Shown: piece by piece, positions 1-64,000 of the stretch
How the letters are laid out: each line of letters starts with the position of its first letter
Position numbering within the stretch: position 1 is the stretch's first letter
Origin: Patescibacteria group bacterium
GTDB taxonomy: Bacteria > Patescibacteriota > Microgenomatia > UBA8517
Assembly: GCA_025999275.1 (NCBI GenBank)
Contig: AP024680.1
Span: 1,957 to 65,956 of the forward strand
Direction of reading: 5' to 3'
Length of the DNA: 64,000 nucleotides
Notes under the pieces: generated by a model
The model's database searches: none
What the model was told of the DNA's origin: nothing
What the model saw: the letters and a program-made list of their open reading frames with translations, nothing else
Program-made: the position numbers and the translations under genes

Positions 1-659
1 AAAAACCCTTTAGCCGCAGTACATCCCACCAGTTACCTGCCGCCTGATTCATAAATTGGGTCTCCGGTGTCGCAATAGAATTTATATGAGAAAAGGAATT
101 GACAAACGAAGAAGTCAAAGCAAAATAGGCAACCGGCAAAAGCCAGAAAGCATTAACAGCCAAGGTGATAAAAGCGAGTTTTATTACACGAACAAATCCG
201 CCTTTTTTAAACCTAAGAATCGCCTCTAAAGAAAAAGCCACCAGGAAAACAACATAAACCAAAAACAAAGTTTGAACATAAAAGGCGGTTGTTCCTAAAA
301 AAGAAATCAATATAAAAAGAACTAAACCCCTTCTCTCCCCTTTCTCCAAATACCTTGTGGCAAAAAATAAAAACCAAGGTAAAAAACCATAGAAAAAGAC
401 AAAAGCCTCAAACGGAACAAAAAAATATTGAACTGTGGCTAAATTAAAAAGATAAAAGACAGACCCAACAAAACCAGCCAGTTGCTTAAACATTCCCTCC
501 GATCGCAAAGAAAGCCTATCCTTAATAAAAAAGTAAACTCCAAGAGGACCTAAAAAAAGCATCAGAAAAGTCAAAAAATAACGAATCAAATTAGATGGTA
601 AAACAAAACTCAAAAGTAAAACCAAAACTTGACGAGGCAAATCTGAAGCATGCGCCATC
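1..659 (-). CDS. polytopic membrane protein, 5' part only (gene continues past window start); possibly glycan-related given the GT neighbour
   Basis: My own translation: ATG at 657-659 (minus) gives MAHASDLPRQVLVLLLSFVL... which is highly hydrophobic, with no stop before position 1. Not in the ORF track because it is truncated. Confidence 0.45.
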
Positions 660-848
660 CCCCCTAAAAGCCCAAGACCTTGATACTCCTGCCAAGCAAC
701 CGAAAGAGATCGCCTGATGTTTTCAAGAGGGTTTAGTTCAGGTAATAAGTTATCCCAACCGAGAAGATGGGTCCCATAAACAAAATTTCTAAAAGCAACA
801 AACGCCCAAATCAAAAGAAGAATAGCAGGAAAAAAGAACTTCAAAAAA

Positions 849-2141
849 TTATGCTTTAAGAAGTGCATAATTAATTTTAAGCAAAGGAGAGACCACTGAC
901 AAGCTCTCTTTCAAATACATTAAGGAAACATCTTCCCAACTCCTACCTCTACATTGAACAGACACCAATTGACCATCCCTCTTTAACAAACTCCCCTTTA
1001 GTGCCCTCTTAAAACTAGTATAGTTAAGATCAAAAATTCTTTCTCCACTTTCATCTTTACTTATATTTTCAGAAAAGGCCCGAGAAACAATATATGGCTT
1101 GCCATACCCCAAACAAAGGGAAAAAGCCCCTGACGCAGACATTTTTGCTCTATAAGGAAAAACAAATAAATCAACCGCAGCAAAAACTCGCTTTACATCG
1201 CAATCAGGTACATAACCTGTATAAACAATACTACCATTAGCTCTTTTAATAACATTCATAAGCTTATTGTAATACTTCCTATACGCTATAGTTCCCTTCA
1301 AAGTAGGACTTTCTCCCCCTGCCACCAAAAGACGTATATTAAGTCTTGGGTTTTCTTTCACAAATCTGGCGAAATTTCTGATTAACCAATCTGTTCCCTT
1401 ATACCAAGAACAATAACCAAAAATACCAATCACTTTTGCATTTTCATCGATACCAAAGTACTTCTTAGAAGCTCTAGAAAACTTAGATGTGATTTTTTTC
1501 CCCTTATCTATTCCGTGAGGAATAATTCTGATTTTTGTTTCATTAACAAAATTTCTAATTCTATCGGCAAGAACTTCGTCATGCACAAAAACTTTATCAA
1601 CAAGTAAGCCAGAAATTGTATAAAAAAGCCTCAGAAGATAATTCAAGATTAATGATTTAAAGCCGTTCCTCTTAATAGCAAGATGGCCAGAAAGAACATT
1701 AATATCATTAACCACCTGATGAAACATTACCTTTGTACTTTTGCCAATAACTTTAAGGGCTACAAGCAAGGCCAAAAACTGAGGAATAACAACCTTTCCT
1801 CCAAAAACACTAAATTCAAACTGCACCAAGAAATCCTTAATAGCACTAAATTCATTTATCTTGGAAAGCAAACTTACAAAAAAACTCAAAGAATTTACTT
1901 TGTAAGTAGGCACCACAAGAATGTTAGGAGATCTTAGAAAAGGTTTCTCATCCTTTTTTCTTGACTCACAAAAAATAACAACTTTTTGACTCTTGGAAAA
2001 ATTTTTTGTTAGAAGATAGGTATAGCGACTTACTGCATTGTCCCTAGCAACTTCCCCGTTTTTGGCAGGGTATGAAGAAATAATCCCGAGCGTGTCGGGA
2101 TTATTAAAGCTATTTATAATATCTTTAGATATTCTTAACAT
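849..2141 (-). CDS. glycosyltransferase, GT-B fold (GT4-like)
   Basis: 430 aa. C-terminal segment VFPYRAKMSASGAFSLCLGYGKPYIVS resembles the GT4 E-x7-E sugar-donor region. Lies upstream of the membrane protein on the same strand. Confidence 0.55.
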   Translation of the reverse strand: MLRISKDIINSFNNPDTLGIISSYPAKNGEVARDNAVSRYTYLLTKNFSKSQKVVIFCESRKKDEKPFLRSPNILVVPTYKVNSLSFFVSLLSKINEFSAIKDFLVQFEFSVFGGKVVIPQFLALLVALKVIGKSTKVMFHQVVNDINVLSGHLAIKRNGFKSLILNYLLRLFYTISGLLVDKVFVHDEVLADRIRNFVNETKIRIIPHGIDKGKKITSKFSRASKKYFGIDENAKVIGIFGYCSWYKGTDWLIRNFARFVKENPRLNIRLLVAGGESPTLKGTIAYRKYYNKLMNVIKRANGSIVYTGYVPDCDVKRVFAAVDLFVFPYRAKMSASGAFSLCLGYGKPYIVSRAFSENISKDESGERIFDLNYTSFKRALKGSLLKRDGQLVSVQCRGRSWEDVSLMYLKESLSVVSPLLKINYALLKA

Positions 2142-2258
2142 AATAAGATTCTTTTAATCCTTAAATAAAATTTTTAAGAATTAAAAAAATCTGGCAAGCT
2201 CTTGCTTAATGTAACCCGTAAGGGAAACAAAAAGTAGTGTGCTTGCCAGTCATCGAGG

Positions 2259-3185
2259 CTACTTTTGCTGGGAAATCCACTCATCAATTTGGGTTTTATC
2301 CCAGGTTAATGGCATGAGCCAAGCCTCAATCGACGAGAATTGAACATTGTCCCTAGCATTTTGCCAGGATACCCAATCCCCATCGATCCTAGCTGCCGTC
2401 CAGCACCCTTCGGCACCAATTGAGGCTTTAAACGTCTTAGTGGACGTATCATACACGCCGGTTACATTGATGCGGGAAGGTTCTGCAAAATCGCAGTTGC
2501 TGGGCAAAACGGCTCCCACCTTATCTCCAGGTTTGAACTGGAGGGTGGTGCCGTCCGACAGGTGAACAAAGATAGGCCAGGAATACCCATTGGCCTTCAT
2601 ATTGTTCACCTTCGCGTCAACAAACTCTGCAACAATTGGTGGTTTTGCCGCGCTGAAATCATCAAGATTCCAGCTAGACGGGTACGCCCATGCCGAAAGT
2701 TCGCGCGCGCGGAAAACACCGTCTGAATCGAGATACCGATTATTCCCTGGCATCAAAATCCAAATGTGGTGCTCTTCGGCTAAATCTTTCCGCCCCTCGA
2801 TAATAACTGGGCATCCAGCCAGGCTAGCGTCCGGGTGAGCTCTATCACCCACACGCACTGCCTTGGCTGGATCAAATTCCCACCAACCGGAATCAGTCTT
2901 TTGATCCACCTTCAACTGCACACCAGACTGAACCAGGATACATGGTGCTGTGGCGACCGGTGTCGTCCTTGGAGCGGGAGTCGGCACGATTGCCTGCGAG
3001 GGCAGCACGACAGTCGGCTCGGGTGCTGTCGTAGCCGTCGGCGCAGTCGTGGGCGTGGCGGTCGGCATGACCGTGGCCGTCGGCGTAGCTGCGGGTTCAA
3101 GAAAGCTATCCACTGCCGAACAACCAACCACTGAAGCTAACACTAACAAAGAAATTAACACTAGAAGAAATCTATTCTTCTTCAT
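2259..3185 (-). CDS. lipoprotein of unknown function with Pro/Thr-rich linker; markedly GC-rich gene
   Basis: Signal peptide plus lipobox (LASVVGC). PT-rich spacer (PTATVMPTATPTTAPTATTAPEPT). GC content is visibly much higher than the surrounding DNA. Confidence 0.6.
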   Translation of the reverse strand: MKKNRFLLVLISLLVLASVVGCSAVDSFLEPAATPTATVMPTATPTTAPTATTAPEPTVVLPSQAIVPTPAPRTTPVATAPCILVQSGVQLKVDQKTDSGWWEFDPAKAVRVGDRAHPDASLAGCPVIIEGRKDLAEEHHIWILMPGNNRYLDSDGVFRARELSAWAYPSSWNLDDFSAAKPPIVAEFVDAKVNNMKANGYSWPIFVHLSDGTTLQFKPGDKVGAVLPSNCDFAEPSRINVTGVYDTSTKTFKASIGAEGCWTAARIDGDWVSWQNARDNVQFSSIEAWLMPLTWDKTQIDEWISQQK

Positions 3186-3528
3186 CTTGCACCTCCTCCT
3201 CTTCTAATTCTGTTCTCTTTTCTGAAGAGTTATTTCGTAGGCCTAGAATGATCCAAATTGCAAGGGGAACAAATACCCCCACCAGTAAAACTAAAGACCG
3301 ACCCAAAACAATCCAGTCGACTTTTATATCTATAGCTCTCGATAGGCCGTAGCCGAAAAGAACTAAAGATAATAAACCAACTGGCAACCACCAAAAGGGC
3401 TGATGTTCAACCTCAGCTACCCAATTAAGAATTCTCTTAGAAGTCTTATCGGGCAACACAAGGCCAAAAACAACACCCACTCCCCATATGGTGGCCAGAA
3501 CAACAAAAAATATCAAATCCCATTGCAT
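3172..3528 (-). CDS. small membrane protein with acidic C-terminal tail
   Basis: 118 aa, 3-4 hydrophobic segments, ends ...ELEEEEVQDEEE. Overlaps the downstream lipoprotein start by 14 nt. Confidence 0.4.
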   Translation of the reverse strand: MQWDLIFFVVLATIWGVGVVFGLVLPDKTSKRILNWVAEVEHQPFWWLPVGLLSLVLFGYGLSRAIDIKVDWIVLGRSLVLLVGVFVPLAIWIILGLRNNSSEKRTELEEEEVQDEEE

Positions 3529-3619
3529 AATTACTCCTTTCTTTGAATATTTTCCTCTTGGCCAAGAGACCTAACCACACGGCTAGGGCTTTGAATATTA
3601 GAATCAGGAAACCAGCTCA

Positions 3620-3695
3620 ACCATTGGCCATCAGACATTAATCATCAACCATTAGCCATTAGCCATCAACATTGATCATTAGCTATTATCTTCTA
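3620..3695. repeat. degenerate tandem heptamer repeat (CCATTAG / CATCAAC-like)
   Basis: Reads ...caaccattggccatcagacattaatcatcaaccattagccattagccatcaacattgatcattagc... Confidence 0.4.
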
Positions 3696-4012
3696 ATACC
3701 CACAGCCCTAACCGCTTGGTAGGAAATCTTGGCAAACAAAGAGAAAGAAAGGAGGTGTTAGCTGTTCTTCCACACCAGCAACCATTTCCCTACCTCATCT
3801 GCCTCGATTTTTTAATGTGCTTTTGGCTTTGCCAAAGCATTTTCCTGCCTAAAGGAAAAGTTTGATCGGCCAACTTTTTGTCTTCAAGAATCTTGAAGAC
3901 AAAATCTGACAGATCAAAATAAAAAAAATCCTAAATTCTAATAATTCTAAATTATCAGAAATTAATAAAGTGCTATCCTCTACCCCTTAAGAATTGAATC
4001 TTTAAAGGTGTA

Positions 4013-4252
4013 TCAAAGAGCAATCTTTTTAGAAAAGCGATAAAGAATAAAGGCAGAACCAACTAAGGCTGAAGCGACTAAAAGAGGATAATCTTCAATC
4101 CCGGTTTCAACCGGCTTATGTTCAGGTGCTTTAGCGCCACAAACAACTCCACCACCATAAACGGTTGTACAAACTGTTTCCTGAGCCAAGGCACCATTTG
4201 CCCTGCTCAAAAAAGCAAACAAAATTGCAAATAAAACTATAAGTCTTTTCAT
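4013..4252 (-). CDS. 79-aa secreted mini-protein with C-terminal cell-wall sorting-signal-like tail (putative sortase substrate)
   Basis: Signal peptide MKRLIVLFAILFAFLSRANGALA. About 25-aa mature segment with 3 Cys. Then KPVETG, a hydrophobic stretch (LLVASALVGSAFILY) and basic tail RFSKKIAL. A sortase gene is the next gene upstream. Confidence 0.55.
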   Translation of the reverse strand: MKRLIVLFAILFAFLSRANGALAQETVCTTVYGGGVVCGAKAPEHKPVETGIEDYPLLVASALVGSAFILYRFSKKIAL

Positions 4253-4259
4253 ACTAGTT

Positions 4260-4805
4260 AGGCATTATATACTATAGTTTTTCAAAAGTCAAGTGCTATG
4301 GGATACGGACAAGATTAGTCAATAGCTAGTCCCCGCCTACGGCGGGGTTAGTCAAAGCTGGTCGAAGGTAGTTCACACCCACGGCGGAGTTATCCAAAGA
4401 CAAAAAGAAAAGTTTAAGCAAAAGTTGCAATTAAAAACTTCAGACAAACTCAGGTAGGATAATCACTATATTCTTTCGCCTTCAGCTTAGGAGAAAAAGC
4501 ACCAATCTGGCGAGCTATTCGCTTATACTCATGTTGCAATTGGCTTGTATCTACACTACAAACACAGTTTACTATCTGAAGCAATGTAACAACTTCATTA
4601 GTAGCCTTCAGAAATATTCGTTGCCGCAGAAACCGAAGCCCTCTTAATCTGATCGCACAAAGACCAATCTAAAGCTAGATTTTTATTTTCCTTTATAAGA
4701 GCATAAATCTGTTGAATCAATCGGATTGAAGACTGATAAATTCTCAACTTCTCAACCATAATTCATTCTACCAACTCCAACCAACTTTGACCAACTCCGA
4801 CTAAT
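4260..4805. repeat. intergenic repeat element (R-family copy) containing a disrupted four-helix-bundle gene
   Basis: Carries ccccgcctacggcgggg (4331-4347), the ggttagtcaaagctggtcgaagg motif and ccaactttgaccaactccgac motifs shared with the copies at 6080-6500, 13660-14020 and 55185-55620. Confidence 0.5.
4450..4759 (-). pseudogene. four-helix-bundle (23S-IVS-protein family, PF05635-like) pseudogene, frameshifted
   Basis: My translation: MVEKLRIYQSSIRLIQQIYALIKENKNLALDWSLCDQIKRASVSAATNISEGY then a stop. The next frame continues NEVVTLLQIVNCVCSVDTSQLQHEYKRIARQIGAF.... The NIxEG motif matches the intact paralogs at 23976 and 50085. Confidence 0.5.
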
Positions 4806-5585
4806 TCAGACTTTCAAAAGCCTTGCGTATTTGAAGATACGAATTGGTGAATTTAAAGCCTCGCAGGTATAAAGAATCAAATCAGCCGAATAATCAGTGA
4901 TTTCCTCTCCTTTCCCTTCCGCATAAACCTCATAAACATATTTTCTTTGCCTCCAAATGACCTCAACAGTCTCTCCAACTTTAAGCTTGGGAAGATTGTA
5001 AAAAGAATTCTTCAAGCGATACGGAACGCTCCACCTTAAATAACCGTAGCGGTGAGCGGCAAAAATGACCGGCGCTTTTCTCTCATAAGGAGTACCAAAA
5101 TCAGGAACACGCCAAACGCCAATTTTTAAAGCTTCTTCATAATCTTCATAAGAAGCTTCATTTATTTTTGTATTAATACCAACAGAAGGAATAATCAAAT
5201 AATTCTCAAGAGGAAGAGTTGGATCAAGCCTTGGCTGATAAACCTTTTCTTCAATCTGAGGAGCTGGTATAGAAGGCACATCCTGAGCCTTTCTAAAAAG
5301 CAAATACGATACTTTCCCACCCCCAGCAACCATAAACACCAAAGAAGGTGCATATAAGACAAGAAAGATTAAGATTCCCAAAAAACCAGCATACAAAGCC
5401 AAACGACGCAATATTTTGGCCACACCAACTCTAACCGGAGCCGGAATTATCTGGACCGGTTCAAAATTCTGTCGATAATAAGCTTCAAGATATGTTGGTT
5501 CCATAAAAAAAGAAAAGGGTGCAAAAGCGCCCTTAAGGAGCGGGTAGTACGCCTGCCCTACATACCACCCGCCCCCTAAAGACAC
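4806..5585 (-). CDS. sortase-family transpeptidase
   Basis: N-terminal TM anchor. His motif VIFAAHR. Catalytic Cys motif LILYTCE (TLxTC-like). Downstream Arg (IRIFKYARL). Confidence 0.75.
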   Translation of the reverse strand: MSLGGGWYVGQAYYPLLKGAFAPFSFFMEPTYLEAYYRQNFEPVQIIPAPVRVGVAKILRRLALYAGFLGILIFLVLYAPSLVFMVAGGGKVSYLLFRKAQDVPSIPAPQIEEKVYQPRLDPTLPLENYLIIPSVGINTKINEASYEDYEEALKIGVWRVPDFGTPYERKAPVIFAAHRYGYLRWSVPYRLKNSFYNLPKLKVGETVEVIWRQRKYVYEVYAEGKGEEITDYSADLILYTCEALNSPIRIFKYARLLKV

Positions 5586-5589
5586 TAAC

Positions 5590-6500
5590 TACACCCTTTT
5601 CTTGTTCTAAAATATTATGGGCCAACGATAAAAATTTATCGTTTTAGCCTCATAACTTAAAATTGACTCTTGACAGACTAAAATTTTGGTAATAAATAAT
5701 TTAAATAGGTTTTAATCTAGCCTGTCCTTTCCCGCCCTAGGCGGGAAAAGCCTAAAAAAGAGCATTCCTGCGAAAAAGATTTCTTTTTCGCAAGCTTTGC
5801 TTACTCGTGGCCAATTAGTTCCGATCAGACGGAAAACTTCCAGCGGTAAGCGAGGTTTGTTCTCCCTCGAGAGCAGGATGCTCTTTTTTTTTATTTTCAA
5901 GTACCAACAAAATTCTACCACTCCACCCTCCATTTGTCAAACCCTATAATTTTTAAAAGCCAAAAAACCAACACTCCTATAGTAATCTATAGTCAAAATA
6001 TCCCAAAAAATAGGAATTTTAAAAATCAAAAACAAATTGTGGATAAGTTGGGGAGAAAATTGGGCATCAGACGGGCTAGTCGGAGTTGGTCCCCGCCTAT
6101 GGCGGGGTTAGTCGAAGTTGGTTGAAACTAGTCGAAGTTGGTCAAAGCTAGTCAGAATTTAGTAGCAAAGGGGAGAAGTAAGATTCACGATTTAAGAATT
6201 AAGAATAAAAATAATTCAAAAGTTAAAATTCAAAAAATAAAAATTACAAGTTAAAAGTCAAAGGTTTAATTGCATAATTAAATAATTTTTAATTTTGAAT
6301 TGTTGGCCCAAGGCCAACCAGCCTAGGGCTGATACTTTTGCCTGCCTGCCGGTGTAGGCAAGAATTTTGTCTTTTGACTTTTGAGTTATTATTTTTGTTT
6401 AGAATTTAGTGCTTAGAATTCAGATATTCTATTTCCTATACCCATTCCCCATGATTCATAAATCATAAATCTTTTTCCCCTTACTACTTACTACCGTTTC
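5590..6500. repeat. AT-rich intergenic repeat region (R-family copy 1, best-conserved part ~6080-6500)
   Basis: Carries ccccgcctatggcgggg (6091-6107), TCAAAAG-like heptamer runs, ggcccaaggccaaccagcctagggc, tgcctgcctgccggtgtaggca, cataaatcataaatc and ttactacttactac. It is an inverted copy of 13660-14020. Confidence 0.65.
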
Positions 6501-6518
6501 TGTGGTATCATCAAGAAA

Positions 6519-7838
6519 ATGGCAACACATTCCCAGTTTGTCTGTCAACAATGCGGCTTCTCCCAAGTCAAATGGTCTGGCAAGTGTCCAAACTGCGGCG
6601 CTTGGGGATCAATGGTAGAAGTAACCACACAACACCAAAATAAGAAAGGAAAGGAAAATAAACCAGCAAAAACAATTACTCTTGATAAAGTCAATCTCCA
6701 AAAAACACCAAGAATATCAACTGGAAGTGTTGAGCTTGATCGGGTTCTAGGAGGCGGAATAGTTGCTGGACAGGTAATTTTAATTGCCGGTGAGCCGGGG
6801 ATCGGCAAATCAACTCTTTTAATGCAGCTTTCAAACAAAGTCGCCTCACAATATCAAAAAAAAGTCATCTATGCTTCAGGCGAAGAATCAGCCCTGCAAA
6901 TTGCCACCCGCGCCCAAAGGCTAAAGAGTAAAAATGAAAGAATTGTTATCTGTGAATCAACCGATATTGACTCAATTATTTCAACTTTTGAGGAAAATAG
7001 AGATGATATGCAAGTTGGTATTGTTGACTCAATCCAAACAATGTCAACGGTTGATCTTTCAGGGCTTGCAGGTTCAGTTGGACAGGTTAGAGAATGCGCT
7101 TTCAGACTTGTTAACTTTGCCAAGAAAGAAAATATACCCATTTTTATCGTCGGACATATCACCAAAGAAGGAACTGTCGCCGGCCCTGCCGTACTTGCAC
7201 ACATTGTTGATACAGTTTTGTGGTTTGAGGGCGAAAAATCGCTTCAATTGAGGTTAATTAGGGCGGTTAAAAATCGTTTTGGTCCAACTGACGAGGTTGG
7301 TATTTTTGAAATGACAGACAAGGGGCTAACTTCTCTAACCAATGCAGACAGAATATTTCTAACACAGGGGGCAAAAAATGTTTCAGGAAGCGTGGTTTCT
7401 TCAACCATGCAAGGCACAAGACCTGTTCTTGTTGAAATCCAAAGCCTTACAACTCCCACCAAATCGGCCTTCCCAAAAAGAATTGCACAAGGAATTGACT
7501 CAAAAAGGCTGGAGCTTATTATTGCCATTTTGATTAAACGCTCTTCCCTTCCTCTTTACGATCAAGATGTTTTTGTTAATGTCACAGGGGGAATAAAAAT
7601 AGAAGAAAATGCCTGTGATTTGGCTGTTGCTCTTTCCATCGCATCTTCTTTTTATAACAAACCATTCCCTGCCAAAACTATCGCTGTTGGAGAGCTTGGG
7701 CTTTTGGGAGAAATAAGAGAAGTTGTTGCTTTAGAAAAAAGAATTAAAGAAGCAAAAAGGCTAGGTTTTGAGAATGCAATCTCAGCTAAAGAATTTACCT
7801 ATCTAAACCAAGCCATAAAGGAAACTATAAAGAGATAG
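6519..7838 (+). CDS. radA: DNA repair protein RadA/Sms
   Basis: N-terminal C4 zinc ribbon (CQQCGF...CPNCGAW). Walker A GEPGIGKST. RecA-like core and Lon-protease-like C-terminus. 439 aa. Confidence 0.9.
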   Translation: MATHSQFVCQQCGFSQVKWSGKCPNCGAWGSMVEVTTQHQNKKGKENKPAKTITLDKVNLQKTPRISTGSVELDRVLGGGIVAGQVILIAGEPGIGKSTLLMQLSNKVASQYQKKVIYASGEESALQIATRAQRLKSKNERIVICESTDIDSIISTFEENRDDMQVGIVDSIQTMSTVDLSGLAGSVGQVRECAFRLVNFAKKENIPIFIVGHITKEGTVAGPAVLAHIVDTVLWFEGEKSLQLRLIRAVKNRFGPTDEVGIFEMTDKGLTSLTNADRIFLTQGAKNVSGSVVSSTMQGTRPVLVEIQSLTTPTKSAFPKRIAQGIDSKRLELIIAILIKRSSLPLYDQDVFVNVTGGIKIEENACDLAVALSIASSFYNKPFPAKTIAVGELGLLGEIREVVALEKRIKEAKRLGFENAISAKEFTYLNQAIKETIKR

Positions 7839-8032
7839 AAAGCTGTCAGCCATCAGTCATCTGATATCAGTTTTAATCATCAGAATTAGTTGGATTCGGA
7901 AAGATAGTAGCAAGTATAAAACACAACTTTTGACTTAACTTAGTAATGTGTCAACCTAATACACCGAAAGTTGTACTTGCGGAATATTGCTTGAGGTCTA
8001 GGTAGTCATAAACGAAAATATTTTAGCAAGTG

Positions 8033-8248
8033 TTACTTTGTTTCCCCCTTATTAATAACCTCTTTCCCTTTATCATTATCGTCTCCAAACAATAAATTCT
8101 CCATTTCAATTTCCCTAATTCCATCATCTGGGCCGGCTCCAGAAATAGATTCTTCTGGTTGAAAAATAAACTTATTAGCGGGTATTAACTCTCCAATTTC
8201 ACTCAATCTTTCAGGAAACATAATCAGAATTATATTACTTAATTTCAA
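8033..8248 (-). CDS. hypothetical small acidic protein
   Basis: 71-aa ORF only. Confidence 0.25.
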   Translation of the reverse strand: MKLSNIILIMFPERLSEIGELIPANKFIFQPEESISGAGPDDGIREIEMENLLFGDDNDKGKEVINKGETK

Positions 8249-8261
8249 AAGTGTAAAGTCT

Positions 8262-8834
8262 TCAGCTCAAAGCCTTTAAAATAGACAAATTTGAACATAA
8301 ATCGGTTATTATTAATTTCTCTTGAAAATATTTAATGTTAATCGGAAGGATTGATATACCAGATACAGAAAATCTTCGGCAAAAATCCAAAGATAATTGA
8401 GGAAGTACTACCCTCAATTCCCTTAAATCAAACCTACTATTAATCATTTTTTCTTCTAAATTTTTACCTTCAACAAAAGGGCTAACAGAGGCAAAAGATC
8501 CACAACAAGAACATCTAATCACTTTCTCAATCGGAGCAACCCTCAAAGGCAAAGCCAAATTATTAAATCTTAAATTAAGATGCCAATTTTCTTCTTCAGA
8601 AAATCTTGAAGCACTATTTGTTATCTCTTTGTAAAGATTAATAATTTTAGAAGCTTGACTTTCAGAAAAACTTCTCCATTTGCCCTGATTGTAAACTTTG
8701 ACAACATGTTCACCAAAAAGATAAACCAAAGAATCATTACCAGCAAAATCCCATCTTTCTGAAAGATCACCGCAACAAAAAAACAAAGAGTCAGATAAAT
8801 CAGAAGATCTTAAAAGTTGCCTTCTTTCAATCAC
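8262..8834 (-). CDS. hypothetical Cys-containing protein
   Basis: 190 aa with CCG/CSCCG motifs. No recognisable family. Confidence 0.35.
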   Translation of the reverse strand: MIERRQLLRSSDLSDSLFFCCGDLSERWDFAGNDSLVYLFGEHVVKVYNQGKWRSFSESQASKIINLYKEITNSASRFSEEENWHLNLRFNNLALPLRVAPIEKVIRCSCCGSFASVSPFVEGKNLEEKMINSRFDLRELRVVLPQLSLDFCRRFSVSGISILPINIKYFQEKLIITDLCSNLSILKALS

Positions 8835-8848
8835 TTTTTAAAAGGCAG

Positions 8849-9961
8849 TTATTTATAGCCAACAGGTTTTGAGGTCAAAACTAAACCTAAACTAATTTTC
8901 CTATCTTCTTTATTGATTTCATCTATAAAAACATCAATTTTATCTCCAACTTTAAGATTAGTGGCGGGTGGAATCTTAGTAATATGAAGAAGCCCTTCAA
9001 TCCCAGGCTCAAGTTCAACAAAAGCCCCAAAATCAGAAATTTTAACCACCTCTCCTTTAACCTTCATTTCCACCTTATATTTCTTTTCTGCTTTCTCCCA
9101 AGGATCTCCTTGAGCCTGTTTGATAGAAAGAGCCAAACGGCCGTCTTTAATCTCCAAAACCTTAACCTTAACCTTATCCCCTTCTTTTAAGACCTCAGCT
9201 GGTTTAATCGATTTGCCCCAGGCAATTTCTGAGCTATGAACCAAACCTTCAACCCCTATCTTTTCCTTTTTATAAACAACCTCAATCCTAACAAAAGCCC
9301 CAAAATCAGTAACAGTGGTAACAATTCCATCATAAACTTCTCCCACTTTAAGGTTCGAAATGACCTCTTTTTGTGCTTCAAGCTCTTTTGCCTGAACAAC
9401 AGCCTTTTGGGACAAAATAAGGCGATTTGAATCTTTGTCAAAATCAATAATCTTAAGTTTCAAAATCTTGCCAACCAAATTATTTACATCTTTTAACGTC
9501 TCCTTGGTCAAATGAGACATTGGTACAAAACCAGTTAATCCCAAAATCTCAACAGTTATTCCTGATTGTCCAGCATTTTTAACATCTAAAGAAAGTTCTT
9601 TGCCTTCTTTATAAAATTTCTCCAGCTTTTCCCAAACAAAACCTTTAGCAGATTCACGAAGAGAAATTATTGTATAACCATCTGAAGTTTCAGGAATTAA
9701 AACCGAACCCTCCACTTCATCTCCAACTTCAAGCTGCTTAACAAAATCTTTAGCCTCATTCAAGGCCTTACCAGCTACCATCCCCAAAGATTTACCACCA
9801 ATATCCAAAAGCAAAGATTTGGGGCTCTTTTCTATTACTTTGCCTCTAACTTTTTGGCCAACCTTCAAACTAAAACTTAAACCTTTGGAAGAAGCCAAAA
9901 GATCAGCCATCGTTAATTCTTTTGAAGATTCTGTTTTTTTATTCTTCTTTAGTGCTGTCAC
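8849..9961 (-). CDS. rpsA: 30S ribosomal protein S1 (four S1 domains)
   Basis: Repeated S1-fold motifs (G.KV.G.V..I...G.FV.I, LLH.SEI) across 370 aa. Confidence 0.8.
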   Translation of the reverse strand: MTALKKNKKTESSKELTMADLLASSKGLSFSLKVGQKVRGKVIEKSPKSLLLDIGGKSLGMVAGKALNEAKDFVKQLEVGDEVEGSVLIPETSDGYTIISLRESAKGFVWEKLEKFYKEGKELSLDVKNAGQSGITVEILGLTGFVPMSHLTKETLKDVNNLVGKILKLKIIDFDKDSNRLILSQKAVVQAKELEAQKEVISNLKVGEVYDGIVTTVTDFGAFVRIEVVYKKEKIGVEGLVHSSEIAWGKSIKPAEVLKEGDKVKVKVLEIKDGRLALSIKQAQGDPWEKAEKKYKVEMKVKGEVVKISDFGAFVELEPGIEGLLHITKIPPATNLKVGDKIDVFIDEINKEDRKISLGLVLTSKPVGYK

Positions 9962-10008
9962 TTGTATTTAGAGCCAAAAGCTCCCTCCTTTTATATTTTT
10001 TAGTCTTA

Positions 10009-10135
10009 GGTCTTTCGGCCTTGGCCTATTTTCGCGGGTCCTTGCGAACCAACTATCGTCGGCGCTTAAGCGTTTCACTTCTGAATTCGAAATGGGATCA
10101 GGTGGTTCCGCTTAGCTCTTAAAGACCGAAAGGCC
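10009..10135 (-). rRNA. rrf: 5S rRNA
   Basis: Reverse complement reads ...GCGGAACCACCTGATCCCATTTCGAATTCAGAAGTGAAACGCTTAAGCGCCGACGATAGTTGG... with terminal helix ggcctttcgg / ccgaaagacc. Confidence 0.7.
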
Positions 10136-10225
10136 TAAGACTAAAAGTAAAAAGAATTTTGCCCAAAATAGCAAAGCGAAAGAGAAAAATAGGAAAGGTA
10201 AAAGGTCTTCGACCGATTCGCACTG

Positions 10226-13270
<3,045 letters not shown>

Positions 13271-13357
13271 TTCCCATTTTCTCTTTCGCTTTACCCGCCA
13301 AAATTAATTTGACGAAAGCGATAAGGACAAAATTCTCTTTACTTTTTAAAGTACCTG

Positions 13358-13431
13358 TGGACCTGAGCGGCTTCGAACCGCTGACCTCTACATTGCAAAT
13401 GTAGCGCTCTGGCCAACTGAGCTACAGGCCC
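13358..13431 (-). tRNA. tRNA-Ala (anticodon TGC)
   Basis: Folded by hand. Acceptor GGGCCTG/CAGGTCC. Anticodon loop tTTGCAa. TTCGAAG T-loop. Lies immediately 5' of the 23S, as in canonical rRNA operons. Confidence 0.85.
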
Positions 13432-13659
13432 AAGTCAAAGATTTTTAAAAAGTGCTAACAAATAAAAAACCGACTCTCTTTGAGCCGGTAACCTACATAC
13501 TTAGGAAAACTCTATAATTTAAAAGCCAACAAATAGGCTTAAAATCTTTAGTAATTCTTAAGTTTATTTTCCATTAAACAATACAAAAAATTTCGGCTCA
13601 AAGGCAACAAACATTATAAATGTAAAGTCAAATTTAGTCAATAGTTTAATTATGAACTA

Positions 13660-14020
13660 TGAATAATGGGGTATGGGAAATAGAATATCTAAATTCCAAG
13701 CACTAAATTCTAGACAAAAATAATAACTCAAAAGTCAAAAGGCAAAATTCCTGCCTACCGGCAGGACAGCCTACCGTCAGGCAGGCAGGCAAAATTACCA
13801 GCCCTAGGCTGGTTGGCCTTGGGCCAACAATTCAAAATTAAAAATTATTTAATTATCTAACAAAACTTTTGAATTTTAACTTTGAATTATTTTATTCTTA
13901 ATTCTTAAATCGTAAATCTTAATTCTTTTTTACCATTACTACTTACTGCTTTCTACTTACTACTATCTTTCCAGTTCTGACCAACCCCGCCGTAGGCGGG
14001 GACCAACTTCGACTATCAGC
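13660..14020. repeat. R-family repeat (inverted copy of 6080-6500) between tRNA-Ala and tRNA-Ile
   Basis: Reverse complement matches copy 1 block by block (gggccaacaattcaaaattaaaaattatttaattat; cctgcctaccggcagg; caaaagtcaaaag; ccccgccgtaggcggggaccaacttcgac at 13985-14010). Confidence 0.7.
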
Positions 14021-15618
14021 CATTGCTTAAAATTAACTTTTATCATAAAATAAGTAAGTTCAAGGGTGCGTAGTTCACTGGTAGAACGCTTCTCTGATAA
14101 AGAAGAGGTACATGGTTCGATTCCATGCGCACCCACCAGAAACTGACTTTTAGGCTTTGAAAGAGCCATTTTGTGGGCGGCGCACAGCGCCGCCCATTGA
14201 TTTTGCGGCGTTGCGCGCGCTTCGCGGCCGGCCAAAATGAGGTTCGAGCCAAAGATTTCTTTGGCTATGACCTTTTTAGCAAAAAGGTCATTATCTCTTG
14301 CGATTTTTTCCACTTGTAAAGCGGAATTTATCCAATTTCTGAAAGGTTCGAGCCAATCATTCTGCTTTTGTTCAAAACGGATAATTTGCTCCTCCAGCGT
14401 CTTTTTCTCGCTCATTAGTTTTGCTTTTCTTTGCCGATATTCTTCTCTGTCTATGTCTTGCTCAAGATAAGCCTCTAAAAGTCGCTGGAGCTTGATATTG
14501 ATTTCTCTGATTTTCTCTCTTGCTTCTTGAACAAAAGCAGCGCAGGATTGAGCGGCTTCTTTTTCGTCTTTTTCTGCCATTTTCAATAATTCCTCCGCCC
14601 AATCCTGCGGCAAAGAAACTTTTTGAATCATCTTTGATAACTGCCGATCAAGTTCTTCTTCTCGGATATATGGCTGGGTGCATCTCATCGCTTTGTTTTT
14701 CTTGGTACAGCGGTAATAGATATGTCCTTTTTGAATTTCGGCAGTTATCATCATGCCGCACTCACCACAGCGCAAAAGTCCGGTAAAGGCTTTGGGGATT
14801 TTTTCTTTCTTTTGAGGCTTGCCTCTTTGCTTTAATACTTCCTGAACCTTATCAAAAAGTTTCTTTGCAATGATTGGCTCGTGTTTGCCCTCGTGGATTT
14901 CTCCTCCATAGCGGAAGTGTCCGTAATAAAAAGGGTTAGAAAGGATAAATTTGATTCTATCTTTGTGGATTCTCTTACCATTACGGGATAAAATCCCGTG
15001 GTGCGCCAAAAAGTTGGAGATATCCTCTAAAGTTTTATCGCCTTTGGAGTAATGCTCAAAAGCAGCTTTGATAATTTTGACTTTCTTTTTATCAACAACA
15101 ATTGTTTTTGTCCTTACATCATTGATATAGCCAATAGGAGCAGGTCCCGGATATTCTCCTCTCCTTACTTTTTGGCGCAAACCTCTTTTAGTGTTTTCGG
15201 AAAGAGAATCCACATAATATTTACTTTGCCCAAAAGCAATGTTGAGCATAAACTTGCCTTGAGGGGTTGGCTCAAACCAAAAAGTAGGGAATTTTAGAGC
15301 TTGAAGCTTGCCGGTATCCAATAGAAAAATAATCCTTCCACCATCTACAAAATTGCGCGCCAATCTATCTGGGTGCCAAGCCAAAATTCCTTGAGCCTCG
15401 CCCTTCTCAATTCTCTTTAACATCTCATTAAAAATAGGCCTTCCCGGAATTTTGGCAGATTGTCTTTCTATAAACTCCTTAACAATTGTTATTCCTTCTT
15501 TTTTAGCAAAGGCGCGCAATTCTGTTAATTGAGCCTCAATGCTCAACACCTGCTTATCCTCAACATCTGTGGATTTGCGGGCGTATAAAAAGAATTTTTG
15601 CGATGTTGGATTTTCCAT
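13963..15618 (-). CDS. large serine recombinase (resolvase/invertase catalytic domain + recombinase domain + zinc-ribbon/coiled-coil)
   Basis: N-terminal YARKSTDVEDKQVLSIEAQ (catalytic Ser motif) ...GILAWHPDRLARN. CxxC...C zinc ribbon (LRCGECGMM...YYRC). Long coiled-coil. The last ~55 aa of the 551-aa track ORF read through repeat A and antisense across tRNA-Ile; that part is probably read-through and the true 3' end lies in or near 14140-14330. Confidence 0.85.
   Translation of the reverse strand: MENPTSQKFFLYARKSTDVEDKQVLSIEAQLTELRAFAKKEGITIVKEFIERQSAKIPGRPIFNEMLKRIEKGEAQGILAWHPDRLARNFVDGGRIIFLLDTGKLQALKFPTFWFEPTPQGKFMLNIAFGQSKYYVDSLSENTKRGLRQKVRRGEYPGPAPIGYINDVRTKTIVVDKKKVKIIKAAFEHYSKGDKTLEDISNFLAHHGILSRNGKRIHKDRIKFILSNPFYYGHFRYGGEIHEGKHEPIIAKKLFDKVQEVLKQRGKPQKKEKIPKAFTGLLRCGECGMMITAEIQKGHIYYRCTKKNKAMRCTQPYIREEELDRQLSKMIQKVSLPQDWAEELLKMAEKDEKEAAQSCAAFVQEAREKIREINIKLQRLLEAYLEQDIDREEYRQRKAKLMSEKKTLEEQIIRFEQKQNDWLEPFRNWINSALQVEKIARDNDLFAKKVIAKEIFGSNLILAGREARATPQNQWAALCAAHKMALSKPKSQFLVGAHGIEPCTSSLSEKRSTSELRTLELTYFMIKVNFKQWLIVEVGPRLRRGWSELER
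14064..14138 (+). tRNA. tRNA-Ile (anticodon GAT), opposite in orientation to the rest of the rRNA operon
   Basis: Acceptor GGGTGCG/CGCACCC. Anticodon loop cTGATAa. Encoded CCA. Its last 5 nt (CACCA) begin an 87-bp inverted repeat. Confidence 0.85.
14134..14220. repeat. inverted repeat A, left copy (87 bp perfect; imperfect extension to ~14330), overlapping the tRNA-Ile 3' end
   Basis: caccagaaactgacttttaggctttgaaagagccattttgtgggcggcgcacagcgccgcccattgattttgcggcgttgcgcgcgc is the exact reverse complement of 15854-15940. Contains the GC palindrome tgggcggcgc-aca-gcgccgccca. Confidence 0.9.
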
Positions 15619-15648
15619 AATTCCTAAAACTCAAATGGCCGCCCCGGT

Positions 15649-15722
15649 GCGACCAACCAAGAGAAACCTTGATTGTTCCGAGACGGCCATTAGAAAAGGC
15701 TTCTCTGTCTGGTTGGTCGCAT
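15649..15722. promoter_or_regulatory. 12-bp inverted repeat (gcgaccaaccaa...ttggttggtcgc) in the recombinase upstream region
   Basis: Seen directly in the sequence. Location fits an operator or 5'-UTR structure for the recombinase gene. Confidence 0.3.
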
Positions 15723-15853
15723 TTTCAGTATATCACAAAATCAAAATTAGCAAAAATTCTTTTTATTGAGCAAAGCAAATATTATGCTCGCCTAAAAGGC
15801 GAGCTAAAGGTAGGATTAAAAAAATCGCAAGAGATACGAACCTTATTTTGGCT

Positions 15854-15940
15854 GCGCGCGCAACGCCGCAAAATCAATGGGCGGCGCTGTGCGCCGCCCA
15901 CAAAATGGCTCTTTCAAAGCCTAAAAGTCAGTTTCTGGTG
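15854..15940. repeat. inverted repeat A, right copy (87 bp perfect), abutting repeat B
   Basis: Exact reverse complement of 14134-14220. With indels, weaker similarity continues back to ~15790. Confidence 0.9.
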
Positions 15941-15982
15941 CAATTATACCGTTCCGCTCGAAACTATTTTATCAAAAATTTC
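15936..15982. repeat. inverted repeat B, left copy (47 bp, shares TGGTG/CACCA with repeat A); duplicates the first 16 codons of the gene at 18618..19409
   Basis: tggtgcaattataccgttccgctcgaaactattttatcaaaaatttc matches the reverse complement of 19362-19408 with 1 mismatch. It encodes VQLYRSARNYFIKNF followed immediately by TAA. Confidence 0.85.
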
Positions 15983-16002
15983 TAAAAATTGTTAGCTCCG
16001 GC

Positions 16003-16270
16003 AGTGGCGGCAGGAAAAGGGGTTAAAGGGGAAAATCCTGCCTGTTTGCCTGTCGGCAGGCAGGGAATTGCCGCCACTGCCTCCGCTTTACTGCTCGTCG
16101 TCCCGCCTTACGGCGGGACTCCTCGCAATTTCAAGCCTCATTATTGCTCGGCCGCCTAACGGCGGCCTCGCGCTAATCGCTACTACAGTCGCACCCCCGC
16201 CTTTGCTTGGGGTCGCGCTCCTTTCGCTCGCCCCACCTCTGGCGGGGCTCGCTATCTGCTAGAGAAATTT
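16003..16270. repeat. GC-rich multi-hairpin block (R-family-like palindromes) in an AT-rich genome
   Basis: Palindromes ggcagtggcggca...tgccgccactgcc; cctgcctg...ggcagg; cccgccttacggcggg; ggccgcctaacggcggcc; ccccacctctggcgggg. All are visible as inverted repeats. Confidence 0.5.
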
Positions 16271-16371
16271 TCGCTCATTTCGTATCTAAATAACAATACA
16301 AGTCCTGGCTTGAAGTATTAAAACTATCAAATTTCTCCCGTAGGTTGTAAAATATATTCCACATCCAAACT

Positions 16372-17283
16372 ATGAAAGAAATAAATATAGTTTATTCTGA
16401 AAATTATCTTAAATATGACCTAGGCCTCGACAACCCTATTTCTAAAACCAAAACAGGAATGTTTCTGGAGAAACTTAGAAAAGAAGGAAAAATAGATTAC
16501 AAGGTTTTGGAAGCTCCAAGAGCCGAGGAAGAAGACCTGCTTTTAGTTCATACACCAAGATATCTACAAGAGTTAAGAAGGTTGGCGGACAATAATTTGG
16601 ATTTTGATGCCGATACTCCAGTAAATCATGGGATGTTAGAAGGGGGGTTATATATCATCGGCGGAACCATTCTATCCTTAAACCTTGCTTTGCAAGACGA
16701 AAGAGTTGTAAATCTAATCGGAGGCATGCATCATGCAAGTTCTTACAAAGCTTCCGGTTTTTGTATTTATAATGACCACGCCATAGCTATTCGAAAACTC
16801 CAAAAAGAGGGCAAAATAAAGAAGGCAATTGTTTACGATCTTGATGTGCATGCAGGTCAGGGAACACAAGAAATTTTCTATCATGATGCAAGTGTTATGA
16901 CAGTGTCTATCCATCAAGACCCACGGACAATTTATCCGGGGACTGGTTTTGAATGGCAAAAGGGAGAAGGAGAGGGATTAGGAACAAATATTAATATTCC
17001 ATTGCCTCCTGGTACTATGGAAAGAGAGTATTTGCAAGCATTAGACTCTATATTAGAAAGTACAAAAAGTTTCAGTCACGACATTTCAATCTTAATTTTA
17101 GGAGTTGATACTTATAAAGAGGACTTTCTGGGTGGAATGAGATTAGAAAAGGAAAGTTTTAGAAAGATTGGCGAGAGATTTAGAAATTTCCAGAAATTAG
17201 CAATTCTTTTTGGTGGTGGTTATTCTAGTAAAATTCCAGATCTTTGGATGTTATTCCTAAAAGGTTACTTAGGAATAAATTAA
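16372..17283 (+). CDS. histone-deacetylase-family (AcuC/acetylpolyamine amidohydrolase-like) protein with atypical metal-site motif
   Basis: GGMHHASSY and DLDVHAGQGT (canonical D-x-D-x-H-H-G-D-G; here His->Ala and Asp->Gln). 303 aa. Confidence 0.7.
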   Translation: MKEINIVYSENYLKYDLGLDNPISKTKTGMFLEKLRKEGKIDYKVLEAPRAEEEDLLLVHTPRYLQELRRLADNNLDFDADTPVNHGMLEGGLYIIGGTILSLNLALQDERVVNLIGGMHHASSYKASGFCIYNDHAIAIRKLQKEGKIKKAIVYDLDVHAGQGTQEIFYHDASVMTVSIHQDPRTIYPGTGFEWQKGEGEGLGTNINIPLPPGTMEREYLQALDSILESTKSFSHDISILILGVDTYKEDFLGGMRLEKESFRKIGERFRNFQKLAILFGGGYSSKIPDLWMLFLKGYLGIN

Positions 17284-17883
17284 TCAAAGACTATTTAAAA
17301 ACTCAATTACCTTGTCCTCATAAATCGGTTGTTTTGTTTCTGGGTTTCTGTAACTATGATCCGCATTTGATATTTGGTGGTAAGTTATACTTTGTGATAT
17401 AGCGCCATCCATATCTTTTTTTACCACCTCAATACTTCCAAACTTATCTTTTTCTCCTTGGATAATAGTGATTTTTCCAGTGAATTCATTTAGTTTGACT
17501 TCTCCAGTTACATATCCAAGAACAATTACTTCATATAGTTTTTTTTCTTCATCGGTCAAACTGTTTAGATAATAGCTAGCTATAATTCCACCAAGAGATT
17601 TGCCAATAAGTCGAATATGACTAAATTTATCAAAACCAGCAATCGATAACATTTTCCTAAGTACCTCCAATTCTTCTTTCAACTCTGGACCAGAAGAATG
17701 GTCATCCCCCCTTTCTAAGAAGGGAAAATTGAACATAATCACACTATTGCCTTTACCCTTAGAACTTTCAAACAATTTTTGCATAAAAGGAGAATTTATA
17801 CCCCCGGATCCGCCATGCAAAATTACATCTAGTGTAGTAGCTTTGCTATTATGGAAATGTAAAAAACTGGTCAATTTATTCAT
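17284..17883 (-). CDS. alpha/beta-hydrolase-fold esterase (dienelactone-hydrolase-like)
   Basis: HGGSGG oxyanion-type motif, nucleophile elbow GKSLGG, C-terminal NADHS (His). Confidence 0.55.
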   Translation of the reverse strand: MNKLTSFLHFHNSKATTLDVILHGGSGGINSPFMQKLFESSKGKGNSVIMFNFPFLERGDDHSSGPELKEELEVLRKMLSIAGFDKFSHIRLIGKSLGGIIASYYLNSLTDEEKKLYEVIVLGYVTGEVKLNEFTGKITIIQGEKDKFGSIEVVKKDMDGAISQSITYHQISNADHSYRNPETKQPIYEDKVIEFLNSL

Positions 17884-18509
17884 TTCGGATTTTTCAATTG
17901 GGGTAAATTTTCGACAATTCTACCAATAACCATATCTGGTGTTAAACTAGTAGTATCTATTACTACCGAGTGGAAACATTTCCTCGAAAGATCAATCAAA
18001 CAAGCTTCCATTGCTAAAAATTTTTCGGGCTTGTCTCGTACAAATAAATCTTCCGCTGAAATTTGATCTGGTTGATTTCTCGCACGCATTTCAAGCCTTT
18101 TCAGCCTTTCTTCAATGCTGGCAGTAAAGACAAAAGAAGCATCAAATTTGGGGTGATACGGTAACATATCTATCAAAACTTCTTTTATTCTCGGTGTCCC
18201 TCTTACAGTATGAAAGGCTAAAGATCTCAAAATAATTGTCGAGTCTTGAATAGTGTATCTCTCAGGCCAAACAAAACTTCTGATATCTGCCATAAGGGCG
18301 GCTACATATAAATTTCCTAGAACTTCGGCATCATACGCATCCGCCCTCCGTAAACTATCTGCCAAAAGATAAATTGGGTTATCGTGAACAATAGAATTTC
18401 GTCTTATTTCCCATTCTCTACCAGTATGTTCAATAAAATTCTTGGTGGCTGTTGTCTTTCCAGCTAAATCCATGCCTTCAAAATGTATATATAATGCTCT
18501 TTCTTTCAT
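17880..18509 (-). CDS. P-loop nucleoside/nucleotide kinase (thymidylate-kinase/dNK-like)
   Basis: Walker A GMDLAGKTT near the N-terminus, 209 aa. 4-nt overlap with the upstream hydrolase gene. Confidence 0.55.
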   Translation of the reverse strand: MKERALYIHFEGMDLAGKTTATKNFIEHTGREWEIRRNSIVHDNPIYLLADSLRRADAYDAEVLGNLYVAALMADIRSFVWPERYTIQDSTIILRSLAFHTVRGTPRIKEVLIDMLPYHPKFDASFVFTASIEERLKRLEMRARNQPDQISAEDLFVRDKPEKFLAMEACLIDLSRKCFHSVVIDTTSLTPDMVIGRIVENLPQLKNPK

Positions 18510-18617
18510 ATTTACATCAATACATATAAAACTGAAACAGCATGTGATTTTAACATCCTATGCAGTGTTTTTTTAGATTCATTGGTACTTGTTTCTTGAT
18601 ATTCCAAAAAATATTTC

Positions 18618-19409
18618 TCAACAGCCCTTGGTTGATAAAATAAATCTCCTGGCACCTCCTGCCCCCCCAGTACCCTTACAACCTCCATTGCAGATAATAA
18701 CTGCTTTAAGAGGAACCCCTCTTTTAATTGCTTCTGGAATTACGTTCTTGCCTGAATGAAGATATGCCCCATCCCCAGTAACTGAGATAACATTTTTCGC
18801 ACCTGCCAAAATTCCACCTACCCCTACGCCCAAAGCGGAGCCAAAGCATAAACACGCATCAATTGTGTCAAGGGTATCTTGCGTGTATTCACCTAAATCT
18901 CCTACTACAAATGAGGGTTTCGTTCTTTTAATCGCCGAAAAGAGCTTTTTGTAATTATTTGAAATAATATAGCCACTGGATTTATCGGGAATTTTACCAA
19001 AACAAGCCTCAATTCTCTCGTTTGAAGATAGCGCCACAATTTTCTGCTTAGCAAATCCGTCACCTTGTTCTAAAACTACTACTCTGCGTGACCGATTAAT
19101 TACATTTCTAAGATTGTCGGGAATTGGATAAGTAAAAATTTGCAATTTTCTAAACCCTTTATTCAAATACCTTTTCTCTTCTTCAAGATTACAGCCAAAA
19201 GACAAAAGTAACTTTTTAACCCCATCAAGCTTTGTTAGTTCCTTTTTATACAGCTTATTTATGAAACTTCTTATTTTTTTATTTTTATTGGAAAGAGACT
19301 TTCTCTGAGTTGCTGAATTAATTGGGTGAACAACAAAGCGTGTATGATCTTTAACTATTGGGAAATTTTTGATAAAATAGTCTCGAGCGGAACGGTATAA
19401 TTGCACCAA
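18618..19409 (-). CDS. thiamine-diphosphate-binding protein resembling 2-oxoacid:ferredoxin oxidoreductase beta subunit (orphan, divergent)
   Basis: VGDLGEY...GSALGVGVGGILAGAKNVISVTGDGAY...AVIICNGGCKGTGGAGG fits the OFOR-beta GDG-x27-N(N/G) TPP pattern. The N-terminal ~110 aa are unrelated to it. Its start codon lies inside inverted repeat B'. Confidence 0.45.
   Translation of the reverse strand: MVQLYRSARDYFIKNFPIVKDHTRFVVHPINSATQRKSLSNKNKKIRSFINKLYKKELTKLDGVKKLLLSFGCNLEEEKRYLNKGFRKLQIFTYPIPDNLRNVINRSRRVVVLEQGDGFAKQKIVALSSNERIEACFGKIPDKSSGYIISNNYKKLFSAIKRTKPSFVVGDLGEYTQDTLDTIDACLCFGSALGVGVGGILAGAKNVISVTGDGAYLHSGKNVIPEAIKRGVPLKAVIICNGGCKGTGGAGGARRFILSTKGC
19362..19408. repeat. inverted repeat B, right copy (core CACCA at 19404-19408)
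   Basis: gaaatttttgataaaatagtctcgagcggaacggtataattgcacca. Confidence 0.85.
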
Positions 19410-19424
19410 CTAAAGTTTAACTCA

Positions 19425-19880
19425 ATGAAAGATTGTGTTTTCTGCAAAATAGCAAAAGGAGAAATACCATCAGCAAAAATCTAGGAAGACAAAAATTTCC
19501 TCGCAATCCTTGATATTATGCCAAACACCAAAGGAATGGCTCTTGTTATCAGTAAAAAACACTACGACTCCTATGCTTTCGATATGCCAGAAAATATGTT
19601 TAAGAAATTAATGGTAGCTTCAAAAAAAGTGGCAAAGATTCTTGAAAAAGGACTAAATGTTAAAAGAGTTGCAATGGTAATGGAAGGAATGGGAATCAAT
19701 CATGTACACATTAAACTTTATCCACTACATGGAATAAACAAAAAATTCCAAGAAATGTGGGCAAAAGACAAAGTTTGGTTTGATAAATATGAAGGCTATA
19801 TAAGCACCCAAACAGGAGAAAAAGTAGAAATAAAAGAGCTAGAAAAATTAGCAAGAAGAATTAGAACCAAAAATTCATAA
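19425..19880 (+). pseudogene. HIT-family hydrolase gene interrupted by an in-frame TAG at codon 20 (19482-19484)
   Basis: My translation from ATG 19425: MKDCVFCKIAKGEIPSAKI*EDKNFLAILDIMPNTKG..., continuing into track ORF 19518..19880 (...GINHVHIKLYPLHG). HIT proteins have Tyr/Val at the stop position (CIFCKIxxGEIPxxxVYEDD). It is 16 bp from, and divergent to, the gene starting at 19409. Confidence 0.6.
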
Positions 19881-19921
19881 CTTCTAAAAATAAATTCACT
19901 CTTTAATGTATAATAAAAAGT

Positions 19922-22114
19922 ATGACAGAACTTGTTACTCTTAACTTTAGAATTCCAAGAAATACTGATGTCACACCTGAGGCGGCACAAACTTTCCTTT
20001 CTGCCCTAACGCAGATAAACGCTGTTTCTTTCTGGGAAAAATTAACAGGAGTAGTGCCCCAACCTCTTGCTCTTGAAATTGCTCTCATAAACCAACAAAT
20101 TAGATTTCAAATTACCTGCGACTCTGGCATTGCCCCATTTATTGAAACCCAGCTTCAATCAAACTATCCACTTGTGATTATAGAAAGAGTTGCCGATCCA
20201 CTAACTCGATCAGACCTTTATAAAATCAATCTTCAAAACCTAACAACCACCTCTTTACAACTTAGAAAAGGAAGTTACTACCCAATTGCAACTTTTGATT
20301 CTTTCTCAGAAATTGACCCCCTCTCTTCAATCCTTTCTGTGCTTTCAAAAAGCGATCCGGATGAGTTTGCGTTAATTCAAATTGCACTTGAAGCAACAGA
20401 CTCCTCATGGCAACAAAAAGGAGCATCTTTTGCAGAAAAAGGAACAAAAAATGATGATGGTAGTTATTCCCCAAGATCGGATAAAAATATAATAAATGAA
20501 AAAATCTCTTATACAGGATTTAGGACGTCTATAAGAATTGTTGCAAACCAAACAAAAACCGTAAAAGAATTGGTTAGTGCATTCGGAGTTTTTTCAAGAG
20601 CAGATGGAAATTCTTTCAAAATTAAAAAGAACGGGCTATTTGGATTAAAGAAAGATTCTATTAAAGATGTCATATTAAGAAAAGTAACAGATAACCAGAT
20701 ACTAAACATCAAAGAGCTGGCAACCATTTGGCACTTACCTTCTGAAAAAATAAAAACAACCGGAATTAGCTGGGGCGTCTCAGTCTTATATGAGCCACCC
20801 GACAACCTGCCAATAGCAGTAGATGATGAAAATATCAAAAAGGAAACAAATTTCTTCGCCAAAACATTATTCAAAAACAGAGAGGTTATATTTGGAATCA
20901 AAAACAAAGATAGAATGCGCCATATGTGGGCTGTTGGTAAAACCGGCACAGGTAAATCAACTATGATGGCCAATATGATAATTGATGATTTCAAAAAAGA
21001 TCGAGGTGTTGCCTACATTGATCCGCATGGTGACACCTGTGAGATATTGCTTGATTATATTCCAAGCCACAGAATAAATGATGTCATTTATTTTAATCCT
21101 GCCGACCGTGATTATCCCATTACCCTTAATCCACTTGAGGTTAAAAATAACGAAGAAGCAGAACTAGTAGTTTCAGGTTTAATGAGCATCTTTACCAAAG
21201 TCTGGGCAAATGTTTGGTCTGCAAGAATGGAATACATATTAAGAAATTCGTTTATGACTCTTGCCACCTACCCCAATTCCACTCTTGAGGATGTATTAAA
21301 AATATTGGTCGACAAAAATTTCCGCGATCAAGTCTTGCAAAAAACTACCGATTCGGCTTTGATTCATTTTTGGAGGCAAGAATACGAAAAAATGCCCGAT
21401 CGTCTTCAAAAGGAAGCAATTGCCCCTATTCAAAATAAAGTTGGTCAATTTGTAACCTCACCAATGATAAGACGCATAATCGGTAAATCAAGAAGTACCA
21501 TTTCTCTTGATAAAATAATCAACGAGGAAAAAATTCTACTTGCAAACTTATCTCAAGGAAGACTGGGTGAAGACAATGCAAATCTCTTGGGAGCAATGCT
21601 TATCACCCAAATTCAACTTGCCGCAATGAGGAGAGTTGATATTAAAGCTGAAGAAAGAAAACCCTATTATGTATTTGTTGACGAGTTTCAGAATTTTGCC
21701 ACAGATTCATTTATAAAAATCCTGTCTGAAATTAGAAAATATAACCTTTCCTTAACTCTAGCCAACCAATATATGGCTCAAATCCCCGAAAATGTAAGAA
21801 AAGCAATCTTGGGAAATGCCGGAACAATAATCACATTTTCAGCAGGTGCTGAAGACGCCGCTACCTTAAGCAAAGAATTTGCTGAAGTCTTTTCAGAAAG
21901 CGACCTGGTAAATTTGGCTAATTTCCAGATTGCCATAAAACTAATGATTGATGGACATTCATCAAGGCCTTTCCTTGCCCACACGCTTCCCCTTCCCTTA
22001 TCCAAGAACCAGAACAGACAAAAAGTGATTGAGGTATCAAGGCAAAGGTGGTCAGATAAAAGCAATATCAATCAGCCACCAAATCAAAATTGGAAACAAA
22101 TCAAATTTAGGTAA
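19922..22114 (+). CDS. FtsK/HerA-superfamily ATPase of the T4SS coupling-protein (TrwB/TraD/VirD4) / VirB4 type, with ~300-aa conserved N-terminal domain
   Basis: RMRHMWAVGKTGTGKST (Walker A), YIDPHGD, FNPAD...NPLE, FVDEFQNF (Walker B), RKYNLSLTLANQ, LGNAGTIITF. Paralog of 58510..60843. No N-terminal TM. Confidence 0.65.
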   Translation: MTELVTLNFRIPRNTDVTPEAAQTFLSALTQINAVSFWEKLTGVVPQPLALEIALINQQIRFQITCDSGIAPFIETQLQSNYPLVIIERVADPLTRSDLYKINLQNLTTTSLQLRKGSYYPIATFDSFSEIDPLSSILSVLSKSDPDEFALIQIALEATDSSWQQKGASFAEKGTKNDDGSYSPRSDKNIINEKISYTGFRTSIRIVANQTKTVKELVSAFGVFSRADGNSFKIKKNGLFGLKKDSIKDVILRKVTDNQILNIKELATIWHLPSEKIKTTGISWGVSVLYEPPDNLPIAVDDENIKKETNFFAKTLFKNREVIFGIKNKDRMRHMWAVGKTGTGKSTMMANMIIDDFKKDRGVAYIDPHGDTCEILLDYIPSHRINDVIYFNPADRDYPITLNPLEVKNNEEAELVVSGLMSIFTKVWANVWSARMEYILRNSFMTLATYPNSTLEDVLKILVDKNFRDQVLQKTTDSALIHFWRQEYEKMPDRLQKEAIAPIQNKVGQFVTSPMIRRIIGKSRSTISLDKIINEEKILLANLSQGRLGEDNANLLGAMLITQIQLAAMRRVDIKAEERKPYYVFVDEFQNFATDSFIKILSEIRKYNLSLTLANQYMAQIPENVRKAILGNAGTIITFSAGAEDAATLSKEFAEVFSESDLVNLANFQIAIKLMIDGHSSRPFLAHTLPLPLSKNQNRQKVIEVSRQRWSDKSNINQPPNQNWKQIKFR

Positions 22115-22164
22115 AAGCTACCTAAAATTTGAAAAAGCTCTTTTAAAACCAAAAGGAGGATAAA

Positions 22165-22284
22165 ATGGACTATATTCTACTTGTAGTTGTTCTTTCAATT
22201 TTCCTATGGTTAGTTTTTGTTGTTGCGAATTGGTCAATTACGGTTTCTTTCTACAGAAAATTAATCAATTTGTTCAAAAAATAA
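22165..22284 (+). CDS. 39-aa hydrophobic peptide downstream of the ATPase (not in ORF track)
   Basis: aaggagga RBS 5 nt upstream of the ATG. MDYILLVVVLSIFLWLVFVVANWSITVSFYRKLINLFKK. Followed by a terminator. Confidence 0.4.
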   Translation: MDYILLVVVLSIFLWLVFVVANWSITVSFYRKLINLFKK

Positions 22285-22293
22285 TAATATATT

Positions 22294-22345
22294 TCAAAAG
22301 CCATCCTTTATTTAGGTAAATTTACCTAGCAGAGGATGGCTTTTT
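22294..22345 (+). terminator. rho-independent terminator (second hairpin aacccgc...gcgggtt at 22364-22388)
   Basis: Stem gccatcct/aggatggc followed by tttttt. Confidence 0.6.
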
Positions 22346-23085
22346 TACTTTATAAAAACAAAAACCCGCCTATAAAAGCGGGTTAGACAAAAACTTCAAC
22401 ATCCAAATTATGACCGGGAGAGGTGCCCCGTTTTTTAAACAGTAAAACGGCGACATTAAAACTGGGGTGTGAAACACACTCCTTAGAAAGGAGGTGATCC
22501 ATCCGCCCCTTCCAGGACGGATACCTTGTTACGACTTAATCCTCATCGCTGGTTTCACCTTCTCCCGCCACAGGCGAGATTCGGGTGCCCCCAACTTTGC
22601 TGACTTGACGGGCGGTGTGTACAAGACCTGAGAACGTATTCACCGGAGCTTGGCTGATCTCCGATTACTACCAATTCCGCGTTCATGAGGGCGGGTTTCA
22701 GCCCTCAATCCCCACTGAGAAGCCGTTTGATGAGATTAGCTCCGCGTTACCGCTTGGCAACCCATTGTTAGGCTCCATTGTAGCATGTGTGTCGCCCCGG
22801 ACATAAGGGCCATGCTGACTTGACGTCGTCCCCACTTCCTCCCCGCATGTGCGGGGTTGTCTCCTGTGACCATCTAACACAGGACAGGGGTTGCGCTCGT
22901 TACCCCACTGAAGGGAACACCCCACGGCACGAGCTGACGACAGCCATGCAACACCTGTCTCGCCTTCCTTAATTACTTAAGGATTGTCTCTTATTTCTAA
23001 GAAACTATACGGCGGGATGTCAAACCCGGGTAAGGTTCTTCGGTTCGTCTCGAATTAAACCACATGCTCCACTGGTTGTGCAGGT

Positions 23086-23135
<50 letters not shown>

Positions 23136-23888
23136 CTCGCTTAACGCGTTAGCTTACACCCCGTACCAAAAGGCACAGGGCTAGCGAGCATAAGTTTACG
23201 GCTAGGACTACAGGGGTCTCTAATCCCTTTCGCTCCCCTAGCTTTCGTGTCTCAGCGTCAAGAAACCCCCAGCTACCTGTCTTCACCCTTGGCGTTCCTT
23301 ATCATATCAACGGATTTCACCCCTACATGATAAGTTCCAGTAGCCCCTAAGTTCTTCAATTCTGGCAGTATTGAATCCACTCCTGAGGTTGAGCCCCAGT
23401 CTTTAAGATTCAACTTACCAGAACGCCTACACACTCTTTACGCCCAATAAATCCGGGCAACGCTCGCACCCTACGTCTTACCGCAGCTGCTGGCACGTAG
23501 TTAGCGGGTGCTTATTCGCCAAGGCTTATCAACCTTGGCAAAAGTGGTTTACAACCCTAAGGCCTTCATCCCACACGCGGCGTCGCGGCGTCAGACTTTC
23601 GTCCATTGCGCACGATTCCCAGTTGCTGCCACCCGTAGGTGTATGGGCCGTGTCTCAGTCCCATTCTGGGGGGTCAGACTCTCATCTCCCCTAACCGTCA
23701 TAGCCTTGGTGGGCCATTACCCCACCAACTAGCTGATGGTCCGCAAGCTCCTCCACAAGCGAGCAGTTAAGCCCTTTGGTGCATAGCACCACATGCGGTA
23801 TTAGCCCCGCTTTCGCGGGGGTATTCCCCACTTGTGGGTAGATTCTTACGTGTTACTCAGCCGTTCGCGACTGTCCGTAGGACAGAAC

Positions 23889-24380
23889 ATTTAACAATTA
23901 ACACATAACATTTAACAATTAGCTGTTAACATTTAACTTTTAACAATTGGTTTAGAGAGTTAGGAAAGAAGTTTCTTAGAAAGGCCACCAAGCTGTTTTT
24001 GCTATAATCAAAGCTTTATCTACCAATGTTAGATATTTCTCTTTAGACAATAATTCAAGCGATAAAGCAAGATCAAGACAAGAAACAACTTCACTAATAG
24101 AACCTAGGGCATTCTGAATATATCTCCTAAAATCCTTATCAGTACCCTTTGCAGAACCTTCTGCTATATCAAGACAAACAGAAATTGAGGCTCTTACTAA
24201 TTGATCTGCCAAACTCTTATCCTTCATACGCCAACCTCTTGCGAGAAGATATATATCACGATTGAATGCTTTAGATTCTTGGTAAACCTTAAATTTTAGA
24301 AATCTAAAGACTTCCATTATCTTATTTTAACTTTAATAGTTAACAGTTAAAAGCGTAAAACGTGTGTTAATTTGTTAATT
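23889..24380 (-). other. intervening sequence in 16S helix 6 carrying an ORF; flanks form a long imperfect inverted-repeat stem
   Basis: Exon sequence ...GCATGCAAGTGGGACGGTCCGTAGGACCGAGC | insert | GTTCTGTCCTACGGACAGTCGCGAACGGCTGAGTAACACGT. Insert ends ttaacaaattaacaca.../...ctgttaacatttaac are mutually complementary. Boundaries are approximate (±10 nt). Confidence 0.6.
23976..24317 (-). CDS. four-helix-bundle protein (23S rRNA intervening-sequence protein family, PF05635/TIGR02436-like) encoded inside the 16S IVS
   Basis: 113 aa. ...SISVCLDIAEGSAKGTDKDFRRYIQNALGSISEV... matches the family NIAEG-F/Y core. Confidence 0.75.
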   Translation of the reverse strand: MEVFRFLKFKVYQESKAFNRDIYLLARGWRMKDKSLADQLVRASISVCLDIAEGSAKGTDKDFRRYIQNALGSISEVVSCLDLALSLELLSKEKYLTLVDKALIIAKTAWWPF

Positions 24381-24605
24381 GCTCGGTCCTACGGACCGTC
24401 CCACTTGCATGCTTAAGGCACGCCGCTAGCGTTCGCCCTGGGCCAGGATCAAACCCTCAAAAAGCGACGGAGGTATGTTTGCTTTGACTTGCAACATACT
24501 CGTCATCCACACAAGCAAAGCTTGTGTCCTGCATATACAGGTCTCCCAGTCATAATTTGAACGTTGAAATATTCAATTTTCAAAGTGCAAAAGCTTTGAA
24601 AACCT

Positions 24606-24636
24606 AAAAAACCCACCAGACGGTGGGTTTCTTAAG
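24606..24636 (-). terminator. hairpin + U-tract (minus strand) between RRM gene and 16S
   Basis: Plus-strand aaaaaacccaccagacggtgggtttctt; read on the minus strand this is stem cccacc/ggtggg followed by tttttt. Confidence 0.45.
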
Positions 24637-24705
24637 ATTTGCCCGAAGGCAAAATCGTCTGGTTATCAACAGCTTTTCATCTCTAAAGCCACAACAAAGT
24701 GGCAA

Positions 24706-24738
24706 GAAATATTCTATCACAGAAGAGATTTAAGTCAA
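24706..24738 (-). promoter_or_regulatory. candidate sigma70-type promoter for 16S (TTGACT-16-TAGAAT on minus strand)
   Basis: Reverse complement ttgacttaaatctcttctgtgatagaat. About 240 nt upstream of the 16S 5' end. Confidence 0.3.
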
Positions 24739-24754
24739 TATCTTAAAACCTAAA

Positions 24755-25018
24755 TTATCTCTCCTTTGGAGGTCTGGCCACATTGACAACCAAGTTTCTA
24801 CCTCCCATATCTTTTCCATTCATTTTTTCAACCGCTGAACTGGCAGCCTCCTCTGTCGCAAAGGTAACAAAACCAAAACCTTTTGATCGGCCGGAGTATT
24901 TATCACTAATTACTACAGCATCAATTACTTCACCAAACTCGCTAAAAACTTTTCTTAACTCATCAGCATTAACAGAGTAAGGCAAATTGCCTACATACAG
25001 CTTCTTTTTATCTTCCAA
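24755..25018 (-). CDS. RRM-domain RNA-binding protein
   Basis: RNP-2 LYVGNL and RNP-1 KGFGFVTF. 87 aa. Confidence 0.8.
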   Translation of the reverse strand: MEDKKKLYVGNLPYSVNADELRKVFSEFGEVIDAVVISDKYSGRSKGFGFVTFATEEAASSAVEKMNGKDMGGRNLVVNVARPPKER

Positions 25019-25154
25019 AATTTCTCACCCCCTCAAAATATCTTTCAGTGAGAATACTTTTGGAGGAATCTGCCTTACAAAAGGAGAACCGCCAAGAAGT
25101 AATTCTTCTTCAAGACAAAATCATTATACACAAAAGCAAATGCTTTGTATAGTA

Positions 25155-25802
25155 TCAGTTTTTTTTGCTATTTCTTTTTGACTTTATGTACTCAAAAACA
25201 ATAGGCAAAACAGAAATTAGAATTATTGCCAAAACCACTAAAGAAAAATGTTCCCTAACTTGAGGAATATTGCCAAACCAATAACCTGCCAGAGTAAAAA
25301 CAAAAGTCCACACAAAACCACCAAAAATATTGTAGCTTATAAATTTTCCATAATGCATCTTGCCCACTCCTGCTACAAAAGGAGCAAAAGTGCGAACAAT
25401 GGGAACAAATCTTGCTAAGAAAATTGTCTTACCTCCATGTTTTTTATAAAATTCCTGAGTTTTGTCTATATGTTCCTGATTAATAAAAGGAATTTTTGGA
25501 TTATCAACTATTTTCTGCCCAAAAAAATGCCCTATCCAATAATTGACAGTATCCCCCAAAACAGCAGCGGCAAAGAGAATCAAAAGAAGCCAAGTTAAAT
25601 GAAGCGAACCCAAAGCAGCAAAAGCACCGGCTGCAAAAAGAAGCGAATCTCCAGGCAAAAATGGGGTAAAAACAAAACCAGTTTCAGCAAAAATAATAAA
25701 AAAAAGAATTAGATGAGTTAATGTCCCATATTGGGAAATAATTTCACCCAAATGGGTATCAATATGCAGAATAAACTCAAAGATTCCTGTCAAAAACGAC
25801 AT
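25155..25802 (-). CDS. DedA-family membrane protein
   Basis: GDSLLF and RFVPIVRTFAPFVAGV signature. 215 aa. Confidence 0.8.
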   Translation of the reverse strand: MSFLTGIFEFILHIDTHLGEIISQYGTLTHLILFFIIFAETGFVFTPFLPGDSLLFAAGAFAALGSLHLTWLLLILFAAAVLGDTVNYWIGHFFGQKIVDNPKIPFINQEHIDKTQEFYKKHGGKTIFLARFVPIVRTFAPFVAGVGKMHYGKFISYNIFGGFVWTFVFTLAGYWFGNIPQVREHFSLVVLAIILISVLPIVFEYIKSKRNSKKN

Positions 25803-25911
25803 ACAGATTTAATTTGTATCTTTTTTAGAGGTAAATTGCAAGAGGAAAAATTTCCTAACCTCCTAACTCCAGGAGTTAATTAGCTTCCAACAATGGGTAT
25901 TTCTACCTAAC

Positions 25912-27402
25912 TCATTCGTAAACCAACCTACCCTCAACTTCCCGCGAAGTATTTTGATTATTTTTAAACCACTCCTCCAGCACCTGTTGTGCAGAAGTGG
26001 AGACAACTTTAGAATCGCCACTTACCATAAGTTCATCTTGGCTAATATTTAAATATTCCCGGCAATTATTAAAATGATAACCCTGCATACACAATGTATA
26101 AAATTTAGTCTTGTCAACAGGGGCACCATCAATCATTAAAGATTCTAGTTTATGAAGCTTATCAGAATAAACTGCACGAACTTTTGAATTCACCTGATAA
26201 CACTCTCCTTCCCCATCCCTGTTCTCGGTTCTCATAATGTACTCAAAGATCCTCCAGAGATCTGCGCCACTCACCTTAAACCGCCTTAAGACATCATCAT
26301 AAGGAAAACAAGCAAGAAAATCTCTCAGGTTGACAGCAGGCCCCAGTTCTTTTACCCTAATTGAGCCGCTTCCAACCAGCATAACATCAGATTCACTGCT
26401 TTGGGCAAAAGCATCAGCGATCAAATTGCCAAGAGAAGTTTCTACTTCACGCTTGGGATGAGTTAATTTTTTGGCAAGTTTAGTTAAAATGACATTATAC
26501 TTTCTGTCAACCTCACTCTTGAAAGAATAAATGTATTCCTCAAGCTTCTTGTCTGGTTTGGCAATTTTGTTGTTTATGGGAATTAACTGCCACCTATAAT
26601 CAACAATACTGTTGGTATCATCATCAACAACAATATCAAATCTGCCAATTTGATCCGTGCCAACTCCGGCCTGGGCAATAAGAATATTATTAACTTTTGT
26701 CGGTTTATCCAAAATTGTATGAGAATGGCCACCAATTATTATATCCACTCCCCACTCCGGCTTTAGAAGCTTGGCAAGCTTAATATCAGACTCATAACCA
26801 ATATGAGTCAAAAGAATTGTCAAATCTATATCATCATTTTTATAGGCATTGCAGATTTTACCAACTTCACGGCTAGCCTCCTCCACCCCCACAAAAGTGC
26901 CAATAAGTCTATCCTGCTTTATTGAATCCATAATTTTCTCGGTAATAATTCCTGTAAAGAGAATATCAAAGCCAGCTTTCTTGATAATGATATAGGGAGT
27001 CAAGATACGCCGGTTATTTTTGGTGATATAAAGATTGGCATTAACTAAAGGAAAATTCGCCATCTTTTCCAAAAAAAGAAGGTGTGGCAAACCATAATCA
27101 ACTTCATGGTTACCTATTGCAACAACATCAGGGGCAAGATAGTTCATAATCTCAATTGTGGAGCAACCTTTCCATTCAGAATCAATTAAAGATCCTTGAA
27201 GCATGTCGCCTGAGATAACATACAAGACATTTTCCTCCTCTTTCCTAACCTTATTAATATAACCTGAAAGAAGCGAAAGGCCACCAATTAGTGTCTTTTT
27301 CTTATTTCTAATCTTAGTTCTTGAAGTCTCACTTTTAACCTCAGCCAAGAAATCTCCATGCATATCATTTGAATGCAGGATTACAAATTTCTTGGTGTTC
27401 AT
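25912..27402 (-). CDS. bifunctional metallophosphatase/5'-nucleotidase family protein
   Basis: ILHSNDMHGDF, GNHEVDYG, GGHSH calcineurin-like motifs plus 5'-nucleotidase C-terminal region. 496 aa. Confidence 0.75.
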   Translation of the reverse strand: MNTKKFVILHSNDMHGDFLAEVKSETSRTKIRNKKKTLIGGLSLLSGYINKVRKEEENVLYVISGDMLQGSLIDSEWKGCSTIEIMNYLAPDVVAIGNHEVDYGLPHLLFLEKMANFPLVNANLYITKNNRRILTPYIIIKKAGFDILFTGIITEKIMDSIKQDRLIGTFVGVEEASREVGKICNAYKNDDIDLTILLTHIGYESDIKLAKLLKPEWGVDIIIGGHSHTILDKPTKVNNILIAQAGVGTDQIGRFDIVVDDDTNSIVDYRWQLIPINNKIAKPDKKLEEYIYSFKSEVDRKYNVILTKLAKKLTHPKREVETSLGNLIADAFAQSSESDVMLVGSGSIRVKELGPAVNLRDFLACFPYDDVLRRFKVSGADLWRIFEYIMRTENRDGEGECYQVNSKVRAVYSDKLHKLESLMIDGAPVDKTKFYTLCMQGYHFNNCREYLNISQDELMVSGDSKVVSTSAQQVLEEWFKNNQNTSREVEGRLVYE

Positions 27403-27515
27403 TAATAATATTATAGCAAGAAGGTACTAATTCCGAGATTTAAACCAATTCAAATAATAAGCTGGTAAAAGAAATAAGTTGTCTCTCTTTTCTGGCAGAA
27501 CAACACACTAAAAAC

Positions 27516-28445
27516 CTATGGTTGAAATATCCACTCAGGCAAAAAACGAACTTCGCGAACTTCTGGGAATTGCTTTGCCGTTGCTTCAATCTGCAACCAC
27601 AAAATTCTTACTCTACAAGCCCCACCGACAGTTTTGTTTTGAGAATCGTTAAATTCAAGGGTCAAAATTCCGTTTCTTAAAGACGCACTTTTTAACGAAA
27701 ATCCATCCAAAGGATATTCTGTGGTAATACCCCGATTAATTTCTTCTTGAGTCAAATTCTCCTTGCCTTTAAGCAAAAGTTTAACGGTTTCTTGAATCGG
27801 CGTCTTGGAAACAGAAATTTCCCTTTCGACCGGCACTATTCCATCCTGAGAACATTTTACGCTACCGTTTGCGTCTTTATCTTTTTCCGGCTGGTAGTAA
27901 TACAATTTGACATTTCTAGTTTGAGGGGAAAATTGAGAGAAGAAAATAGGCATACGAAGCTCGTCTGCGTATTCTGGCAAACCAGAAGGATTACTCTTTT
28001 CCAAAACCAAAAAACCCCTTTGAGTAACTGGAACTGGAAAATCAATTCGCGCCTCAAAAGGCACAAATTCTTTTGTCGTCCAATCATCTAGCGCCAAAGC
28101 ATGAGTTTGAGCCAAAATCTTGCCGTTTTCGTCCAAAAGTTTCATCGGAAAGACTGATTCAAAAAACCAAAAACCCCGTGCTTTTCCTTTAACAATCAGG
28201 GGATTAGAAACTAAATCATTGGCACGAGGAGATTCAACTTGAATCAAATCTTCCTTGGGGCAAGCCTCAAATTCGCATTTTGGTCCAACCCGGCTAACAT
28301 ATGTGCCATCTGAACAAAGCTTAGCACCCTCCGTACAGGCAACCGGTTTATCACCAACAATAAATTTCAACACCAACCGACTTAAGCCCCACCAAGATAC
28401 TACCAAACCAACCAAAATTATTAAAGTAATAAAAAACTTTTTCAT
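27516..28445 (-). CDS. membrane-anchored secreted protein with C-terminal GerMN-like domain
   Basis: N-terminal TM/signal. C-terminal ...GILTLEFNDSQ...ATAKQFPEVREVRF resembles GerMN. Confidence 0.4.
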   Translation of the reverse strand: MKKFFITLIILVGLVVSWWGLSRLVLKFIVGDKPVACTEGAKLCSDGTYVSRVGPKCEFEACPKEDLIQVESPRANDLVSNPLIVKGKARGFWFFESVFPMKLLDENGKILAQTHALALDDWTTKEFVPFEARIDFPVPVTQRGFLVLEKSNPSGLPEYADELRMPIFFSQFSPQTRNVKLYYYQPEKDKDANGSVKCSQDGIVPVEREISVSKTPIQETVKLLLKGKENLTQEEINRGITTEYPLDGFSLKSASLRNGILTLEFNDSQNKTVGGACRVRILWLQIEATAKQFPEVREVRFLPEWIFQP

Positions 28446-28614
28446 TTTTTGTTTGAGATAATTATCCGATTTTTTATCCAGTGTTTGGAGCTTCTTGTAT
28501 TTCGAAGTATGCCAGTTTGAATGATGCAGTGCATTTTAAATTCTTTTCATCTGGGCAATTATTTATTCTTTTTTATGCTGACAAAAATCAGGCAGAATTT
28601 CAGGTTGTCCTAAA

Positions 28615-28688
28615 TGGCTGCGGGGCAGGGATTCGAACCCCGATTAACGGATCCAAAGTCCGCTGTCCTACCCTTAGACGACCCCGCA
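28615..28688 (-). tRNA. tRNA-Gln (anticodon TTG)
   Basis: Acceptor TGCGGGG/CCCCGCA. Anticodon loop cTTTGGa. TTCGAAT T-loop. 3' GCCA. Confidence 0.7.
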
Positions 28689-28816
28689 ATAAAAAACATT
28701 AAAGCATCAAAATTATATCAAAAGACTAGTTTTTTTAAAACTTGAATGGTAAAATAAACCCTGCTAAATTACAATCTTGGACAGGGTCCGACCCTGTACC
28801 AAGCATCAAGTATTCT

Positions 28817-28889
28817 GGGCCCGTAGCTCAATGGCAGAGCGCCAGCCTTTTAAGCTGGGCGTTGGAGGTTCGAGTCCTCCCGGGCTCAC
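28817..28889 (+). tRNA. tRNA-Lys (anticodon TTT)
   Basis: Acceptor GGGCCCG/CGGGCTC. Anticodon loop cTTTTAa. TTCGAGT T-loop. Confidence 0.8.
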
Positions 28890-28989
28890 CCTTCGGAGAA
28901 TTGGGATAAAATTTGAGTTTTGTAAATTTAAAAGGGAGAAAAGCACCTCAAAGTAAAACTACAAATAATAAATCAGAAGTTATACAATT

Positions 28990-29324
28990 TTTTCAAATTT
29001 AAATCCTAATATCTAAATCCTTGCCTGCCAGCAGATCAAGATACCGCCATGCAGACAGGCAAAACTAAAAATTAAAATTTATTTGATATATAGAAAAAAA
29101 TTACTTTTAACTTTTACATCTTGCCTTTTATCTTTGTTGTGCCAGGTGTCAACCTATTTTGGAGGAAGGTGCCAACCTGAGACACCCTAAGGGTGGCAAG
29201 CTAAACAAAAATACCAGCCCCAGTCTGGTAATTTTGACTTTTGAATTTTAACTTTTGAATTATTTTATTCTTAAATCTTAAATCGTAAATCTTAATTCTT
29301 TTACCCCCCTTACTACTATTTTTG
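28990..29324. repeat. R-family repeat copy adjacent to tRNA-Glu
   Basis: ttttgacttttgaattttaacttttgaattattttattcttaaatcttaaatcgtaaatcttaattctttt...tactac is near-identical to 13861-13950. Also ggtgtcaacct...gacaccc as in 55440-55500. Confidence 0.65.
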
Positions 29325-29397
29325 TGACGCTACCGGGATTCGAACCCGGGTTTGCGGGATGAAAGCCCGCTGTCCTAGGCCTCTAGACGATAGCGCC
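29325..29397 (-). tRNA. tRNA-Glu (anticodon TTC)
   Basis: D-loop TCTAGAGGCCTAGGACA typical of tRNA-Glu. Anticodon loop cTTTCAt. Confidence 0.8.
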
Positions 29398-29445
29398 AGG
29401 CAAACAATTTTAACATTTAAAGCAAATTAATGCTAGAATAGCTTT

Positions 29446-29982
29446 ATGGAAAAATTAAAAGCAAAAGATTTAAGAAAGAAAAAGGCCGACAAGACCTTGC
29501 TTAAAAAAATCAAAAGAACTCCTATCTATTTTATTCTTGATGAAATTCTTGATACTTATAACATTGGATCTTTATTTCGGCTTGCTGATGCAGTTGCCGC
29601 CCAAAAAATTTATCTCTGTGGCAATATGGATTTTCCACCCTCATCAAGAATACATAAAGCCGCTGTTGGAACTGAAAACTGGATCAGTTGGGAAAAAAGA
29701 GATTCAGCTCTTGAGGTGGTCAAGGAATTAAAAAATAAAGGAGTGCAAATAATATCCGTTGAGCAACACAAAAATTCTATCCCCTACTCCCAAATATCAA
29801 GCCATTTAAAATTTCCTTGTGCAATTGTTGTCGGTAATGAAACATATGGTGTCAAAGAAGAAGTTCTAAAAGAATCAGATTTAATAGTTGAACTGCCAAT
29901 GCTTGGAATTAATCACTCTTTTAATGTTTGGGGTTCAGCTGCGGTTATTGCCTACAAAATACTTGAGAAAATCAAAATCTAA
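29446..29982 (+). CDS. SpoU/TrmH-family RNA 2'-O-methyltransferase
   Basis: SPOUT C-terminal motifs (VVGNETYGV; [18 protein letters not shown]). Confidence 0.75.
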
Positions 29983-32288
29983 ATTTTTACAATTTTAAGC
30001 CTCAAAGAATTGCCAACGACAGATATTGAAGATAAAGCCATCGCCAAAGCCGCCAACATTGGATTAAGAAAAATCCCAAAAAATGGATATAAGGCCCCCA
30101 TTGCAACGGGAATAAGAAGGGTATTATAACCAAACGCCCAAAACAAATTCTGTTTTATAACAGATATGGTTGCTCGGCTTAATTTAAAAGAAGTTAAAAC
30201 AACCCTTATATCACGGTTTAGCAAAGTAATTCCAGCTGTCTCAATGGCCACATCACTACCTGTACCAATAGCAATACCAACATCAGCTGCAGCCAAAGCA
30301 GGAGCATCGTTGATTCCATCACCAACAAAAGCCACCACTCCATTTTCTTTTCTCTTCAAATCAGCAACTTTTAAAGCCTTTTGATCCGGCAAAACCTCAG
30401 CAAGAACATTTTCTATGCCAGCTTCTCTTGCAACCGATCTAGCAACTCTCATATTATCTCCAGTTATTAACCAAGCCTTAATTCCCATTTTTTTAAGCCT
30501 TTCCACAACTTCTTTAACAGCCGGCTTTAGTGTGTCAGCAATTGCAATAAGCCCTAAAAGTTCTTTATCATCAGAAAGAAAAACAACCGTCTTTCCATCC
30601 TCTTCCAGCTCCTTTATTGTCTTTTCCACATCTTTATCTATATTAATCACCGCTTTTTCCATTAATTTTCTGTTCCCCAAAATATACTTCTTACCATCTA
30701 TCCATCCTTCAATACCATATCCAGGAAATGATTTGAAATCCTTAACCTTCTTTAAGGGAAGATTTTTTTCCTTTGCTTTGGCCAAAATGGCCTCACCAAG
30801 TGCATGCTCTGATCCTTGTTCCAAAGATGCTGCAATATAAAGCAAATTTTGACTTTCGATTTCTGACTTTTGACTTTTAACTTTTGGTTTTTGAATTACA
30901 ATCACATCCTTCACCTGTGGCTTGCCTTTGGTTAATGTTCCCGTCTTGTCAAAAATAACAATCCTTGTTTTATGAGCGATCTCCAGACTTTCCGCATCTT
31001 TAACAAGAATTCCTTCTTCTGCCCCTCTACCAACTCCGACCATAATTGCAGTAGGAGTTGCCAACCCCATCGCGCAAGGGCAAGCAATAATTAAAACTGC
31101 AATCATATTTGTCAGCGCGTAAGAAAAATTTCCGAAGTCATACCAAACAACAAAAGTCAAAACAGCAAGCACCAAAACAATGGGGACAAAATAAGAAGAA
31201 ACAACATCAGCAAGCCTCTGAATTGGAGCCTTAGAACTTTGAGCTTCAGCCACCATTCTGACAATGTTTGAAAGCATAGTATCCTGCCCCACCCTCGTCG
31301 CCCGAAAAATAAAAGTTCCTGATTTATTTATAGTTCCTCCAATTACAGAATCACCAGTCTTTTTTTCAACCGGAATAGATTCCCCTGTGACCATCGACTC
31401 ATCAACACTACTTTGACCTTCAATAATTACTCCGTCTGTTGGTATCTTCTCCCCCGGTCTGACTCTAACAAGATCGCCTACCAAAACATCCTCAATTGAG
31501 ATATCAACCTCTTCGAACCTTTTATTTTCCTTAAAATCCTTATCTGTTAGCCTTTTGCCATTAACAGTTTGCAGTATACGCGCCGTTTTTGGTTGAAGCC
31601 CAATTAGTTTTTTTATGGCATCTGAAGTATGAGCCTTAGCTTTTGCTTCTAAATATCTGCCAAGAAGAATAAGGGTAATAATAACCGAGGCGGTGTCAAA
31701 ATACATATGCCCACCAAAAAACGCTGAATAAACTGAATAAAAAAAGGCAGCCGAGGTGCCAATTGAAATCAAAGTGTCCATGCTGGCAGTCCTATTTCGC
31801 AAACCAGACCAGGCAGCTTGATAAAAACTTTTACCAGCCCAAAATTGAACTGGCAATGTTAATATCAAAAGAATAAAAGGGCTAGATAAAATTTTGGGCA
31901 CAAAAGTAAACCAATCTGGAAAACTTCCTAAAAAAACAATAATAGAAAGAATAGAGGAGATCAAAACTTTTATTTTGAGTTTATTTAATTCTTTTGCCTT
32001 TTCTTCCTCTTTGATTTGATCAGCCGTCTTACCATCCAAAACATCTGAATCCTTAACAATGGCGCGGTAACCTGCTTCTTCAACCGACTTAGACAAAACT
32101 TCACTTGGTATTGAAGAATCACATTCAACAGTTGCCTGTTCGCTTGCATAATTTACAGAAGCTGATAAAACGCCTGGGGTTTTGACAAGTTTTCTCTCAA
32201 TTAATCTTGCGCAGGAAGCACAATGCATCCCAACAACAGGAAAGGAAACTTTCCTAATATTGTTAGCTTTCAAATTCATAAAAATCAT
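29979..32288 (-). CDS. copA: copper-translocating P1B-type ATPase; contains a 16-aa in-frame insert encoded by the TCAAAAG heptamer-repeat motif (30841-30900)
   Basis: N-terminal [14 protein letters not shown] ([11 protein letters not shown]), [17 protein letters not shown]. Insert [16 protein letters not shown] just before the LLxxAASLE...SEHALG region. Confidence 0.9.
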
Positions 32289-32376
32289 TCTTTACCAGAA
32301 AAGAAAAACCAAAGAATTAAAAAAACTAAAAATAGACCAGAAAAAGTTACCAAGATTTTATCAAGAGGCATACATC

Positions 32377-32664
32377 TTAAATCTTATTTCTAAAAACAGT
32401 CAAAATTTCATCAATCAACTTTTTTTCATCTATTCTTCCCTTTTTTGCCTGGTCAATAACACAAGACTGGAGATGATTCTTTAGTACTATTTCATCAACT
32501 TTCCTCAATGCTTCCTGAACAGCCCTAGATTGATTAATCACATTAATACAATATCTATCCTCATCTACCATCTCAATTACCTTTTCAAGATGTCCCTTTG
32601 CAATCTTTAGACGATGAATAATCTGGCTTTTAAGTGGCTCTTTTCTGTATAACCTTGTATTCAT
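32377..32664 (-). CDS. csoR: CsoR/RcnR-family metal-sensing repressor
   Basis: RYCINVINQSRAVQEAL core with Cys/His ligand positions. 95 aa. Confidence 0.75.
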   Translation of the reverse strand: MNTRLYRKEPLKSQIIHRLKIAKGHLEKVIEMVDEDRYCINVINQSRAVQEALRKVDEIVLKNHLQSCVIDQAKKGRIDEKKLIDEILTVFRNKI

Positions 32665-32737
32665 ATTCGTCTTGACATCCCCATATGGGGGATATAGAAT
32701 ATTTTAATCAATTTGCTGTATTCTTGTCAAGATAAAC

Positions 32738-33739
32738 ATGATAAGCAATATCTGGCTTGCTTTTATCACCGGCCTAACAACAGGAGGAGTTTCCTGCTTT
32801 GCAGTTCAGGGCGGACTTCTTGCAAGTTCAATTGCCGGACAAAAAGAGGCTGATCAAAGAAAATCTTTAATAGGCTTTCTTGTATCAAGAATCATTGCTT
32901 ACACTTTACTTGGTTTTTTACTGGGTGCAATTGGATCAAGTCTTGTTATATCCCCCAAAACACAAGGTATTATGCAAATTATAGCCGGCTTATTTATGAT
33001 CTTAACAGCCGCTAAGCTTCTTGAAATCCACCCCATATTCAAAAGAATAGACATAACCCCGCCAAAAAGTTTTTTTAGGATTCTTAGAAAAAAAAGCATG
33101 GATAAAAGCATATTCTCCTCTTCTATTCTTGGTTTTCTAACAATTCTTATCCCCTGCGGGGTGACACAAGCTATGATGCTTCTGTCTATCGCCTCAGGCA
33201 GCGCCATTTGGGGAGGATTAATACTTGGAAGTTTTACTCTTGGCACCACTCCAATATTTTTAGTAATGGGAATTGCCTGGGAAAAAATTTTTAAATACCA
33301 AGCTCTAAAATATATAGCCGCCTCAATCATTATTTTTTTAGGAATAACATCAATTAACACCGGCCAGACTTTAAGAGGATCTGTCCACACACTCAAAAAC
33401 TACTGGCTGGCAGCAACAGGAAAACTAGAAAAGCAGATGGATTCTACTAAAACAGCAGGAGTCAACTCTGAAGGAAAGCAAGAGGTTAAAGTGGTTGTTA
33501 GCTCTAAAGGTTACAGCTCCGATGTCAAAACGCTAAAAGCAGGTGTCCCTGTAAAATTAATCGTAAAATCAGATAATGTCATAGGTTGTGCAAGATCATT
33601 TACTATTCCTGAATACAATATCTCCCAAGTTCTGCCTCAAGAAGGAGAAACAATAATCGAATTTACTCCAACTAAAAAGGGAAAGTTAGTATATACTTGC
33701 AGTATGGGAATGTTTAGCAATTTCTTTGAAGTAGAATAA
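32738..33739 (+). CDS. membrane permease (TauE/CcdA-like) fused to C-terminal cupredoxin-like copper-binding domain
   Basis: About 6 TM N-terminal part. C-terminal KVVVSSKGYSSDVKTLKAGVPVKLIVKSDNVIGCARSFTIPE...EFTPTKKGKLVYTCSMGMFS (FTC-x-MGM cupredoxin_1-like). Confidence 0.5.
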   Translation: MISNIWLAFITGLTTGGVSCFAVQGGLLASSIAGQKEADQRKSLIGFLVSRIIAYTLLGFLLGAIGSSLVISPKTQGIMQIIAGLFMILTAAKLLEIHPIFKRIDITPPKSFFRILRKKSMDKSIFSSSILGFLTILIPCGVTQAMMLLSIASGSAIWGGLILGSFTLGTTPIFLVMGIAWEKIFKYQALKYIAASIIIFLGITSINTGQTLRGSVHTLKNYWLAATGKLEKQMDSTKTAGVNSEGKQEVKVVVSSKGYSSDVKTLKAGVPVKLIVKSDNVIGCARSFTIPEYNISQVLPQEGETIIEFTPTKKGKLVYTCSMGMFSNFFEVE

Positions 33740-33741
33740 AA

Positions 33742-33939
33742 ATGATGAAAAAATATAAAATCGAGGGAATGAACTGCGCTTCGTGCGCCAAGATGATAGA
33801 ACTAGATTTAGAGGATGCTGGCATAAAAGCTTCTTGCAATTATTCTCAAGGGCTGTTGGAAGTAGATAAAAATGCCCAAGAAAACAACTTAAGAAAGGTA
33901 TTAGAAAAGAATGGCTACAAGATAAAACCTCTAAAGTAA
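33742..33939 (+). CDS. copZ: copper chaperone (HMA domain)
   Basis: GMNCASCAKMIE. 65 aa. Confidence 0.8.
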   Translation: MMKKYKIEGMNCASCAKMIELDLEDAGIKASCNYSQGLLEVDKNAQENNLRKVLEKNGYKIKPLK

Positions 33940-33940
33940 A

Positions 33941-34789
33941 TCACTCCCCCAAAGCAGCTTTGACTGCTGATTCCATATCAGTGAAGCTGTAAGCGCCATC
34001 AAAGCGGGTTTCATTAACAAAAAACCCTGGTGTACCCTGAACTCCAAGACTACTAGCCAAAGACATATCTGAGGCTAACCTATCATCATACTTACCACTA
34101 TCCAAACATTCTTTCATTTTTGCAGGATCAACTGCAGACTTGAGAAACTGCGCCAAGTCGCCTGATTTTGTTTTGTCGTTCCTAACCTTATCATTCAAAA
34201 GGTTATATCCAGCAGAAGACATTAAAAGATCATGAACCTGCCAGAATTTATCCATCTCATAAGCACAGTAAAGAGCTTTTGCACCCATTTCTCCATTGCC
34301 ATGGCCGGGATAATAAATATAAACAAAAGAAGCTTTGCCTTGATCTACCAGTTTTTTCATCTCCTCAACAGGAGCTCTGTAAGAACCACCATCTTTTACC
34401 AATTTAAATCTTGGGTTTGAATTGTTAAGCTCTGAATTCTTGCCTGATGCTATTCCACAAAACGGGCAGCTTGTGTCTGAAATCTCCACAAAAATAAGCT
34501 TGCTATCTTTATTACCAAACTTAATCAAATCTTTATCAAAAAGCCCACGGATTGTGTCCATATCCACTTTTGCCGCTGGTTGCTGAACTTGAGAAGGCGT
34601 GTTTGTGGCTTGATTGGCAGAATTTCCTCTCTCAAGCGTCCTTACTTTCTGCCAAAGGGTCCCAACAAAAAAAGCCAAGATTATAGAGAGAATAACAAAT
34701 AAAGGAGAAGCTTTCTCGAAGAAACTTTTATCTTCCTGATTTGCCATAGAAGTATTTTGCCTATATTTTAAAAGTTTGTCAACCGCCAA
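33941..34789 (-). CDS. membrane-anchored DsbA-like thiol:disulfide oxidoreductase
   Basis: TM anchor. Thioredoxin-fold CxxC (SCPFCG). Confidence 0.7.
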   Translation of the reverse strand: MAVDKLLKYRQNTSMANQEDKSFFEKASPLFVILSIILAFFVGTLWQKVRTLERGNSANQATNTPSQVQQPAAKVDMDTIRGLFDKDLIKFGNKDSKLIFVEISDTSCPFCGIASGKNSELNNSNPRFKLVKDGGSYRAPVEEMKKLVDQGKASFVYIYYPGHGNGEMGAKALYCAYEMDKFWQVHDLLMSSAGYNLLNDKVRNDKTKSGDLAQFLKSAVDPAKMKECLDSGKYDDRLASDMSLASSLGVQGTPGFFVNETRFDGAYSFTDMESAVKAALGE

Positions 34790-35729
34790 TTTCCAAATTT
34801 TCTAAATATGAAAGAGTATCAAGCGCTGCCATACAGCCAAAACCGGCAGCGGTTACCGCTTGCCTATACCTAAAGTCATGGACATCCCCAGCCACAAAAA
34901 CACCAGGAACATTAGTCTTGGTATGATCAAACACCTTTATGTATCCCTTTTCATCCACTTCAATCTTTTCTTTAAATATCTCGCTCTGAGGAACATGCCC
35001 AATGGCAACAAAAAGTCCATCGAAAGGTTCCTCTCTAACCTCTTGTGTTTTATTGTTAACTAAAACAAGACTAGATAATTTATCTTGTCCTTTAGCCTCC
35101 TTTACTTCAGTGTTCCAATAAACCTTAATCTTTGGATTTTTGAAAACTTTATCCTGCATTATCTTTGAGGCTCTAAATTCATCTCTTCTGTGAATTATTA
35201 TCACCTGCGAGGCATATTTAGACAAAACTAAAGCCTCTTCCATTGCCGAATCCCCCCCACCAACAACTGCCACCTTTTTATCTTTGAAAAAATAAGCATC
35301 GCAAGGAGCGCAAGAAGAAACACCTCGTCCAATCAATTCCTTTACACCCGGTGCATCAAGCCATTTGGTTGAAGCGCCAGTGGCAATAATTATTGATCTG
35401 CTTTTATAAGAAGCGTTGTCTGTCTTAACTTCAAAATAACCACTACCTATATCAATTTGTCTTGCATCCTGATCCTTAATAACTGCCCCAAACCTTTCAG
35501 CCTGCAAGCGCATATTTTGCATTAATTCTGGCCCTAAGATACCTTTGGGAAAACCAGGAAAATTTTCAACCTCAGTAGTTAACATCAACTGCCCCCCCCA
35601 AGTTGAACCTGCCAAAACTAAAGTAGAAGCAGCGCCCCGAGAAGTATAAATTGCTGCTGTTAAAGCCGCAGGCCCTGACCCAATTATTAAAACATCCCAC
35701 AAATTAACCCCGCTAATATTTTTTTCCAT
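34779..35729 (-). CDS. trxB: thioredoxin reductase
   Basis: GSGPAALTAAIY FAD motif, redox-active CAPCD, GGGDSAMEEA NADPH motif. Confidence 0.9.
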   Translation of the reverse strand: MEKNISGVNLWDVLIIGSGPAALTAAIYTSRGAASTLVLAGSTWGGQLMLTTEVENFPGFPKGILGPELMQNMRLQAERFGAVIKDQDARQIDIGSGYFEVKTDNASYKSRSIIIATGASTKWLDAPGVKELIGRGVSSCAPCDAYFFKDKKVAVVGGGDSAMEEALVLSKYASQVIIIHRRDEFRASKIMQDKVFKNPKIKVYWNTEVKEAKGQDKLSSLVLVNNKTQEVREEPFDGLFVAIGHVPQSEIFKEKIEVDEKGYIKVFDHTKTNVPGVFVAGDVHDFRYRQAVTAAGFGCMAALDTLSYLENLEIGG

Positions 35730-35747
35730 AAGCTCGCCAACACTAAA

Positions 35748-36155
35748 CTAAGCCGCTTGAGGTGGATTATTTTCTCCACCAGTAGTTTGGTCAGAAGGAG
35801 TAGTTACTACTCCACCAGCGGAAGGATACTGACTGGCAGGATCTACTGGATTGACCTGCTCTGGAACTACCTGCTGCGGTTCACTTGACTGACTCACAAT
35901 TGATTGTGTTGGTTGTTGCTCCATCGTTTGTGCCATTTCTTGAACAGCTGGTATACTTGAAGCCACCTCGTGAACAGGATTAACTGGCGACTCGGGTGCT
36001 TGAGCAACTTGAGATGTAGGTTCTGTTTGAACCTGGGCTGGTTGATCAGTTACTACTCCCATTGGCTGAGAATCACTGACTTGTGGTTGTTGCGTCTGAT
36101 CTGAGACTACTCCTTGTTGTTGTTGTTGGTCATTTGGATCCATTATTATCACCAC
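35748..36155 (-). CDS. low-complexity Gln/Pro/Val-rich protein (GC-rich gene)
   Basis: 135-aa ORF rich in Q, P, V, S, T. Higher GC than neighbours. Confidence 0.35.
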   Translation of the reverse strand: MVIIMDPNDQQQQQGVVSDQTQQPQVSDSQPMGVVTDQPAQVQTEPTSQVAQAPESPVNPVHEVASSIPAVQEMAQTMEQQPTQSIVSQSSEPQQVVPEQVNPVDPASQYPSAGGVVTTPSDQTTGGENNPPQAA

Positions 36156-36160
36156 CTTTC

Positions 36161-36520
36161 TTAACTATAATTCTTAAGCAAATTTTCAAAACCTTCTTTA
36201 CCCGCAAAACCAACTTGGCGTGAAACTTCTCTACCCTTATCAAAGAGGATTGTTGTAGGAATTGACATCACACCATATCTTGAAGCTAAATCAGGATTGT
36301 TATCAACATTAACTTTTACAAACTCAACCTTGCCTTTATAAGACTCTGACAATTCTTCCAAAACCGGCTCTGCCATTCGGCAAGGACCACACCAAGGAGC
36401 CCAAAAATCAACCAAAACCGGAGTGTTAGCTTTTAAAACATTATCTTCAAACTCTTGGCTATTTAAATCAGCTAAAGTCATAACAAAAAGAATATAAATT
36501 AAAATACTAGATAAAGTCAA
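36161..36520 (-). CDS. trxA: thioredoxin
   Basis: WAPWCGPC active site. Confidence 0.85.
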   Translation of the reverse strand: MTLSSILIYILFVMTLADLNSQEFEDNVLKANTPVLVDFWAPWCGPCRMAEPVLEELSESYKGKVEFVKVNVDNNPDLASRYGVMSIPTTILFDKGREVSRQVGFAGKEGFENLLKNYS

Positions 36521-36523
36521 CCC

Positions 36524-37063
36524 TTAAAAAAGGAAACTTAAAAGTAAAAAACTAGAAAAAACAATAATCCAGTAAAAAAGCTGGTTTCGACCCTCAATCT
36601 TTACCTGCCAAAAACCATTTTTCCATAAATCAAGGTTGCCAGATTCTAATAAATCCGATAATTGATCAACAAAAAGATGAAGTGAAAACGCCAAAACCAA
36701 ACCAATTGCCAGATAATTTCCAGATGATGAAACTACCCAAAAAGTCAAGACAAGAAAAATAAGCTGGAAAGAAAATGAGTGAAAAACCTGGTGAGTTCTA
36801 TTATCTTTAGCATCCCAAAGAATCAATAGTCCCTTCAAATATTGCCTATTCTTAAAATAGTAAAGTGCTCTTTGGGAAGCTAAATCATTTTTGTTGAGTA
36901 AAAAGGCATAAAGAAGATGATCCAAATCAACCACAAAAGTGCCAACTATTCCACCCAACCAAAAAGGAATTGAATACAAAGAAAATAAATTTCTTTTGAT
37001 TGCAAGGAAGATAAAAAAACCAAGGAAGAAAAGATAATGAATCAAAAGTTCCCGTTTAATCAT
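36524..37063 (-). CDS. hypothetical integral membrane protein
   Basis: 179 aa, 4-5 TM segments. Confidence 0.4.
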   Translation of the reverse strand: MIKRELLIHYLFFLGFFIFLAIKRNLFSLYSIPFWLGGIVGTFVVDLDHLLYAFLLNKNDLASQRALYYFKNRQYLKGLLILWDAKDNRTHQVFHSFSFQLIFLVLTFWVVSSSGNYLAIGLVLAFSLHLFVDQLSDLLESGNLDLWKNGFWQVKIEGRNQLFYWIIVFSSFLLLSFLF

Positions 37064-37106
37064 TCTAAATTAATAATAGACGATTTTTAAGTCAGTTTCA
37101 AAACCT

Positions 37107-37397
37107 CTAATCAGGAGAAAAATTAACCTTAAAATCATCAAATTTGTCAAGATCATCGCTCCAAACAAAATTTACCTTAGAAACACGAGCTAAAGGGGAT
37201 CCAACTTTTGCATACTCAATCAGTTTTTCTAAAGCTTCCTTTTCCCCTTGAGCAACTATCTTCACCCTACCGTCTTTAAGATTCCCCACCCAACCAAAAA
37301 GACCAAGTTCCCGTGCCTTTTTCAAAATAAACGCTCTAAAGAAAACCCCCTGAACCCTACCTGAAACAAAAATTTCTACTTTCTTCTCCATAAACAA
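37107..37397 (-). CDS. acylphosphatase
   Basis: VSGRVQGVFFR and GWVGNLKDGRV signatures. Confidence 0.8.
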   Translation of the reverse strand: MFMEKKVEIFVSGRVQGVFFRAFILKKARELGLFGWVGNLKDGRVKIVAQGEKEALEKLIEYAKVGSPLARVSKVNFVWSDDLDKFDDFKVNFSPD

Positions 37398-37699
37398 ACA
37401 TCAAGCCTTACTTTACCATTTTTATCAAAAGAAACCCCTTCGGACAACAATCTTTCCCTCTGAACACCAACCCCTCCAAAAGCAAATTTTTCTGATAAAG
37501 AACCGTCTTTAAAAACCACTCTATAACATGGTATTTTTTTAGGATCGGGGTTTAAATGAAGAATTCTACCAACAAGTCTTGGACTAACATTTTTGCCATA
37601 AGACGAGACTTCTTTAGCTATCTGCCCATATGTTAAAACCATCCCTTTTGGAATCTCAGAAACCACCTTATAAACCAAATCAGAAACTTCTTCAACCAT
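37376..37699 (-). CDS. methylated-DNA-protein-cysteine methyltransferase-like DNA-binding domain protein
   Basis: ...VLTYGQIAKEV...IPCYRVV (PCHRV-like active-site region). Confidence 0.65.
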   Translation of the reverse strand: MVEEVSDLVYKVVSEIPKGMVLTYGQIAKEVSSYGKNVSPRLVGRILHLNPDPKKIPCYRVVFKDGSLSEKFAFGGVGVQRERLLSEGVSFDKNGKVRLDVCLWRRK

Positions 37700-37701
37700 A
37701 T

Positions 37702-37989
37702 CTACTTACTTTTTCTAAGCTGGTTGAGCTTCCACATAAACAAACGCGGTTTTGACTTAACTTTATAAGCATCCTTTACAAAACTACGAGCTGATTCAAG
37801 AAGAGGCCTTGGCACCTCTTTTGCCAGTTTAATATACAAGGATCTGTTTTTAAGATCACCAAGTTCCTTTGCCAACTCATAGCCATACTTTTGAAATTCA
37901 TAAGCAATATATTTATCTTGATCGGATTTAAAATCAGACAGAAGGTCAGATATCTTAAAAAAAGAACCCTGATTATCCTTCCCTGTCAT
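37702..37989 (-). CDS. hypothetical protein
   Basis: 95-aa ORF, basic C-terminus. Confidence 0.3.
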   Translation of the reverse strand: MTGKDNQGSFFKISDLLSDFKSDQDKYIAYEFQKYGYELAKELGDLKNRSLYIKLAKEVPRPLLESARSFVKDAYKVKSKPRLFMWKLNQLRKSK

Positions 37990-37992
37990 ATT

Positions 37993-38523
37993 CTATTTAT
38001 GAATTCTTTCGATCAAATCCCTCGAAGCTTTAGAAATTACACTTCTAATAACTTCCTTCTCATTATCCAAAAAATTCTCAAGAACATACTGTTCCCCCAA
38101 AATCCTATTATCTTTGTCCCTATTCTCAACGCCTATCCTTATATGCCAAAAGTCAGAGCCACCCAAGCTTTCAATTACCGACCAAACACCATTATGTGTC
38201 TTTGGAGGCTTATCCTTTACAATTTTGTATTCACCCAAGGCAATATCCAAATCGTCATAAACAAGGTAAAAATCATCAAAATCAATCTCATAATAATCAA
38301 ACAATCTCTTGACCGCTCTGCCTGAATTGTTCATAAAAGTTAACGGCTTGGCCAAGATTAAGTCTGGAGTTTTTAGAACCAAGCTCTCAAATTTTGAATT
38401 CTTTTCAAAATCAACACCTAAACCTAATTCTTTAACAATAAAATCAATAAAAACAAAACCGACATTATGCCGATTGTTTTTATATTTCTCATTGTAGTTG
38501 CCTAAACCAACAATTAATTTCAT
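37993..38523 (-). CDS. pth: peptidyl-tRNA hydrolase (start adjusted to internal MKLIVGLGN to remove overlap with pcm)
   Basis: LIVGLGN...RHNVGF N-terminal signature. The track ORF extends 29 codons further upstream into the pcm gene. Confidence 0.8.
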   Translation of the reverse strand: MKLIVGLGNYNEKYKNNRHNVGFVFIDFIVKELGLGVDFEKNSKFESLVLKTPDLILAKPLTFMNNSGRAVKRLFDYYEIDFDDFYLVYDDLDIALGEYKIVKDKPPKTHNGVWSVIESLGGSDFWHIRIGVENRDKDNRILGEQYVLENFLDNEKEVIRSVISKASRDLIERIHK

Positions 38524-38548
38524 CAAACCTATTTTACACCCAAAAACG

Positions 38549-39193
38549 CTAATTTTTCCTAACAAAGGGGACAAAATGGAAAATGCCAAACTCTTCCTTT
38601 CTAAATTCACCCGATTTAAGCTTAGTCAAACGCAGCATTTTTTTATCCTCCCCCTCTCCAACTGGTGCCACCAATCTACCCCCAACTTTAAGCTGATCTT
38701 TTAGAGGTTGAGGAATTCTTTTCTCAAGTCCTGCGGTAATCAAAATTCCATCAAAAGGAGCTGCCTCTTCCCAACCATATTCGCCGTTTCCCTTCTTAAC
38801 AAAAATGTTTCTATACCCCAACTTTTTAAGCCTTTTCTTTGCCTCTTTTGCAAGCCTTCCTATTATCTCAATTGTATAAACCTCATCAAAAAGATAAGAC
38901 AAAATTGCCGCCTGATAGCCGCTTCCTGTCCCAACTTCCAAAACCCTTCTGCCATTCTTTTTCCAATTTTTGTAGTTTCCAATAAGAAGATGTGTCATTA
39001 AAGCAACCGTGTAAGGCTGAGAAATTGTCTGTCCGCAGTTGATAGGTAAAGCAGAATCATTATAGGCAAGATGAAAATAAGGCAAAGGAACAAATTCTTC
39101 TCTAGGAACTTTAAGCATTACCTTAAAAACCAAAGGAGAATCAAGATTATAGAGGTTTTTGATTTCCTCAATCATCTCTTTGGCCTTTTTCAT
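38549..39193 (-). CDS. pcm: protein-L-isoaspartate O-methyltransferase
   Basis: VLEVGTGSGYQAAIL SAM motif. 214 aa. Confidence 0.8.
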   Translation of the reverse strand: MKKAKEMIEEIKNLYNLDSPLVFKVMLKVPREEFVPLPYFHLAYNDSALPINCGQTISQPYTVALMTHLLIGNYKNWKKNGRRVLEVGTGSGYQAAILSYLFDEVYTIEIIGRLAKEAKKRLKKLGYRNIFVKKGNGEYGWEEAAPFDGILITAGLEKRIPQPLKDQLKVGGRLVAPVGEGEDKKMLRLTKLKSGEFRKEEFGIFHFVPFVRKN

Positions 39194-39194
39194 T

Positions 39195-39560
39195 TTAGAC
39201 CATTTTTGCTACAAACTTACCAATATAAGGCAACTCCCATTTTTCTCCCTGATAAGCTTTATAAATCAGCATTAGCCAAAGGACAAAGCCACCAATCATT
39301 AAAATTCCACTTAAAAGCGGTCCCACCCAGGCCAAAAACACCGTCAACCCCAAAACTACACTAATTATTCCCAAAACCCACGAGGCAACAAAAAACACTA
39401 AAGAGACAGCTATTGACTGCATTGCGTGAAATCTGACGAAAGGATCTTTCTCAATTATTAAGAAAATAATTCCTGTAATAAAACCCAAAACATAAGATAA
39501 GGCCGCCGAAGTTTCTTTTTTCAATCCTGTCCCTGCTTTTAATTCTGCCAAGATAATCAC
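39195..39560 (-). CDS. small integral membrane protein
   Basis: 121 aa, 3 TM. Confidence 0.4.
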   Translation of the reverse strand: MIILAELKAGTGLKKETSAALSYVLGFITGIIFLIIEKDPFVRFHAMQSIAVSLVFFVASWVLGIISVVLGLTVFLAWVGPLLSGILMIGGFVLWLMLIYKAYQGEKWELPYIGKFVAKMV

Positions 39561-39622
39561 CCCCCCTCTTTAATCTTAATATTCTCAGAAAAACAACCCC
39601 CTGTCAACCAACGAGCAAAGAG

Positions 39623-40597
39623 CTAAACAACCTCTAGAACCAAGAAGATAATATAAAAAGAAAACAGAAAACCCGCCTCCCAACGCTCAAGCCTCTTTTT
39701 ACTTTTCAAAAAATAACCAAAGACGGCAAAAACAATCACAAAAGACAAGAGTGGAGTTAGATAATGTGTAAAAGAACTGATAATAATTGGTTCTAAAGAA
39801 GCAGCGATACCAACCACCAAAGTTAAATTTGTAATCAAAGAGCCCAAAATGTTGCCCAAAAACATCGATGGTTGATCGTCCTTAATCGATCTAAAAGAAA
39901 AAGCCATTTCCGGCAAAGTTGTCCCAATAGCAATAAAAACAAGACCGATATCAAAAATTGAGAAGTTTAAAAAGGAGGTTAATTTAACCGCCGAGGTAAC
40001 TAATATTTCTGCTGAAAAAAGAAGCAGTCCCAATCCCAAAAAAAGCTTTGACAACTCTCTTGCCAATCTAAAATCAAAATTGTTCAAATTATTATTAAAT
40101 GGTTTTGATGGATGGCGAAGAAACGAAAGATGCTCTTGCCTTTTCTCACCCTCTGACAAAAATGCAACAATATAGCCAATATAGGCAAAAATCAGAATTA
40201 AACCATCTACTCTTGAGATCTTTCCATCAATCATTAAAATTATAAACAATAAAAACGCAAGCCAAACTGTTTTCAAATCCTTTTCCAAAAAAGGAGCTCT
40301 AACATTTACACCGCCAAAAACAAACGCAGAAAGGCCTACCACTAAAGAGATGCTGGCAATATTTGCTCCAAGAACATTTCCCAAAGATAAAGACGGACGG
40401 CTCTCAAGAGCAGATGTAATTGCTACCACAATTTCAGGCAAACAAGTTCCCAAAGCCACCAAGATTGCTGATACAAAGAAGACATTAACCTTTGCTCTCA
40501 AAGCAATCTTCCTTAATAAGCGAACGACAAAATCAGCAGTCTTTATAATAACAAAGGAAAAAACAAAAAGAACAAGAAGCCAAAACACAGTCAACAT
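39623..40597 (-). CDS. Na+/Ca2+ exchanger (CaCA family) membrane protein
   Basis: Two alpha-repeat motifs (GTCLPEIVVAITSA; GTTLPEMAFS). Confidence 0.75.
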   Translation of the reverse strand: MLTVFWLLVLFVFSFVIIKTADFVVRLLRKIALRAKVNVFFVSAILVALGTCLPEIVVAITSALESRPSLSLGNVLGANIASISLVVGLSAFVFGGVNVRAPFLEKDLKTVWLAFLLFIILMIDGKISRVDGLILIFAYIGYIVAFLSEGEKRQEHLSFLRHPSKPFNNNLNNFDFRLARELSKLFLGLGLLLFSAEILVTSAVKLTSFLNFSIFDIGLVFIAIGTTLPEMAFSFRSIKDDQPSMFLGNILGSLITNLTLVVGIAASLEPIIISSFTHYLTPLLSFVIVFAVFGYFLKSKKRLERWEAGFLFSFYIIFLVLEVV

Positions 40598-40610
40598 AGG
40601 TTAATAATAA

Positions 40611-42338
40611 TTAAGAAGAAGATTCTTGTAAAGAAAATAAGCTTCTTATCTCACTTACATTTGTCGCGGAAAAGGCATCCTTGTCTTCTCTTATCCTAAC
40701 CAGCCTTGGAAATCTCAACGCATAACCTGAAGAGTGAATTGGGCTTTTAGTTACCTCATCGGCAGCTATTTCAACTACCAAGGAAGGTCTAACCCAAAAA
40801 TCAGGATTAAGAGTTTTATCTACCTCTTCGTATTCTTTTGGTTTTTCATTTACCTCTAAACCCAGCAGTTTTTCCTTAAGAAGTCTAAACTCATCATCAG
40901 TTAATCCTGTACCCAATTTGGTAAGAGATTTTATTTTTTCTTTATCAACAATACCAACTAAAAAACCACCTATTCCGAATTTAGTTCTTTTTCCCTTCCC
41001 AACGTAATATCCCATTATCACTCCATCAACTGTGTCAGCCAACTTTCCTTCTTTCTTTTCAGACTGTTTCATTTTAACCCAACGCCAGCCAGTCCTGCCA
41101 GGAACATATAAACTATCCATCTTTTTAACCATTATTCCTTCAAAACCAGCAGCAATATTTTGTTCAAACAACCTTGATATCTCAACTGGATCCTCAGTTT
41201 CTTTATAATCAACCACTTTAATTATTTTGCTATCTCCGGCAACCTTTTTAAGCACCTCTTTCCTTTCAAAAAATGGTTTGTTCATAAGATTTTCTTTACC
41301 ATTAAGAAGAATGTCAAAAACAAAGAATCTTATTGGAACAGAAGATGTGTGTGATTCTATTTCATGCTTTCTTCTTCTTGTCATAGTAGTCTGAAAATCA
41401 GCCAGTTTTTTTCTCTCCTCATCAATACCAACAGCCTCGCTATCTAAAATCACAGCCTTTGAGTCCAAAAAATTACCAATTTTCAAAAGCTCGGGGAACA
41501 TCCAGGAAACTTCGTTTAAATTGCGAGTGAAAGCCTTTACAAAACCTCCTTTACCCTTAAGAAGATGAATCTGAATCCTCAAACCATCAATTTTTGGCTC
41601 AACAGCAACCTTACCCATTTTTTTTATCATCTCTTTCGGATCGTTAAGCCTCTGAGCTAACATCGGCAAAACTGGAACTCCCACTCTTGGTGAAATATCT
41701 TCAACCACCTTTTTTACTCCAAACTTCTTCACCTGCAGTGCCAGAAGCCCAACATCAGGAAGAACTCCATAAGCTTTCTCAAGAGCAGGTTTTAGAGATT
41801 TATCTTTTGCCTCAAGCCACGAGAGAGCATCAAGAATTGTTTTATCAGAAAAACCAAGTCTTAACTTTCCTAAAACAATTCTTACCACAAATTTGGCAGA
41901 AATTGGCTCAAGTGAAACTAAAATATCTGCTAACTTTTTAATCTTTCTTTCTTGGCTTCCTTCTCCCTCATCTTTAGCCAATTCAAAAAGCAATTTATAC
42001 ACTTCATCTACAGGCAAATCACCTCTTGTTTTCTTGGTAGAAGAAAGCAAAAAAGCCACATCCCCCAGATCACCTCTATTCTTAAAAAGAGAAATTATCT
42101 CATCCCTATTTTTATCAAAGCCTAAGGCCAGTGACTCGATCACCATCTTCTCAGCCAAGTTAAACACCAAACTCTCATACTTGGGACGCAAAAGTCCAAG
42201 AGATAAATAACAAACCTTATCTATTTCAGAAAGATTGGAATAAGAAAAAAGGTCAGCCAAAATCTTGGTAATCTCAATCCTTGAAGAAGTCTTCTCCAAT
42301 TTTTCAAGGAAAAAAGCAAGTTCTTCAAATTTCATCAA
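40611..42338 (-). CDS. ATP-dependent DNA ligase
   Basis: Adenylation motif I VEPKIDGLR. OB-fold C-terminal. 575 aa. Confidence 0.8.
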   Translation of the reverse strand: MMKFEELAFFLEKLEKTSSRIEITKILADLFSYSNLSEIDKVCYLSLGLLRPKYESLVFNLAEKMVIESLALGFDKNRDEIISLFKNRGDLGDVAFLLSSTKKTRGDLPVDEVYKLLFELAKDEGEGSQERKIKKLADILVSLEPISAKFVVRIVLGKLRLGFSDKTILDALSWLEAKDKSLKPALEKAYGVLPDVGLLALQVKKFGVKKVVEDISPRVGVPVLPMLAQRLNDPKEMIKKMGKVAVEPKIDGLRIQIHLLKGKGGFVKAFTRNLNEVSWMFPELLKIGNFLDSKAVILDSEAVGIDEERKKLADFQTTMTRRRKHEIESHTSSVPIRFFVFDILLNGKENLMNKPFFERKEVLKKVAGDSKIIKVVDYKETEDPVEISRLFEQNIAAGFEGIMVKKMDSLYVPGRTGWRWVKMKQSEKKEGKLADTVDGVIMGYYVGKGKRTKFGIGGFLVGIVDKEKIKSLTKLGTGLTDDEFRLLKEKLLGLEVNEKPKEYEEVDKTLNPDFWVRPSLVVEIAADEVTKSPIHSSGYALRFPRLVRIREDKDAFSATNVSEIRSLFSLQESSS

Positions 42339-42373
42339 TAAGATTATACAACAGATAGAAACTAAGGGGAAAA

Positions 42374-42886
42374 TTAAAGAAGAGATCTTTCTATTACCTT
42401 AAGAGCCTTATCTTTACCCCAAAATTTCTTTACCTTTACCCATTTGTTAGGCTCAAGCTCCTTATAACTCTCAAAGAAGTGTTTTATACGATCTTTTACA
42501 AGAGTATTTAAATCTGAAACATCATCTATATGAGAGAGCTGAGGATCAACTTTTTTCAAAGGAAGAGCAACTATTTTACTGTCTGGACCATTTTCATCCT
42601 CCATCTCCAAAAGTCCGATAGGTCTTGATGACACAACCACACCAGCAGCAATAGGCAAAGAAGTGATTAGAACCACATCCAAAGGGTCTCCATCTTCAGC
42701 GTGAGTGTGGGGAATAAAACCATAATTAAAAGGACAATTCATAGGTGTATAAAGAAGTCTATCAACTACTAAAACCCCAGACTCTTTGTCGAGTTCATAC
42801 TTAATTGATTTGCCCTGAGGAATTTCAACAAAAACATTTACTTCCTCAGGCAATTTCTTGCCAGCTTTAATTTTATTAAAATCCAT
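42374..42886 (-). CDS. ppa: inorganic pyrophosphatase (start adjusted to MDFNKI)
   Basis: DGDPLDVVLI and ...DHIDDV motifs. Confidence 0.85.
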   Translation of the reverse strand: MDFNKIKAGKKLPEEVNVFVEIPQGKSIKYELDKESGVLVVDRLLYTPMNCPFNYGFIPHTHAEDGDPLDVVLITSLPIAAGVVVSSRPIGLLEMEDENGPDSKIVALPLKKVDPQLSHIDDVSDLNTLVKDRIKHFFESYKELEPNKWVKVKKFWGKDKALKVIERSLL

Positions 42887-42976
42887 AATGCAATAAAAAA
42901 GGCAACACTTGTTGCCAACCCCCCCCAAACAGCGGTTATCCTAACAAAGAAGACTTAAATTGTCAACAAAACCACC

Positions 42977-43177
42977 TTAAGACTTAGCCAGAAAAGACGA
43001 AAAGAAAATATATGCAAAAATAACCACACCTATAAACAAAATACCAAAAATGAGACTTATGTATCCGCCTCTTTCGCTATGAATTACCTTACTTAAACCC
43101 TCTCCAACAAGCGTTAACCCAAAAAGAGTTGGTAAAACCAAGACCATATACAAAAATTGCGGATCATTTGCTGACAT
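42977..43177 (-). CDS. small membrane protein
   Basis: 66 aa, two hydrophobic helices. Confidence 0.35.
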   Translation of the reverse strand: MSANDPQFLYMVLVLPTLFGLTLVGEGLSKVIHSERGGYISLIFGILFIGVVIFAYIFFSSFLAKS

Positions 43178-43185
43178 CTTATTAT

Positions 43186-44250
43186 TTATTTACCGGCAAT
43201 AACATATCTTGACGCTTTGGTTGAGCCTTCCTTCTTGATTATACCCTTTTCCATCAACACTCTAAGATCCCTCAAAATAGTGTCCTCAGAAACCATTTTC
43301 AGGACATTTCTAAGCTCCTTCATGCCTGCTCCACCTCTATCAGAGATATACTCAATTAACCTCATCTGCCTCTCGGTTAAGGCAACCTGTGTCCCTACTT
43401 TAAGTTTAAACCTCGTATCAAGAGAGATGCGGCGGACTTTTTCTTTCACTTTTTCAAGCTCTATCATCACCACAGAGGTAAAATACTCAAGCCACGAAGT
43501 TAAATCCCGATCTCTTACATCCACAGCTTGTTTATCAACCTCAGCCAAAGCCTGGTAATAAGCCAATGGGTCAGCATCAAAATGTTCTTCAAGAGAAAAA
43601 AACCTTTTAATATCATAGCCACTTTTGATTAAAACCAAAGTAGAAAAGGAACGAGCTGTTCTACCATTACCTTCAACAAAAGGGTGAACAGCCACCAAAA
43701 AATAATGGGTAATACCCGCCAGAATAACTGGATGAATTTCTTTCGCCTGATCACTATTTAAAAACTCCATCAATTTATCTATAAGATGAGGAACTTCCAC
43801 AAAAGCAGGCGGACGGAGCATCACATCCCCAGTTTCTTCATTTCTAATCACCACCTGGACCTTTCTAAACACCCCTCGCTCTTCATCCGGAATTAATTTA
43901 TCAGTAACCAAACGATGGATATCAGTTAACATCAAAGATTCATAGCCACCTCTTTTGAAAGCCAGCTCATCCAAAAGCTCAACCACATTACGGTAATTTA
44001 TAACCTCCTGTATATCTCTATGTTTGGCAACTATTGCTTCTCCTTCCAAAACCTTCCTCGTCTGAAGAAGAGAAAGGTCATTTCCTTCAATATGAGTACC
44101 ATGGTGAACTGTTCTAACCATAGCATCAGATTGAAATTGTTTCTCAAAAGAAGGAACCAAAGGAGCATTTTCGATTACCTCTTTGGCGGCCTCAATTTTG
44201 CCAATATTATTTAGAATTTTGTTGGTAATTGTGTATTTTGGAGTGTACAT
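43186..44250 (-). CDS. Fic/DOC-family protein with C-terminal wHTH
   Basis: HPFVEGNGRTARS Fic motif. 354 aa. Confidence 0.8.
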   Translation of the reverse strand: MYTPKYTITNKILNNIGKIEAAKEVIENAPLVPSFEKQFQSDAMVRTVHHGTHIEGNDLSLLQTRKVLEGEAIVAKHRDIQEVINYRNVVELLDELAFKRGGYESLMLTDIHRLVTDKLIPDEERGVFRKVQVVIRNEETGDVMLRPPAFVEVPHLIDKLMEFLNSDQAKEIHPVILAGITHYFLVAVHPFVEGNGRTARSFSTLVLIKSGYDIKRFFSLEEHFDADPLAYYQALAEVDKQAVDVRDRDLTSWLEYFTSVVMIELEKVKEKVRRISLDTRFKLKVGTQVALTERQMRLIEYISDRGGAGMKELRNVLKMVSEDTILRDLRVLMEKGIIKKEGSTKASRYVIAGK

Positions 44251-44312
44251 GTTTCAATTATAGCATTTTAATTGCAATTTTTGCGGAAAAAAATATGCTA
44301 AAATATTTTTAA

Positions 44313-44636
44313 ATGAAAGCAAAAACTTATCAACAAAAACAGGAAGAAAAACAAAGAGCAATCAAAAAAGCTATTGAGGAAACGAAAGAGGTAAAAAGGC
44401 AGTTTACAAAAAGAATACTAGACCTGGCCACTTCGGGTTTTGGTTTAGTATCCGCATTAGCTTGGAATGAAGTAATAAAAGAAATGGTAAACAACTATAT
44501 AAGACCACTTTTTGGAAAACAATCAGGCATAATCTCTCTTGTAATTTATGCTATTCTTGTAACTTTTTTGGCAGTTTTGGTTACCTACAACCTTAATAAA
44601 CTTGTAAAAATTGAGGAAAAAGACAAAAGGAGTTAA
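44313..44636 (+). CDS. hypothetical membrane protein
   Basis: 107 aa. Charged N-terminal helix then 2 TM. Confidence 0.35.
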   Translation: MKAKTYQQKQEEKQRAIKKAIEETKEVKRQFTKRILDLATSGFGLVSALAWNEVIKEMVNNYIRPLFGKQSGIISLVIYAILVTFLAVLVTYNLNKLVKIEEKDKRS

Positions 44637-44977
44637 TCTTCTTTATCTTCAAAAGCCTCGGCTACATGGGCTGCATGAGTCATAGGACCTCTTCTTTTTT
44701 TACTCTCTTCTAATTGCTGTGGGGTTACACCACCAAAACTTCTTGGAGGTTCTTTGCTCAAAGGCTCTTCTGCCCCCAAAGGAGCCAATTCATCTATACT
44801 TGGAGGTTGTTCGCTTTCTGCCTTACTTACCAATCTCCATTTTAAAGGATAACCCTTATCAACATGACGTTCACTACATTTCCAATCAAAACCATCTGGA
44901 GGTTTACCAGGAGGCCGATAGGGGTTGTAATATTCAATTCCAGGAACAAATTTTTCCCTTCTACCTCTCTCAGACAT
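44633..44977 (-). CDS. hypothetical protein (Pro/Glu-rich)
   Basis: 114-aa ORF. Moderate GC. Confidence 0.3.
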   Translation of the reverse strand: MSERGRREKFVPGIEYYNPYRPPGKPPDGFDWKCSERHVDKGYPLKWRLVSKAESEQPPSIDELAPLGAEEPLSKEPPRSFGGVTPQQLEESKKRRGPMTHAAHVAEAFEDKED

Positions 44978-44991
44978 AAAATAATTATAAC

Positions 44992-46098
44992 CTAAATACT
45001 CACTTTTGCCACATCACCAAATTCTTCCAAATAATGTTCATCTGCTGTTGTAATTATTGACTGACCGATTTTGATTTGAGAATAAACATCTTCCCTTTTT
45101 AAGAAATCAAAAACAATTAATCTATTTTTGTGATCAAGTTCAGAAAAGATATCATCTAAAAGGAAAACTGGCTTTTCTTTAGTCTTACTTTCAATAAAAT
45201 ATGATTCGGCAATCTTAAGCCATAAAACTGCCATTCTCTGCTCCCCCCGGCTTCCAAAAAAAGCCAAATCACGATTCTTTTTTGATTTGCTTTTAAAAAT
45301 AAAATCGTCGCGATGCGGCCCAACCAAAGTAGTTGCTGAAGCTATTTCTTCTTGAGCATATTCTTCAAGACGAGCCTCGCTTATAGCGCTTTTATCATAC
45401 TCTATCTCAAAATCAGAAAGAGGCTCTTCAAATTTAGCATTATTAACAAAAGAGATAAATTCCTCCCTTGCTCTTGAAATATAATCACCATTTTTAATCA
45501 AAAGCTTATCCCAAAATAAAAGCTGGCTACGCGAAAGACCTTCTTCGCGAATTTTCAAAAGAAGTTTGTTTCTTTGCCTTAAACCCTTCTCATAGGAAAG
45601 AACAGACCGGCGGTATTCCCTATCAACCTGAGATAGCACATAATCTAAAAACTTACGCCGCAAGGCCGGAGACTGGGTTACCAAATCAAGATCTTGGGGT
45701 GCAAAAAGAACTACCTTCAGATTGCCAGCAAAATCAATTAAGCGCCGGGGTACTCCATTAACCAAAAGCTTTTTTCTGGGAATCTTCTGAAAAGAAGAAT
45801 TGTTTAGAAACATTTCTCCCCTGGTTAAAACCACCTCAAGCTTTGTTTCTTTAGAATCGTCTTGATTAATATTGTCAGAAACAATTGCTGAAACCCTAGC
45901 TATTTCAAGATCATGGTTAATCATATCCTCTTCAATCTTTGCTTTAAAACTTTTTCCGGTTGCAATAAGAAAAACGGCCTCAAGTATGTTGGTTTTTCCA
46001 GAAGCATTTGGACCAAAAATCACTGTAGTATAAGACGAAAAACCTATACTCTTAGATCTAAAATTTCTAAAACCCAATAAGTCTATTCTTTCTATCAT
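44992..46098 (-). CDS. recF: DNA replication/repair protein RecF
   Basis: Walker A GPNASGKTN. SMC-like signature and D-loop. 368 aa. Confidence 0.85.
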   Translation of the reverse strand: MIERIDLLGFRNFRSKSIGFSSYTTVIFGPNASGKTNILEAVFLIATGKSFKAKIEEDMINHDLEIARVSAIVSDNINQDDSKETKLEVVLTRGEMFLNNSSFQKIPRKKLLVNGVPRRLIDFAGNLKVVLFAPQDLDLVTQSPALRRKFLDYVLSQVDREYRRSVLSYEKGLRQRNKLLLKIREEGLSRSQLLFWDKLLIKNGDYISRAREEFISFVNNAKFEEPLSDFEIEYDKSAISEARLEEYAQEEIASATTLVGPHRDDFIFKSKSKKNRDLAFFGSRGEQRMAVLWLKIAESYFIESKTKEKPVFLLDDIFSELDHKNRLIVFDFLKREDVYSQIKIGQSIITTADEHYLEEFGDVAKVSI

Positions 46099-46135
46099 GG
46101 AATTATAAAGATATCATATTACAGAAAAGACAAGT

Positions 46136-47095
46136 CTAAATTTCAAAGATCTCATTTGAAGAGACAAAACGCAAATACCAAACCTTCTCAACACCTTTAA
46201 CTTGTGATGAATATTCATCCAAAGACTTTTTCTTTATATCAATTTCATAATCTCTCAGTTCGAAGCTAAACCATCTGTCACTAAAAAGCTTCTTAGGAAG
46301 GTAAATAAAACCAAGAGATGGATAATCTCGATAATGAACAAGGGCAAAGTATAAATCAAATCCAAAACCAACTTCATTTTTTAACATTTCAGCTATCTCA
46401 GCTGCAGCCTTATGGTCTGGATGGCTGTCAGCAAGATGGGTTGTAATAACCACATTAGGTTTATAGCTATTCACAATTTCCAAAAGGTCATTCATCAAAT
46501 TATCAAAATAATAATCTTGTCCATCCTTATAAGCCCAACTATAAGCAACGTGGTCAAGCTTGGTTGTCCTTGAAACTACAGGCCCACGCGGATCACCGTT
46601 TTCCCTTGCAATAATCTCCCTCAAGCCCTGATCAGGAAAACCCAAAAAATACAAATTGTTATTATTTAGACCTAAAACTTTAGTTGCTTTTATAGCCTCG
46701 TCATGACAAATGTTAGCTAACTTAACAAACTCACCAGGAGAAAGCTTTACATTCTTATCAATCTTGATCACACTGTTAATACTTGAATCACCAGTGGTCA
46801 GATATACAATTTTTACCTGTCCACCTTCTTTTAATACTCTTTGTATTAAGCCTCCTGCTATTAGCACTTCATCATCAGGATGTGGGGATAAAATAAGAAG
46901 CCGACTGTTAAAACCAACCTGTGGAAAACGAGACAATCTACCATGAGACCACCACCAACCAGTACCAAAACCACTTAAATATCCTAAAACTAGAAAAATT
47001 AAAATTGCTATCAACCACCTATACCTTTTTCTTAAAAGCTTTAGAGTATTTTTTAAATGTAATAAGAGAATATTTGCTATTGTACTCATAAACAT
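46136..47095 (-). CDS. PIG-L/LmbE-family N-acetylglucosaminyl deacetylase, membrane anchored
   Basis: HPDDE motif (SPHPDDEVLIAGG). N-terminal TM. Confidence 0.75.
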   Translation of the reverse strand: MFMSTIANILLLHLKNTLKLLRKRYRWLIAILIFLVLGYLSGFGTGWWWSHGRLSRFPQVGFNSRLLILSPHPDDEVLIAGGLIQRVLKEGGQVKIVYLTTGDSSINSVIKIDKNVKLSPGEFVKLANICHDEAIKATKVLGLNNNNLYFLGFPDQGLREIIARENGDPRGPVVSRTTKLDHVAYSWAYKDGQDYYFDNLMNDLLEIVNSYKPNVVITTHLADSHPDHKAAAEIAEMLKNEVGFGFDLYFALVHYRDYPSLGFIYLPKKLFSDRWFSFELRDYEIDIKKKSLDEYSSQVKGVEKVWYLRFVSSNEIFEI

Positions 47096-47098
47096 TAT

Positions 47099-47851
47099 TT
47101 ATTTTTTTCTTGCATCACCAAAATAACCACCCATTGGGTATTCATTAGGTTGATCTATCTCAAAACCTATAACCCTCTTTAAATGAAGCCTGGCTACCTT
47201 AACTAAATAAGCGACTCTTCCATCCCTTTGATAATGCCTAAAGGACACAATATATTTTGGTTTCTTAAACACACAAAAATTAGTTCCTTTCTTAAACAAT
47301 CTCCTTACATACTCCACATCCTCCCCAAAAGCAATCTTCTCATCAAAACCTCCATACTTTTTAAAAACATCTCTTCTAACACCAATCATAGCACCTAAGG
47401 CTAGAGGTTTGTTAACTTGAGCTCCCACCCTAAGAGACAGGTTTATAATCTTTACCAAAACCTCATCGAAAGAATTTTTACTATCAGGCAGACAATAAGT
47501 AGTAAAACAATCAACTTCTTTCTTATAAACCTGTAGAAACAACCCTTTTAGAAAAGAAACAGGTAAACGATTATCAGCATCCATGAAAATAATAAATTTC
47601 CCTCTTGCTTTTTTACCTCCCAGATTTCTCTGAAAAGAGACATTTCTCTTCGAACTTTTAATAATTTCAAAAGACAAAAACCTACTCTTATATGATTTGG
47701 CGATCTCAACAGTCTTATCTTCAGAATTTCCATCCACAACAATTACTTCAAAACCTCTATAAGATTGTTTTGCTAAATCAGATAAAAGCTTGGGCAAATA
47801 CTTCGCCTCGTTAAGAGTTGGTACTACTATTGAAAAAAATATTTCTTCCAT
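47099..47851 (-). CDS. family 2 glycosyltransferase
   Basis: VVPTLNEA...VVDGNSEDKT...DAD (DXD). Confidence 0.75.
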   Translation of the reverse strand: MEEIFFSIVVPTLNEAKYLPKLLSDLAKQSYRGFEVIVVDGNSEDKTVEIAKSYKSRFLSFEIIKSSKRNVSFQRNLGGKKARGKFIIFMDADNRLPVSFLKGLFLQVYKKEVDCFTTYCLPDSKNSFDEVLVKIINLSLRVGAQVNKPLALGAMIGVRRDVFKKYGGFDEKIAFGEDVEYVRRLFKKGTNFCVFKKPKYIVSFRHYQRDGRVAYLVKVARLHLKRVIGFEIDQPNEYPMGGYFGDARKK

Positions 47852-47886
47852 TGTCTATAAATTAAAGATTAAAAATTTTACAAAAT

Positions 47887-48753
47887 TCAACTTTGGCAAT
47901 TAGGACAAAAATAGGTCCCTCTTCCTCCAAGTTGAATCTTTTTAATCAAAGTAGAACATCTTTTACACTTTTGCCCATCTCTTCCATAAACCAAAGTAAA
48001 ATTCTGGTAATTCCCTTCTGAACCATCGGGATTTACAAAAGTATTCTCACTTGAGCCACCTCTTTTTATCCCATCTTCAAGGACTTTTATTATAGAATTG
48101 TATAGCTTTTTCTGTTCAATTTCACTCAAGTCCTTAGCAGCCCTTTTGGGATTAATTTCCGCAAGCCACAAAGCATCATTGGCATAAATATTACCCACTC
48201 CAGCAATCTTTGACTGATCCATAATAACAATCTTAATCGGCCTTTTGGTTTTGTTAACAATCTCTTTAAATTTCTCAAGAGTCAAGATGGGCAGTTTTTG
48301 TTTTTTTAGCACCGGCGGCTCATAACCAAGATTGTCAAGCATTTTCTGACTTTCCACTTCTTTATTTTCAACTATTTTAATCCAACCAAAAATCCTCAAG
48401 TCATTAAAATAAAGCACACCACCTCTATCAAGTTTAAAGATAACCCGAGTGTATTTGCTTGGAAGCCCTCCAACAACCTTAGATGAAAGTTGAGGAGGAT
48501 TTTTAAGATTAGGGCCTCTGTAAACAAGCTGGCCAGTAAGCTTAAGGTGCACCAAGATAGAAAAACCATTATCAAGATCAAGCACCAAAACCTTACCAAA
48601 ACGTCTGAACGATAAAAATTTAGCTCCTATTACATCTTTCTTATCTCCTACAAAAGACTTACTATTCTCTATTAAGACATCAATAATTTTATGTCCCTTA
48701 AGAAAACTCTCAAGCTGGCTTCTGACTGCTTCTACTTCAGGAAGTTCCGGCAT
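47887..48753 (-). CDS. mutM: formamidopyrimidine-DNA glycosylase (start adjusted to MPELPEVE)
   Basis: N-terminal PELPEVE. C-terminal zinc finger CKRC...CPNC. Confidence 0.85.
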   Translation of the reverse strand: MPELPEVEAVRSQLESFLKGHKIIDVLIENSKSFVGDKKDVIGAKFLSFRRFGKVLVLDLDNGFSILVHLKLTGQLVYRGPNLKNPPQLSSKVVGGLPSKYTRVIFKLDRGGVLYFNDLRIFGWIKIVENKEVESQKMLDNLGYEPPVLKKQKLPILTLEKFKEIVNKTKRPIKIVIMDQSKIAGVGNIYANDALWLAEINPKRAAKDLSEIEQKKLYNSIIKVLEDGIKRGGSSENTFVNPDGSEGNYQNFTLVYGRDGQKCKRCSTLIKKIQLGGRGTYFCPNCQS

Positions 48754-48862
48754 AACAACATTATACAGCAGCAAAGAGAATCATAAACTAGTAGTATGAA
48801 GTATGCAGAAAGAGGAAGAAAAAATGGATATTGAAACACAGCTAATGTTACACTTCCCCTTA

Positions 48863-50059
48863 CTACTTAATACTTACTACTTTGCTACTATTTACTTTTT
48901 CCTTCAAAACCTTTCTAATTTTCCTCATAAAACTCTCTTTTGAAAATCTCATTGCATTTTTCTGCAGGTTGCCTTTATTCCATTTAATCTTCTCCAGTTT
49001 TCTTATTGCCCCACCAATTACATCTTCAGAAACTTCGTTTATTAAAATCCCAGTCTTGCCATCGATCACAGATTCTCTAAAACCACCCCCATTAAAAGCA
49101 ATAATCGGAGTTCCTGCAGCTTGAGCCTCAACCACCGTCATCCCAAAATCCTCATCACGTGCCAAGGCAATAAAACCTTTTGCTTTTGCATATAAAACAT
49201 AAAGTTCTCTATCTGAAACTCTACCAAGAAGCTCAATATTCCCGCCAGAGATTTTCTTTAACCTGTTGGCAACTTCAGAATAACCAGCCGATTCCCCTAC
49301 TATCTTAAGTTTATATCTAAACTGTTTCTTAAAGGCTCTTGCTGCTTCCTCTAAGCCTTTTGCTCCAACAAGGCGAGACACAATCAAAAAATATTTTTCC
49401 TTTCTTTTAACATTCTTGGTAGCTTCTACTATTCTTTTGACATCAACTGGAGGATAAATAATCACAGAGTCTCTACGATAAAATTTTTTGATTCTTTCAG
49501 CAACATTCTTTGAATTGGCAATAAATAAGCCAACACCAGAGTGGACTTTAAAAAATGGAGTTTTGAATTTTAAAACATCTTTTGGTTTTTGTGCCGAAAC
49601 AAAATCATACATTCTTATAAAATGTCCAACTATAGCAGCATAAATTTTGACTGGCAGATAACGAGTAAAACCAACCGATGTTTCATACCCATAAAGCCAG
49701 CGAGGTGGAGTGTGGCAATAGCAAACAACTTTAGTTTTCTTGCCAACTTTAAAACCTCTTGTTACATACCAACTGGCAGATGTTATAACTAAATCATAAT
49801 CTGATAAATCAAAACTTCCCCAAATCAAGGGGATCAAAAAACGAAGAGGACTGTAAAGATTGCCAATTTTAAGAATTGGGGCAAGAAAGCTTTCCCTTAT
49901 ATTTTTATCTGCAAACTCTCTTTGAGCCGTTGAACCCTTAAAACAAAAGGCGGTATAGATTGGGGCCTCAGGAAAAATCTCAGTAAGGGTCTTTAAAACC
50001 CTTTCTGCCCCCCCAAACTCTTTAATGTAATCATGTACTAAAGCCACTTTCATAAACAT
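48863..50059 (-). CDS. family 4 glycosyltransferase
   Basis: EDFGMTVVEAQAAGTPIIA (E-x7-E). Confidence 0.75.
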   Translation of the reverse strand: MFMKVALVHDYIKEFGGAERVLKTLTEIFPEAPIYTAFCFKGSTAQREFADKNIRESFLAPILKIGNLYSPLRFLIPLIWGSFDLSDYDLVITSASWYVTRGFKVGKKTKVVCYCHTPPRWLYGYETSVGFTRYLPVKIYAAIVGHFIRMYDFVSAQKPKDVLKFKTPFFKVHSGVGLFIANSKNVAERIKKFYRRDSVIIYPPVDVKRIVEATKNVKRKEKYFLIVSRLVGAKGLEEAARAFKKQFRYKLKIVGESAGYSEVANRLKKISGGNIELLGRVSDRELYVLYAKAKGFIALARDEDFGMTVVEAQAAGTPIIAFNGGGFRESVIDGKTGILINEVSEDVIGGAIRKLEKIKWNKGNLQKNAMRFSKESFMRKIRKVLKEKVNSSKVVSIK

Positions 50060-50084
50060 GTATCAAGTAGAATGTAGCTTGTAG

Positions 50085-50456
50085 CTAGGTTTTCTTCTTC
50101 TCTAAACTTTTTATTAAACCACTAATAAGTTTATGCGTTAAAACAACATCCTCCCAAATTACACTGAATTCTCTGGCGTGAATGTAGCCAACGTCTCTTG
50201 CAATTATAAGTTGATTCTGAACCTCAGTCAAAGAAGATTGAGCCAAAAAATAAAACTGGATCTTTTCTTTAACCCCCCGCCGGCCAAAACCTTCAGCAAG
50301 ATTGCTAGTAACCGAAATAACAGCTCGCAGGATCTGACTGGTCAAGATAAATTGCTCTCTATTAGGAAATTTTTTGACTAAGCTATAAACTTTAAGCACC
50401 AACTGGTGAGCACACTTCCATGCATTCAGGTCCGTAAAGTTCTTTATCTTTTCCAT
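50085..50456 (-). CDS. four-helix-bundle protein (TIGR02436/PF05635 family), stand-alone copy
   Basis: ...AVISVTSNLAEGFGRRGVKEKIQFYFLAQSSLTEVQNQL... canonical family core. Confidence 0.8.
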   Translation of the reverse strand: MEKIKNFTDLNAWKCAHQLVLKVYSLVKKFPNREQFILTSQILRAVISVTSNLAEGFGRRGVKEKIQFYFLAQSSLTEVQNQLIIARDVGYIHAREFSVIWEDVVLTHKLISGLIKSLEKKKT

Positions 50457-50481
50457 GCTACATGCTACTAGCTACAAGATG

Positions 50482-51387
50482 CTAAAAAAGACTTCCCTGA
50501 TTCTCTGAGACCAAGACCTTACCCAAATCCTTTACCCTTTTTGCAAGACTTTTAAAACCAAATTTCTCAAAAATATCCAAAACTGAAGGGCTATCAACTT
50601 GCCAATTCTTTAACTGCTCAAAATCAACCTCAAGCGGCACATCAGTTCTAATCCTTGCCAACTTGTAAGAAAGCTCGCCAGATTCTTTCCCTTTTAAGAG
50701 AATCTCTCTTGTCTTTGGGGTTAAATGATCAATATTTTCGTAAATTTCTTTAAAACCGCCAAACTCTTCAATTAACTTTATTGCTGTTTTTGGGCCGATA
50801 CCAACAACTCCTTGATAATTATCCGATGAGTCTCCAACTAAAGCTTTATAATCAACTATAAACTGAGGCAAAACACCCATTTTTTCTTTTACTCCTTCTT
50901 TATCTAAAATCTTGCCTTCGCTAATCCCTTTAACCAGAATAAACACCTTCGTTTTATCTGAAACCAGCTGCAATATATCCCTATCTCCGGTGACTATAAT
51001 TACTTCATCAATACTAGGGTTCTTTTCCGCTTTCCTCGCCAAAGTACCAATCACATCATCTGCCTCAAATCCAGCCACAGAAAAGATCTTTATTCCAAAA
51101 GCCTCAATTACCTCTTTGGCAAGTTCAACTTGGTTAATTAATTCCTTATCAGTTTCAGGTCTTTGGGCTTGATATGCTTCAAACATTTCCTGCCTAAAAG
51201 TCTTCTCCTTCCTATCAAGACAAACTGCCAAATAAACTGGTTTTAAATCATTAATAATTCTAAGAAGCATTGAGGTAAAACCATAAACCGCATTAACCTG
51301 GCCCACTCTTGAGGTCAAAGGAGGAAGAGCGTGGTATGCACGATGCAAAATTGCATGGCCATCAATAAGCACTAATTTTGAGGACAT
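50482..51387 (-). CDS. 5'-3' exonuclease (Pol I N-terminal-domain-like/FEN family)
   Basis: LVLIDGHAILHRAYHAL start. Acidic metal-site clusters. H3TH region. Confidence 0.8.
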   Translation of the reverse strand: MSSKLVLIDGHAILHRAYHALPPLTSRVGQVNAVYGFTSMLLRIINDLKPVYLAVCLDRKEKTFRQEMFEAYQAQRPETDKELINQVELAKEVIEAFGIKIFSVAGFEADDVIGTLARKAEKNPSIDEVIIVTGDRDILQLVSDKTKVFILVKGISEGKILDKEGVKEKMGVLPQFIVDYKALVGDSSDNYQGVVGIGPKTAIKLIEEFGGFKEIYENIDHLTPKTREILLKGKESGELSYKLARIRTDVPLEVDFEQLKNWQVDSPSVLDIFEKFGFKSLAKRVKDLGKVLVSENQGSLF

Positions 51388-51393
51388 AAAGAC

Positions 51394-53247
51394 CTATTTT
51401 TTCAAAACTAAAGACTCAAATTCGTCTCGAGTTAATGTTTCTTTCTTGAGAAGCTCTTTGACAACTAAATCTAACTTTTTCCTATTCTCTTTAACAATCC
51501 TCAAGGCTTCTTTATAACAAGAATCAACAATCTTCTTAATCTCAAAATCAACCTTCTCCTGCATAGCAGGGGAAATACTTGAAGGTTCATACCACTGAGT
51601 TTTGCCAAATTCATCAACATCATATTGAGGACCAAGATTAATAGGACCCAAGTCACTCATTCCAAATTCAACCACCATTGCCCTTGCCAAACTTGTTGCC
51701 TTATCAATATCATTTGAAGCACCAGATGTCATCTCATTGAAAACAACTTCTTCAGCTGCCCTACCGCCAAGCATGGCAGTAATCTGGCTTAATATTCTTG
51801 ATCTTGTCTCATGAGTTCTGTCAGCAGCAGGTGGGATAAGTGTGTGGCCCAGGCTCATACCACGAGCAACTATTGAGATTCGCTCAACAGGGTCCATGTT
51901 GGGTAAAAAGTGAGTAACTATTGCATGCCCTGCTTCATGATAGGCGGTAATTTTCTTGTCTTCCTCACTTTGTATTTTCCTCTTTGCAGGCCCAAGTTTT
52001 ACTTTTGTTGCAGCCTCCTCCAAATCTTCAATTTCAATTCCCCTTTTGTTGGCCCTAGCCGCCAAAATTGCTGCCTCATTTAACATATTCTCAAGGTCAG
52101 CTCCAGAAAAACCAACAGTCCTATCAGCAATTTTTCCCCAATCAACTTTTGTGGCAAACTTCTTACCTCGTGCATGAATCTTCAAAATTGCCTCCCTTCC
52201 CTCCTTATCAGGCATATCCAAAACCACTCTTCTGTCAAAACGACCTGGACGAAGAAGAGCTGGGTCAAGCAAATCACCTCTGTTTGTTGCCGCAATTACA
52301 ACCACATTATCATTTGGAGTAAAACCATCCATTTCAACCAAAATCTGATTTAAAGTTTGTTCCCTCTCATCATGACCACCAATAAAACCTCTCCCTCTCT
52401 GTCGGCCAATAGCATCAATCTCATCAATAAATATAATTGACGGTGCTGCAGCCTTAGCCTGAGCAAAAAGATCGCGAACACGCGAAGCACCAACTCCAAC
52501 CAACATTTCCATGAATTCAGACCCGGCCATTGAAAAGAACGGAACATCGGCTTCTCCAGCAACAGCCTTAGCAAGTAAAGTTTTACCAACCCCTGAAGGA
52601 CCGAAAAGCAAAACCCCCTTGGGTGTTCTTGCCCCGATCCGGCGATATTTAGCTGGGTTTTTCAAAAAATCAACAACTTCCTCAAGCTCTTTCTTGGCAT
52701 CATCAACCCCAGCTACATCAGAAAAAGTAACACTTTGTTTACCTTTAGCAAAAAGCTTAGCGCGAGACTTACCAAAGGAAAAAATATCACCTGCTGCCCT
52801 GTTTTGGGCTCTGATTATAAAAAGAAAGACCGCTGCAAAAAGAACAACCGGTATTATGGCTGCCAAAATTTCAGCCAAACCTTTAGACCAAGTTTGATCA
52901 ATCACTTTATAGTTTACCTTTGAAGGTTCAATCCCTTCCTTGGAAAGAAGATCAGAAAAACTTTCATTTGCCTCCTTAATAGAAATTCTCGAAGACCCAT
53001 CTTCATAATTAATAATTAATCTCTCGTTCTCAACTAATACTTCCTTTACCCTACCTTCCTTTATATCTATCAGCGCCTGGGAAATATCAATATTTTTCTC
53101 AGTCTTCTGAAGATCAAAAATACTAACTAAAAAGGGAAAAAAGAAAACCAGGAACAAAAAAAACAAAAACACCTTCCAAAGATTTATTTTTATATTAAAT
53201 TCAATACGTTTCCTCACAACAGGCATTTTACCTTTCTTTTTTATCAT
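51394..53247 (-). CDS. ftsH: ATP-dependent zinc metalloprotease FtsH
   Basis: GPSGVGKT Walker A, SRH, HEAGHA zinc motif. N-terminal TM. Confidence 0.9.
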
Positions 53248-53295
53248 ACGAGAGGCATTATACTACAAATCTAGAGAATATTAAAAATCTGCCCA

Positions 53296-53673
53296 TCAAC
53301 GCACTTTAGTGCCATTTGGAACCTTTTTTGAAAGAGTGAACAAAACAGGCTCTTCAGTTATTTCTTCATCATTAATAACAACTGGCTTATTTAAAACTGG
53401 CGATGCGGCAAGCAACATTCCTTGGGAAAAATCACCTTCAGGACCAATCTTTTTGGGTTCTAAATTAACCACAAATGGAAATTGCTTACCAATAAGGTCT
53501 TCAGCTTTAAAAAAATGCATAATGCCAGCAAAAATTGTTCTTTCCCCAATTTCAGGTCCAAAATCAACTATCAATTTCATCACCCAATGGCTCCACTTAG
53601 GCACCTCTGCCCTAACAACGGTCCCTATTCTAATGTCAACTTTTGAAAATTCTTCAAAAGAAACAGTTTTCAT
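53296..53673 (-). CDS. tRNA-binding-domain protein (CsaA/EMAP-like)
   Basis: VDIRIGTVV...KLIVDFG...FVVNLEPKKIG...SQGMLLA OB-fold tRNA_bind pattern. Confidence 0.55.
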   Translation of the reverse strand: MKTVSFEEFSKVDIRIGTVVRAEVPKWSHWVMKLIVDFGPEIGERTIFAGIMHFFKAEDLIGKQFPFVVNLEPKKIGPEGDFSQGMLLAASPVLNKPVVINDEEITEEPVLFTLSKKVPNGTKVR

Positions 53674-53674
53674 C

Positions 53675-54667
53675 TTATTTTAAAATCATAAACCCCATTT
53701 TCTCTTTAACCTCTTCAAGTACTTCGGATGCGATCTTTCTTGCTTTTTTAGCTCCATCAATAATAACGTCCTCCACATAACCCTTTTCTTTCTCAATCTT
53801 TCTTCTTTTTTCCTGAATTGGCAAAAGATCAGAGTAAATGGCTTCAGCTAGCGTTGTTTTTAGTTCTTGGTATCGAATTCCAGAAGATAAATAAGAAGAC
53901 TCGTATTCTTTTCTCTTTTCTTTTCCTAAAAAGATTTCAACAAACTTTAAAAGTGAGGCTACTCCTCCTTCCTTGGGAATTTCCTTACCACTGCCGCTAT
54001 CTGTTGGTACTTTAGCTAATTTTGATTTAATCTCTTCAAGAGAATCGGTCAAACCGATATAACTCCCTTCCACACTCTTGCTCATTTTGCCCTCACCAGT
54101 TAAAGAGGGAATATATTCACCTTCTGTTGCAAATCTTTTTGGCTCAGGAAAATCTGTGCCATACTTTTCATTCATTTTGCGCGCAATCTCTCGTGCAACT
54201 TCAATATGAGGCTCCTGGTCTATCCCAACCGGTACCAATTCCGCCTTATAGGCCAAAATATCAGCAGCCATTAAAACCGGATAGTTTAAAAGCGCCATAG
54301 TTACATCTTGAGGATACTGTTTCACCTTCTCTTTGTAGGTGGGCAAATGAAGCATTCTTGCCACCGTAACCGTCGAGGAAATTAAATGAGCCAAATAAGT
54401 ATGCTCAGGAACAAAAGATTGAACGGTAACTATTGATTTTTTAGGATCAAGACCACAAGCCAGATAATCAATAATCACATTCCTAGTATTTTCAGAAAGC
54501 GCTTCTTTATTAAAAGGTGTGGTAATTGCATGCAAATCCATCACCATATAAATAGTTTCCAAATCCTCCCTTTGGGCAAGCTCCAAATATCCTTTTACCC
54601 CACCCAAATAATTGCCAAGATGAAGATAGCCTGTGGGCCTTGAACCAGAAAAAACTCTCTTTTTCAT
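53675..54667 (-). CDS. trpS: tryptophanyl-tRNA synthetase
   Basis: PTGYLHLGNYLG (HIGH-type) and KMSKS. Confidence 0.9.
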   Translation of the reverse strand: MKKRVFSGSRPTGYLHLGNYLGGVKGYLELAQREDLETIYMVMDLHAITTPFNKEALSENTRNVIIDYLACGLDPKKSIVTVQSFVPEHTYLAHLISSTVTVARMLHLPTYKEKVKQYPQDVTMALLNYPVLMAADILAYKAELVPVGIDQEPHIEVAREIARKMNEKYGTDFPEPKRFATEGEYIPSLTGEGKMSKSVEGSYIGLTDSLEEIKSKLAKVPTDSGSGKEIPKEGGVASLLKFVEIFLGKEKRKEYESSYLSSGIRYQELKTTLAEAIYSDLLPIQEKRRKIEKEKGYVEDVIIDGAKKARKIASEVLEEVKEKMGFMILK

Positions 54668-54706
54668 AATCTTATGATACTCCTAATTGAAGCTAAATAA
54701 AATAGT

Positions 54707-55069
54707 TTATTTATTGTGCATCCTTTCTTCAAAGCCATCAATGAGGCTAATAATTCTTTCTGCCATTTCTTGGGTCGTTTCTTCCCTTCTAGGGACAATA
54801 AAAATAATATCACCATGTCGATGTCGCTCTGGATGCTTGTCCAGTTCCCACATTACACCCCCCATAGAGCTCTTAACCGACAGTTTGTAATTCTTAGAGC
54901 CCACTCTTACCAGAAAATCAATCCCTTTCCTATCGAGATCTTGGTTTCTCTCAAAACCATCTATTGCACCATAACTAAGAAGAAGAGAAATAGCAGATAA
55001 AACTTTCGATTCACTCCTCTCACCTCTTTCGCGGCGAACATGTCTAACTAATGATTCGATAGAACCCAT
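54707..55069 (-). CDS. hypothetical protein
   Basis: 120-aa ORF. No recognisable motifs. Confidence 0.3.
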   Translation of the reverse strand: MGSIESLVRHVRRERGERSESKVLSAISLLLSYGAIDGFERNQDLDRKGIDFLVRVGSKNYKLSVKSSMGGVMWELDKHPERHRHGDIIFIVPRREETTQEMAERIISLIDGFEERMHNK

Positions 55070-55101
55070 TTAATTACCTGAGCAGCTCTAACAATAACTA
55101 G

Positions 55102-55174
55102 TGCCAGGGGTGGGATTCGAACCCACGATCTTCGCGTTATGAATGCGCTGCTCTAACCACTGAGCTACCCTGGC
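55102..55174 (-). tRNA. tRNA with CAT anticodon (Met, or Ile2 if lysidinylated)
   Basis: Acceptor GCCAGGG/CCCTGGC. D-arm TAGCTCAGTGGTTAGAGCA. Anticodon loop tTCATAa. Weak anticodon stem (3 WC pairs). Confidence 0.65.
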
Positions 55175-55184
55175 CTACATATAT

Positions 55185-55660
55185 TTTATCAATTTACAAG
55201 CGAAAAATAAAACAACAACAGCAAGTAGAATGTAGAAAGTAGTAAGGGGAAAAAGAATTAAGATTTATGATTTATGATTTAAGATTTACGAATAATGAAT
55301 TAAGGGGTATGAATTATGGGAAAATAATTCAAAAGTCAAAAGTCAAAAGTCAAAATTACAAATTAAAAGTCAAAAGTTTTCTTAGATAATTAAATAATTT
55401 TAAATTTTGAATTGTATTTTTGAATTTTGCCTTTTGACTTTTGACTTAGATCTGTTAGGTGTCAAGCTATTTTTACGGAAGGTGTCAACCTAAGACACCC
55501 TTAAGGTGTCCTTTGAAAAAGCCTCGACCAACCCCTCTGTAGGCGGGGACCAACTTCGACCAATCTCTACAGCTGATAGCAGAGAGCTGAAAGCAGATAT
55601 CCGGTTTCTTCTTCCTTTCATTGAACTATCCGCCAATTGTTGCTATAATCTGTGATGTCA
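55185..55660. repeat. R-family repeat copy between two tRNA genes
   Basis: gtagtaagggg, aagatttatgatttatgatt, caaaagtcaaaagtcaaaagtcaaaa, ataattaaataatttt, ggtgtcaacctaagacaccc, ctgtaggcggggaccaacttcgac. Confidence 0.65.
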
Positions 55661-55666
55661 GTCTCA

Positions 55667-55736
55667 TGCGGGGTAGTGTACGGCTGCACGGAAGGCTCAT
55701 AATCTTCCAGACTGGGTTCGATCCCCAGCCCCGCAA
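55667..55736 (+). tRNA. second CAT-anticodon tRNA (short D-arm)
   Basis: Acceptor TGCGGGG/CCCCGCA. Anticodon loop cTCATAa. TTCGATC T-loop. tataat-like box ~25 nt upstream. 70 nt, so should be checked with tRNAscan-SE. Confidence 0.5.
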
Positions 55737-55743
55737 CACAAGA

Positions 55744-56160
55744 CTAAAACCCAAAAAAATCAAGCCACTTTTTCCAATTTGTTTGCTCTGTTACCTCTTC
55801 TTTTGTATAAATATTGGGAACAAAACTCTTAAGAGTTTCCTCATCAGGTAAAACAACCACTTTCTCGCCCTCCTTCGACATCCCTAAACTATCCCTTAGT
55901 TGTTTTTCAATATAAGAGTCAGAGCTAATTTCTTTAAGCCTATTTTTAATTTCTTCATTCTTCTTTTTCAAATCATTAATTTCCCTCTCTTTCTCAGCAA
56001 TCTTTTCTTTAGCCTTTTTCAGCTTTGAAAAATTCCTAAAGAAAGCCCCAATAATCAAAATGGATAAAATCAGAAGTCCAATGGTAATCAGTTTTGGCAC
56101 AAAGGCCGACCTCCTTCCACCTCTCTCATCTATCTCCAGACTAGAAAATCTTAGACCCAT
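55744..56160 (-). CDS. FtsB/DivIC-like septum-formation coiled-coil membrane protein
   Basis: Single TM followed by a K/E-rich coiled coil. Confidence 0.45.
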   Translation of the reverse strand: MGLRFSSLEIDERGGRRSAFVPKLITIGLLILSILIIGAFFRNFSKLKKAKEKIAEKEREINDLKKKNEEIKNRLKEISSDSYIEKQLRDSLGMSKEGEKVVVLPDEETLKSFVPNIYTKEEVTEQTNWKKWLDFFGF

Positions 56161-56208
56161 AGTTATTTTAAAAATATTGATATTATTTCTAAAAGTGGTA
56201 TCATATAG

Positions 56209-57102
56209 TTGTTAATCTTCTGCCAAAAAAACATGACTGATCAAATTTTAATCAAAAATCTGCTCCCAGAATTCATAAAAAGCTTAAGTGATAAAGGTCG
56301 TTCCCCTTCTACTATTATAGCCTATCGGGCCGACCTCGAGCAGTTCGTGGATTTTGCCGAAAAAAAACAAAAACCATATCCACAATCAATAGGAAGTGAT
56401 TTGATTGCTGCTTACCGAGATCTACTACTTGCTGATAAATACACAGCTAAAACGGTTTCAAGAAAACTAAATGCGATAAAAACTTTCTTTAAATTTCTAG
56501 TCGAACAAGGCCACATCTCAACCAACCCAGCCCAAGAAGTAGCTCACCCCAAGATGGAGCCTTCAAAACCCAAATTCCTTTCCAAACTTGAATATCGCGC
56601 TCTTAGAGATACCGTAAGAGACGATATAAGAACAGCAGCCATTGTGGAATTAATTTTACAAACAGGTTTGAGAATTTCAGAAGTAGCAAACTTGAAACTT
56701 GCCAACGTAAAGGATGACGAAATTAAAGTCGAAGCTTATGCAAGCCAGCCTGAAAGAACAATTCCTCTTAATAAAAGAGCAAAAGAGGCTCTTGACAATT
56801 ATCTTAAAAAAGAAAGGCCAAAAGCTGATTCACCATATTTCTTCATCAGCAAGAATGGCAAACCCTTAGCAATAAGAAATATCAGATCAACTATTAATAG
56901 GTATATACAAAAAGCAGAAATGCCAAGTTATACCATAAACGATCTGCGCACCACCTTTATAGTTGAAAATCTAAAGGCTGGAGTTAATCTGGTCTTGCTT
57001 TCTCAAATCGCCGGTCATAAAAGACTTTCAACCACAGAAAGCTATCTTGAGCTTGCAGGAATAAAAGAGCCGGGAAATAAGCAGGAGCTAGAAGAGCTAT
57101 AA
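56209..57102 (+). CDS. tyrosine recombinase (XerC/XerD-like)
   Basis: N-terminal SAM-like core-binding domain. Catalytic R..(GLRISE)...HxxR...Y (AGHKRLSTTESY). Confidence 0.8.
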   Translation: MLIFCQKNMTDQILIKNLLPEFIKSLSDKGRSPSTIIAYRADLEQFVDFAEKKQKPYPQSIGSDLIAAYRDLLLADKYTAKTVSRKLNAIKTFFKFLVEQGHISTNPAQEVAHPKMEPSKPKFLSKLEYRALRDTVRDDIRTAAIVELILQTGLRISEVANLKLANVKDDEIKVEAYASQPERTIPLNKRAKEALDNYLKKERPKADSPYFFISKNGKPLAIRNIRSTINRYIQKAEMPSYTINDLRTTFIVENLKAGVNLVLLSQIAGHKRLSTTESYLELAGIKEPGNKQELEEL

Positions 57103-57277
57103 AAACATCAAATACAGACTTCCTCGAAATAACTCAAAACCTCTTAGAAGAGAGTAGTGAATATAAACATAAATCAAAGCTAAATCTAGCAAAATCACGG
57201 CCAAAAACAAGTTTTTGCAATTTGGTTGAGAAAATTCTGATAAATTTCATTAAAGCAAAAAATTTTTCCGAAAGCCA

Positions 57278-58084
57278 TTAATAAGATACTGGACTCCTGA
57301 CCTTCCACCCGTCCACCCCAAATCCCGACATCTTTTCAAGAACATGGTTTGTTAATCTTTCATAAAGCTTAAGTGCTTGTTTTTTATCATTCTCAATTAG
57401 AGCCTTCTTAATCATATCTTGAAACAATTTATCTGGAAAAACAGGAAGCAAGTACTTATCTCTCACTTTCTTTTCTGTAAAAATTTCCAAAGCCTTATGC
57501 TCTTTGATTATTGGATAACGAACAAACTTGCAATATTGTTGAATCAGTTTGTTCAACATATTATGGTAAATAAACCAAAAATGTGGAGCTTCTTCTTCAT
57601 AGGCATCCTGCAAATTGTCTAACATATCCCAAATGGCATATTTGTTTAATTCTTGAACCACTCTTGACTGCTTTGAAAATTTTTTGCCATACCATTTTTT
57701 CGCTTCTTGTTTGAGTTTATTAATTGTCCCATCATCAAAAAGTATTTTGCCAGTTAAGAATTGGATAACAGCCATTTGAACTTTTTCTTCATAATCCTCC
57801 TTGAAATATTGAATAATTTGCTCTGGTGGATTAACAAAATACTCTATAAGAAAACCGTCAACAATTTTATTGCCTCGCTCTCGCCATTTAGTTCCATCTT
57901 TAAGAACAATATGCAAATCAATATCAGAATGTTTTGTTGGGTTACCAACTACAAAACTACCACAAACAAGGGCCCCAACAACCTCTTTTTTATTCCTCCA
58001 CGATTTTAGAAACTTGTTCAACGCTATTTCCCAATTTTGCATCGCTATATTAAATGAGACACCTACATTCAAAAGTATAAACAA
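57278..58084 (-). CDS. Pol-beta-superfamily nucleotidyltransferase (ANT/KNTase-like) with helical C-terminal domain
   Basis: GS-x10-DIDL (VCGSFVVGNPTKHSDIDLHIV). 268 aa. Confidence 0.5.
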   Translation of the reverse strand: MFILLNVGVSFNIAMQNWEIALNKFLKSWRNKKEVVGALVCGSFVVGNPTKHSDIDLHIVLKDGTKWRERGNKIVDGFLIEYFVNPPEQIIQYFKEDYEEKVQMAVIQFLTGKILFDDGTINKLKQEAKKWYGKKFSKQSRVVQELNKYAIWDMLDNLQDAYEEEAPHFWFIYHNMLNKLIQQYCKFVRYPIIKEHKALEIFTEKKVRDKYLLPVFPDKLFQDMIKKALIENDKKQALKLYERLTNHVLEKMSGFGVDGWKVRSPVSY

Positions 58085-58353
58085 ATCAAGATAAATAAAG
58101 CAAATTATAGTGTATGCGATGTTTTATACCTCTCCTTATTATTTTACGAGAGTAGAGATGATAAAAATACAATCAACGGCCAACTTTGAGCTTTAACTAC
58201 CCAGTTTTGCCAAAACAAAATTGCGGTATTGTGCAATAAAGAACAATTAAACCATAAATTGATTTAAAAAATCCTTAATCTAATCTCAAAAACTAAAAAA
58301 CTATAAAATTAGAATAAGAGGTAAATGCAAAAGGATAACCAGCTAAATATGGG

Positions 58354-58424
58354 TGGAGCCGGAGGGAATCGAACCCCCGTGTCGACTTTATAAGAGTCGT
58401 GTCCTGCCATTGAACGACGGCTCC
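58354..58424 (-). tRNA. tRNA with TAT anticodon (putative tRNA-Ile reading AUA)
   Basis: Acceptor GGAGCCG/CGGCTCC. Anticodon stem cgact/agtcg with loop cTTATAa. TTCGATT T-loop. Confidence 0.55.
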
Positions 58425-58509
58425 AGATTAACAAGTAGTATTTATTATAGCTTCCCAAAGCCAAAGAGGCAAACACAAGCTGGACAGGGACCGACCTTGT
58501 CCTAAGATT

Positions 58510-60843
58510 CTAAAGCCTCGCTCTTCTTGCAATCTCAGCTTCAACTTCTCTTACATCACGACCATATTTAAGTCTGCTCATTTCCTTAATAATTTGGGCC
58601 ACCCTGGGGTTTTCCTGTTTCTTAATCTCAGCCATATCTTTTGTGGTATCAATTGAAAATGGTGGTACTGGTTCGTTGTGAACAATGGTTTTAACAAAAG
58701 CATTAAATCGCTCAATATTCAAAAGATCCTCCTCAGAAAATACTGGTGCAAATTCACGAGCAAGATATGAAGCATCAGTCACACCCACACGGAAGGAAAT
58801 CTTTGTCCCAACATTCCCAAAAACAGCATTTTTAACTTCCTCTTCCATTTGTCCAATAAACTGATTAGCCACACAAAGATTAAGCCTGTACTTTCTTGCT
58901 TCAGACAAAATTACAGCAAAATCAGGTGTGGCAAAATTTTGAAACTCGTCAACATAAAGATAAAAATCACGCCTTTGATCCTCTGGAGTATCTTGCCTAC
59001 TCATTGCCGCCATTAAGATTCTCGGCACCAAAATTAGCCCTAAGAAACTAGAGTTCTCCTCACCCAATTCTCCTTTGGCCAAATCAATAAGTAAAATCTT
59101 TCCTTGATCCATTACTTCACGAAAAGAAAAAGAAGATTTCGACTGGCCAATAATATTTCTCATCATCCTGTTTGTAACAAAACGACCAAACTTTGAGACC
59201 GTATAGTCCAAAACCTCAGACTTATGAAAATCAGCAGTTTGAGCAATCTGATCAGTCCAATACCTTCTTACCATTGGATCTGTAACCTTTGGTAAAAGCT
59301 CCTGAACAAAACGAGAGTCAGTCATAATACGCACAACTTCAATAAATGTGTTTCCCTCCTCAGCCATTGCCGTTAGCATCGCATTTCTAACACCATGCTC
59401 AAATCTAGGACCAACAATACCGGTTTTATAAGGATCAAAAAGCTTGTACATTAAGTTAATAACAGAGGTGGCTACAAAATGCTTCTGATCCTCTGTTTTC
59501 GCCTCAAGAAGATTTAGTCCCATCGGCCGTTCAGTATCTGCAGGATTAAAGTAAATAACATCTTCTACTCTTTCTGGAGGAATCAATGGTAAAAGTTGGC
59601 GAACTGTATCATGAGGATCAATAAAACAAATTCCCTTTCCCTCCTTTATATCCTGAAGCATCATTTGTTTTAACAGCTCCGACTTCCCTGTTCCTGTCGC
59701 ACCAATTATGTAAATGTGTCTTCTCCTGTCATCATCAGAAATACAAACCCTCCTTTTAATACCTCTAAAAACACTCATACCCAAAAACAAACCTTCCTCT
59801 GGAACCTGACTCGGAGCAGGCGCCCTTTTTGCATTCAACCACTGAATATTGGGCGTGGTAATACTTCTGTTAGGAAAATGGAAAATAGTCGCCAACTCCT
59901 CAGAATTCAAAATGGAAGGGCGATTACCCCAAAAATGAAACATAGGCTGATACCTATAAAGAAAATCTTCCATAAAAGAGGCTTTATGGCGAATCTTTCT
60001 TGATTTAAAACCATTAAATTCACTCGAGAATTGCTCAAAAGTAGCACTAATATTTCCTAAATGAGTCTTAGCAAGCTCAGAAGTAGGAGAAACAACCACT
60101 GCTCTTATTGATACCTCAAAACCAGGCTTGCTAATTTTATTTTCAACTGCTTCAAGAGCCTTTCCTGAAACACTAAACTTAGCCTTTTCCGGATCAGACT
60201 CTCTTTTTTTTGTTTCAGAAATAAAACTGGAGCCATCTTTTTGCCACTTTGACTCAGCAGGAGAAATCAAAATTTGAATCGCCGCTGCCTCATTTTCACC
60301 CATTTTAGCTAAAACAGAAGTAATGGAAGATAAAGGATCAACGGGCAAATCTTTAAAAGTCTTAATAGGTTTATAATTCTCAGCTCTTAACTGGAAAGAT
60401 TTGTAAGCAACCTTCCCATCCTCAGTAAAAATATTATATTCTGGAACCTCTACAATTTCTGCATCAGGATAGGCACCATTAATCTGTTTTTCCACCATAT
60501 CCTTAAATTTAGTCGGACACCAAACATAAAAATTAATCGAACCCTCACGAGCAACAATTTCAAAACTAATCGAGGGTTGAAAAGAAAACTTCTGCTTCCA
60601 ACCGCCTTTCTTAATAGAAAATAATGAGGCAAAAACCTGCTCCATAGCATCTATCTTGACTTCATTTGAACGCGGCACTAAAACACGAAGAAGAACTGAA
60701 TCTATAGAATCTTTTTCCCTTCCCCGCCACCTAAAAAGGGTAAAAACAACAAAACCAAATCCGGTCAATAAAAAGGTTGCAAAAAGAAAAATAACAATAA
60801 AGAAAAGAATGGTATTAATATCAGGCATTAACTCCACCTCCAA
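58510..60843 (-). CDS. T4SS coupling-protein/VirB4-type P-loop ATPase with N-terminal TM segment (paralog of 19922..22114)
   Basis: RRRHIYIIGATGTGKSE, FIDPHD, FNPAD, LYVDEFQNF, RKYRLNLCVANQ, FGNVGTKISF. N-terminal hydrophobic stretch ILFFIVIFLFATFLLTGFGFVVFTLF. Confidence 0.65.
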   Translation of the reverse strand: MEVELMPDINTILFFIVIFLFATFLLTGFGFVVFTLFRWRGREKDSIDSVLLRVLVPRSNEVKIDAMEQVFASLFSIKKGGWKQKFSFQPSISFEIVAREGSINFYVWCPTKFKDMVEKQINGAYPDAEIVEVPEYNIFTEDGKVAYKSFQLRAENYKPIKTFKDLPVDPLSSITSVLAKMGENEAAAIQILISPAESKWQKDGSSFISETKKRESDPEKAKFSVSGKALEAVENKISKPGFEVSIRAVVVSPTSELAKTHLGNISATFEQFSSEFNGFKSRKIRHKASFMEDFLYRYQPMFHFWGNRPSILNSEELATIFHFPNRSITTPNIQWLNAKRAPAPSQVPEEGLFLGMSVFRGIKRRVCISDDDRRRHIYIIGATGTGKSELLKQMMLQDIKEGKGICFIDPHDTVRQLLPLIPPERVEDVIYFNPADTERPMGLNLLEAKTEDQKHFVATSVINLMYKLFDPYKTGIVGPRFEHGVRNAMLTAMAEEGNTFIEVVRIMTDSRFVQELLPKVTDPMVRRYWTDQIAQTADFHKSEVLDYTVSKFGRFVTNRMMRNIIGQSKSSFSFREVMDQGKILLIDLAKGELGEENSSFLGLILVPRILMAAMSRQDTPEDQRRDFYLYVDEFQNFATPDFAVILSEARKYRLNLCVANQFIGQMEEEVKNAVFGNVGTKISFRVGVTDASYLAREFAPVFSEEDLLNIERFNAFVKTIVHNEPVPPFSIDTTKDMAEIKKQENPRVAQIIKEMSRLKYGRDVREVEAEIARRARL

Positions 60844-61189
60844 TCTTTGTTTTAGCCAAACTTACTACCTGCCAACCAAAATGTCTAGCCTTTTCTATCA
60901 GCCTTAAAAAGAATTTAGCCAACCATGTTTTGGAATCGTCTATATCACCCTTACTCTCCTGAACCAAAACATCCTCACTCCTTGGTAATTCAACAACCAC
61001 TTCTTTAGTCTCAGGAGTACTAATCAAAGGCATACCCTGACTATCAGTTACCTGACTCTTAAACTGAGTTTGAGTAACCTGCACACCCGGAGCAATTTTT
61101 TCTATTTTTTCAGAAAGAGTCTCTGGTCTTACAACAATATCCTGTTCTCCAGGAGATAAAATTGGTTCCTTTTCAAGGGGTGTGGCCAT
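60821..61189 (-). CDS. hypothetical protein translationally coupled (23-nt overlap) to the downstream ATPase
   Basis: 122-aa ORF, no TM, acidic middle. Confidence 0.4.
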   Translation of the reverse strand: MATPLEKEPILSPGEQDIVVRPETLSEKIEKIAPGVQVTQTQFKSQVTDSQGMPLISTPETKEVVVELPRSEDVLVQESKGDIDDSKTWLAKFFLRLIEKARHFGWQVVSLAKTKIGGGVNA

Positions 61190-61233
61190 ATCTATTCATT
61201 CTAACAGAAATAATAAAAGAAGGTAAAATCAAA

Positions 61234-61755
61234 TTAAATCTTCCAGAAATCCTCTTTTTTGCCAGCTTTAAAATTCAACCATCTAGCTAAAATAAACAGG
61301 TAATCAGAAAGACGATTTAGGTAAATTAAAATATCATCTAAATTAGTTCCTAATCTTGTTTTTAAGACAACTACTCTTCTTTCTGCTCTCCTTGCAACTG
61401 ACCTTGCAAAGAAAAGCATCGATGCTTCAAAGATTCCACCAGGGAAGATAAAATTAGTCTGAACAGGCAACTTTGATTCAAATTTATCTATTTCAGCTTC
61501 CATCTCTTTTACCATCTTGCTTGGAAAATTAGTCTTGTAACCAGCTAGTATTGAACCTATTACAAAAATATTACTTTGAATCTTCCTAAGAGGAATGATA
61601 AGCTTTTTTTTGTTTGTTTTGGAAATTATTACACCCAAAAGAGAGTTAAGCTCATCTAGATCGCCTATAGCCCAAAATAAATCGTCCGATTTAGAAATTC
61701 TCTTATTTCCTATTATAGAAGTCTTGCCTCTATCACCCTTCTTAGTATAAATCAT
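61234..61755 (-). CDS. PduO-type ATP:cob(I)alamin adenosyltransferase
   Basis: N-terminal IYTKKGDRGKTSI signature. 173 aa. Confidence 0.8.
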   Translation of the reverse strand: MIYTKKGDRGKTSIIGNKRISKSDDLFWAIGDLDELNSLLGVIISKTNKKKLIIPLRKIQSNIFVIGSILAGYKTNFPSKMVKEMEAEIDKFESKLPVQTNFIFPGGIFEASMLFFARSVARRAERRVVVLKTRLGTNLDDILIYLNRLSDYLFILARWLNFKAGKKEDFWKI

Positions 61756-61773
61756 GATGAAGAAAACTAAACT

Positions 61774-63951
61774 CTAGCATTCAGAATATCCACAAACATA
61801 ACATTTAGAACAACCTTCCTCATAAACAAAAGAACTTGAACCACAAGATGGGCAGATATCAGCTATGGCATTCTTTTCTGATAAAAAAAATTGGTCAGAT
61901 TGAAAAGCTGTTTCATCCAATTCCAGACTGTTCAAAGCCCCAACAACCTCAGCTTTACCATTGGAATGATGATTAGATTCCAACCCATTTTCTAATTTTT
62001 TTTCGCCAGCAATATGATTCGCATAACCATTAACTCTGAAACCAAAATGAATTGATAAAGCTGCCGCCACTGCATCAGGAAGAGAGCGAATCTTAGAAGG
62101 ACCAAAACCAACAGACCTTCTGCCTCCAATTCCCGAAAGCTGTCTTGCAATCTCTTCTGCCCTATCCTTTGGAGAAAGACTTCCCCTTGACCTTAAAGCT
62201 GTAGAAATCACTCTGCCTAGTGCTTCTGCCACTGCCGTAATATCACTTCCTGCCTTGCCAACATTGATGAAAAGCTCAAGAGGCTGCCCAGTATCATCTT
62301 CATTTATAGTAATAAAAGCTGTCCCCACAGGAGTCGCCAATTTATAAGTAGCTCCTCTTGCTACAAAAGGACGCTCAACAATTGTGCCACCCTCTTCTAT
62401 TTTTTCGCTTTGGCTTTCATCTTTTTTGTTTAAGCCAACGTTCAAAACCTGCGCATCTTTACTGCCATCTCTAAAAACAGTAATACCTCTACAGTTCTGC
62501 TCCCAGGCTAGAATATAGGCATTTTTTACATCCTCTACCGTGGCGCTGTGTTCAAGATTAATTGTCTTTGAAACCGCATTTTCTGTGAACTCCTGAAAAG
62601 CAGATTGCATTCTAATGTGCCAGGCAGGATCTATTTCATGAGCAGTTCCAAAAATCGCTCTTATATCTTGCGGTATCTCTTCCATATCTCTTATCACACC
62701 TTTCTCAACCACCTTGTCAACCAATTCTTGGCTCCAAATCTCTCTCTCTTTAAGAATCTTTTCAAAAAATGGATTTACAAAAGACAGCTGCCTATTTAGA
62801 TGCTTGTCTTTAACTATGTGCTGATATGCTATGGCAAAAAGAGGTTCGACCCCAGATGAGGCGCCAGCAATAATAGAAATTGTTCCCGTTGGAGCAATTG
62901 TTGTTACAGTTGAATTGCGACGAGGCTTGTCGTTTTTATAAATACTAATTGGCCAAAGAGGAAAAGGCCCTCTTACTTCTGCTAGTTCCTGAGAGGCATC
63001 AACAGCTTTCTCCTCTATAAAACTCATAACCTTCCTTGCCAGACTAACCGCTTCCTCACTATCATAAGGAATACCCAAAGCAATTAGCATATCAGCCCAA
63101 CCACCAACCCCCAAACCAATGCGTCGAGTGTTAAAAACCATTTTTCTTATCTGTTCCAAAGGATAAGGATTAACCTCAATCACATCATCCAAAAAACGAA
63201 CCGCTGTTTTAACCACTTTCTCAAGATCGTCCCAATCAATCTTCCCATCTTTGACAAAATAACCCAAGAAAATGCTACCCAAGTTGCAGGCATCAAATGG
63301 ATAAAGCGGTTGTTCGCCACAGGGATTGGTTGATTCAATTGGGCCAAGAGCAGGAACTGGATTAGCCTTACTTTCATTAATCTTATCAATAAATATAAGA
63401 CCAGGATCACCTGTCCTCCAAGCGGCCTCTGCAATTTCATCAAAAACCTCTCTTGCATTAAGACTACCTGCCTTGGCACCTGTCTTTGGATCTATCAAAT
63501 CATAATCCTCTCCTTTTCTCCATGCTTCCATAAATTCATTCGTAATAGCAACAGAAATGTTGAAATTGGTAATACCACCGTCTTCTTTACAATGAATAAA
63601 TTCTTTAATATCAGGATGATCAACACGCAGTATTCCCATATTGGCACCCCTTCTTTTACCACCCTGCTTTACTTCATTGGTTGCAGCATCAAAAATACGC
63701 ATAAAAGAAACAGGACCAGAAGCAATACCCTTTGAAGTTCTCACTATCGCCCCTTTTGGTCTTAAACGACTAAAGGAAAAGCCCGTACCACCACCTGTTT
63801 TATGAATCAAAGCTTGATATTTCAAAGCGTCAAATATTCCCTCCATTGAGTCTTCCACTGGCAAAACAAAACAAGCTGAATACTGAAGCATATTACCTGT
63901 TCCTGCATTCATTAAAGTGGGAGAATTGGGTAGAAACTTTCTTGAAGACAT
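61774..63951 (-). CDS. nrdJ: class II (adenosylcobalamin-dependent) ribonucleotide reductase
   Basis: Active-site region NPCGEQPLYPFDACNLGS. C-terminal Cys cluster CPSCGS...CSKCYVCG. 725 aa. Confidence 0.85.
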   Translation of the reverse strand: MSSRKFLPNSPTLMNAGTGNMLQYSACFVLPVEDSMEGIFDALKYQALIHKTGGGTGFSFSRLRPKGAIVRTSKGIASGPVSFMRIFDAATNEVKQGGKRRGANMGILRVDHPDIKEFIHCKEDGGITNFNISVAITNEFMEAWRKGEDYDLIDPKTGAKAGSLNAREVFDEIAEAAWRTGDPGLIFIDKINESKANPVPALGPIESTNPCGEQPLYPFDACNLGSIFLGYFVKDGKIDWDDLEKVVKTAVRFLDDVIEVNPYPLEQIRKMVFNTRRIGLGVGGWADMLIALGIPYDSEEAVSLARKVMSFIEEKAVDASQELAEVRGPFPLWPISIYKNDKPRRNSTVTTIAPTGTISIIAGASSGVEPLFAIAYQHIVKDKHLNRQLSFVNPFFEKILKEREIWSQELVDKVVEKGVIRDMEEIPQDIRAIFGTAHEIDPAWHIRMQSAFQEFTENAVSKTINLEHSATVEDVKNAYILAWEQNCRGITVFRDGSKDAQVLNVGLNKKDESQSEKIEEGGTIVERPFVARGATYKLATPVGTAFITINEDDTGQPLELFINVGKAGSDITAVAEALGRVISTALRSRGSLSPKDRAEEIARQLSGIGGRRSVGFGPSKIRSLPDAVAAALSIHFGFRVNGYANHIAGEKKLENGLESNHHSNGKAEVVGALNSLELDETAFQSDQFFLSEKNAIADICPSCGSSSFVYEEGCSKCYVCGYSEC

Positions 63952-64000
63952 CAGTAAATAAAATTCCTCCGCCTGTTTTTTGACTAATTTTCTATCCTTG

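Follow-up and report, generated by a model that had tools for sequence, protein, structure and literature searches.

Heptameric SSRs are over-represented, and under the slippage hypothesis 7 nt is the favoured unit in many bacteria (PMC4692102, PMC4679880). Among rRNA IVSs, the stems are cut by RNase III, and heptamer repeats are found in the IVS of Coxiella (PMC4990558). The rRNA genes of CPR bacteria carry IVP ORFs and short insertions of the helix-25/45 type (PMC11270868). Three puzzles, namely the nature and origin of rRNA IVSs, the role of the abundant four-helix-bundle (23S rRNA IVS) proteins, and the over-representation of heptanucleotide arrays in some phyla, have been treated apart. 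In the CPR genome analyzed here all three appear as one family, which turns over rapidly between sister genomes.

Our analysis covered a 64-kb stretch of DNA (hereafter, the window), or ~8% of the 786-kb genome of a representative of Candidatus Woesebacteria (Patescibacteria/CPR). Self-BLAST of the window revealed a dispersed repeat family far above the chance level, with four composite copies (R_A to R_D) plus solo modules:

3617–3670, unstranded: CCATYAG heptamer array between GC-rich inverted motifs (lag-7 identity 0.55, z=6.1).
6077–6494, plus strand: R_A, in the spacer that separates the divergently oriented sortase and radA genes.
7926–7974, plus strand: solo TGTGTCAACCTAATACACC hairpin module downstream of radA.
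13650–14015, minus strand: R_B, an inverted copy of R_A without the outer part of one arm.
29020–29318, plus strand: R_D, a partial copy with GC hairpins and one heptamer arm.
30847–30894, minus strand: TTTTGAC heptamer array, in frame (21-nt phase) within the copper P-type ATPase gene.
48856–48882, unstranded: solo CTTACTA heptamer array, sharing its flavour with the outer ends of the R_A, R_B and R_C arms.
55220–55562, minus strand: R_C, between two divergent tRNA-Met(CAT) genes.

The elements follow one plan, a large imperfect palindrome whose arms are chains of differing 7-nt tandem arrays and whose GC-rich hairpins are either central or at one end. Period 7 is the only tandem period enriched in the window (TRF period-7 rows and lag analysis), with peaks at lags 7, 14 and 21 in intergenic DNA and none in coding DNA; lag-7 identity in every arm is 0.43–0.64 (z 3.4–10). 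The cores of the R elements fold as long hairpins, like the arms of the rRNA insertions and of the IVP pseudogene cassette described below. RNAalifold covariation was run on three copies (R_A, R_B and R_C), in which the arrays mis-align. The heptamer-array construction, the whole-core hairpin and the relation to rRNA IVSs and four-helix-bundle genes had gone unnoticed in an earlier reading of the same DNA made from its letters alone (the sequence-only reading).

In R_A, a GC hairpin (CCCCGCC-TAT-GGCGGGG) and a 20-nt TAGTCGAAGTTGGTC-type repeat in ~2.2 copies (6077–6159) are followed by an imperfect palindrome (6160–6494) with heptamer-array arms and GC hairpins at its centre (6305–6360); the core folds into one long hairpin (z=−5.2), and lag-7 identity is 0.59–0.60 (z 6–7.6). 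R_B separates two divergent promoters, that of tRNA-Ala-23S-5S (13641 to 13613, minus strand) and that of tRNA-Ile (~14024–14052, plus strand). Alignment of 6077–6468 with the inverted 14015–13650 gave 75.7% identity over 411 nt (E=5e-80), in agreement with the inverted relation of 6080–6500 and 13660–14020 already seen by the sequence-only reading; the longest inverted arms measure 124 nt (88%) and 90 nt (93%). R_C is made up of a heptamer-array palindrome (55220–55452, with arms 55325–55380 and 55393–55448 that are 82% identical), GGTGTC-type hairpins (55460–55510) and a module combining a GC hairpin with GACCAACTTCGAC (55512–55562), its lag-7 identity reaching 0.64 (z=10). R_D, located between the convergent tRNA-Lys and tRNA-Glu genes, matches R_B at 91% (29237–29317 vs 13865–13943). 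The TTTTGAC array in copA encodes an extra surface loop of ~10 aa, a 10-residue insertion relative to Archaeoglobus CopA.

Shared modules are present at 55220–55562, 29112–29318, 4316–4372 and 4766–4805, and the elements are placed chiefly between divergent promoters. A motif search recovered, as the earlier reading had described, the recurring ccccgcc..ggcgggg hairpin followed by gaccaacttcgac, runs of TCAAAAG, aagatttatgatt, ttactacttactac, ggtgtcaacctaagacacc and ggcccaaggcc...gcctagggc. No Rfam family was found for the span 13440–14060, the conserved block 5580–6080 or the GC hairpin cluster. The hairpin module CCCCKCYRTAGGCGGGGACYARCT had zero exact-pattern matches in genome contigs and metagenome contigs, and is specific to the present species. 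The R copies are not assembly duplicates, a possibility that the earlier reading had named as fatal to its case, since they differ from one another by 10–25%, and 6302–10339, a stretch that takes in the right half of the radA copy (R_A), recurs with 100% identity in an independent Logan assembly. Independent short-read assemblies break within the R elements.

The family as such is as real as first proposed, while its copy boundaries and its supposed presence next to every tRNA and rRNA gene had to be revised. Only 6077–6494 of the proposed copy at 5590–6500 is repeat, 5586–6057 being unique sequence (~76% conserved in three relatives) without 7-nt periodicity. Within 13440–14060, likewise, the repeat is confined to 13650–14015, and 13440–13645 is the conserved promoter/leader of tRNA-Ala-23S-5S, outside R_B. 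A presumed GC-rich variant at 16003–16270 resembles the family in nothing but the type of its short GC hairpins, having no BLAST similarity to the family and no 7-nt periodicity. There is no element by tRNA-Ile(UAU) (58350–58425), between tRNA-Gln and tRNA-Lys, or by 5S.

Built on the same plan are the brackets of IVP/S23p genes and two rRNA insertions, one in 16S helix 6 and one in 23S helix 25, at the following positions:

4316–4805, minus strand: IVP pseudogene cassette with a frameshifted four-helix-bundle ORF (4440–4759, minus strand; PF05635, E=1e-10).
12561–12668, minus strand: insertion of ~108 nt in 23S helix 25, IVS-type, with inverted TCAAAAG-type heptamer arrays.
23887–24381, minus strand: insertion of ~490 nt in 16S helix 6, with inverted AATTAAC/GTTAATT heptamer arms around a four-helix-bundle ORF.
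50057–50482, minus strand: IVP cassette with an intact ORF (50085–50456) between inverted GTAGCNN heptamer arrays.

The 23S segment is an insertion relative to the LSU model that lengthens helix 25 by a hairpin of ~50 bp (MFE −60 kcal/mol, z=−7.8). It is 97% identical to R_D over 33 nt and 91% to R_A and R_C, and it is missing from the 23S genes in the relatives' loci L003 and L005. The 16S insertion contains an intact ORF (23976–24317; PF05635, E=8.6e-24; TIGR02436, E=1.4e-21) between arms that pair with each other, and one arm is 86% identical over 63 nt to intergenic arrays that carry no ORF in a sister genome (L209). The 16S 5' end, GTTTGATCCTGGCCCAG, was located at 24438–24454, and confident SSU alignment restarts at model position 100 (window position 23866). 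Both insertions have the features of IVSs, that is, extra sequence in a protruding helix (the helix-25 copy being absent from relatives), complementary termini giving a long stem, and an optional S23p/23S_rRNA_IVP ORF. Automatic annotation of the 16S gene was displaced by its insertion, the Rfam hit falling ~490 nt short of the true 5' end. Two 23S hairpins (11324–11340 and 11885–11902), in which the sequence-only reading had seen one of the family's hairpins while missing the actual 23S insertion, are native helices, alignable to the bacterial LSU model; the idea that they are inserted copies was rejected.

The cassette at 4316–4805 opens with a GC hairpin and a GTTGGTC-type arm (4316–4372) and closes with an inverted arm (4766–4805), the terminal arms pairing with each other. 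The repeat copy proposed earlier at 4260–4805 is this frameshifted 23S_rRNA_IVP pseudogene, with the hairpin/GTTGGTC module on one side and its inverted copy on the other; in L002, the orthologous neighbourhood carries an IVP gene that is intact and points the opposite way. The cassette at 50057–50482 fills the spacer between the genes of a 5'-3' exonuclease and a glycosyltransferase. An IVP cassette occupies this spacer in the window and also in L207 and L208; L209 has instead an ORF-less heptamer-array element of 197 nt, and in L210 the spacer, only 52 nt long, has neither. Compared with its orthologue in L208, the window cassette differs in both arms, which have changed together (GTAGCNN/..CTAC vs TAGTATT/..AATAC). 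Overall, IVP loci are bracketed by inverted arrays in 3/3 cases in the window and in 2/2 in CP058602. The window IVP proteins give weak bAvd and Avd matches (20 bits for the Avd equivalog vs a cut-off of 80). Many IVP homologues are located on very short contigs.

Turnover among relatives is extensive. The number of heptamer arrays per 42 kb is 0 in CP055308, 47 in CP058602 and 39 in Ga0484958, and a (TCRGNNN)n flavour peculiar to CP058602 occurs there at 13 sites or more and is absent from the other genomes compared. The sequence-only reading had proposed to check whether copies are conserved at orthologous sites; two relatives lack them there, and elements are missing in loci L003, L005 and L210. 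For example, R_A is absent from the orthologous site in L003 and L005, and R_B from L005 (a spacer of ~254 nt vs 591 nt in the window), while the spacer orthologous to that of R_C is array-free and 159 nt long in L210, and in L209 consists of 425 nt made up of other arrays. At the spot of the CCATYAG array (3617–3670), L002 has a TCYGAYG array instead. Beyond these relatives, a scan for four copies of TYAAAAN matched mainly Cyanobacteria, Bacteroidota, Patescibacteria and Acidobacteriota.

On balance, we lean toward viewing the R elements as ORF-less members of a lineage-specific, IVS-like family of heptamer-array (STRR-like) palindromes, selfish or neutral, that turns over by slippage and recombination. 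The plan they share with the brackets of IVP genes and with the rRNA insertions makes them look like selfish DNA that evolves fast, and not like cassettes controlling tRNA or rRNA genes. In single-stranded form, whether RNA or DNA, the arms would pair into one long imperfect hairpin. The arrays may arise and resize through replication slippage, the palindromes may be formed and homogenized by hairpin or template-switch events together with gene conversion, and recombination may shuffle modules between sites. Copies would persist where they are harmless, as in non-transcribed spacers between divergent promoters, at 3' ends, in protruding rRNA helices and in the CopA surface loop. By analogy with classical IVSs, a long stem borne by rRNA would be expected to be excised by RNase III; the intergenic copies are most likely neutral or selfish and may have at most incidental terminator or insulator effects. 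Slippage alone leaves unexplained the 400-nt composites (R_A and R_B) at distant sites with the order of modules kept, as well as the arms that stay complementary. A dedicated mobility or binding factor may be involved, with the IVP protein as the obvious candidate.

A more specific version of this idea, possible in our opinion but rather doubtful, is that an IVP/S23p (Avd-like) gene together with its inverted arrays constitutes an autonomous selfish unit, of which the R elements are miniature ORF-less derivatives, the IVP protein binding the arrays (as DNA or RNA) and promoting their formation, spread or maintenance. Consistent with it are the inverted arrays around all three IVP loci of the window and both of CP058602, the ORF-less array element at the exact cassette site in a sister genome, and the arm flavours common to IVP-bracketing and ORF-less copies. 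The association extends to unrelated metagenomic IVP ORFs outside rRNA genes, 47/70 of which have flanking inverted repeats (z>5), often tandem arrays, vs 0/98 shifted control positions (controls that are mostly coding). Arrays of period 7 or 8 were found in a flank of 39/70, mostly 0–60 nt from the ORF ends, with array-bracketed examples in Ignavibacteria, Bacteroidales, Flavobacterium and Yanofskybacteria; such a link between IVP genes and inverted repeats beyond the window appears to be undescribed. In addition, GACAGAT x3 adjoins the S23p ORF in the Coxiella IVS (PMC4990558), and homology connects PF05635 with Avd, a DGR protein that binds nucleic acids (PMC10053308), in line with the weak matches obtained here. 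On the other hand, IVP has no known biochemical function, and Ga0484958 has its 39 arrays in 42 kb yet no IVP gene. Across phyla, an IVP ORF was detected (with our own HMM of limited reach) in only 5/120 loci chosen for heptamer arrays, so there is no clear IVP enrichment there. Within the same metagenomic loci, the ~2.3-fold excess of arrays beside IVP genes over other intergenic gaps (11/48 vs 3/26, p=0.35) is not significant, and IVP genes may merely land, or be tolerated, in array-rich spacers.

Of the three options offered by the sequence-only reading (MITE-like elements, promoter/terminator cassettes and recombination hot spots), the first comes closest, the R elements being 300–420 bp long, ORF-less and multi-copy, as MITEs are, with inverted arms, presence/absence at orthologous sites, breaks in short-read assemblies and many IVP homologues located on very short contigs. 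We nevertheless consider it improbable that they are classical MITEs on which a transposase from another part of the 786-kb genome acts in trans. No target-site duplications or clean junctions were found at R_A, R_B or the exonuclease/glycosyltransferase cassette by comparison with the relatives' empty sites (junctions blurred by divergence). No conserved termini are common to the copies, R_B even lacking the outer part of one arm; the composition is mosaic with species-specific unit flavours, and arrays also occur solo, inside an ORF and in rRNA helices at canonical IVS positions. The scan of ~47 window ORFs revealed no DDE transposase, no RAYT (the IS200/IS605-like partner of REP/REPIN) and no RT of the kind that accompanies Avd-like genes in diversity-generating retroelements. 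The earlier statement that the window lacks a transposase is accurate for these types, but the window has a large serine recombinase (14221–15618) in an element adjoining tRNA-Ile. This element was rejected as the mobilizer of the repeats, its 87-nt inverted repeats being unrelated to them and free of 7-nt structure. Least probable, in our view quite unlikely, is a regulatory role in stable-RNA expression, with the elements acting as upstream activating or curved DNA, nucleoid-protein binding arrays, or bidirectional terminators/insulators. Three copies do lie directly upstream of strong sigma-70-like promoter matches (tRNA-Ala/23S, tRNA-Ile and tRNA-Met, and the sortase gene for R_A), R_D sits between convergent tRNA genes, and the arrays, in being both repetitive and rich in AT, resemble the TTTTGAT heptads found in the Vibrio ctx promoter (10.1101/2021.05.14.444153). 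However, R_B and R_C are upstream of and outside the matches for tRNA-Ala/23S, tRNA-Ile and tRNA-Met, and R_A lies beyond that for sortase (for radA, none passed the promoter scan). Both the tRNA-Ala/23S promoter region and the sequence just upstream of tRNA-Ile persist in relatives without the elements; units are not conserved in sequence from one species to another, and copies occur not only upstream of radA but also on both sides of IVP genes, within rRNA helices and, in frame, within copA, the last three being places without a promoter role. A causal role as hot spots at rearrangement junctions is unsupported, since the divergent tRNA-Ala/tRNA-Ile junction is present in CP055308 without the element.

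A broader and distinctly speculative proposal is that IVP/S23p (Avd-like) genes, with the inverted heptamer arrays that bracket them, make up a selfish cassette of wide occurrence (in CPR, Bacteroidota, Ignavibacteria, Cyanobacteria and others), with classical rRNA IVSs as its copies in rRNA genes, STRR-type arrays and ORF-less palindromes as its products or relics, and the IVP protein recognizing the 7-nt lattice. If the link between the three puzzles holds genome-wide, it would offer a testable handle through the binding of IVP to 7-nt arrays, the processing of stems by RNase III and the population dynamics of the arrays. In practical terms, the elements break short-read CPR assemblies and can, as seen here, mislead 16S annotation.

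Among known systems, Avd of diversity-generating retroelements belongs to the same four-helix-bundle fold family as the window IVP proteins, which match bAvd/Avd weakly; in contrast to it, they score far under the equivalog cut-off, and the scanned window ORFs include no reverse transcriptase or template/variable repeats. MITEs, REP/BIME, REPINs and BOX are likewise non-coding, hairpin-forming, modular, dispersed and intergenic, and break short-read assemblies; the present elements differ in being without conserved termini, target-site duplications or a RAYT/IS partner in the window, and in having microsatellite-like arrays as modules rather than fixed 20–40-nt palindromes. Heptanucleotide array systems (STRR of Calothrix PCC 7601, GGGGAYT of Nostoc, GGGAATC of Xanthomonas, TAACTGA of Beggiatoaceae/Cyanobacteria/Bacteroidetes) share 7-nt tandem units at many, mostly intergenic, loci per genome, fast change of length and sequence between close relatives, and occasional inverted pairs (PMC4692102, PMC4679880). 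Unlike them, the elements described here, in a CPR host with a 0.8-Mb genome, chain many flavours with no single dominant unit, form large palindromes with GC hairpins, and are associated with IVP genes and with insertions in rRNA. The STRR1-3 units of heterocystous cyanobacteria are CCCCAGT, TTGGTCA and CAACAGT, from which the window units (TCAAAAG, AAGATTT, CTTACTA and others) differ. Compared with rRNA IVSs (Salmonella, Leptospira, Coxiella and the non-intron insertions of CPR), the present elements are dispersed in intergenic DNA and mostly ORF-less, with stems that are chains of tandem heptamers and an RNase III excision that is putative here. The two have in common the canonical 23S helix-25 position and 16S helix 6, complementary terminal arms that give a long stem with an optional IVP ORF, and, in Coxiella, heptamer repeats that adjoin the ORF (PMC4990558).

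Self-BLAST of the window confirmed that the repeats noticed in the sequence-only reading form a real dispersed family: 6077-6468 and 14015-13650 are inverted copies of each other (76% identity over 411 nt; E=5e-80), and many shorter mutual matches involve 4316-4372, 4766-4805, 6077-6494, 13650-14015, 29112-29318 and 55220-55562. All motifs named in that reading were found again in place. The copies diverge by 10-25% from each other, and an independent Logan assembly exactly reproduces 6302-10339; therefore, they are not assembly duplications. Four ORF-less copies and two promoter matches are located as follows.

6077-6494: copy R_A, upstream of the sortase promoter match, in the gap from which sortase and radA diverge
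13650-14015: copy R_B, flanked by the tRNA-Ala/23S and tRNA-Ile promoter matches and upstream of both
29020-29318: copy R_D, in the gap of the convergent tRNA-Lys and tRNA-Glu genes
55220-55562: copy R_C, in the gap of two tRNA-Met genes, upstream of the identified promoter match
5940->5912, minus strand: sortase promoter, TTGACA-17-TAGAAT, inside 5586-6057
13641->13613, minus strand: tRNA-Ala/23S promoter, TTGACT-17-TATAAT, inside 13432-13645

Comparisons were made around radA (6519-7838; its product has its next-closest protein matches in Candidatus Woesebacteria) with CP058602.1 (L002, RadA identity 84%), JGI Ga0484958_000011 (L003, 83%) and CP055308.1 (L005, 76%), and in a second neighbourhood, around a 5'-3' exonuclease gene, with loci L208, L209 and L210 and with L207, from a strain whose DNA is 94% identical to the window. 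Two segments originally included in the repeats, 5586-6057 (~76% conserved in L002, L003 and L005) and 13432-13645 (conserved in L003, more loosely in L005), had to be removed, both being devoid of 7-nt periodicity. The proposed GC-rich variant at 16003-16270, upstream of a histone-deacetylase-family gene, is indeed a strong GC-hairpin cluster (z=-4.7) but has neither sequence similarity to the other copies nor heptamer periodicity; it matches no Rfam family, and the relatives' loci contain no homologue. Two hairpins inside the 23S gene, tried as inserted repeats, were rejected, because both coincide with native helices in an alignment to the LSU model. Nor does a repeat accompany every tRNA and rRNA gene: none adjoins tRNA-Ile(UAU), one of the 8 tRNA genes in the window, or the 5S gene, and none lies in the tRNA-Gln/tRNA-Lys gap. 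The rRNA operon itself is split, with 5S-23S-tRNA-Ala at 10013-13431 (minus strand) and 16S 9 kb distant.

The core of each copy is a large imperfect palindrome; in folding, 6160-6494 (R_A) forms a single long hairpin (z=-5.2). Far from being random AT-rich sequence, the arms are chains of short tandem arrays whose 7-nt units (including TCAAAAG, AAGATTT/ATGATTT, TAAGAAT and CTTACTA) hold register over up to ~20 repeats, with a lag-7 identity per arm of 0.43-0.64 (z 3.4-10) and period 7 in most TRF rows. In the lag scan, lag 7 was the sole enriched lag in the window, L002 and L003, and enriched period-7 arrays were absent from L005. Intergenic DNA peaks at lags 7, 14, 21 and 28 (lag-7 value in L002 0.41 vs a baseline of 0.27), and coding DNA has no such peaks. 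The palindrome centres carry GC hairpins (GGCCCAAGGCC, CAGCCTAGGGCTG and GCCTGCC..GGCAAG), and one end carries a separate module in which a CCCCGCC-UAC/UAU-GGCGGGG hairpin precedes a 10/20-nt GTTGGTC repeat. L003 also has period-6 (hexamer) arrays at several sites (350-520 nt in 21 kb), which the other genomes lack.

Arrays of this kind also occur within rRNA genes and around genes of the 23S_rRNA_IVP/S23p four-helix-bundle protein (IVP; PF05635, TIGR02436).

12561-12668: insertion of ~108 nt in 23S helix 25, with inverted TCAAAAG-type arrays
inside the 16S gene: insertion of ~490 nt whose heptamer-array ends pair
50085-50456: second intact IVP gene, with inverted GTAGCNN arrays on both sides

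The helix 25 insertion, which is missing from the 23S genes of L003 and L005, shares 91-97% identity over 33 nt with R_A, R_C and R_D and is predicted to form a ~50-bp hairpin (z=-7.8). The 16S gene exceeds its Rfam-reported length: the match (22487-23962) wrongly places the 5'-terminal ~70 nt within the insertion, whereas the gene really begins at ~24455 (5' end GTTTGATCCTGGCCCAG at 24438-24454), confident alignment restarting at 23866 (model position 100). This insertion encodes an intact 23S_rRNA_IVP/TIGR02436 protein, and its arm is 86% identical over 63 nt to ORF-less arrays of L209. As to the supposed repeat copy at 4260-4805, the flanking shared arms stand but the interior is a frameshifted IVP pseudogene; one arm is the GC-hairpin/GTTGGTC module and the other an inverted copy of it, the two pair, and R_A, R_B and R_C carry this module, ORF-less, at their ends. 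We therefore assign the R elements, together with the rRNA insertions and the IVP brackets, to a single family.

The set of rRNA insertions differs genome by genome. At the place of window ~11136-11150, the 23S gene has 375 extra nt in L002 (20878-21253 of that locus) and 500 in L005 (14312-14813), and in L003 ~164 nt are added at the helix that corresponds in the alignment to window 11885-11902 and ~135 nt elsewhere (L003 15139-15303 and 16251-16410). A protein-coding array is also present: the copper P-type ATPase gene (29979-32288) contains an in-frame heptamer array at 30847-30894, encoding an additional lysine/serine-rich loop of ~10 aa past the region of the DKTGT phosphorylation motif.

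The promoter scan identified no promoter for radA, and of the tRNA-Met promoters around R_C it detected the plus-strand one only. Given the placement of R_A-R_D relative to promoters and convergent tRNAs, most copies probably occupy spacers that need no transcription. The promoter-bearing segments next to them have features of their own. Non-coding 5586-6057 has a near-consensus promoter aimed at the sortase gene, several hairpins, terminator-like stems on both strands and no Rfam match; it is a long structured leader or else a small RNA missed in annotation. In 13460-13645, which separates the tRNA-Ala/23S promoter from tRNA-Ala, a conserved terminator-like hairpin (13489-13469) is followed by a U-run, and the upstream segment CCTTTGAGCCG could pair alternatively with it; this may be an attenuator or small-RNA arrangement within the rRNA leader.

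Beyond R_B, perfect 87-nt inverted repeats (14134-14220 and 15854-15940), the left one beginning at the tRNA-Ile 3' end, enclose a gene (14221-15618, minus strand) for a large serine recombinase with Resolvase, Recombinase and Zn-ribbon domains and CcrB/XisF-like matches. This block (14134-15940) is unmatched at the corresponding place in L003 and L005 and looks like a recently integrated element. A 47-nt inverted repeat (15936-15982 vs 19362-19408, 98%), copying the first 47 nt of a TPP-enzyme-like ORF (18618-19409), encloses 3.4 kb with deacetylase, hydrolase and kinase-like genes, a segment that may be invertible by the adjacent recombinase. Near R_C, the tRNA-Met(CAT) gene at 55667-55737 is intronless, and its L208 ortholog (CP058602.1, 4503-4760) harbours a group I intron (Rfam Intron_gpI, 60 bits, E=5e-15). 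In bacteria AUA is usually decoded by a CAU tRNA modified to lysidine, so that a UAU anticodon is unusual; tRNA-Ile(UAU) is kept in four genomes (window 58350-58425, L208 2974-3047, L209 1182-1254, L210 111-185). It adjoins one of two TrwB/TraG-like type IV coupling-protein homologues (19922-22114 and 58510-60843) found in these 64 kb of a 0.8-Mb genome.

The relatives reveal differences at orthologous sites. The radA site measures ~480 nt in the window vs 184-194 nt in L003 and L005, and the tRNA-Ala to tRNA-Ile spacer 591 nt vs ~254 nt in L005, with the promoter region kept. The tRNA-Met spacer is 492 nt in the window, 425 nt in L209 (with other arrays and hairpins) and 159 nt in L210 (arrays absent). 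In 42 kb each, CP058602 has 47 period-7 arrays, Ga0484958 39 and CP055308 none; a (TCRGNNN)n flavour at no fewer than 13 sites is private to CP058602, and at one orthologous spot the same conserved flanks enclose CCATYAG units in the window and TCYGAYG in L002. These differences mark a young family whose sequences are specific to the species and which turns over in place. The clearest case for a link of the repeats with IVP cassettes is the exo/GT spacer, occupied by an IVP cassette in the window, L207 and L208, by a 197-nt ORF-less heptamer-array chain in L209 and by plain sequence (52 nt) in L210; between the window and L208 both arms of the cassette switched flavour jointly, complementarity being kept.

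A (TYAAAAN)x4 scan of one genome per species returned at least 120 loci, the matches listed being, by record titles, chiefly from Cyanobacteria and Bacteroidota, with some from Patescibacteria and Acidobacteriota. Additional period-7 arrays lie nearby in 82 of the 120 loci listed, and 3-4 of the 5 IVP ORFs in these loci are directly bracketed by inverted heptamer arrays (hosts: Ignavibacteria, Bacteroidales, Flavobacterium and Yanofskybacteria). In an independent sample of 80 JGI metagenome IVP loci chosen by protein alone (0 in rRNA genes), a period-7 array occurs within 150 nt upstream of the ORF in 23/73 and downstream in 19/72, vs 6/113 windows 500 nt off (p=6e-7), and inverted repeats with z>5 flank 47/70 ORFs vs 0/98 shifted controls (p=1.5e-24), both kinds of control being mostly coding DNA. 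Against other intergenic gaps of the same loci the array excess is ~2.3-fold (11/48 vs 3/26) and not significant. The unit sequence varies among IVP cassettes.

The repeats thus constitute a genuine family whose arms are heptamer arrays in a hairpin arrangement. The rRNA insertions and IVP brackets share it, and sister genomes differ by its gain, loss and change of flavour. In the explanation we favour, arrays would arise and resize via slippage, palindromes would form and have their arms homogenised by template switching or gene conversion, and recombination could disperse them to other sites; copies would be tolerated in spacers away from promoters and in rRNA helices that protrude, those in rRNA presumably being excised by RNase III. 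The reading of greatest interest is a cassette dependent on IVP, to which the bracketed ORFs and the exo/GT spacer point; we consider it rather unlikely. A true MITE, which the inverted arms of the ORF-less copies might suggest, appears quite improbable, as neither target-site duplications nor a transposase was seen in the window, and comparison with the relatives' sites found no target-site duplications or common termini among the copies. No reverse transcriptase was seen in the window either. The position of R_A, R_B and R_C near promoter matches, and of R_D between convergent tRNA genes, could suggest a regulatory cassette; such a role is very improbable.

Heptameric SSRs are over-represented in many bacteria, polymerase slippage having been proposed, and heptamer arrays of obscure function are known in Calothrix, Nostoc, Xanthomonas and Beggiatoaceae (PMC4692102, PMC4679880). 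Intervening sequences (IVSs) are insertions bounded by a stem, located in helices 25 and 45 of 23S and excised by RNase III, and in the Coxiella IVS three GACAGAT heptamers adjoin the S23p ORF (PMC4990558). CPR rRNA genes are rich in insertions, among them 23S_rRNA_IVP ORFs (in 16S as well as 23S) and, at the IVS sites, short insertions that are not introns, repeats being unmentioned (PMC11270868); PF05635 is related to the Avd protein of diversity-generating retroelements (PMC10053308). Our literature search found no published description of heptamer-array palindromes in CPR, or of IVP genes generally bracketed by tandem-array stems outside rRNA. Both IVSs and heptamer SSR arrays are known; the unifying link between them may be new.

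Follow-up and report, generated by a model that had tools for sequence, protein, structure and literature searches.

The 64,000-nucleotide stretch of patescibacterial (CPR) DNA analysed here (the window), from a Woesebacteria chromosome, encodes two related ATPases, here named A and B. The reading that we favour, at roughly even confidence, is that they are chromosomal paralogs in a distinct subfamily of T4CP-like hexameric P-loop translocases, coupled probably to a T4SS encoded on the chromosome. The hallmark of the subfamily is a VirB4-like N-terminal domain of about 300 residues (DUF8128), which precedes a motor with an all-alpha insert. That CPR genomes carry about two T4CP homologues each, rarely near virB4, has already been published; the architecture and a small partner gene are added here. 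The DUF8128 ATPases are not a new kind of system, and the results refine a known but uncharacterised one.

Paralog A (19922..22114, + strand) encodes a soluble protein of 730 aa with a DUF8128 domain and a VirD4/TrwB-type ATPase, and paralog B (58510..60828, − strand) encodes a counterpart anchored by a transmembrane (TM) helix. The two proteins are 34% identical over 705 aa (E 9e-129), and both ORFs and the paralogy proposed in the original prediction are confirmed. The start of B is most likely the ATG at 60828, because the database entry that is 100% identical to B (P0121) and its orthologs are 772 aa long and because this ATG has a Shine-Dalgarno sequence, GGAGGTGGAG; the TTG at 60843 would give the 777 aa first assumed. 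At the end of its N-domain, A has the motif ELATIWHLP (20714..20740), of which E265, H271 and P273 are invariant across both paralog families; the counterpart in B is ELATIFHFP. The motor of A contains the Walker A motif GKTGTGKS (20936..20959), with invariant G/T/G/G/K columns, the Walker B region VDEFQNF (21677..21697), within invariant V-D-E-F-Q-N-F-A-T columns, and the motif LANQ after Walker B (residues 613-616; 21758..21769). The corresponding motifs in B, on the − strand, are GATGTGKS (59680..59703), VDEFQNF (58933..58953) and VANQ (58861..58872). The motifs GxTGTGKS and VDEFQNF do not vary in either paralog family, and A659, N660 and Q661 (B numbering) of the ANQ motif are likewise invariant. 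IDPH(G)D and FNPAD are also common to A and B, and all the motifs quoted originally are present. The Walker A, Walker B and ANQ motifs are intact in both copies.

The predicted split in membrane anchoring also holds. The N-terminal TM helix of B (residues 9-38 in the 777-aa numbering; 60730..60819, − strand; hydrophobicity 2.6 at residue 15) was modelled by AF2 as one long helix (H9-38), and a single N-terminal TM helix is found in 119 of the 120 B-type homologues listed, whereas A has no TM segment, like 118 of the 120 A-type homologues listed. Both types occur on one contig or genome in four cases (the window, CP055308, a 129-kb contig and a 170-kb contig), and the loci L083 and L093 contain tandem pairs.

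The motor was assigned with profile searches and structure comparisons. In Pfam, A matched TrwB_AAD_bind with 37.3 bits (cut-off 20.5), TraG-D_C with 33.2 (22) and DUF87 with 31.9 (23.2), and B matched TrwB_AAD_bind with 35.7 bits (20.5) and TraG-D_C with 25.6 (22), with DUF87 below the cut-off. The best matches in NCBIfam were the VirD4-like CD1115, TraD and CedD; A and B are members of no named NCBIfam equivalog, because every score falls well short of its curated cut-off (for the T4CP equivalogs TraD_Ftype, SXT_TraD and conju_CD1115, 40.7 bits at best against 250-650). A search of the profile against PDB sequences returned only DotL and TrwB, at the level of the P-loop. In the model of full-length B (pLDDT 86.2), a helical block (H451-565) follows Walker A (381-388) and precedes Walker B (631-637), and the TrwB_AAD_bind match spans this all-alpha block. 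The T4CPs of the VirD4/TrwB/TraD type (1E9R/1GKI TrwB, 6SZ9 DotL, 8DOL Cag-beta) likewise have a P-loop motor with an all-alpha insert between Walker A and B, and Foldseek aligned the model with TrwB at 3e-13 (TMt 0.59-0.66, 17% identity). HerA structures ranked below TrwK and TrwB, DUF87 scored below TrwB_AAD_bind in A, and no NurA-like gene was found among the neighbours. FtsK_SpoIIIE reached 14-21 bits (cut-off 24) in the P-loop only, and neither a gamma/KOPS-type domain nor an FtsK signature was found. These comparisons assign A and B to the VirD4/TrwB/TraD type within the FtsK-HerA ATPases, and not to plain HerA or FtsK proteins, in line with one of the families that had been proposed. 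The sole domain common to all T4CPs is the one that binds nucleotides, with its Walker A and B motifs; most, but not all, have an N-terminal TM domain, and those that lack it are a recognised class (PMC7431656). A and B nevertheless differ from typical T4CPs in that they contain one TM helix (B) or none (A) rather than the usual two, and in that they carry the DUF8128 domain of about 300 residues, which in B is located between the anchor and the motor.

The N-domain covers residues 1-300 of A (19922..20821, + strand) and residues 47-345 of B (59809..60705, − strand), as aligned to A. It had been described as novel, with no obvious named homolog, a statement that must be revised, as the N-terminal 300 or so residues of both proteins are assigned to Pfam DUF8128 (PF26449) by a precomputed match on P0121 and on all 240 homologues listed. 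Our literature search found no paper on DUF8128 or PF26449. The AF2 model of residues 1-325 of A is confident (pLDDT 87.8, pTM 0.84) and predicts a tandem alpha/beta fold that resembles the N-terminal domain (NTD) of VirB4. TrwK/VirB4 accounted for each of the best 12 Foldseek matches in the PDB (lowest E 5.8e-5, prob 1.0), at a TMq to the TrwK NTD of just 0.40-0.47. In BFVD, the domain matched phage G gp156 and the Slash and JL proteins (TMq 0.64-0.68), and also a 'component of type IV transporter system'. A phmmer search with the N-domain of A retrieved 943 cluster representatives.

These matches raise the question of whether A and B are instead divergent VirB4-type energisers of a T4SS, with a true VirB4 NTD and with the small protein encoded upstream of B (p122, see below) and the TM helix of B in the role of VirB3, a reading that we consider quite unlikely. 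It would explain why TrwK/VirB4 is the best structural match not only for the N-domain alone but also for the model of full-length B (6e-17 over about 850 columns), and VirB4/TrwK of R388 (PDB 7O41-7O43, 8RTB, 8RTD) shares with A and B the layout of an N-domain followed by a C-terminal motor. The small ORF that overlaps the start of the ATPase gene also recalls virB3-virB4. At the sequence level, however, A and B match no VirB4 family, and the motor is closer to VirD4/TraD: against the 36-37 bits for TrwB_AAD_bind, Pfam CagE_TrbE_VirB gave no match, and TIGR00929 VirB4_CagE (9.4 bits, cut-off 643), AAA_10 (14.7, cut-off 27.5) and NCBIfam VirB4_plasma (16 bits) gave low scores. Moreover, p122 lacks the TM segments of VirB3, and bona fide VirB4 proteins exist separately, both in CPR genomes, where they form a distinct clade of their own (PMC12102498), and together with a member of the DUF8128 family on Bacillus plasmids, where an HMM of the N-domain did not match the VirB4-like ATPase of the same plasmid.

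The gene for p122 (60821..61189, − strand) encodes 122 aa, and its stop codon TGA overlaps the start of B in ATGCCTGA. The overlap with B was thus correctly predicted, but it measures 8 nt with the start at 60828, and not 23 nt. A tblastn search found p122 directly upstream of B in five of five Woesebacteria loci, and an iterated HMM search of fetched loci extended this to 32 diverse loci with B-type genes, down to about 47% identity of the ATPase. A narrow distribution, suggested by seven matches in a word-index homologue search, was overturned by the latter result. The alignment of p122 (A2) contains 19 invariant columns and a conserved C-terminal amphipathic helix with the pattern SKG..TW[LF]A.FWLR..KA..FGW; residues 92-109 have a high hydrophobic moment, and no TM segment was predicted in 30 of the 32 members. 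p122 is a real, fast-evolving and translationally coupled partner of B. For this copy, the motor falls in no unrelated ATPase family and the partner is conserved next to the homologues, both as anticipated.

In Patescibacteria, the DUF8128 ATPase family has a great many members. A survey from 2025 counted 5,713 T4CP homologues in 2,918 CPR genomes, or about two VirD4-like genes per genome, of which only 148 were located near virB4, and its authors raised the possibility of exaptation (PMC12102498). Outside this group, relatives with the same architecture were identified on Bacillus plasmids, in SPO1- and G-type phages (SPO1 gp27.4, phage G gp156, PHROG 5156) and on archaeal plasmids. The HMM of the N-domain alone recovered the Bacillus plasmid and phage relatives at 7e-26, 5e-20 and 2e-17, the first two values being those of plasmid homologues. 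The plasmid proteins, for example WP_345805471.1 (NZ_CP154917.1) and WP_144625398.1 (NZ_OX419581.1), are annotated as DUF87 and are encoded by the first gene in Tcp/ICEBs1-like conjugation operons. The next gene encodes a replication-relaxation protein, and a VirB4-like ATPase is encoded separately further downstream. Like A and B, the plasmid and phage relatives have a DUF8128-like N-domain followed by a T4CP-like motor, are soluble like A, and cover about 85% of B at 20-30% identity in tblastn. They differ from A and B in their length (885-913 aa), extra C-terminal sequence and lack of a p122-like partner, and those on plasmids adjoin a relaxase-like gene and a full conjugation gene set. The searched literature contained no experimental characterisation of these relatives. 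The pLS20 family was rejected as the home of the plasmid homologues; because the T4CP of pLS20 is a classical VirD4 with two TM helices, the homologues reside on plasmids of a different, Tcp-like type.

The genomic neighbourhoods of A and B show no sign of a secretion system. Neither VirB4, VirB6, VirB8, a pilin nor a relaxase was found among the window neighbours scanned, as had been reported, and no T4SS component or relaxase was present within about three genes of 29 diverse B-type loci (117 neighbours) or near the A loci. VirB3, VirB6 and VirB8 were adjacent to neither ATPase in the window or among the 117 neighbours of the 29 loci. A and B are thus orphans at the level of the locus, without T4SS parts nearby. 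That they form a stand-alone minimal module, as suggested initially, is doubtful because related Woesebacteria genomes have VirB4: the Woesebacteria rows examined in Table S1 of the survey are VirB4-positive, including that of the genome with homologue P0120, the one homologue-bearing genome matched in this table (PMC12102498).

Synteny at both loci extends over many genomes, with genes for rRNA, RNR, aminoacyl-tRNA synthetases (aaRS), FtsH and DivIC as neighbours. In all A loci of sufficient length for this test, A lies within the 16S-23S interval, and B adjoins xerC/D in 10 of 29 loci and divIC in 5 of 29. The description of both genes as lying next to recombination hardware was misleading: the Xer neighbour of B is part of a conserved housekeeping synteny, and the serine recombinase near A is located in a variable block of about 5.8 kb, which is absent where A directly follows a tRNA in relatives and which, by this comparison, is a local insertion. 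It is highly improbable that A and B are cargo of a mobile element or of a defence system, be it what remains of a prophage or an integrated conjugative element, or a defence component like mad8 of MADS or of the HerA type. Such an origin would agree with the two recombinases encoded in the window, one of the serine and one of the Xer type, with homologues in Bacillus phages and on many plasmids, and with the scores for PADLOC mad8 (64-72 bits, motor part only), for the weak HerA models and for PHROG 5156 (245-309 bits). However, the loci share the housekeeping synteny, the block with the serine recombinase is missing in relatives that retain A, the conservation exceeds that of housekeeping genes, and the 117 neighbours included no recurrent families for defence, phage structure or conjugation, nor were other mad genes found nearby. 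The defence (mad8) and prophage (PHROG 5156) readings were rejected on this genomic context.

Among the Woesebacteria loci, B is 71-91% identical, as compared with 42-78% for RNR and 68-75% for FtsH, and its conservation exceeds that of RNR, Xer, FtsH and aaRS. B is under very strong purifying selection, and it would be unusual for a conjugative T4CP to be more conserved than FtsH. Together with the housekeeping synteny, this extreme conservation would fit a housekeeping translocase that acts independently of a T4SS with p122 and a further channel, exapted for a core chromosomal task, for example the import of DNA as a source of nucleotides or genes, as by CedB/CedD, or an FtsK-like clearing of the chromosome and activation of Xer at the septum. 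We regard this as possible but clearly less probable than coupling to a T4SS. It agrees with the location of only 148 of the 5,713 T4CP genes near virB4, with the exaptation suggested by the survey authors, and with the finding that the T4CP homologue of Southlakia epibionticum is non-essential for epibiotic growth, for which the T4SS genes are essential (PMC12102498). For an FtsK-like role, on the other hand, the scores and signatures described above are unfavourable, at least one CPR bacterium, TM7x, carries an annotated ftsK (PMC10768705), and the adjacency to Xer and DivIC, which fades in distant loci, may be inherited Microgenomatia gene order. The closest characterised context, that of the Bacillus plasmids, is furthermore conjugative.

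A precedent for the import of DNA is provided by CedB and CedD of the Sulfolobales, which are both needed for this process (PMC11868833). Similar to A and B, they are paralogous, chromosomal and located outside mobile elements, and consist of a TM segment, an N-domain of unknown function that resembles parts of the VirB4 NTD, and a motor of the FtsK/HerA superfamily. The likeness to CedD is, however, confined to the P-loop region, with a score of 40 bits (cut-off 600; 1.5e-10), CedB scored 15 bits (cut-off 700), and the Ced motors are grouped with HerA/VirB4 rather than with the T4CPs. Ced also occurs in the absence of VirB4 and adjacent to CedA channel genes, whereas the Woesebacteria in the examined rows of Table S1 are VirB4-positive, and no CedA-type channel genes were identified among the 117 neighbours of the 29 loci.

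In the T4SS-coupled reading that we favour, B would assemble into a ring that is driven by ATP and sits on the cytoplasmic side of the membrane, its N-domain lying between the membrane and the motor. The small protein p122 would be made stoichiometrically with B and bind to it through the C-terminal amphipathic helix, and may serve as its adaptor or regulator, by analogy with CagZ, TraM and IcmSW for other T4CPs. The soluble A would act beside or on B, for which TraG-TraJ-type T4CP pairs, the inner and outer rings of VirB4, and CedB/CedD offer possible precedents. Together, they would recruit a macromolecule, be it DNA or protein, as their substrate and pump it, most likely into an MPF-FATA-type T4SS, encoded elsewhere on the chromosome in related Woesebacteria. 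The slot of the relatives on Bacillus plasmids, beside a relaxase-like gene, is consistent with a coupling-protein role, as are the match to TrwB, the membrane anchor of B and the small gene alongside. The Southlakia Tn-seq paper describes a T4SS cluster without a recognisable coupling protein. The lack of T4SS parts and relaxases at the loci and the scarcity of CPR T4CP genes near virB4 speak against coupling to a T4SS, and a classical role in DNA coupling would be without its usual substrate, because relaxases are almost absent from CPR (PMC12102498). Unlike plasmid T4CPs, A and B are chromosomal, duplicated and without linkage to a T4SS or relaxase, and their conservation is far higher.

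A bolder and rather unlikely possibility is that the DUF8128 ATPases, B with p122 and the soluble A, constitute a core, near-essential CPR translocation machine independent of the conjugation machinery, for example a motor for the uptake of macromolecules from the host or their delivery to it, and that the family is a link showing that the ancestor of VirB4 and VirD4 had a VirB4-type N-domain, later lost by classical VirD4. Tiny patescibacterial genomes keep about two copies of the ATPase, and a central role in the CPR lifestyle is probable because B is conserved above RNR and FtsH in Woesebacteria. The published survey leaves these genes as unexplained "T4CP homologues". The VirB4-like N-domain, the split into anchored and soluble forms, the co-translated partner of B and the plasmid and phage relatives provide experimental handles, which are timely as Saccharibacteria are now genetically tractable, and the results have a bearing on the divergence of VirB4 and VirD4.

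Finally, an ORF for a hydrophobic peptide of 39 aa (p39; 22165..22284, + strand) is located 3' of A, with the Shine-Dalgarno sequence AAGGAGG 6 nt upstream. The strong ribosome-binding site and the terminator described originally were both found, but p39 is not a family-wide partner of A: the peptide and its Shine-Dalgarno sequence are kept only in the two closest relatives (L094 and L095, in which A is 97% and 88% identical), and p39 was not found in eight more distant A loci (A at most 81% identical). A tblastn search gave no match for p39, and a spurious ORF was considered, but its conservation in these two relatives speaks against this. It is probably a real small membrane peptide of a narrow clade and would be a clade-restricted add-on to the machinery. 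A terminator scanner with a loop limit of 8 nt did not report the hairpin at 22296..22346 (+ strand), GCCATCC...GGATGGC with an inner palindrome and T6; as read directly from the sequence, it is likely the intrinsic terminator of the A-p39 transcript.

The window contains two ORFs for ATPases that combine DUF8128 with a VirD4/TrwB-type motor, and these lie at the places, and contain all the motifs, that the original prediction had quoted. Paralog A is encoded on the + strand (19922..22114, 730 aa) and paralog B on the − strand (58510..60843, 777 aa counted from the first possible start). Judging by their pairwise alignment (34% identity over 705 residues, E 9e-129), they are clear paralogs. 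The true start of B is most likely ATG 60828, which is preceded by GGAGGTGGAG and has an 8-nt overlap with the TGA of the upstream 122-aa ORF (ATGCCTGA). With this start B has 772 aa, as do a 100%-identical database entry and most of the close orthologues. In both proteins, TrwB_AAD_bind and TraG-D_C exceeded the Pfam gathering score, DUF87/HerA was a weaker match overlapping the same region, and FtsK_SpoIIIE and AAA_10 remained under threshold. The top NCBIfam models were VirD4-like CD1115, TraD and CedD, each far under its equivalog cut-off, and the VirB4 models scored about zero. A family profile matched only DotL and TrwB among PDB sequences. The Pfam, NCBIfam and PDB-profile matches thus assign the predicted motor to the type IV coupling protein (T4CP) type, and the catalytic motifs are intact in both A and B. 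The family proposed from the sequence was right in outline, although neither protein belongs to a named equivalog by the NCBIfam cut-offs.

The first ~320 residues of A and B gave no match in the Pfam scan run here, and this N-terminal domain had been thought novel. However, it is already catalogued: a large protein database annotates PF26449 (DUF8128) ahead of PF10412 in every homologue. No mention of DUF8128 was found in a literature search. The AlphaFold model of A residues 1-325, built from 144 sequences, was confident (pLDDT 87.8, pTM 0.84) and consists of tandem beta-alpha-beta units. In a Foldseek search of this domain against the PDB, ranks 1-12 were all TrwK/VirB4 of R388 (E to 5.8e-5, probability 1.0, TMq 0.40-0.47), followed by generic double-ferredoxin folds of low probability. 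The model of full-length B (pLDDT 86.2) comprises a long single TM helix at the N-terminus, the N-domain, and a motor of the RecA type into which a helical block is inserted. TrwK/VirB4 again ranked first, with ~850 aligned columns, and TrwB aligned to the motor alone, but well (TMt 0.59-0.66, 17% identity). These models give the N-domain, a DUF already catalogued but uncharacterised, a fold like that of VirB4. That A and B are themselves true VirB4 proteins is improbable, being disfavoured by the sequence profiles and by the coexistence of a separate VirB4.

A and B each retrieved >6,000 clusters at 90% identity, nearly all from Patescibacteria, Woesebacteria or Microgenomates and annotated in some cases as [quoted passage not shown] and in others as “DUF87”. 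A search with the N-domain only gave 943 representatives at 50% identity, always with the domain at the N-terminus, and full-length matches among the best 150 listed were ~700-1,130 aa. Nearly all A-type homologues are soluble (118/120) and nearly all B-type homologues TM-anchored (119/120), and wherever a genome or long contig could be checked, it contained both types. In two distant lineages, tandem same-strand DUF8128 ATPase paralogs both have an N-terminal TM helix (L083, 242-6143; L093, 4947-10564); by this, the A-type seems to have become soluble secondarily, in some lineages. The pairing and distribution agree with a survey of Patescibacteria that identified 5,713 VirD4-type T4CP homologues in 2,918 genomes, of which only 148 homologues lie close to virB4 (PMC12102498). 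The essential T4SS cluster described by Wang et al. contains no recognisable coupling protein (PMC10633639). The observation of two paralogous ATPases with no T4SS parts nearby is real, but since the survey already reports the pattern, the core of the finding, an “orphan duplicated T4CP”, is published at survey level. New here are the architecture, the connection to relatives on plasmids and in phages, the division into soluble and anchored types, the small partner encoded with B, and how extremely B is conserved.

Each ATPase had been paired with a small ORF. The 122-aa ORF upstream of B (p122) is widespread, while the 39-aa ORF downstream of A is limited to the two closest relatives. The p122 gene lies directly 5' of B in all five Woesebacteria loci (E 2e-37 to 5e-13), 19 columns of its alignment are invariant, and its C-terminal amphipathic helix is conserved (SKG..TW[LF]A.FWLR..KA..FGW). 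An iterated HMM detected it in 32 of ~59 testable B-type loci, to ~47% ATPase identity, typically with a gap of -29 to +32 nt to B. By these comparisons p122 is a real gene, and a fast-evolving one, being 35-64% identical where B is 71-91% identical. No TM segment was found in p122, and it is thus not a VirB3. Some 12 further B-type loci have an abutting small ORF without detectable similarity to p122, including a second recurring family at distant B-type loci (42-45% identity), which suggests that the partner slot may be open to a protein that is unrelated to p122 or has diverged beyond recognition. Upstream ORFs of this other family, with the motif IEKEWIDKAKDII.KT.DDPY, abut the ATPase gene in L085 (4363-4791), L091 (4366-4785) and L092 (314-730). 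The 39-aa ORF has a strong SD, conserved with it, and a downstream terminator; it probably does encode a small membrane peptide, which from its distribution is not a family feature.

The window has the ordinary content of a CPR chromosome: unlinked rRNA genes, tRNAs and housekeeping genes. In Woesebacteria, the order around B is NrdR, class II RNR, PduO adenosyltransferase, small ORF, B, a variable part, XerC/D, DivIC, TrpRS/TyrRS and FtsH. Recurrent among 117 neighbours at 29 diverse B-type loci were the Xer-type integrase (10), Cob_adeno_trans (8), DivIC (5) and RNR (3). The 25 of 86 neighbour families listed for these loci included no T4SS, relaxase, phage or defence family, with a tandem second ATPase (two members) as the lone exception. 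It is highly improbable that A and B are mobile-element or defence genes, a reading contradicted by this context. Both in the window and in 7/7 fetched loci that show the 23S and the 16S rRNA gene, A is located in the interval between these two, on the strand opposite to them. In the window, an inserted block of ~5.8 kb (13963-19900) separates it from tRNA-Ile(GAU) (14064-14138, + strand) and encodes a serine recombinase and HDAC-like, alpha/beta hydrolase, thymidylate-kinase-like, TPP-domain and HIT proteins; the large recombinase ORF (13963-15618, − strand) overlaps the tRNA. In L012 and L013 the block is missing and A directly follows the tRNA. The block resembles an integration targeted to the tRNA, or else a variable hotspot, and the proposed link of the ATPases to recombination hardware fails, since this local insertion is absent where relatives keep A. 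Related Woesebacteria are VirB4-positive, including a genome with an A-type homologue (PMC12102498, Table S1), and A and B are probably orphans by locus, not by genome.

Full-length relatives outside CPR, covering residues ~50-730 at 20-30% identity, were found with tblastn in large Bacillus phages (G gp156, SPO1 gp27.4, CP-51 and 0305phi8-36) and in 347 plasmids of Bacillus, Streptomyces, Staphylococcus, haloarchaea and Sulfolobus; PHROG 5156 matched with up to 309 bits. An HMM trained exclusively on CPR N-domains matched two Bacillus subtilis plasmid proteins (7e-26 and 5e-20) and SPO1 gp27.4 (2e-17), with no match to the VirB4-like ATPase of the same Bacillus plasmid, and a viral structure library concurred (TMq 0.64-0.68). 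In phage G, the products of the adjacent gp155 and gp156 both match the N-domain model, and a 2,407-aa protein of Halorubrum salinarum pHAR01 (L099, 6824-14047) contains the same N-domain and motor module. In the Bacillus plasmids, the homologue is the first gene of a Tcp/ICEBs1-like conjugation operon, directly 5' of the gene for a “replication-relaxation family” protein; TcpD/TcpE-type genes and the gene for a separate VirB4-like ATPase follow downstream. It occupies the coupling-protein slot. These plasmids are of a different type from pLS20, which has a classical VirD4. The plasmid slot is the best available evidence on the ancestral job of the family and suggests substrate coupling in monoderm-type T4SSs, in keeping with the MPF-FATA origin that has been published for the CPR T4SS.

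Over a common set of genome pairs, B is 71-91% identical, compared to 42-78% for RNR, 62-87% for Xer, 68-75% for FtsH and 36-63% for an aaRS. This is unusual for a conjugative T4CP, and conservation beyond these proteins argues for a core cellular role of B. B would form an ATP-driven ring at the inner membrane face, p122 would bind it as adaptor or regulator, and soluble A would work with B, the pair recruiting and pumping DNA or protein, most likely into a T4SS encoded elsewhere on the chromosome. We give this scheme an even chance. The main rival, to which we assign a real but clearly smaller chance, is that A and B constitute a housekeeping translocase that works without a T4SS, in DNA import or chromosome handling. 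Speaking for it are the conservation of B, the synteny of the loci, the Ced precedent (PMC11868833) and the published dispensability of the Southlakia homologue for epibiotic growth (PMC12102498). On exaptation, the survey authors state that it “cannot be ruled out” (PMC12102498).

Several features of the surrounding DNA were also recorded. The 16S and 23S rRNA genes of the window are separated by 9.2 kb in which protein genes lie (10013-23962), and a conserved antisense protein gene, A, is present in the split rRNA operons of L001, L002, L004 and L010-L013. A gene for a 23S_rRNA_IVP-family (four-helix-bundle) protein lies immediately 5' of the 16S rRNA gene (23976-24317, − strand), and the 23S rRNA genes of two relatives contain group I introns (L004, 4869-5151; L013, 3317-3546). 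The class II RNR by the B locus contains a LAGLIDADG intein in relatives (L014, 373-4002), but none in the window copy. At 40611-42338 (− strand), this bacterial genome encodes an ATP-dependent DNA ligase whose three-domain type (DNA_ligase_A_N/M/C) is archaeal/eukaryotic. Just 3' of B, ARAGORN predicted a tRNA-Ile with the anticodon UAU (58350-58425, − strand), which is unusual in bacteria, where AUA is normally read by a lysidine-modified CAU tRNA.

Follow-up and report, generated by a model that had tools for sequence, protein, structure and literature searches.

A repeat-armed intervening sequence encoding a four-helix-bundle protein in helix 6 of a Patescibacteria 16S rRNA gene

The window analyzed here, meaning the whole stretch of 64,000 nucleotides, carries a 16S rRNA gene on the minus strand at 22487-24464 (cmscan with RF00177, the 3' part scoring 1237 bits). 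The gene, which comprises 1486 nt without its insert, is interrupted by 492 nt at 23889-24380. In the direction of transcription, the 5' exon (24381-24464) ends with the letters ...GGACCGAGC at 24381, the insert reads from 24380 to 23889, and the 3' exon (22487-23888, delimited by cmscan and by alignment of the spliced gene) opens with GUUCUGUCCUACGGACAG at 23888. Two placements of the gene were rejected: a cmscan of the whole gene drove the first 70 positions of the model into the insert, and a global MAFFT alignment with E. coli likewise pushed the 5' end of the model into it. Because whole-gene alignments misplace the 5' end in this way, the 5' piece was scanned separately and the spliced gene was aligned to E. 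coli rrsA (69% identical). Scanned alone (24375-24560), the 5' piece matched model positions 1 to about 90 at 24381-24464 (84 nt, 47 bits, E = 6e-13), and the alignment of the spliced gene put the junction at E. coli positions 83/84, in the apical loop of helix 6. The last 24 nt of the 5' exon (24381-24404) and the first 22 nt of the 3' exon (23867-23888), both on the minus strand, form the two strands of an extended helix 6. A first-pass annotation of this DNA had claimed a discrete insert in helix 6 of the 16S rRNA, and its boundaries proved to be exact. The region is not a diffuse expansion of a variable region: the terminal loop of a conserved rRNA helix has been replaced, with discrete boundaries, which is how intervening sequences (IVSs) present themselves.

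The flanking exon strands pair into a helix of 19 to 22 bp with compensatory changes across 20 related genes. Over the 19 consensus pairs in these 20 sequences, 380 of 380 cells were paired and 7 pairs showed compensatory changes, compared with 31 to 43% pairing in slid controls. Inside the insert, the 5' arm of the IVS stem (24318-24380, minus strand) consists of degenerate tandem heptads (AAUUAAC AAAUUAAC ... UUUUAAC UGUUAAC UAUUAAA), an array that is broken by a small side hairpin (CGUUUUACG). The 3' arm (23889-23969, minus strand) is an inverted heptad array with GUUAA units, for which Tandem Repeats Finder (TRF) gave 8.6 copies of period 7 at 23886-23945. A two-strand fold yielded 22 exon pairs plus 50 predicted pairs between the arms (24320-24380 and 23889-23969). 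Helix 6, extended to about 22 bp, is thereby continuous with a stem of about 40 to 50 bp made of two inverted arrays of roughly 4 to 8 heptads, with mismatches and bulges. The region 23860-24410 folds at -152.9 kcal/mol, versus -120.3 ± 6.1 kcal/mol for shuffled sequences (z = -5.35). Both this z-score and the 50 predicted inter-arm pairs bear out the earlier proposal that the insert has complementary ends forming a stem of the type that RNase III takes as a substrate, and complementary borders with a stable extended stem are a further hallmark of IVSs.

The RNAalifold consensus of 20 arm constructs recovered only the exon helix and not the heptad stem, since the repeat arrays fall out of register when aligned. 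The evidence for the arms was therefore sought in the energies of pairing with own as opposed to foreign or shuffled partners. At related loci, an arm folds with its own partner at -50 to -87 kcal/mol but with a shuffled or foreign partner at only about -30 kcal/mol, and this preference holds in four different arm sequence classes. The folds of the related loci have z-scores of about -5 to -11 relative to shuffles, with the exception of one locus, L029 (+1.0).

The space between the stem arms is filled almost wholly by a gene of the same sense as the rRNA, a 113-aa ORF at 23976-24317 on the minus strand. Its product matched the profiles PF05635 (E = 8.6e-24, 84.3 bits, cutoff 33.8), which was the only Pfam family found, and TIGR02436 (E = 1.4e-21, 76.8 bits, cutoff 24). 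An AlphaFold model (pLDDT 94.8) has helices at residues 10-27, 31-55, 60-86, and 92-110, and Foldseek returned TM scores of 0.87-0.89 to Xcc0516 (PDB 2GSC), 0.76-0.82 to BT_0352 (2RLD), and about 0.77 to Avd (4DWL and 8UB7). The assignment of the ORF to the four-helix-bundle family of 23S IVSs (S23p/Avd-like), made earlier from the letters of the sequence, is thus upheld by both profile and fold. These structures share the four-helix-bundle fold and the sequence family with the insert protein, although Avd is only 6% identical to it. Xcc0516 is a toroidal homopentamer, the entries 2GSC and 2RLD contain five chains each, and the entry description of 8UB7 places its Avd chains in a reverse-transcriptase ribonucleoprotein. 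A rule of five heptads for a pentamer was considered and dropped, as the copy numbers given by TRF have medians of 4.6 and 4.0 and range from 2 to 8.6. With respect to diversity-generating retroelements, the insert has room for one ORF only, and neither a reverse transcriptase nor the repeats of such elements were found in the ±330-nt flanks of 11 loci or among the genes called in the contigs L082 to L088.

The ORF had been described as intact; it is open, yet a +1 frameshift has cost it the conserved C-terminus, and D stands in place of the invariant N50. The frameshift lies in a run of five A residues (A5, 23996-24000, minus strand) where homologues have AAAA (IAK-QLGG). The other frame reads KQLGGLSKKLLS followed by a stop, which is the conserved C-terminus; this out-of-frame remnant (QLGGLSKKLLS plus TAA) occupies 23960-23995 on the minus strand, and the ancestral ORF would have been 118 aa long, ending at 23960. 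The QLGGxSKKLxx end is in frame in all 47 of the related IVS ORFs described below. Owing to the frameshift, the match of the window copy stops at position 107 of about 118 in the HMM, whereas 47 of 47 relatives reach positions 117 to 119, and the window copy thus lacks the full-length fourth helix and the C-terminal tail (QLGGxSKKL). It also departs from the conserved family motif GxxRxxxSxxxNxxE (PMC3936711): R42, S46, and E53 are present, but the asparagine, found at position 50 in 35 of 35 related IVS proteins, is replaced by D50. The first motif position is Q39 rather than G throughout the subfamily, with Q39 being invariant in the protein alignment. Because the conserved C-terminus has been lost through the frameshift and N50 has been lost as well, the ORF copy in this host genome is probably decaying. 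The A5 sequence is also present in an independent contig, L082.

The same insert with its ORF occupies this site in 47 related 16S genes, and in all 47 the ORF is full length. The dN/dS values of these related ORFs (median 0.14, range 0.035-0.29) indicate that across the lineage the IVS protein is intact and under purifying selection. It is this selection in relatives that suggests translation of the insert ORF. A Shine-Dalgarno-like motif stands upstream of just 7 of the 42 ORFs in the window, which makes a Shine-Dalgarno analysis uninformative, and since the host genome rarely uses such sites, their absence from the insert ORF is no obstacle. Among the 80 best genomic relatives, 17 have an insert at the same helix-6 site. 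In metagenomes, 28 of the 29 16S genes sharing the helix-6 strand have the ORF-bearing insert, the remaining one having an ORF-less hairpin. The sporadic occurrence typical of IVSs is not apparent in this figure of 28 of 29, which comes from a scan that used the extended helix-6 strand itself as its pattern, so that relatives with an empty, IVS-free site could have escaped it. In a scan of genome contigs, which did not turn up the host's own species, the best match was 55% identical (53% over the full length).

The contig L082, an independent Logan contig from run DRR290133, is 100% identical to the window over 23469-28671, and the insert is therefore not a one-off assembly error. Ribosomal RNA genes are frequent break points in metagenome assemblies, and L082 itself terminates inside the 16S gene, which would be compatible with an artifact or a chimera joining the 16S to an unrelated gene. 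Set against the identical sequence in an independent contig, the same architecture at 47 related loci from many samples, and the covariation of the flanking helix across related loci, such an origin has next to no probability.

Self-splicing introns of group I or II, which leave ligated exons, are frequent in CPR 16S genes and had to be considered here as well. A cmscan of 22300-24700 against Rfam (E <= 0.01) found SSU rRNA only and no match to a group I or II intron, and a search of the insert found no homing endonuclease domain (LAGLIDADG, GIY-YIG), with Pfam giving PF05635 only; the intron and homing-endonuclease readings were rejected on these grounds. Moreover, only about 150 nt of the insert lie outside the ORF, in simple repeat arms, and the position in a helix loop is not a conserved core site. 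We regard a self-splicing intron as very improbable.

The locus is best read as a classical rRNA intervening sequence, not an intron, that lies in the only 16S gene of a CPR/Patescibacteria bacterium of the Microgenomates type and is excised by RNase III, and we put the probability of this reading at roughly 0.7. We infer that RNase III excision without religation is the most likely mechanism. The insert would be transcribed as part of the pre-16S rRNA, and RNase III would cut the long stem and leave ends that are not religated. This would leave the mature 16S rRNA in two fragments, a 5' one of about 85 nt and a 3' one of about 1.4 kb, joined through helices 1 to 4 and what remains of helix 6. 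The excised RNA would be the mRNA of the four-helix-bundle protein. No RNase III gene (ExxGD signature) was found within the 64-kb window, which says little for a genome of roughly 1 Mb.

Another fate of the insert would be retention as an expansion segment, in which the mature 16S rRNA keeps the 492 nt as a long extension of the spur and the ORF is either incidental or read from the precursor. Helix 6 forms the solvent-exposed "spur" of the small subunit and is known to tolerate insertions, so that retention in the ribosome is physically possible. The peripheral position of the helix, the continuity of the exon helix with the insert stem, the degenerating ORF of the window, and the lack of an RNase III gene in the 64 kb would all agree with it. 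However, an ORF that is intact in 47 relatives, with a dN/dS of about 0.14, implies translation and is hard to square with burial in a ribosome. The characterized IVSs of the same design are excised, and Brown et al. in 2015 are said to have found CPR 16S insertions missing from rRNA transcripts. These points make retention unlikely.

Non-intron IVSs occur in variable helices of the 16S rRNA of Helicobacter canis, Campylobacter helveticus, Caedibacter caryophilus, Clostridium paradoxum, and Rhizobium tropici; several are near the 5' end, and some fragment the 16S rRNA. The present insert resembles them in being a non-intron insert in a 16S variable helix but differs from them in that they are short, about 70-240 nt, and, to our knowledge, have no ORF. 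Counterparts with an ORF are found in 23S rRNA. In Coxiella burnetii, RNase III excises an IVS with an S23p ORF from helix 45 of the 23S rRNA, and this homologous ORF is apparently not translated (PMC4990558). The 23S helix-45 IVS with an S23p ORF also occurs in Leptospira (Ralph and McClelland 1993, as cited in PMC4990558). The Coxiella and Leptospira IVSs are like the window insert in their length of about 430-490 nt, in replacing a helix loop, in their complementary ends, and in a same-sense PF05635 ORF without a good Shine-Dalgarno site, and decay is seen in the Coxiella ORF and apparently also in the window copy. They are unlike it in the host molecule, which is the 23S there and the 16S (helix 6) here. 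In addition, the ORF evolves reductively in Coxiella, in contrast to the purifying selection in the CPR relatives, and cleavage by RNase III is shown there but predicted here.

The first-pass annotation had called an ORF-bearing IVS of this family in a 16S gene uncommon, and here it has to be revised. According to Table S4 of Tsurumaki et al. 2024 (PMC11270868), the insertions of 380 CPR 16S genes hold 18 PF05635 ORFs, versus 4 in 23S genes, and 15 of these 18 ORFs of 16S insertions are in insertions without a group I or II match; the counts are presented in that paper as confirming Brown et al. 2015. Together with the recurrence at the same site in relatives (17 of 80 and 28 of 29), they mean that an ORF-bearing 16S insert of this kind is already documented in CPR/Patescibacteria and is not rare in its lineage. 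The surveyed insertions are like the present one in host group, in the PF05635 family, and in being non-intron insertions in a single-copy 16S gene. What differs is that the survey, in the parts that deal with these ORFs, gives counts only, with no description of a helix-6 site, a stem, heptad arrays, or the condition of the ORFs, and that the window copy is frameshifted.

The window insert is thus a clean, well-bounded example of a feature already counted in CPR genomes, and its practical relevance is modest. Such inserts upset the alignment of 16S genes, whether global or to a covariance model (cmscan and MAFFT each misplaced the 5' 84 nt in this case), they make PCR amplicons longer, and they probably yield a two-piece 16S rRNA. 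The purifying selection on the protein in this lineage, as opposed to the decay of the Coxiella S23p ORF, suggests a function for the long-enigmatic "IVS protein".

Both stem arms consist of tandem 7-nt repeats, arranged as inverted arrays, and this architecture is apparently new. Neither the repeat-built stem nor its relatives in tRNA operons appear to have been reported before, and a literature search for links of PF05635 to heptamer repeats, or of 16S helix 6 to IVSs, found nothing relevant. The same repeat-ORF-repeat cassette is present in 23S rRNA (L057 and L074), at 10 loci between tRNA genes and 5 loci upstream of tRNA-Trp, and also between protein genes. Two further copies lie in the window itself, one at 50085-50456 with GUAGC/GCUAC heptads on its flanks and a broken one at 4453-4762. 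The sites comprise 16S helix 6, 23S helix 45, the tRNA-Thr/tRNA-Tyr spacer, the region upstream of tRNA-Trp, and spacers of protein-gene operons, and the arrays have about 4 to 5 (range 2-9) tandem repeats of 7-8 nt, whose sequence varies by lineage while the period is kept. We tentatively propose, as an idea that is for now rather more doubtful than probable, that these loci represent an undescribed, widespread cassette in which an Avd-like gene lies between inverted 7-8-nt repeat arrays, largely in stable-RNA transcription units. The repeat stem would be a processing site that frees the mRNA from its precursor, and it could also be a binding site of the toroidal pentameric protein, with a role in autoregulation or in spread of the cassette. 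Given the heptad arms and the occurrence of the cassette in tRNA operons, the protein, the flanking RNA, and stable-RNA processing may be linked, an idea that is open to test.

The cassette may also be primarily a mobile or selfish one that lands in any tolerated spacer, helix 6 being one such place among others, with rRNA processing as a by-product. This view is compatible with RNase III excision and falls not far short of an even chance. It is favored by the recurrence of one design in 23S, tRNA, and protein-gene spacers, by the extra copies in the window, by eighteen genes of the family reported inside cas operons, and by the protein tree, in which intergenic copies are nested inside the 16S clade. 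On the other hand, the clades of that tree mostly track location (a tRNA clade, a 23S clade), and the cassette comes without a transposase, nuclease, or target-site duplication. The carriage of the ORF-bearing insert by all but one of the 29 genes with the helix-6 strand also weighs against mobility, as it suggests long vertical inheritance.

Tandem heptanucleotide repeats are familiar from cyanobacteria as STRR repeats and as the heptanucleotide-repeat P6b stem of the Nostoc trnL intron (compare PMC4476775), and we know of no link of either to a four-helix-bundle gene. As in the present arms, tandem 7-nt repeats there build hairpin stems in non-coding RNA and spacers; the phylum and the motifs are different, and the likeness is one of resemblance only. 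At the non-rRNA loci of the cassette, a hidden structured host RNA split by the insert was considered and rejected, as Rfam found tRNAs only. The 11 flanks inspected at cassette loci resemble the ends of protein-coding genes wherever a reading frame could be traced.

A scan of the whole window placed the 16S rRNA gene at 22487-23962 on the minus strand (model positions 1-1533), with the first ~70 model positions forced onto AT-rich sequence and many noncanonical pairs. In a separate scan of 24375-24560, model positions 1 to ~90 fit cleanly at 24381-24464 (E = 6e-13), which makes the gene an interrupted one extending from 24464 to 22487. The 5' exon ends at 24381 (RNA strand, ...GCAAGUGGGACGGUCCGUAGGACCGAGC), the 3' exon opens at 23888 with GUUCUGUCCUACGGACAGUCGCGAACGG, and the 492-nt minus-strand insert between them (24380 to 23889) has exactly the borders proposed in the first-pass annotation, which had described an intervening sequence (IVS) with an open reading frame (ORF) in helix 6. 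With the insert removed, the 1,486-nt spliced product aligned to Escherichia coli rrsA at 69% identity overall, placing the junction between E. coli positions 83 and 84, in the apical loop of helix 6. Logan contig L082 (run DRR290133), an independent assembly, is 100% identical to window positions 23469-28671, so the insert is not a one-off assembly error. The window's own 16S gene contains only the helix-6 insert. Further downstream 16S insertions are found in relatives: locus L083 carries a LAGLIDADG_1 ORF (5429-5851), and the 16S gene of L008, compared with that of the window, shows two ~0.9-kb gaps (~5070-5932 and ~6664-7583).

Folding of 23860-24410 gave -152.9 kcal/mol versus -120.3 ± 6.1 for shuffled sequences (z = -5.35; 0 of 100 shuffles as good), with the exon strands paired to each other and the helix continuing into the insert. 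When the strands upstream and downstream of the ORF were folded together, all 72 pairs were interstrand, 22 of them in the exon part and 50 joining 24320-24380 to 23889-23969. Each exon half alone also resembles a small local hairpin (GUCC-GUA-GGAC), and covariation speaks to the choice between the two structures. In an alignment of 20 nonidentical relatives, RNAalifold returned an exon helix of 19 pairs in which 380 of 380 cells are standard pairs, falling to 31 to 43% when the partner strand is slid by 1 to 3 columns. Seven pairs changed on both sides (e.g., GC/CG at 10:10 and AU/UA/GC), and the covariation score was matched by none of 500 shuffles. The central position covaries (U-A/C-G/U-G), which favors the long-range helix over local hairpins.

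The insert ORF (23976-24317, rRNA sense strand, minus; 113 amino acids) matches PF05635 (23S_rRNA_IVP; E = 8.6e-24) and TIGR02436 (four helix bundle protein; E = 1.4e-21), both far over the curated cutoffs. A profile of the protein and 31 homologues matched Protein Data Bank entries 2GSC (Xcc0516; E = 7.7e-19) and 2RLD (E = 1.3e-8), and the AlphaFold model built from the same alignment has four long helices and a mean pLDDT of 94.8. Foldseek aligned this model to 2GSC (TM 0.87 to 0.89), to 2RLD (0.76 to 0.82), and, at a TM of about 0.77 and probability 1.0, to the diversity-generating retroelement accessory protein Avd (4DWL and the cryo-electron microscopy reverse-transcriptase ribonucleoprotein 8UB7). 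The family assignment is secure, bearing out the earlier four-helix-bundle call.

The same annotation regarded the ORF as intact, and this is the one point on which its otherwise confirmed observation of an ORF-bearing helix-6 insert needs correction: the conserved C terminus has been lost by frameshift. All homologues end in ...IAKQLGG(L/F)SKKLxx, versus ...IAKTAWWPF in the window protein. The adjacent frame encodes KQLGGLSKKLLS and a stop straight after an A5 run at 23996-24000, and the frame has therefore been shifted by one extra A; the run is also present in L082. Judged from sequence, the ancestral ORF would be 118 amino acids long and end at 23960. Among 48 helix-6 insert ORFs, the family HMM match ends at position 107 in the window copy only, the other 47 matching from 1-3 to 117-119 in a single frame. 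The window copy has D in place of an N conserved in 35 of 35 relatives and belonging to the family motif GxxRxxxSxxxNxxE (PMC3936711), has S at another position where 32 of 35 have N, and, among 36 distinct sequences, deviates the most. In the lineage, Nei-Gojobori (NG86) dN/dS has a median of 0.14 (range 0.035 to 0.29; 52 pairs at 60 to 98% amino acid identity), which points to purifying selection on the protein.

The insert belongs to an already known class of candidate phyla radiation (CPR) 16S insertions coding for a PF05635 protein. In a survey of 380 CPR 16S genes, Tsurumaki et al. (2024) found 18 PF05635 ORFs within insertions, 15 of these ORFs being in insertions that match neither group I nor group II introns; 23S genes contributed another 4. 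The authors presented this count as confirming Brown et al. (2015) (PMC11270868). Our searches agree in showing recurrence. Some of the 73 database homologues are named from Candidatus Sungbacteria and Parcubacteria, and a protein-alignment scan of species-representative genomes gave 80 loci, nearly all in Patescibacteria/CPR metagenome-assembled genomes. BLAST comparison with the rRNAs of the window put the ORF of 17 of the 80 at the same 16S site (spliced positions ~62-82 on one side and ~85-236 on the other); in two, both from Peregrinibacteria/Peribacteria, it lies in the 23S gene (window-23S positions 1357/1381). The nearest protein relatives (P0003, P0004, and P0007; 66 to 73% identity) lie at the same 16S site by the exon anchors CATGCAAG and GCGAACGG, and one locus among the closest relatives shares the window's upstream VTT-domain gene. 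A metagenome-contig scan with the 5' helix-6 strand as query found 29 16S genes, 28 with an ORF-bearing insert, the exon anchors lying 463 to 566 nt apart where both were found. The remaining one, L110 (Ga0209542_10250693; positions 1-177 of the oriented stretch), has the same helix-6 strands and only an ORF-less hairpin of ~75 nt at the insert site, which may be a reduced derivative; the hairpin carries GGAUAAGA/UCUUAUC-type repeats. The first-pass annotation was therefore right about what the element is and about its being uncommon in bacteria at large, but it overstated rarity for this lineage, where the element is recurrent and published. Several contigs with the same cassettes (L002, L007, L010, L024, L025, and others) bear the titles "uncultured Gammaproteobacteria" or "Pseudomonadales," yet the L024 16S is 77% identical to the window 16S over 1,412 nt; the record taxonomy looks unreliable.

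As first stated, then, the finding is of modest interest, and the value for follow-up lies in the architecture of the cassette, a four-helix-bundle gene between inverted tandem heptad arrays. The stem arms are more than AT-rich complements: they are tandem repeat arrays. Tandem Repeats Finder (TRF) reported period 7 with 8.6 copies at 23886-23945, and for lag 7 the mean autocorrelation in the two arms of 20 helix-6 inserts was 0.52 and 0.57, and for lag 14 it was 0.47 and 0.50, versus 0.21 to 0.33 outside lags 7, 8, and 14. The period-7 signal occurs in all arm sequence classes (UUAAC-, CCAGC-, CCAAC-, and AAUCGC-type). Of 35 5' arms, 28 carried an array of period 7 or 8 according to TRF, with a median of 4.6 copies; for the 3' arms the count was 26 of 35 and the median 4.0, and copy numbers overall ran from 2 to 8.6. 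A small GC-rich side hairpin at 24331-24343 (minus strand) breaks the heptad array of the 5' arm (window, CGUUUUACG; L090 and L095 at the same place, GCGCUUCGCGC and GGCGCUAAAGCGCC, respectively).

Regardless of host site, the periodicity accompanies the gene homologue in most of the 80 genomic loci, with 73% of 158 flanks above the 95th percentile of random same-locus windows (Mann-Whitney p ~ 1e-63), and at most loci the upstream array is complementary to the downstream one. Of the 61 genomic loci that lack rRNA, 15 have the ORF and its repeat arms inside a same-strand tRNA cluster: between two tRNA genes at 10 loci, seven of them tRNA-Thr/ORF/tRNA-Tyr (L010, L016, L017, L022, L023, L025, and L032; the others are L034, L040, and L070), and just upstream of tRNA-Trp at five (L036, L043, L044, L059, and L061). 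Where flanks were read (e.g., L016, L032, and L034), the arrays start no more than ~10 nt from the tRNA ends, and ORF plus arms occupy nearly the whole spacer between two tRNAs; at the remaining 11 loci with flanks read, the ORF lies between protein-coding genes. In a neighbor-joining protein tree, the tRNA copies form one clade, the two 23S copies a separate one, and the 16S copies a broad clade that takes in some intergenic copies. No paper in the literature searched ties the PF05635 family to repeats of this kind or to tRNA operons, which does not in itself prove novelty; the repeat-array arms and the cassette outside rRNA look new. Because solved relatives are toroidal pentamers (PMC4990558) and the Avd chains of 8UB7 are described in that entry as part of a reverse-transcriptase ribonucleoprotein, it is an attractive idea that the protein might bind its own repeat stem.

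The window holds further copies, all on the minus strand. An intact second family member (50085-50456; 123 amino acids; PF05635 E = 3.4e-31) lies between genes for a 5'-3' exonuclease (50482-51387) and a GT4 glycosyltransferase (48863-50059), and its 25-nt spacers (50060-50481 overall) are inverted heptad arrays, xxGUAGC three times upstream and GCUACxx three times downstream (UUGUAGC UAGUAGC AUGUAGC/GCUACAA GCUACAU UCUACUU). A third copy (4453-4762) is broken into two frames (4601-4762 and 4453-4668); AGUUGGU-type repeats (about 4763-4805) lie in front of it, immediately following a sortase-domain gene (4806-5585). The 23S gene has an ORF-less hairpin (12564-12667) of heptads AAGUCAA.../UUUGACU..., adding ~94 nt at E. 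coli 23S ~540-550, which we take to be helix 25; smaller extras of 42 and 43 nt follow E. coli positions 277 and 1010, respectively. Period-7 arrays are also spread over the whole window, at 3621-3666, 6218-6266, 13860-13964, 29230-29300, 30847-30901, 48859-48882, and 55253-55447. Some are inverted pairs (e.g., TCAAAAG at 55329-55377 versus CUUUUGA at 55396-55444), and a composite repeat, a TTTTGAx array followed by a TCTTAAA array, lies beside tRNA genes at 13860-13930 and 29230-29300, with its complement at 55253-55447.

Classical IVSs replace a helix tetraloop with an extended stem-loop that has complementary borders, are transcribed inside the precursor, and are excised without ligation; RNase III is the enzyme responsible in Salmonella, Leptospira, alphaproteobacteria, and Coxiella (PMC4990558). 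The helix-6 insert resembles them in both features observed here, the loop replaced by an extended stem and the complementary borders. By analogy, it would be transcribed within the precursor and then excised by RNase III without ligation, in which case the 16S rRNA would be in two pieces, a 5' piece of ~85 nt and a 3' piece of ~1.4 kb. The insert matched neither group I nor group II intron models and contains no homing endonuclease; no RNase III signature was found in the 64-kb window, a result uninformative for the whole genome. The ORF start has no Shine-Dalgarno site, which is no argument against translation because only 7 of 42 long ORFs in the window are preceded by such a motif. In front of many start codons in the window, a TATAAT-like box lies at a distance of no more than ~15 nt, which suggests that leaderless or short-leader mRNAs are widespread. 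The 16S 3' end retains CACCUCCU despite the scarcity of Shine-Dalgarno-like motifs.

The 16S and 23S genes are separated by 9.2 kb (13264-22487) with genes on both strands, including a large serine recombinase (13963-15618) and a TraG/TrwB-like coupling protein (19922-22114). tRNA-Ala(UGC) (13357-13431) is still ahead of the 23S gene, and tRNA-Ile(GAU) (14064-14138) is on the opposite strand; the former spacer looks like it holds a mobile element or an inversion. A gene for an 87-amino-acid RRM_1 RNA-binding protein (24755-25018, minus) immediately precedes the 16S gene on its strand, and an S1-domain protein gene (8849-9961, minus) lies just downstream of the 5S gene.
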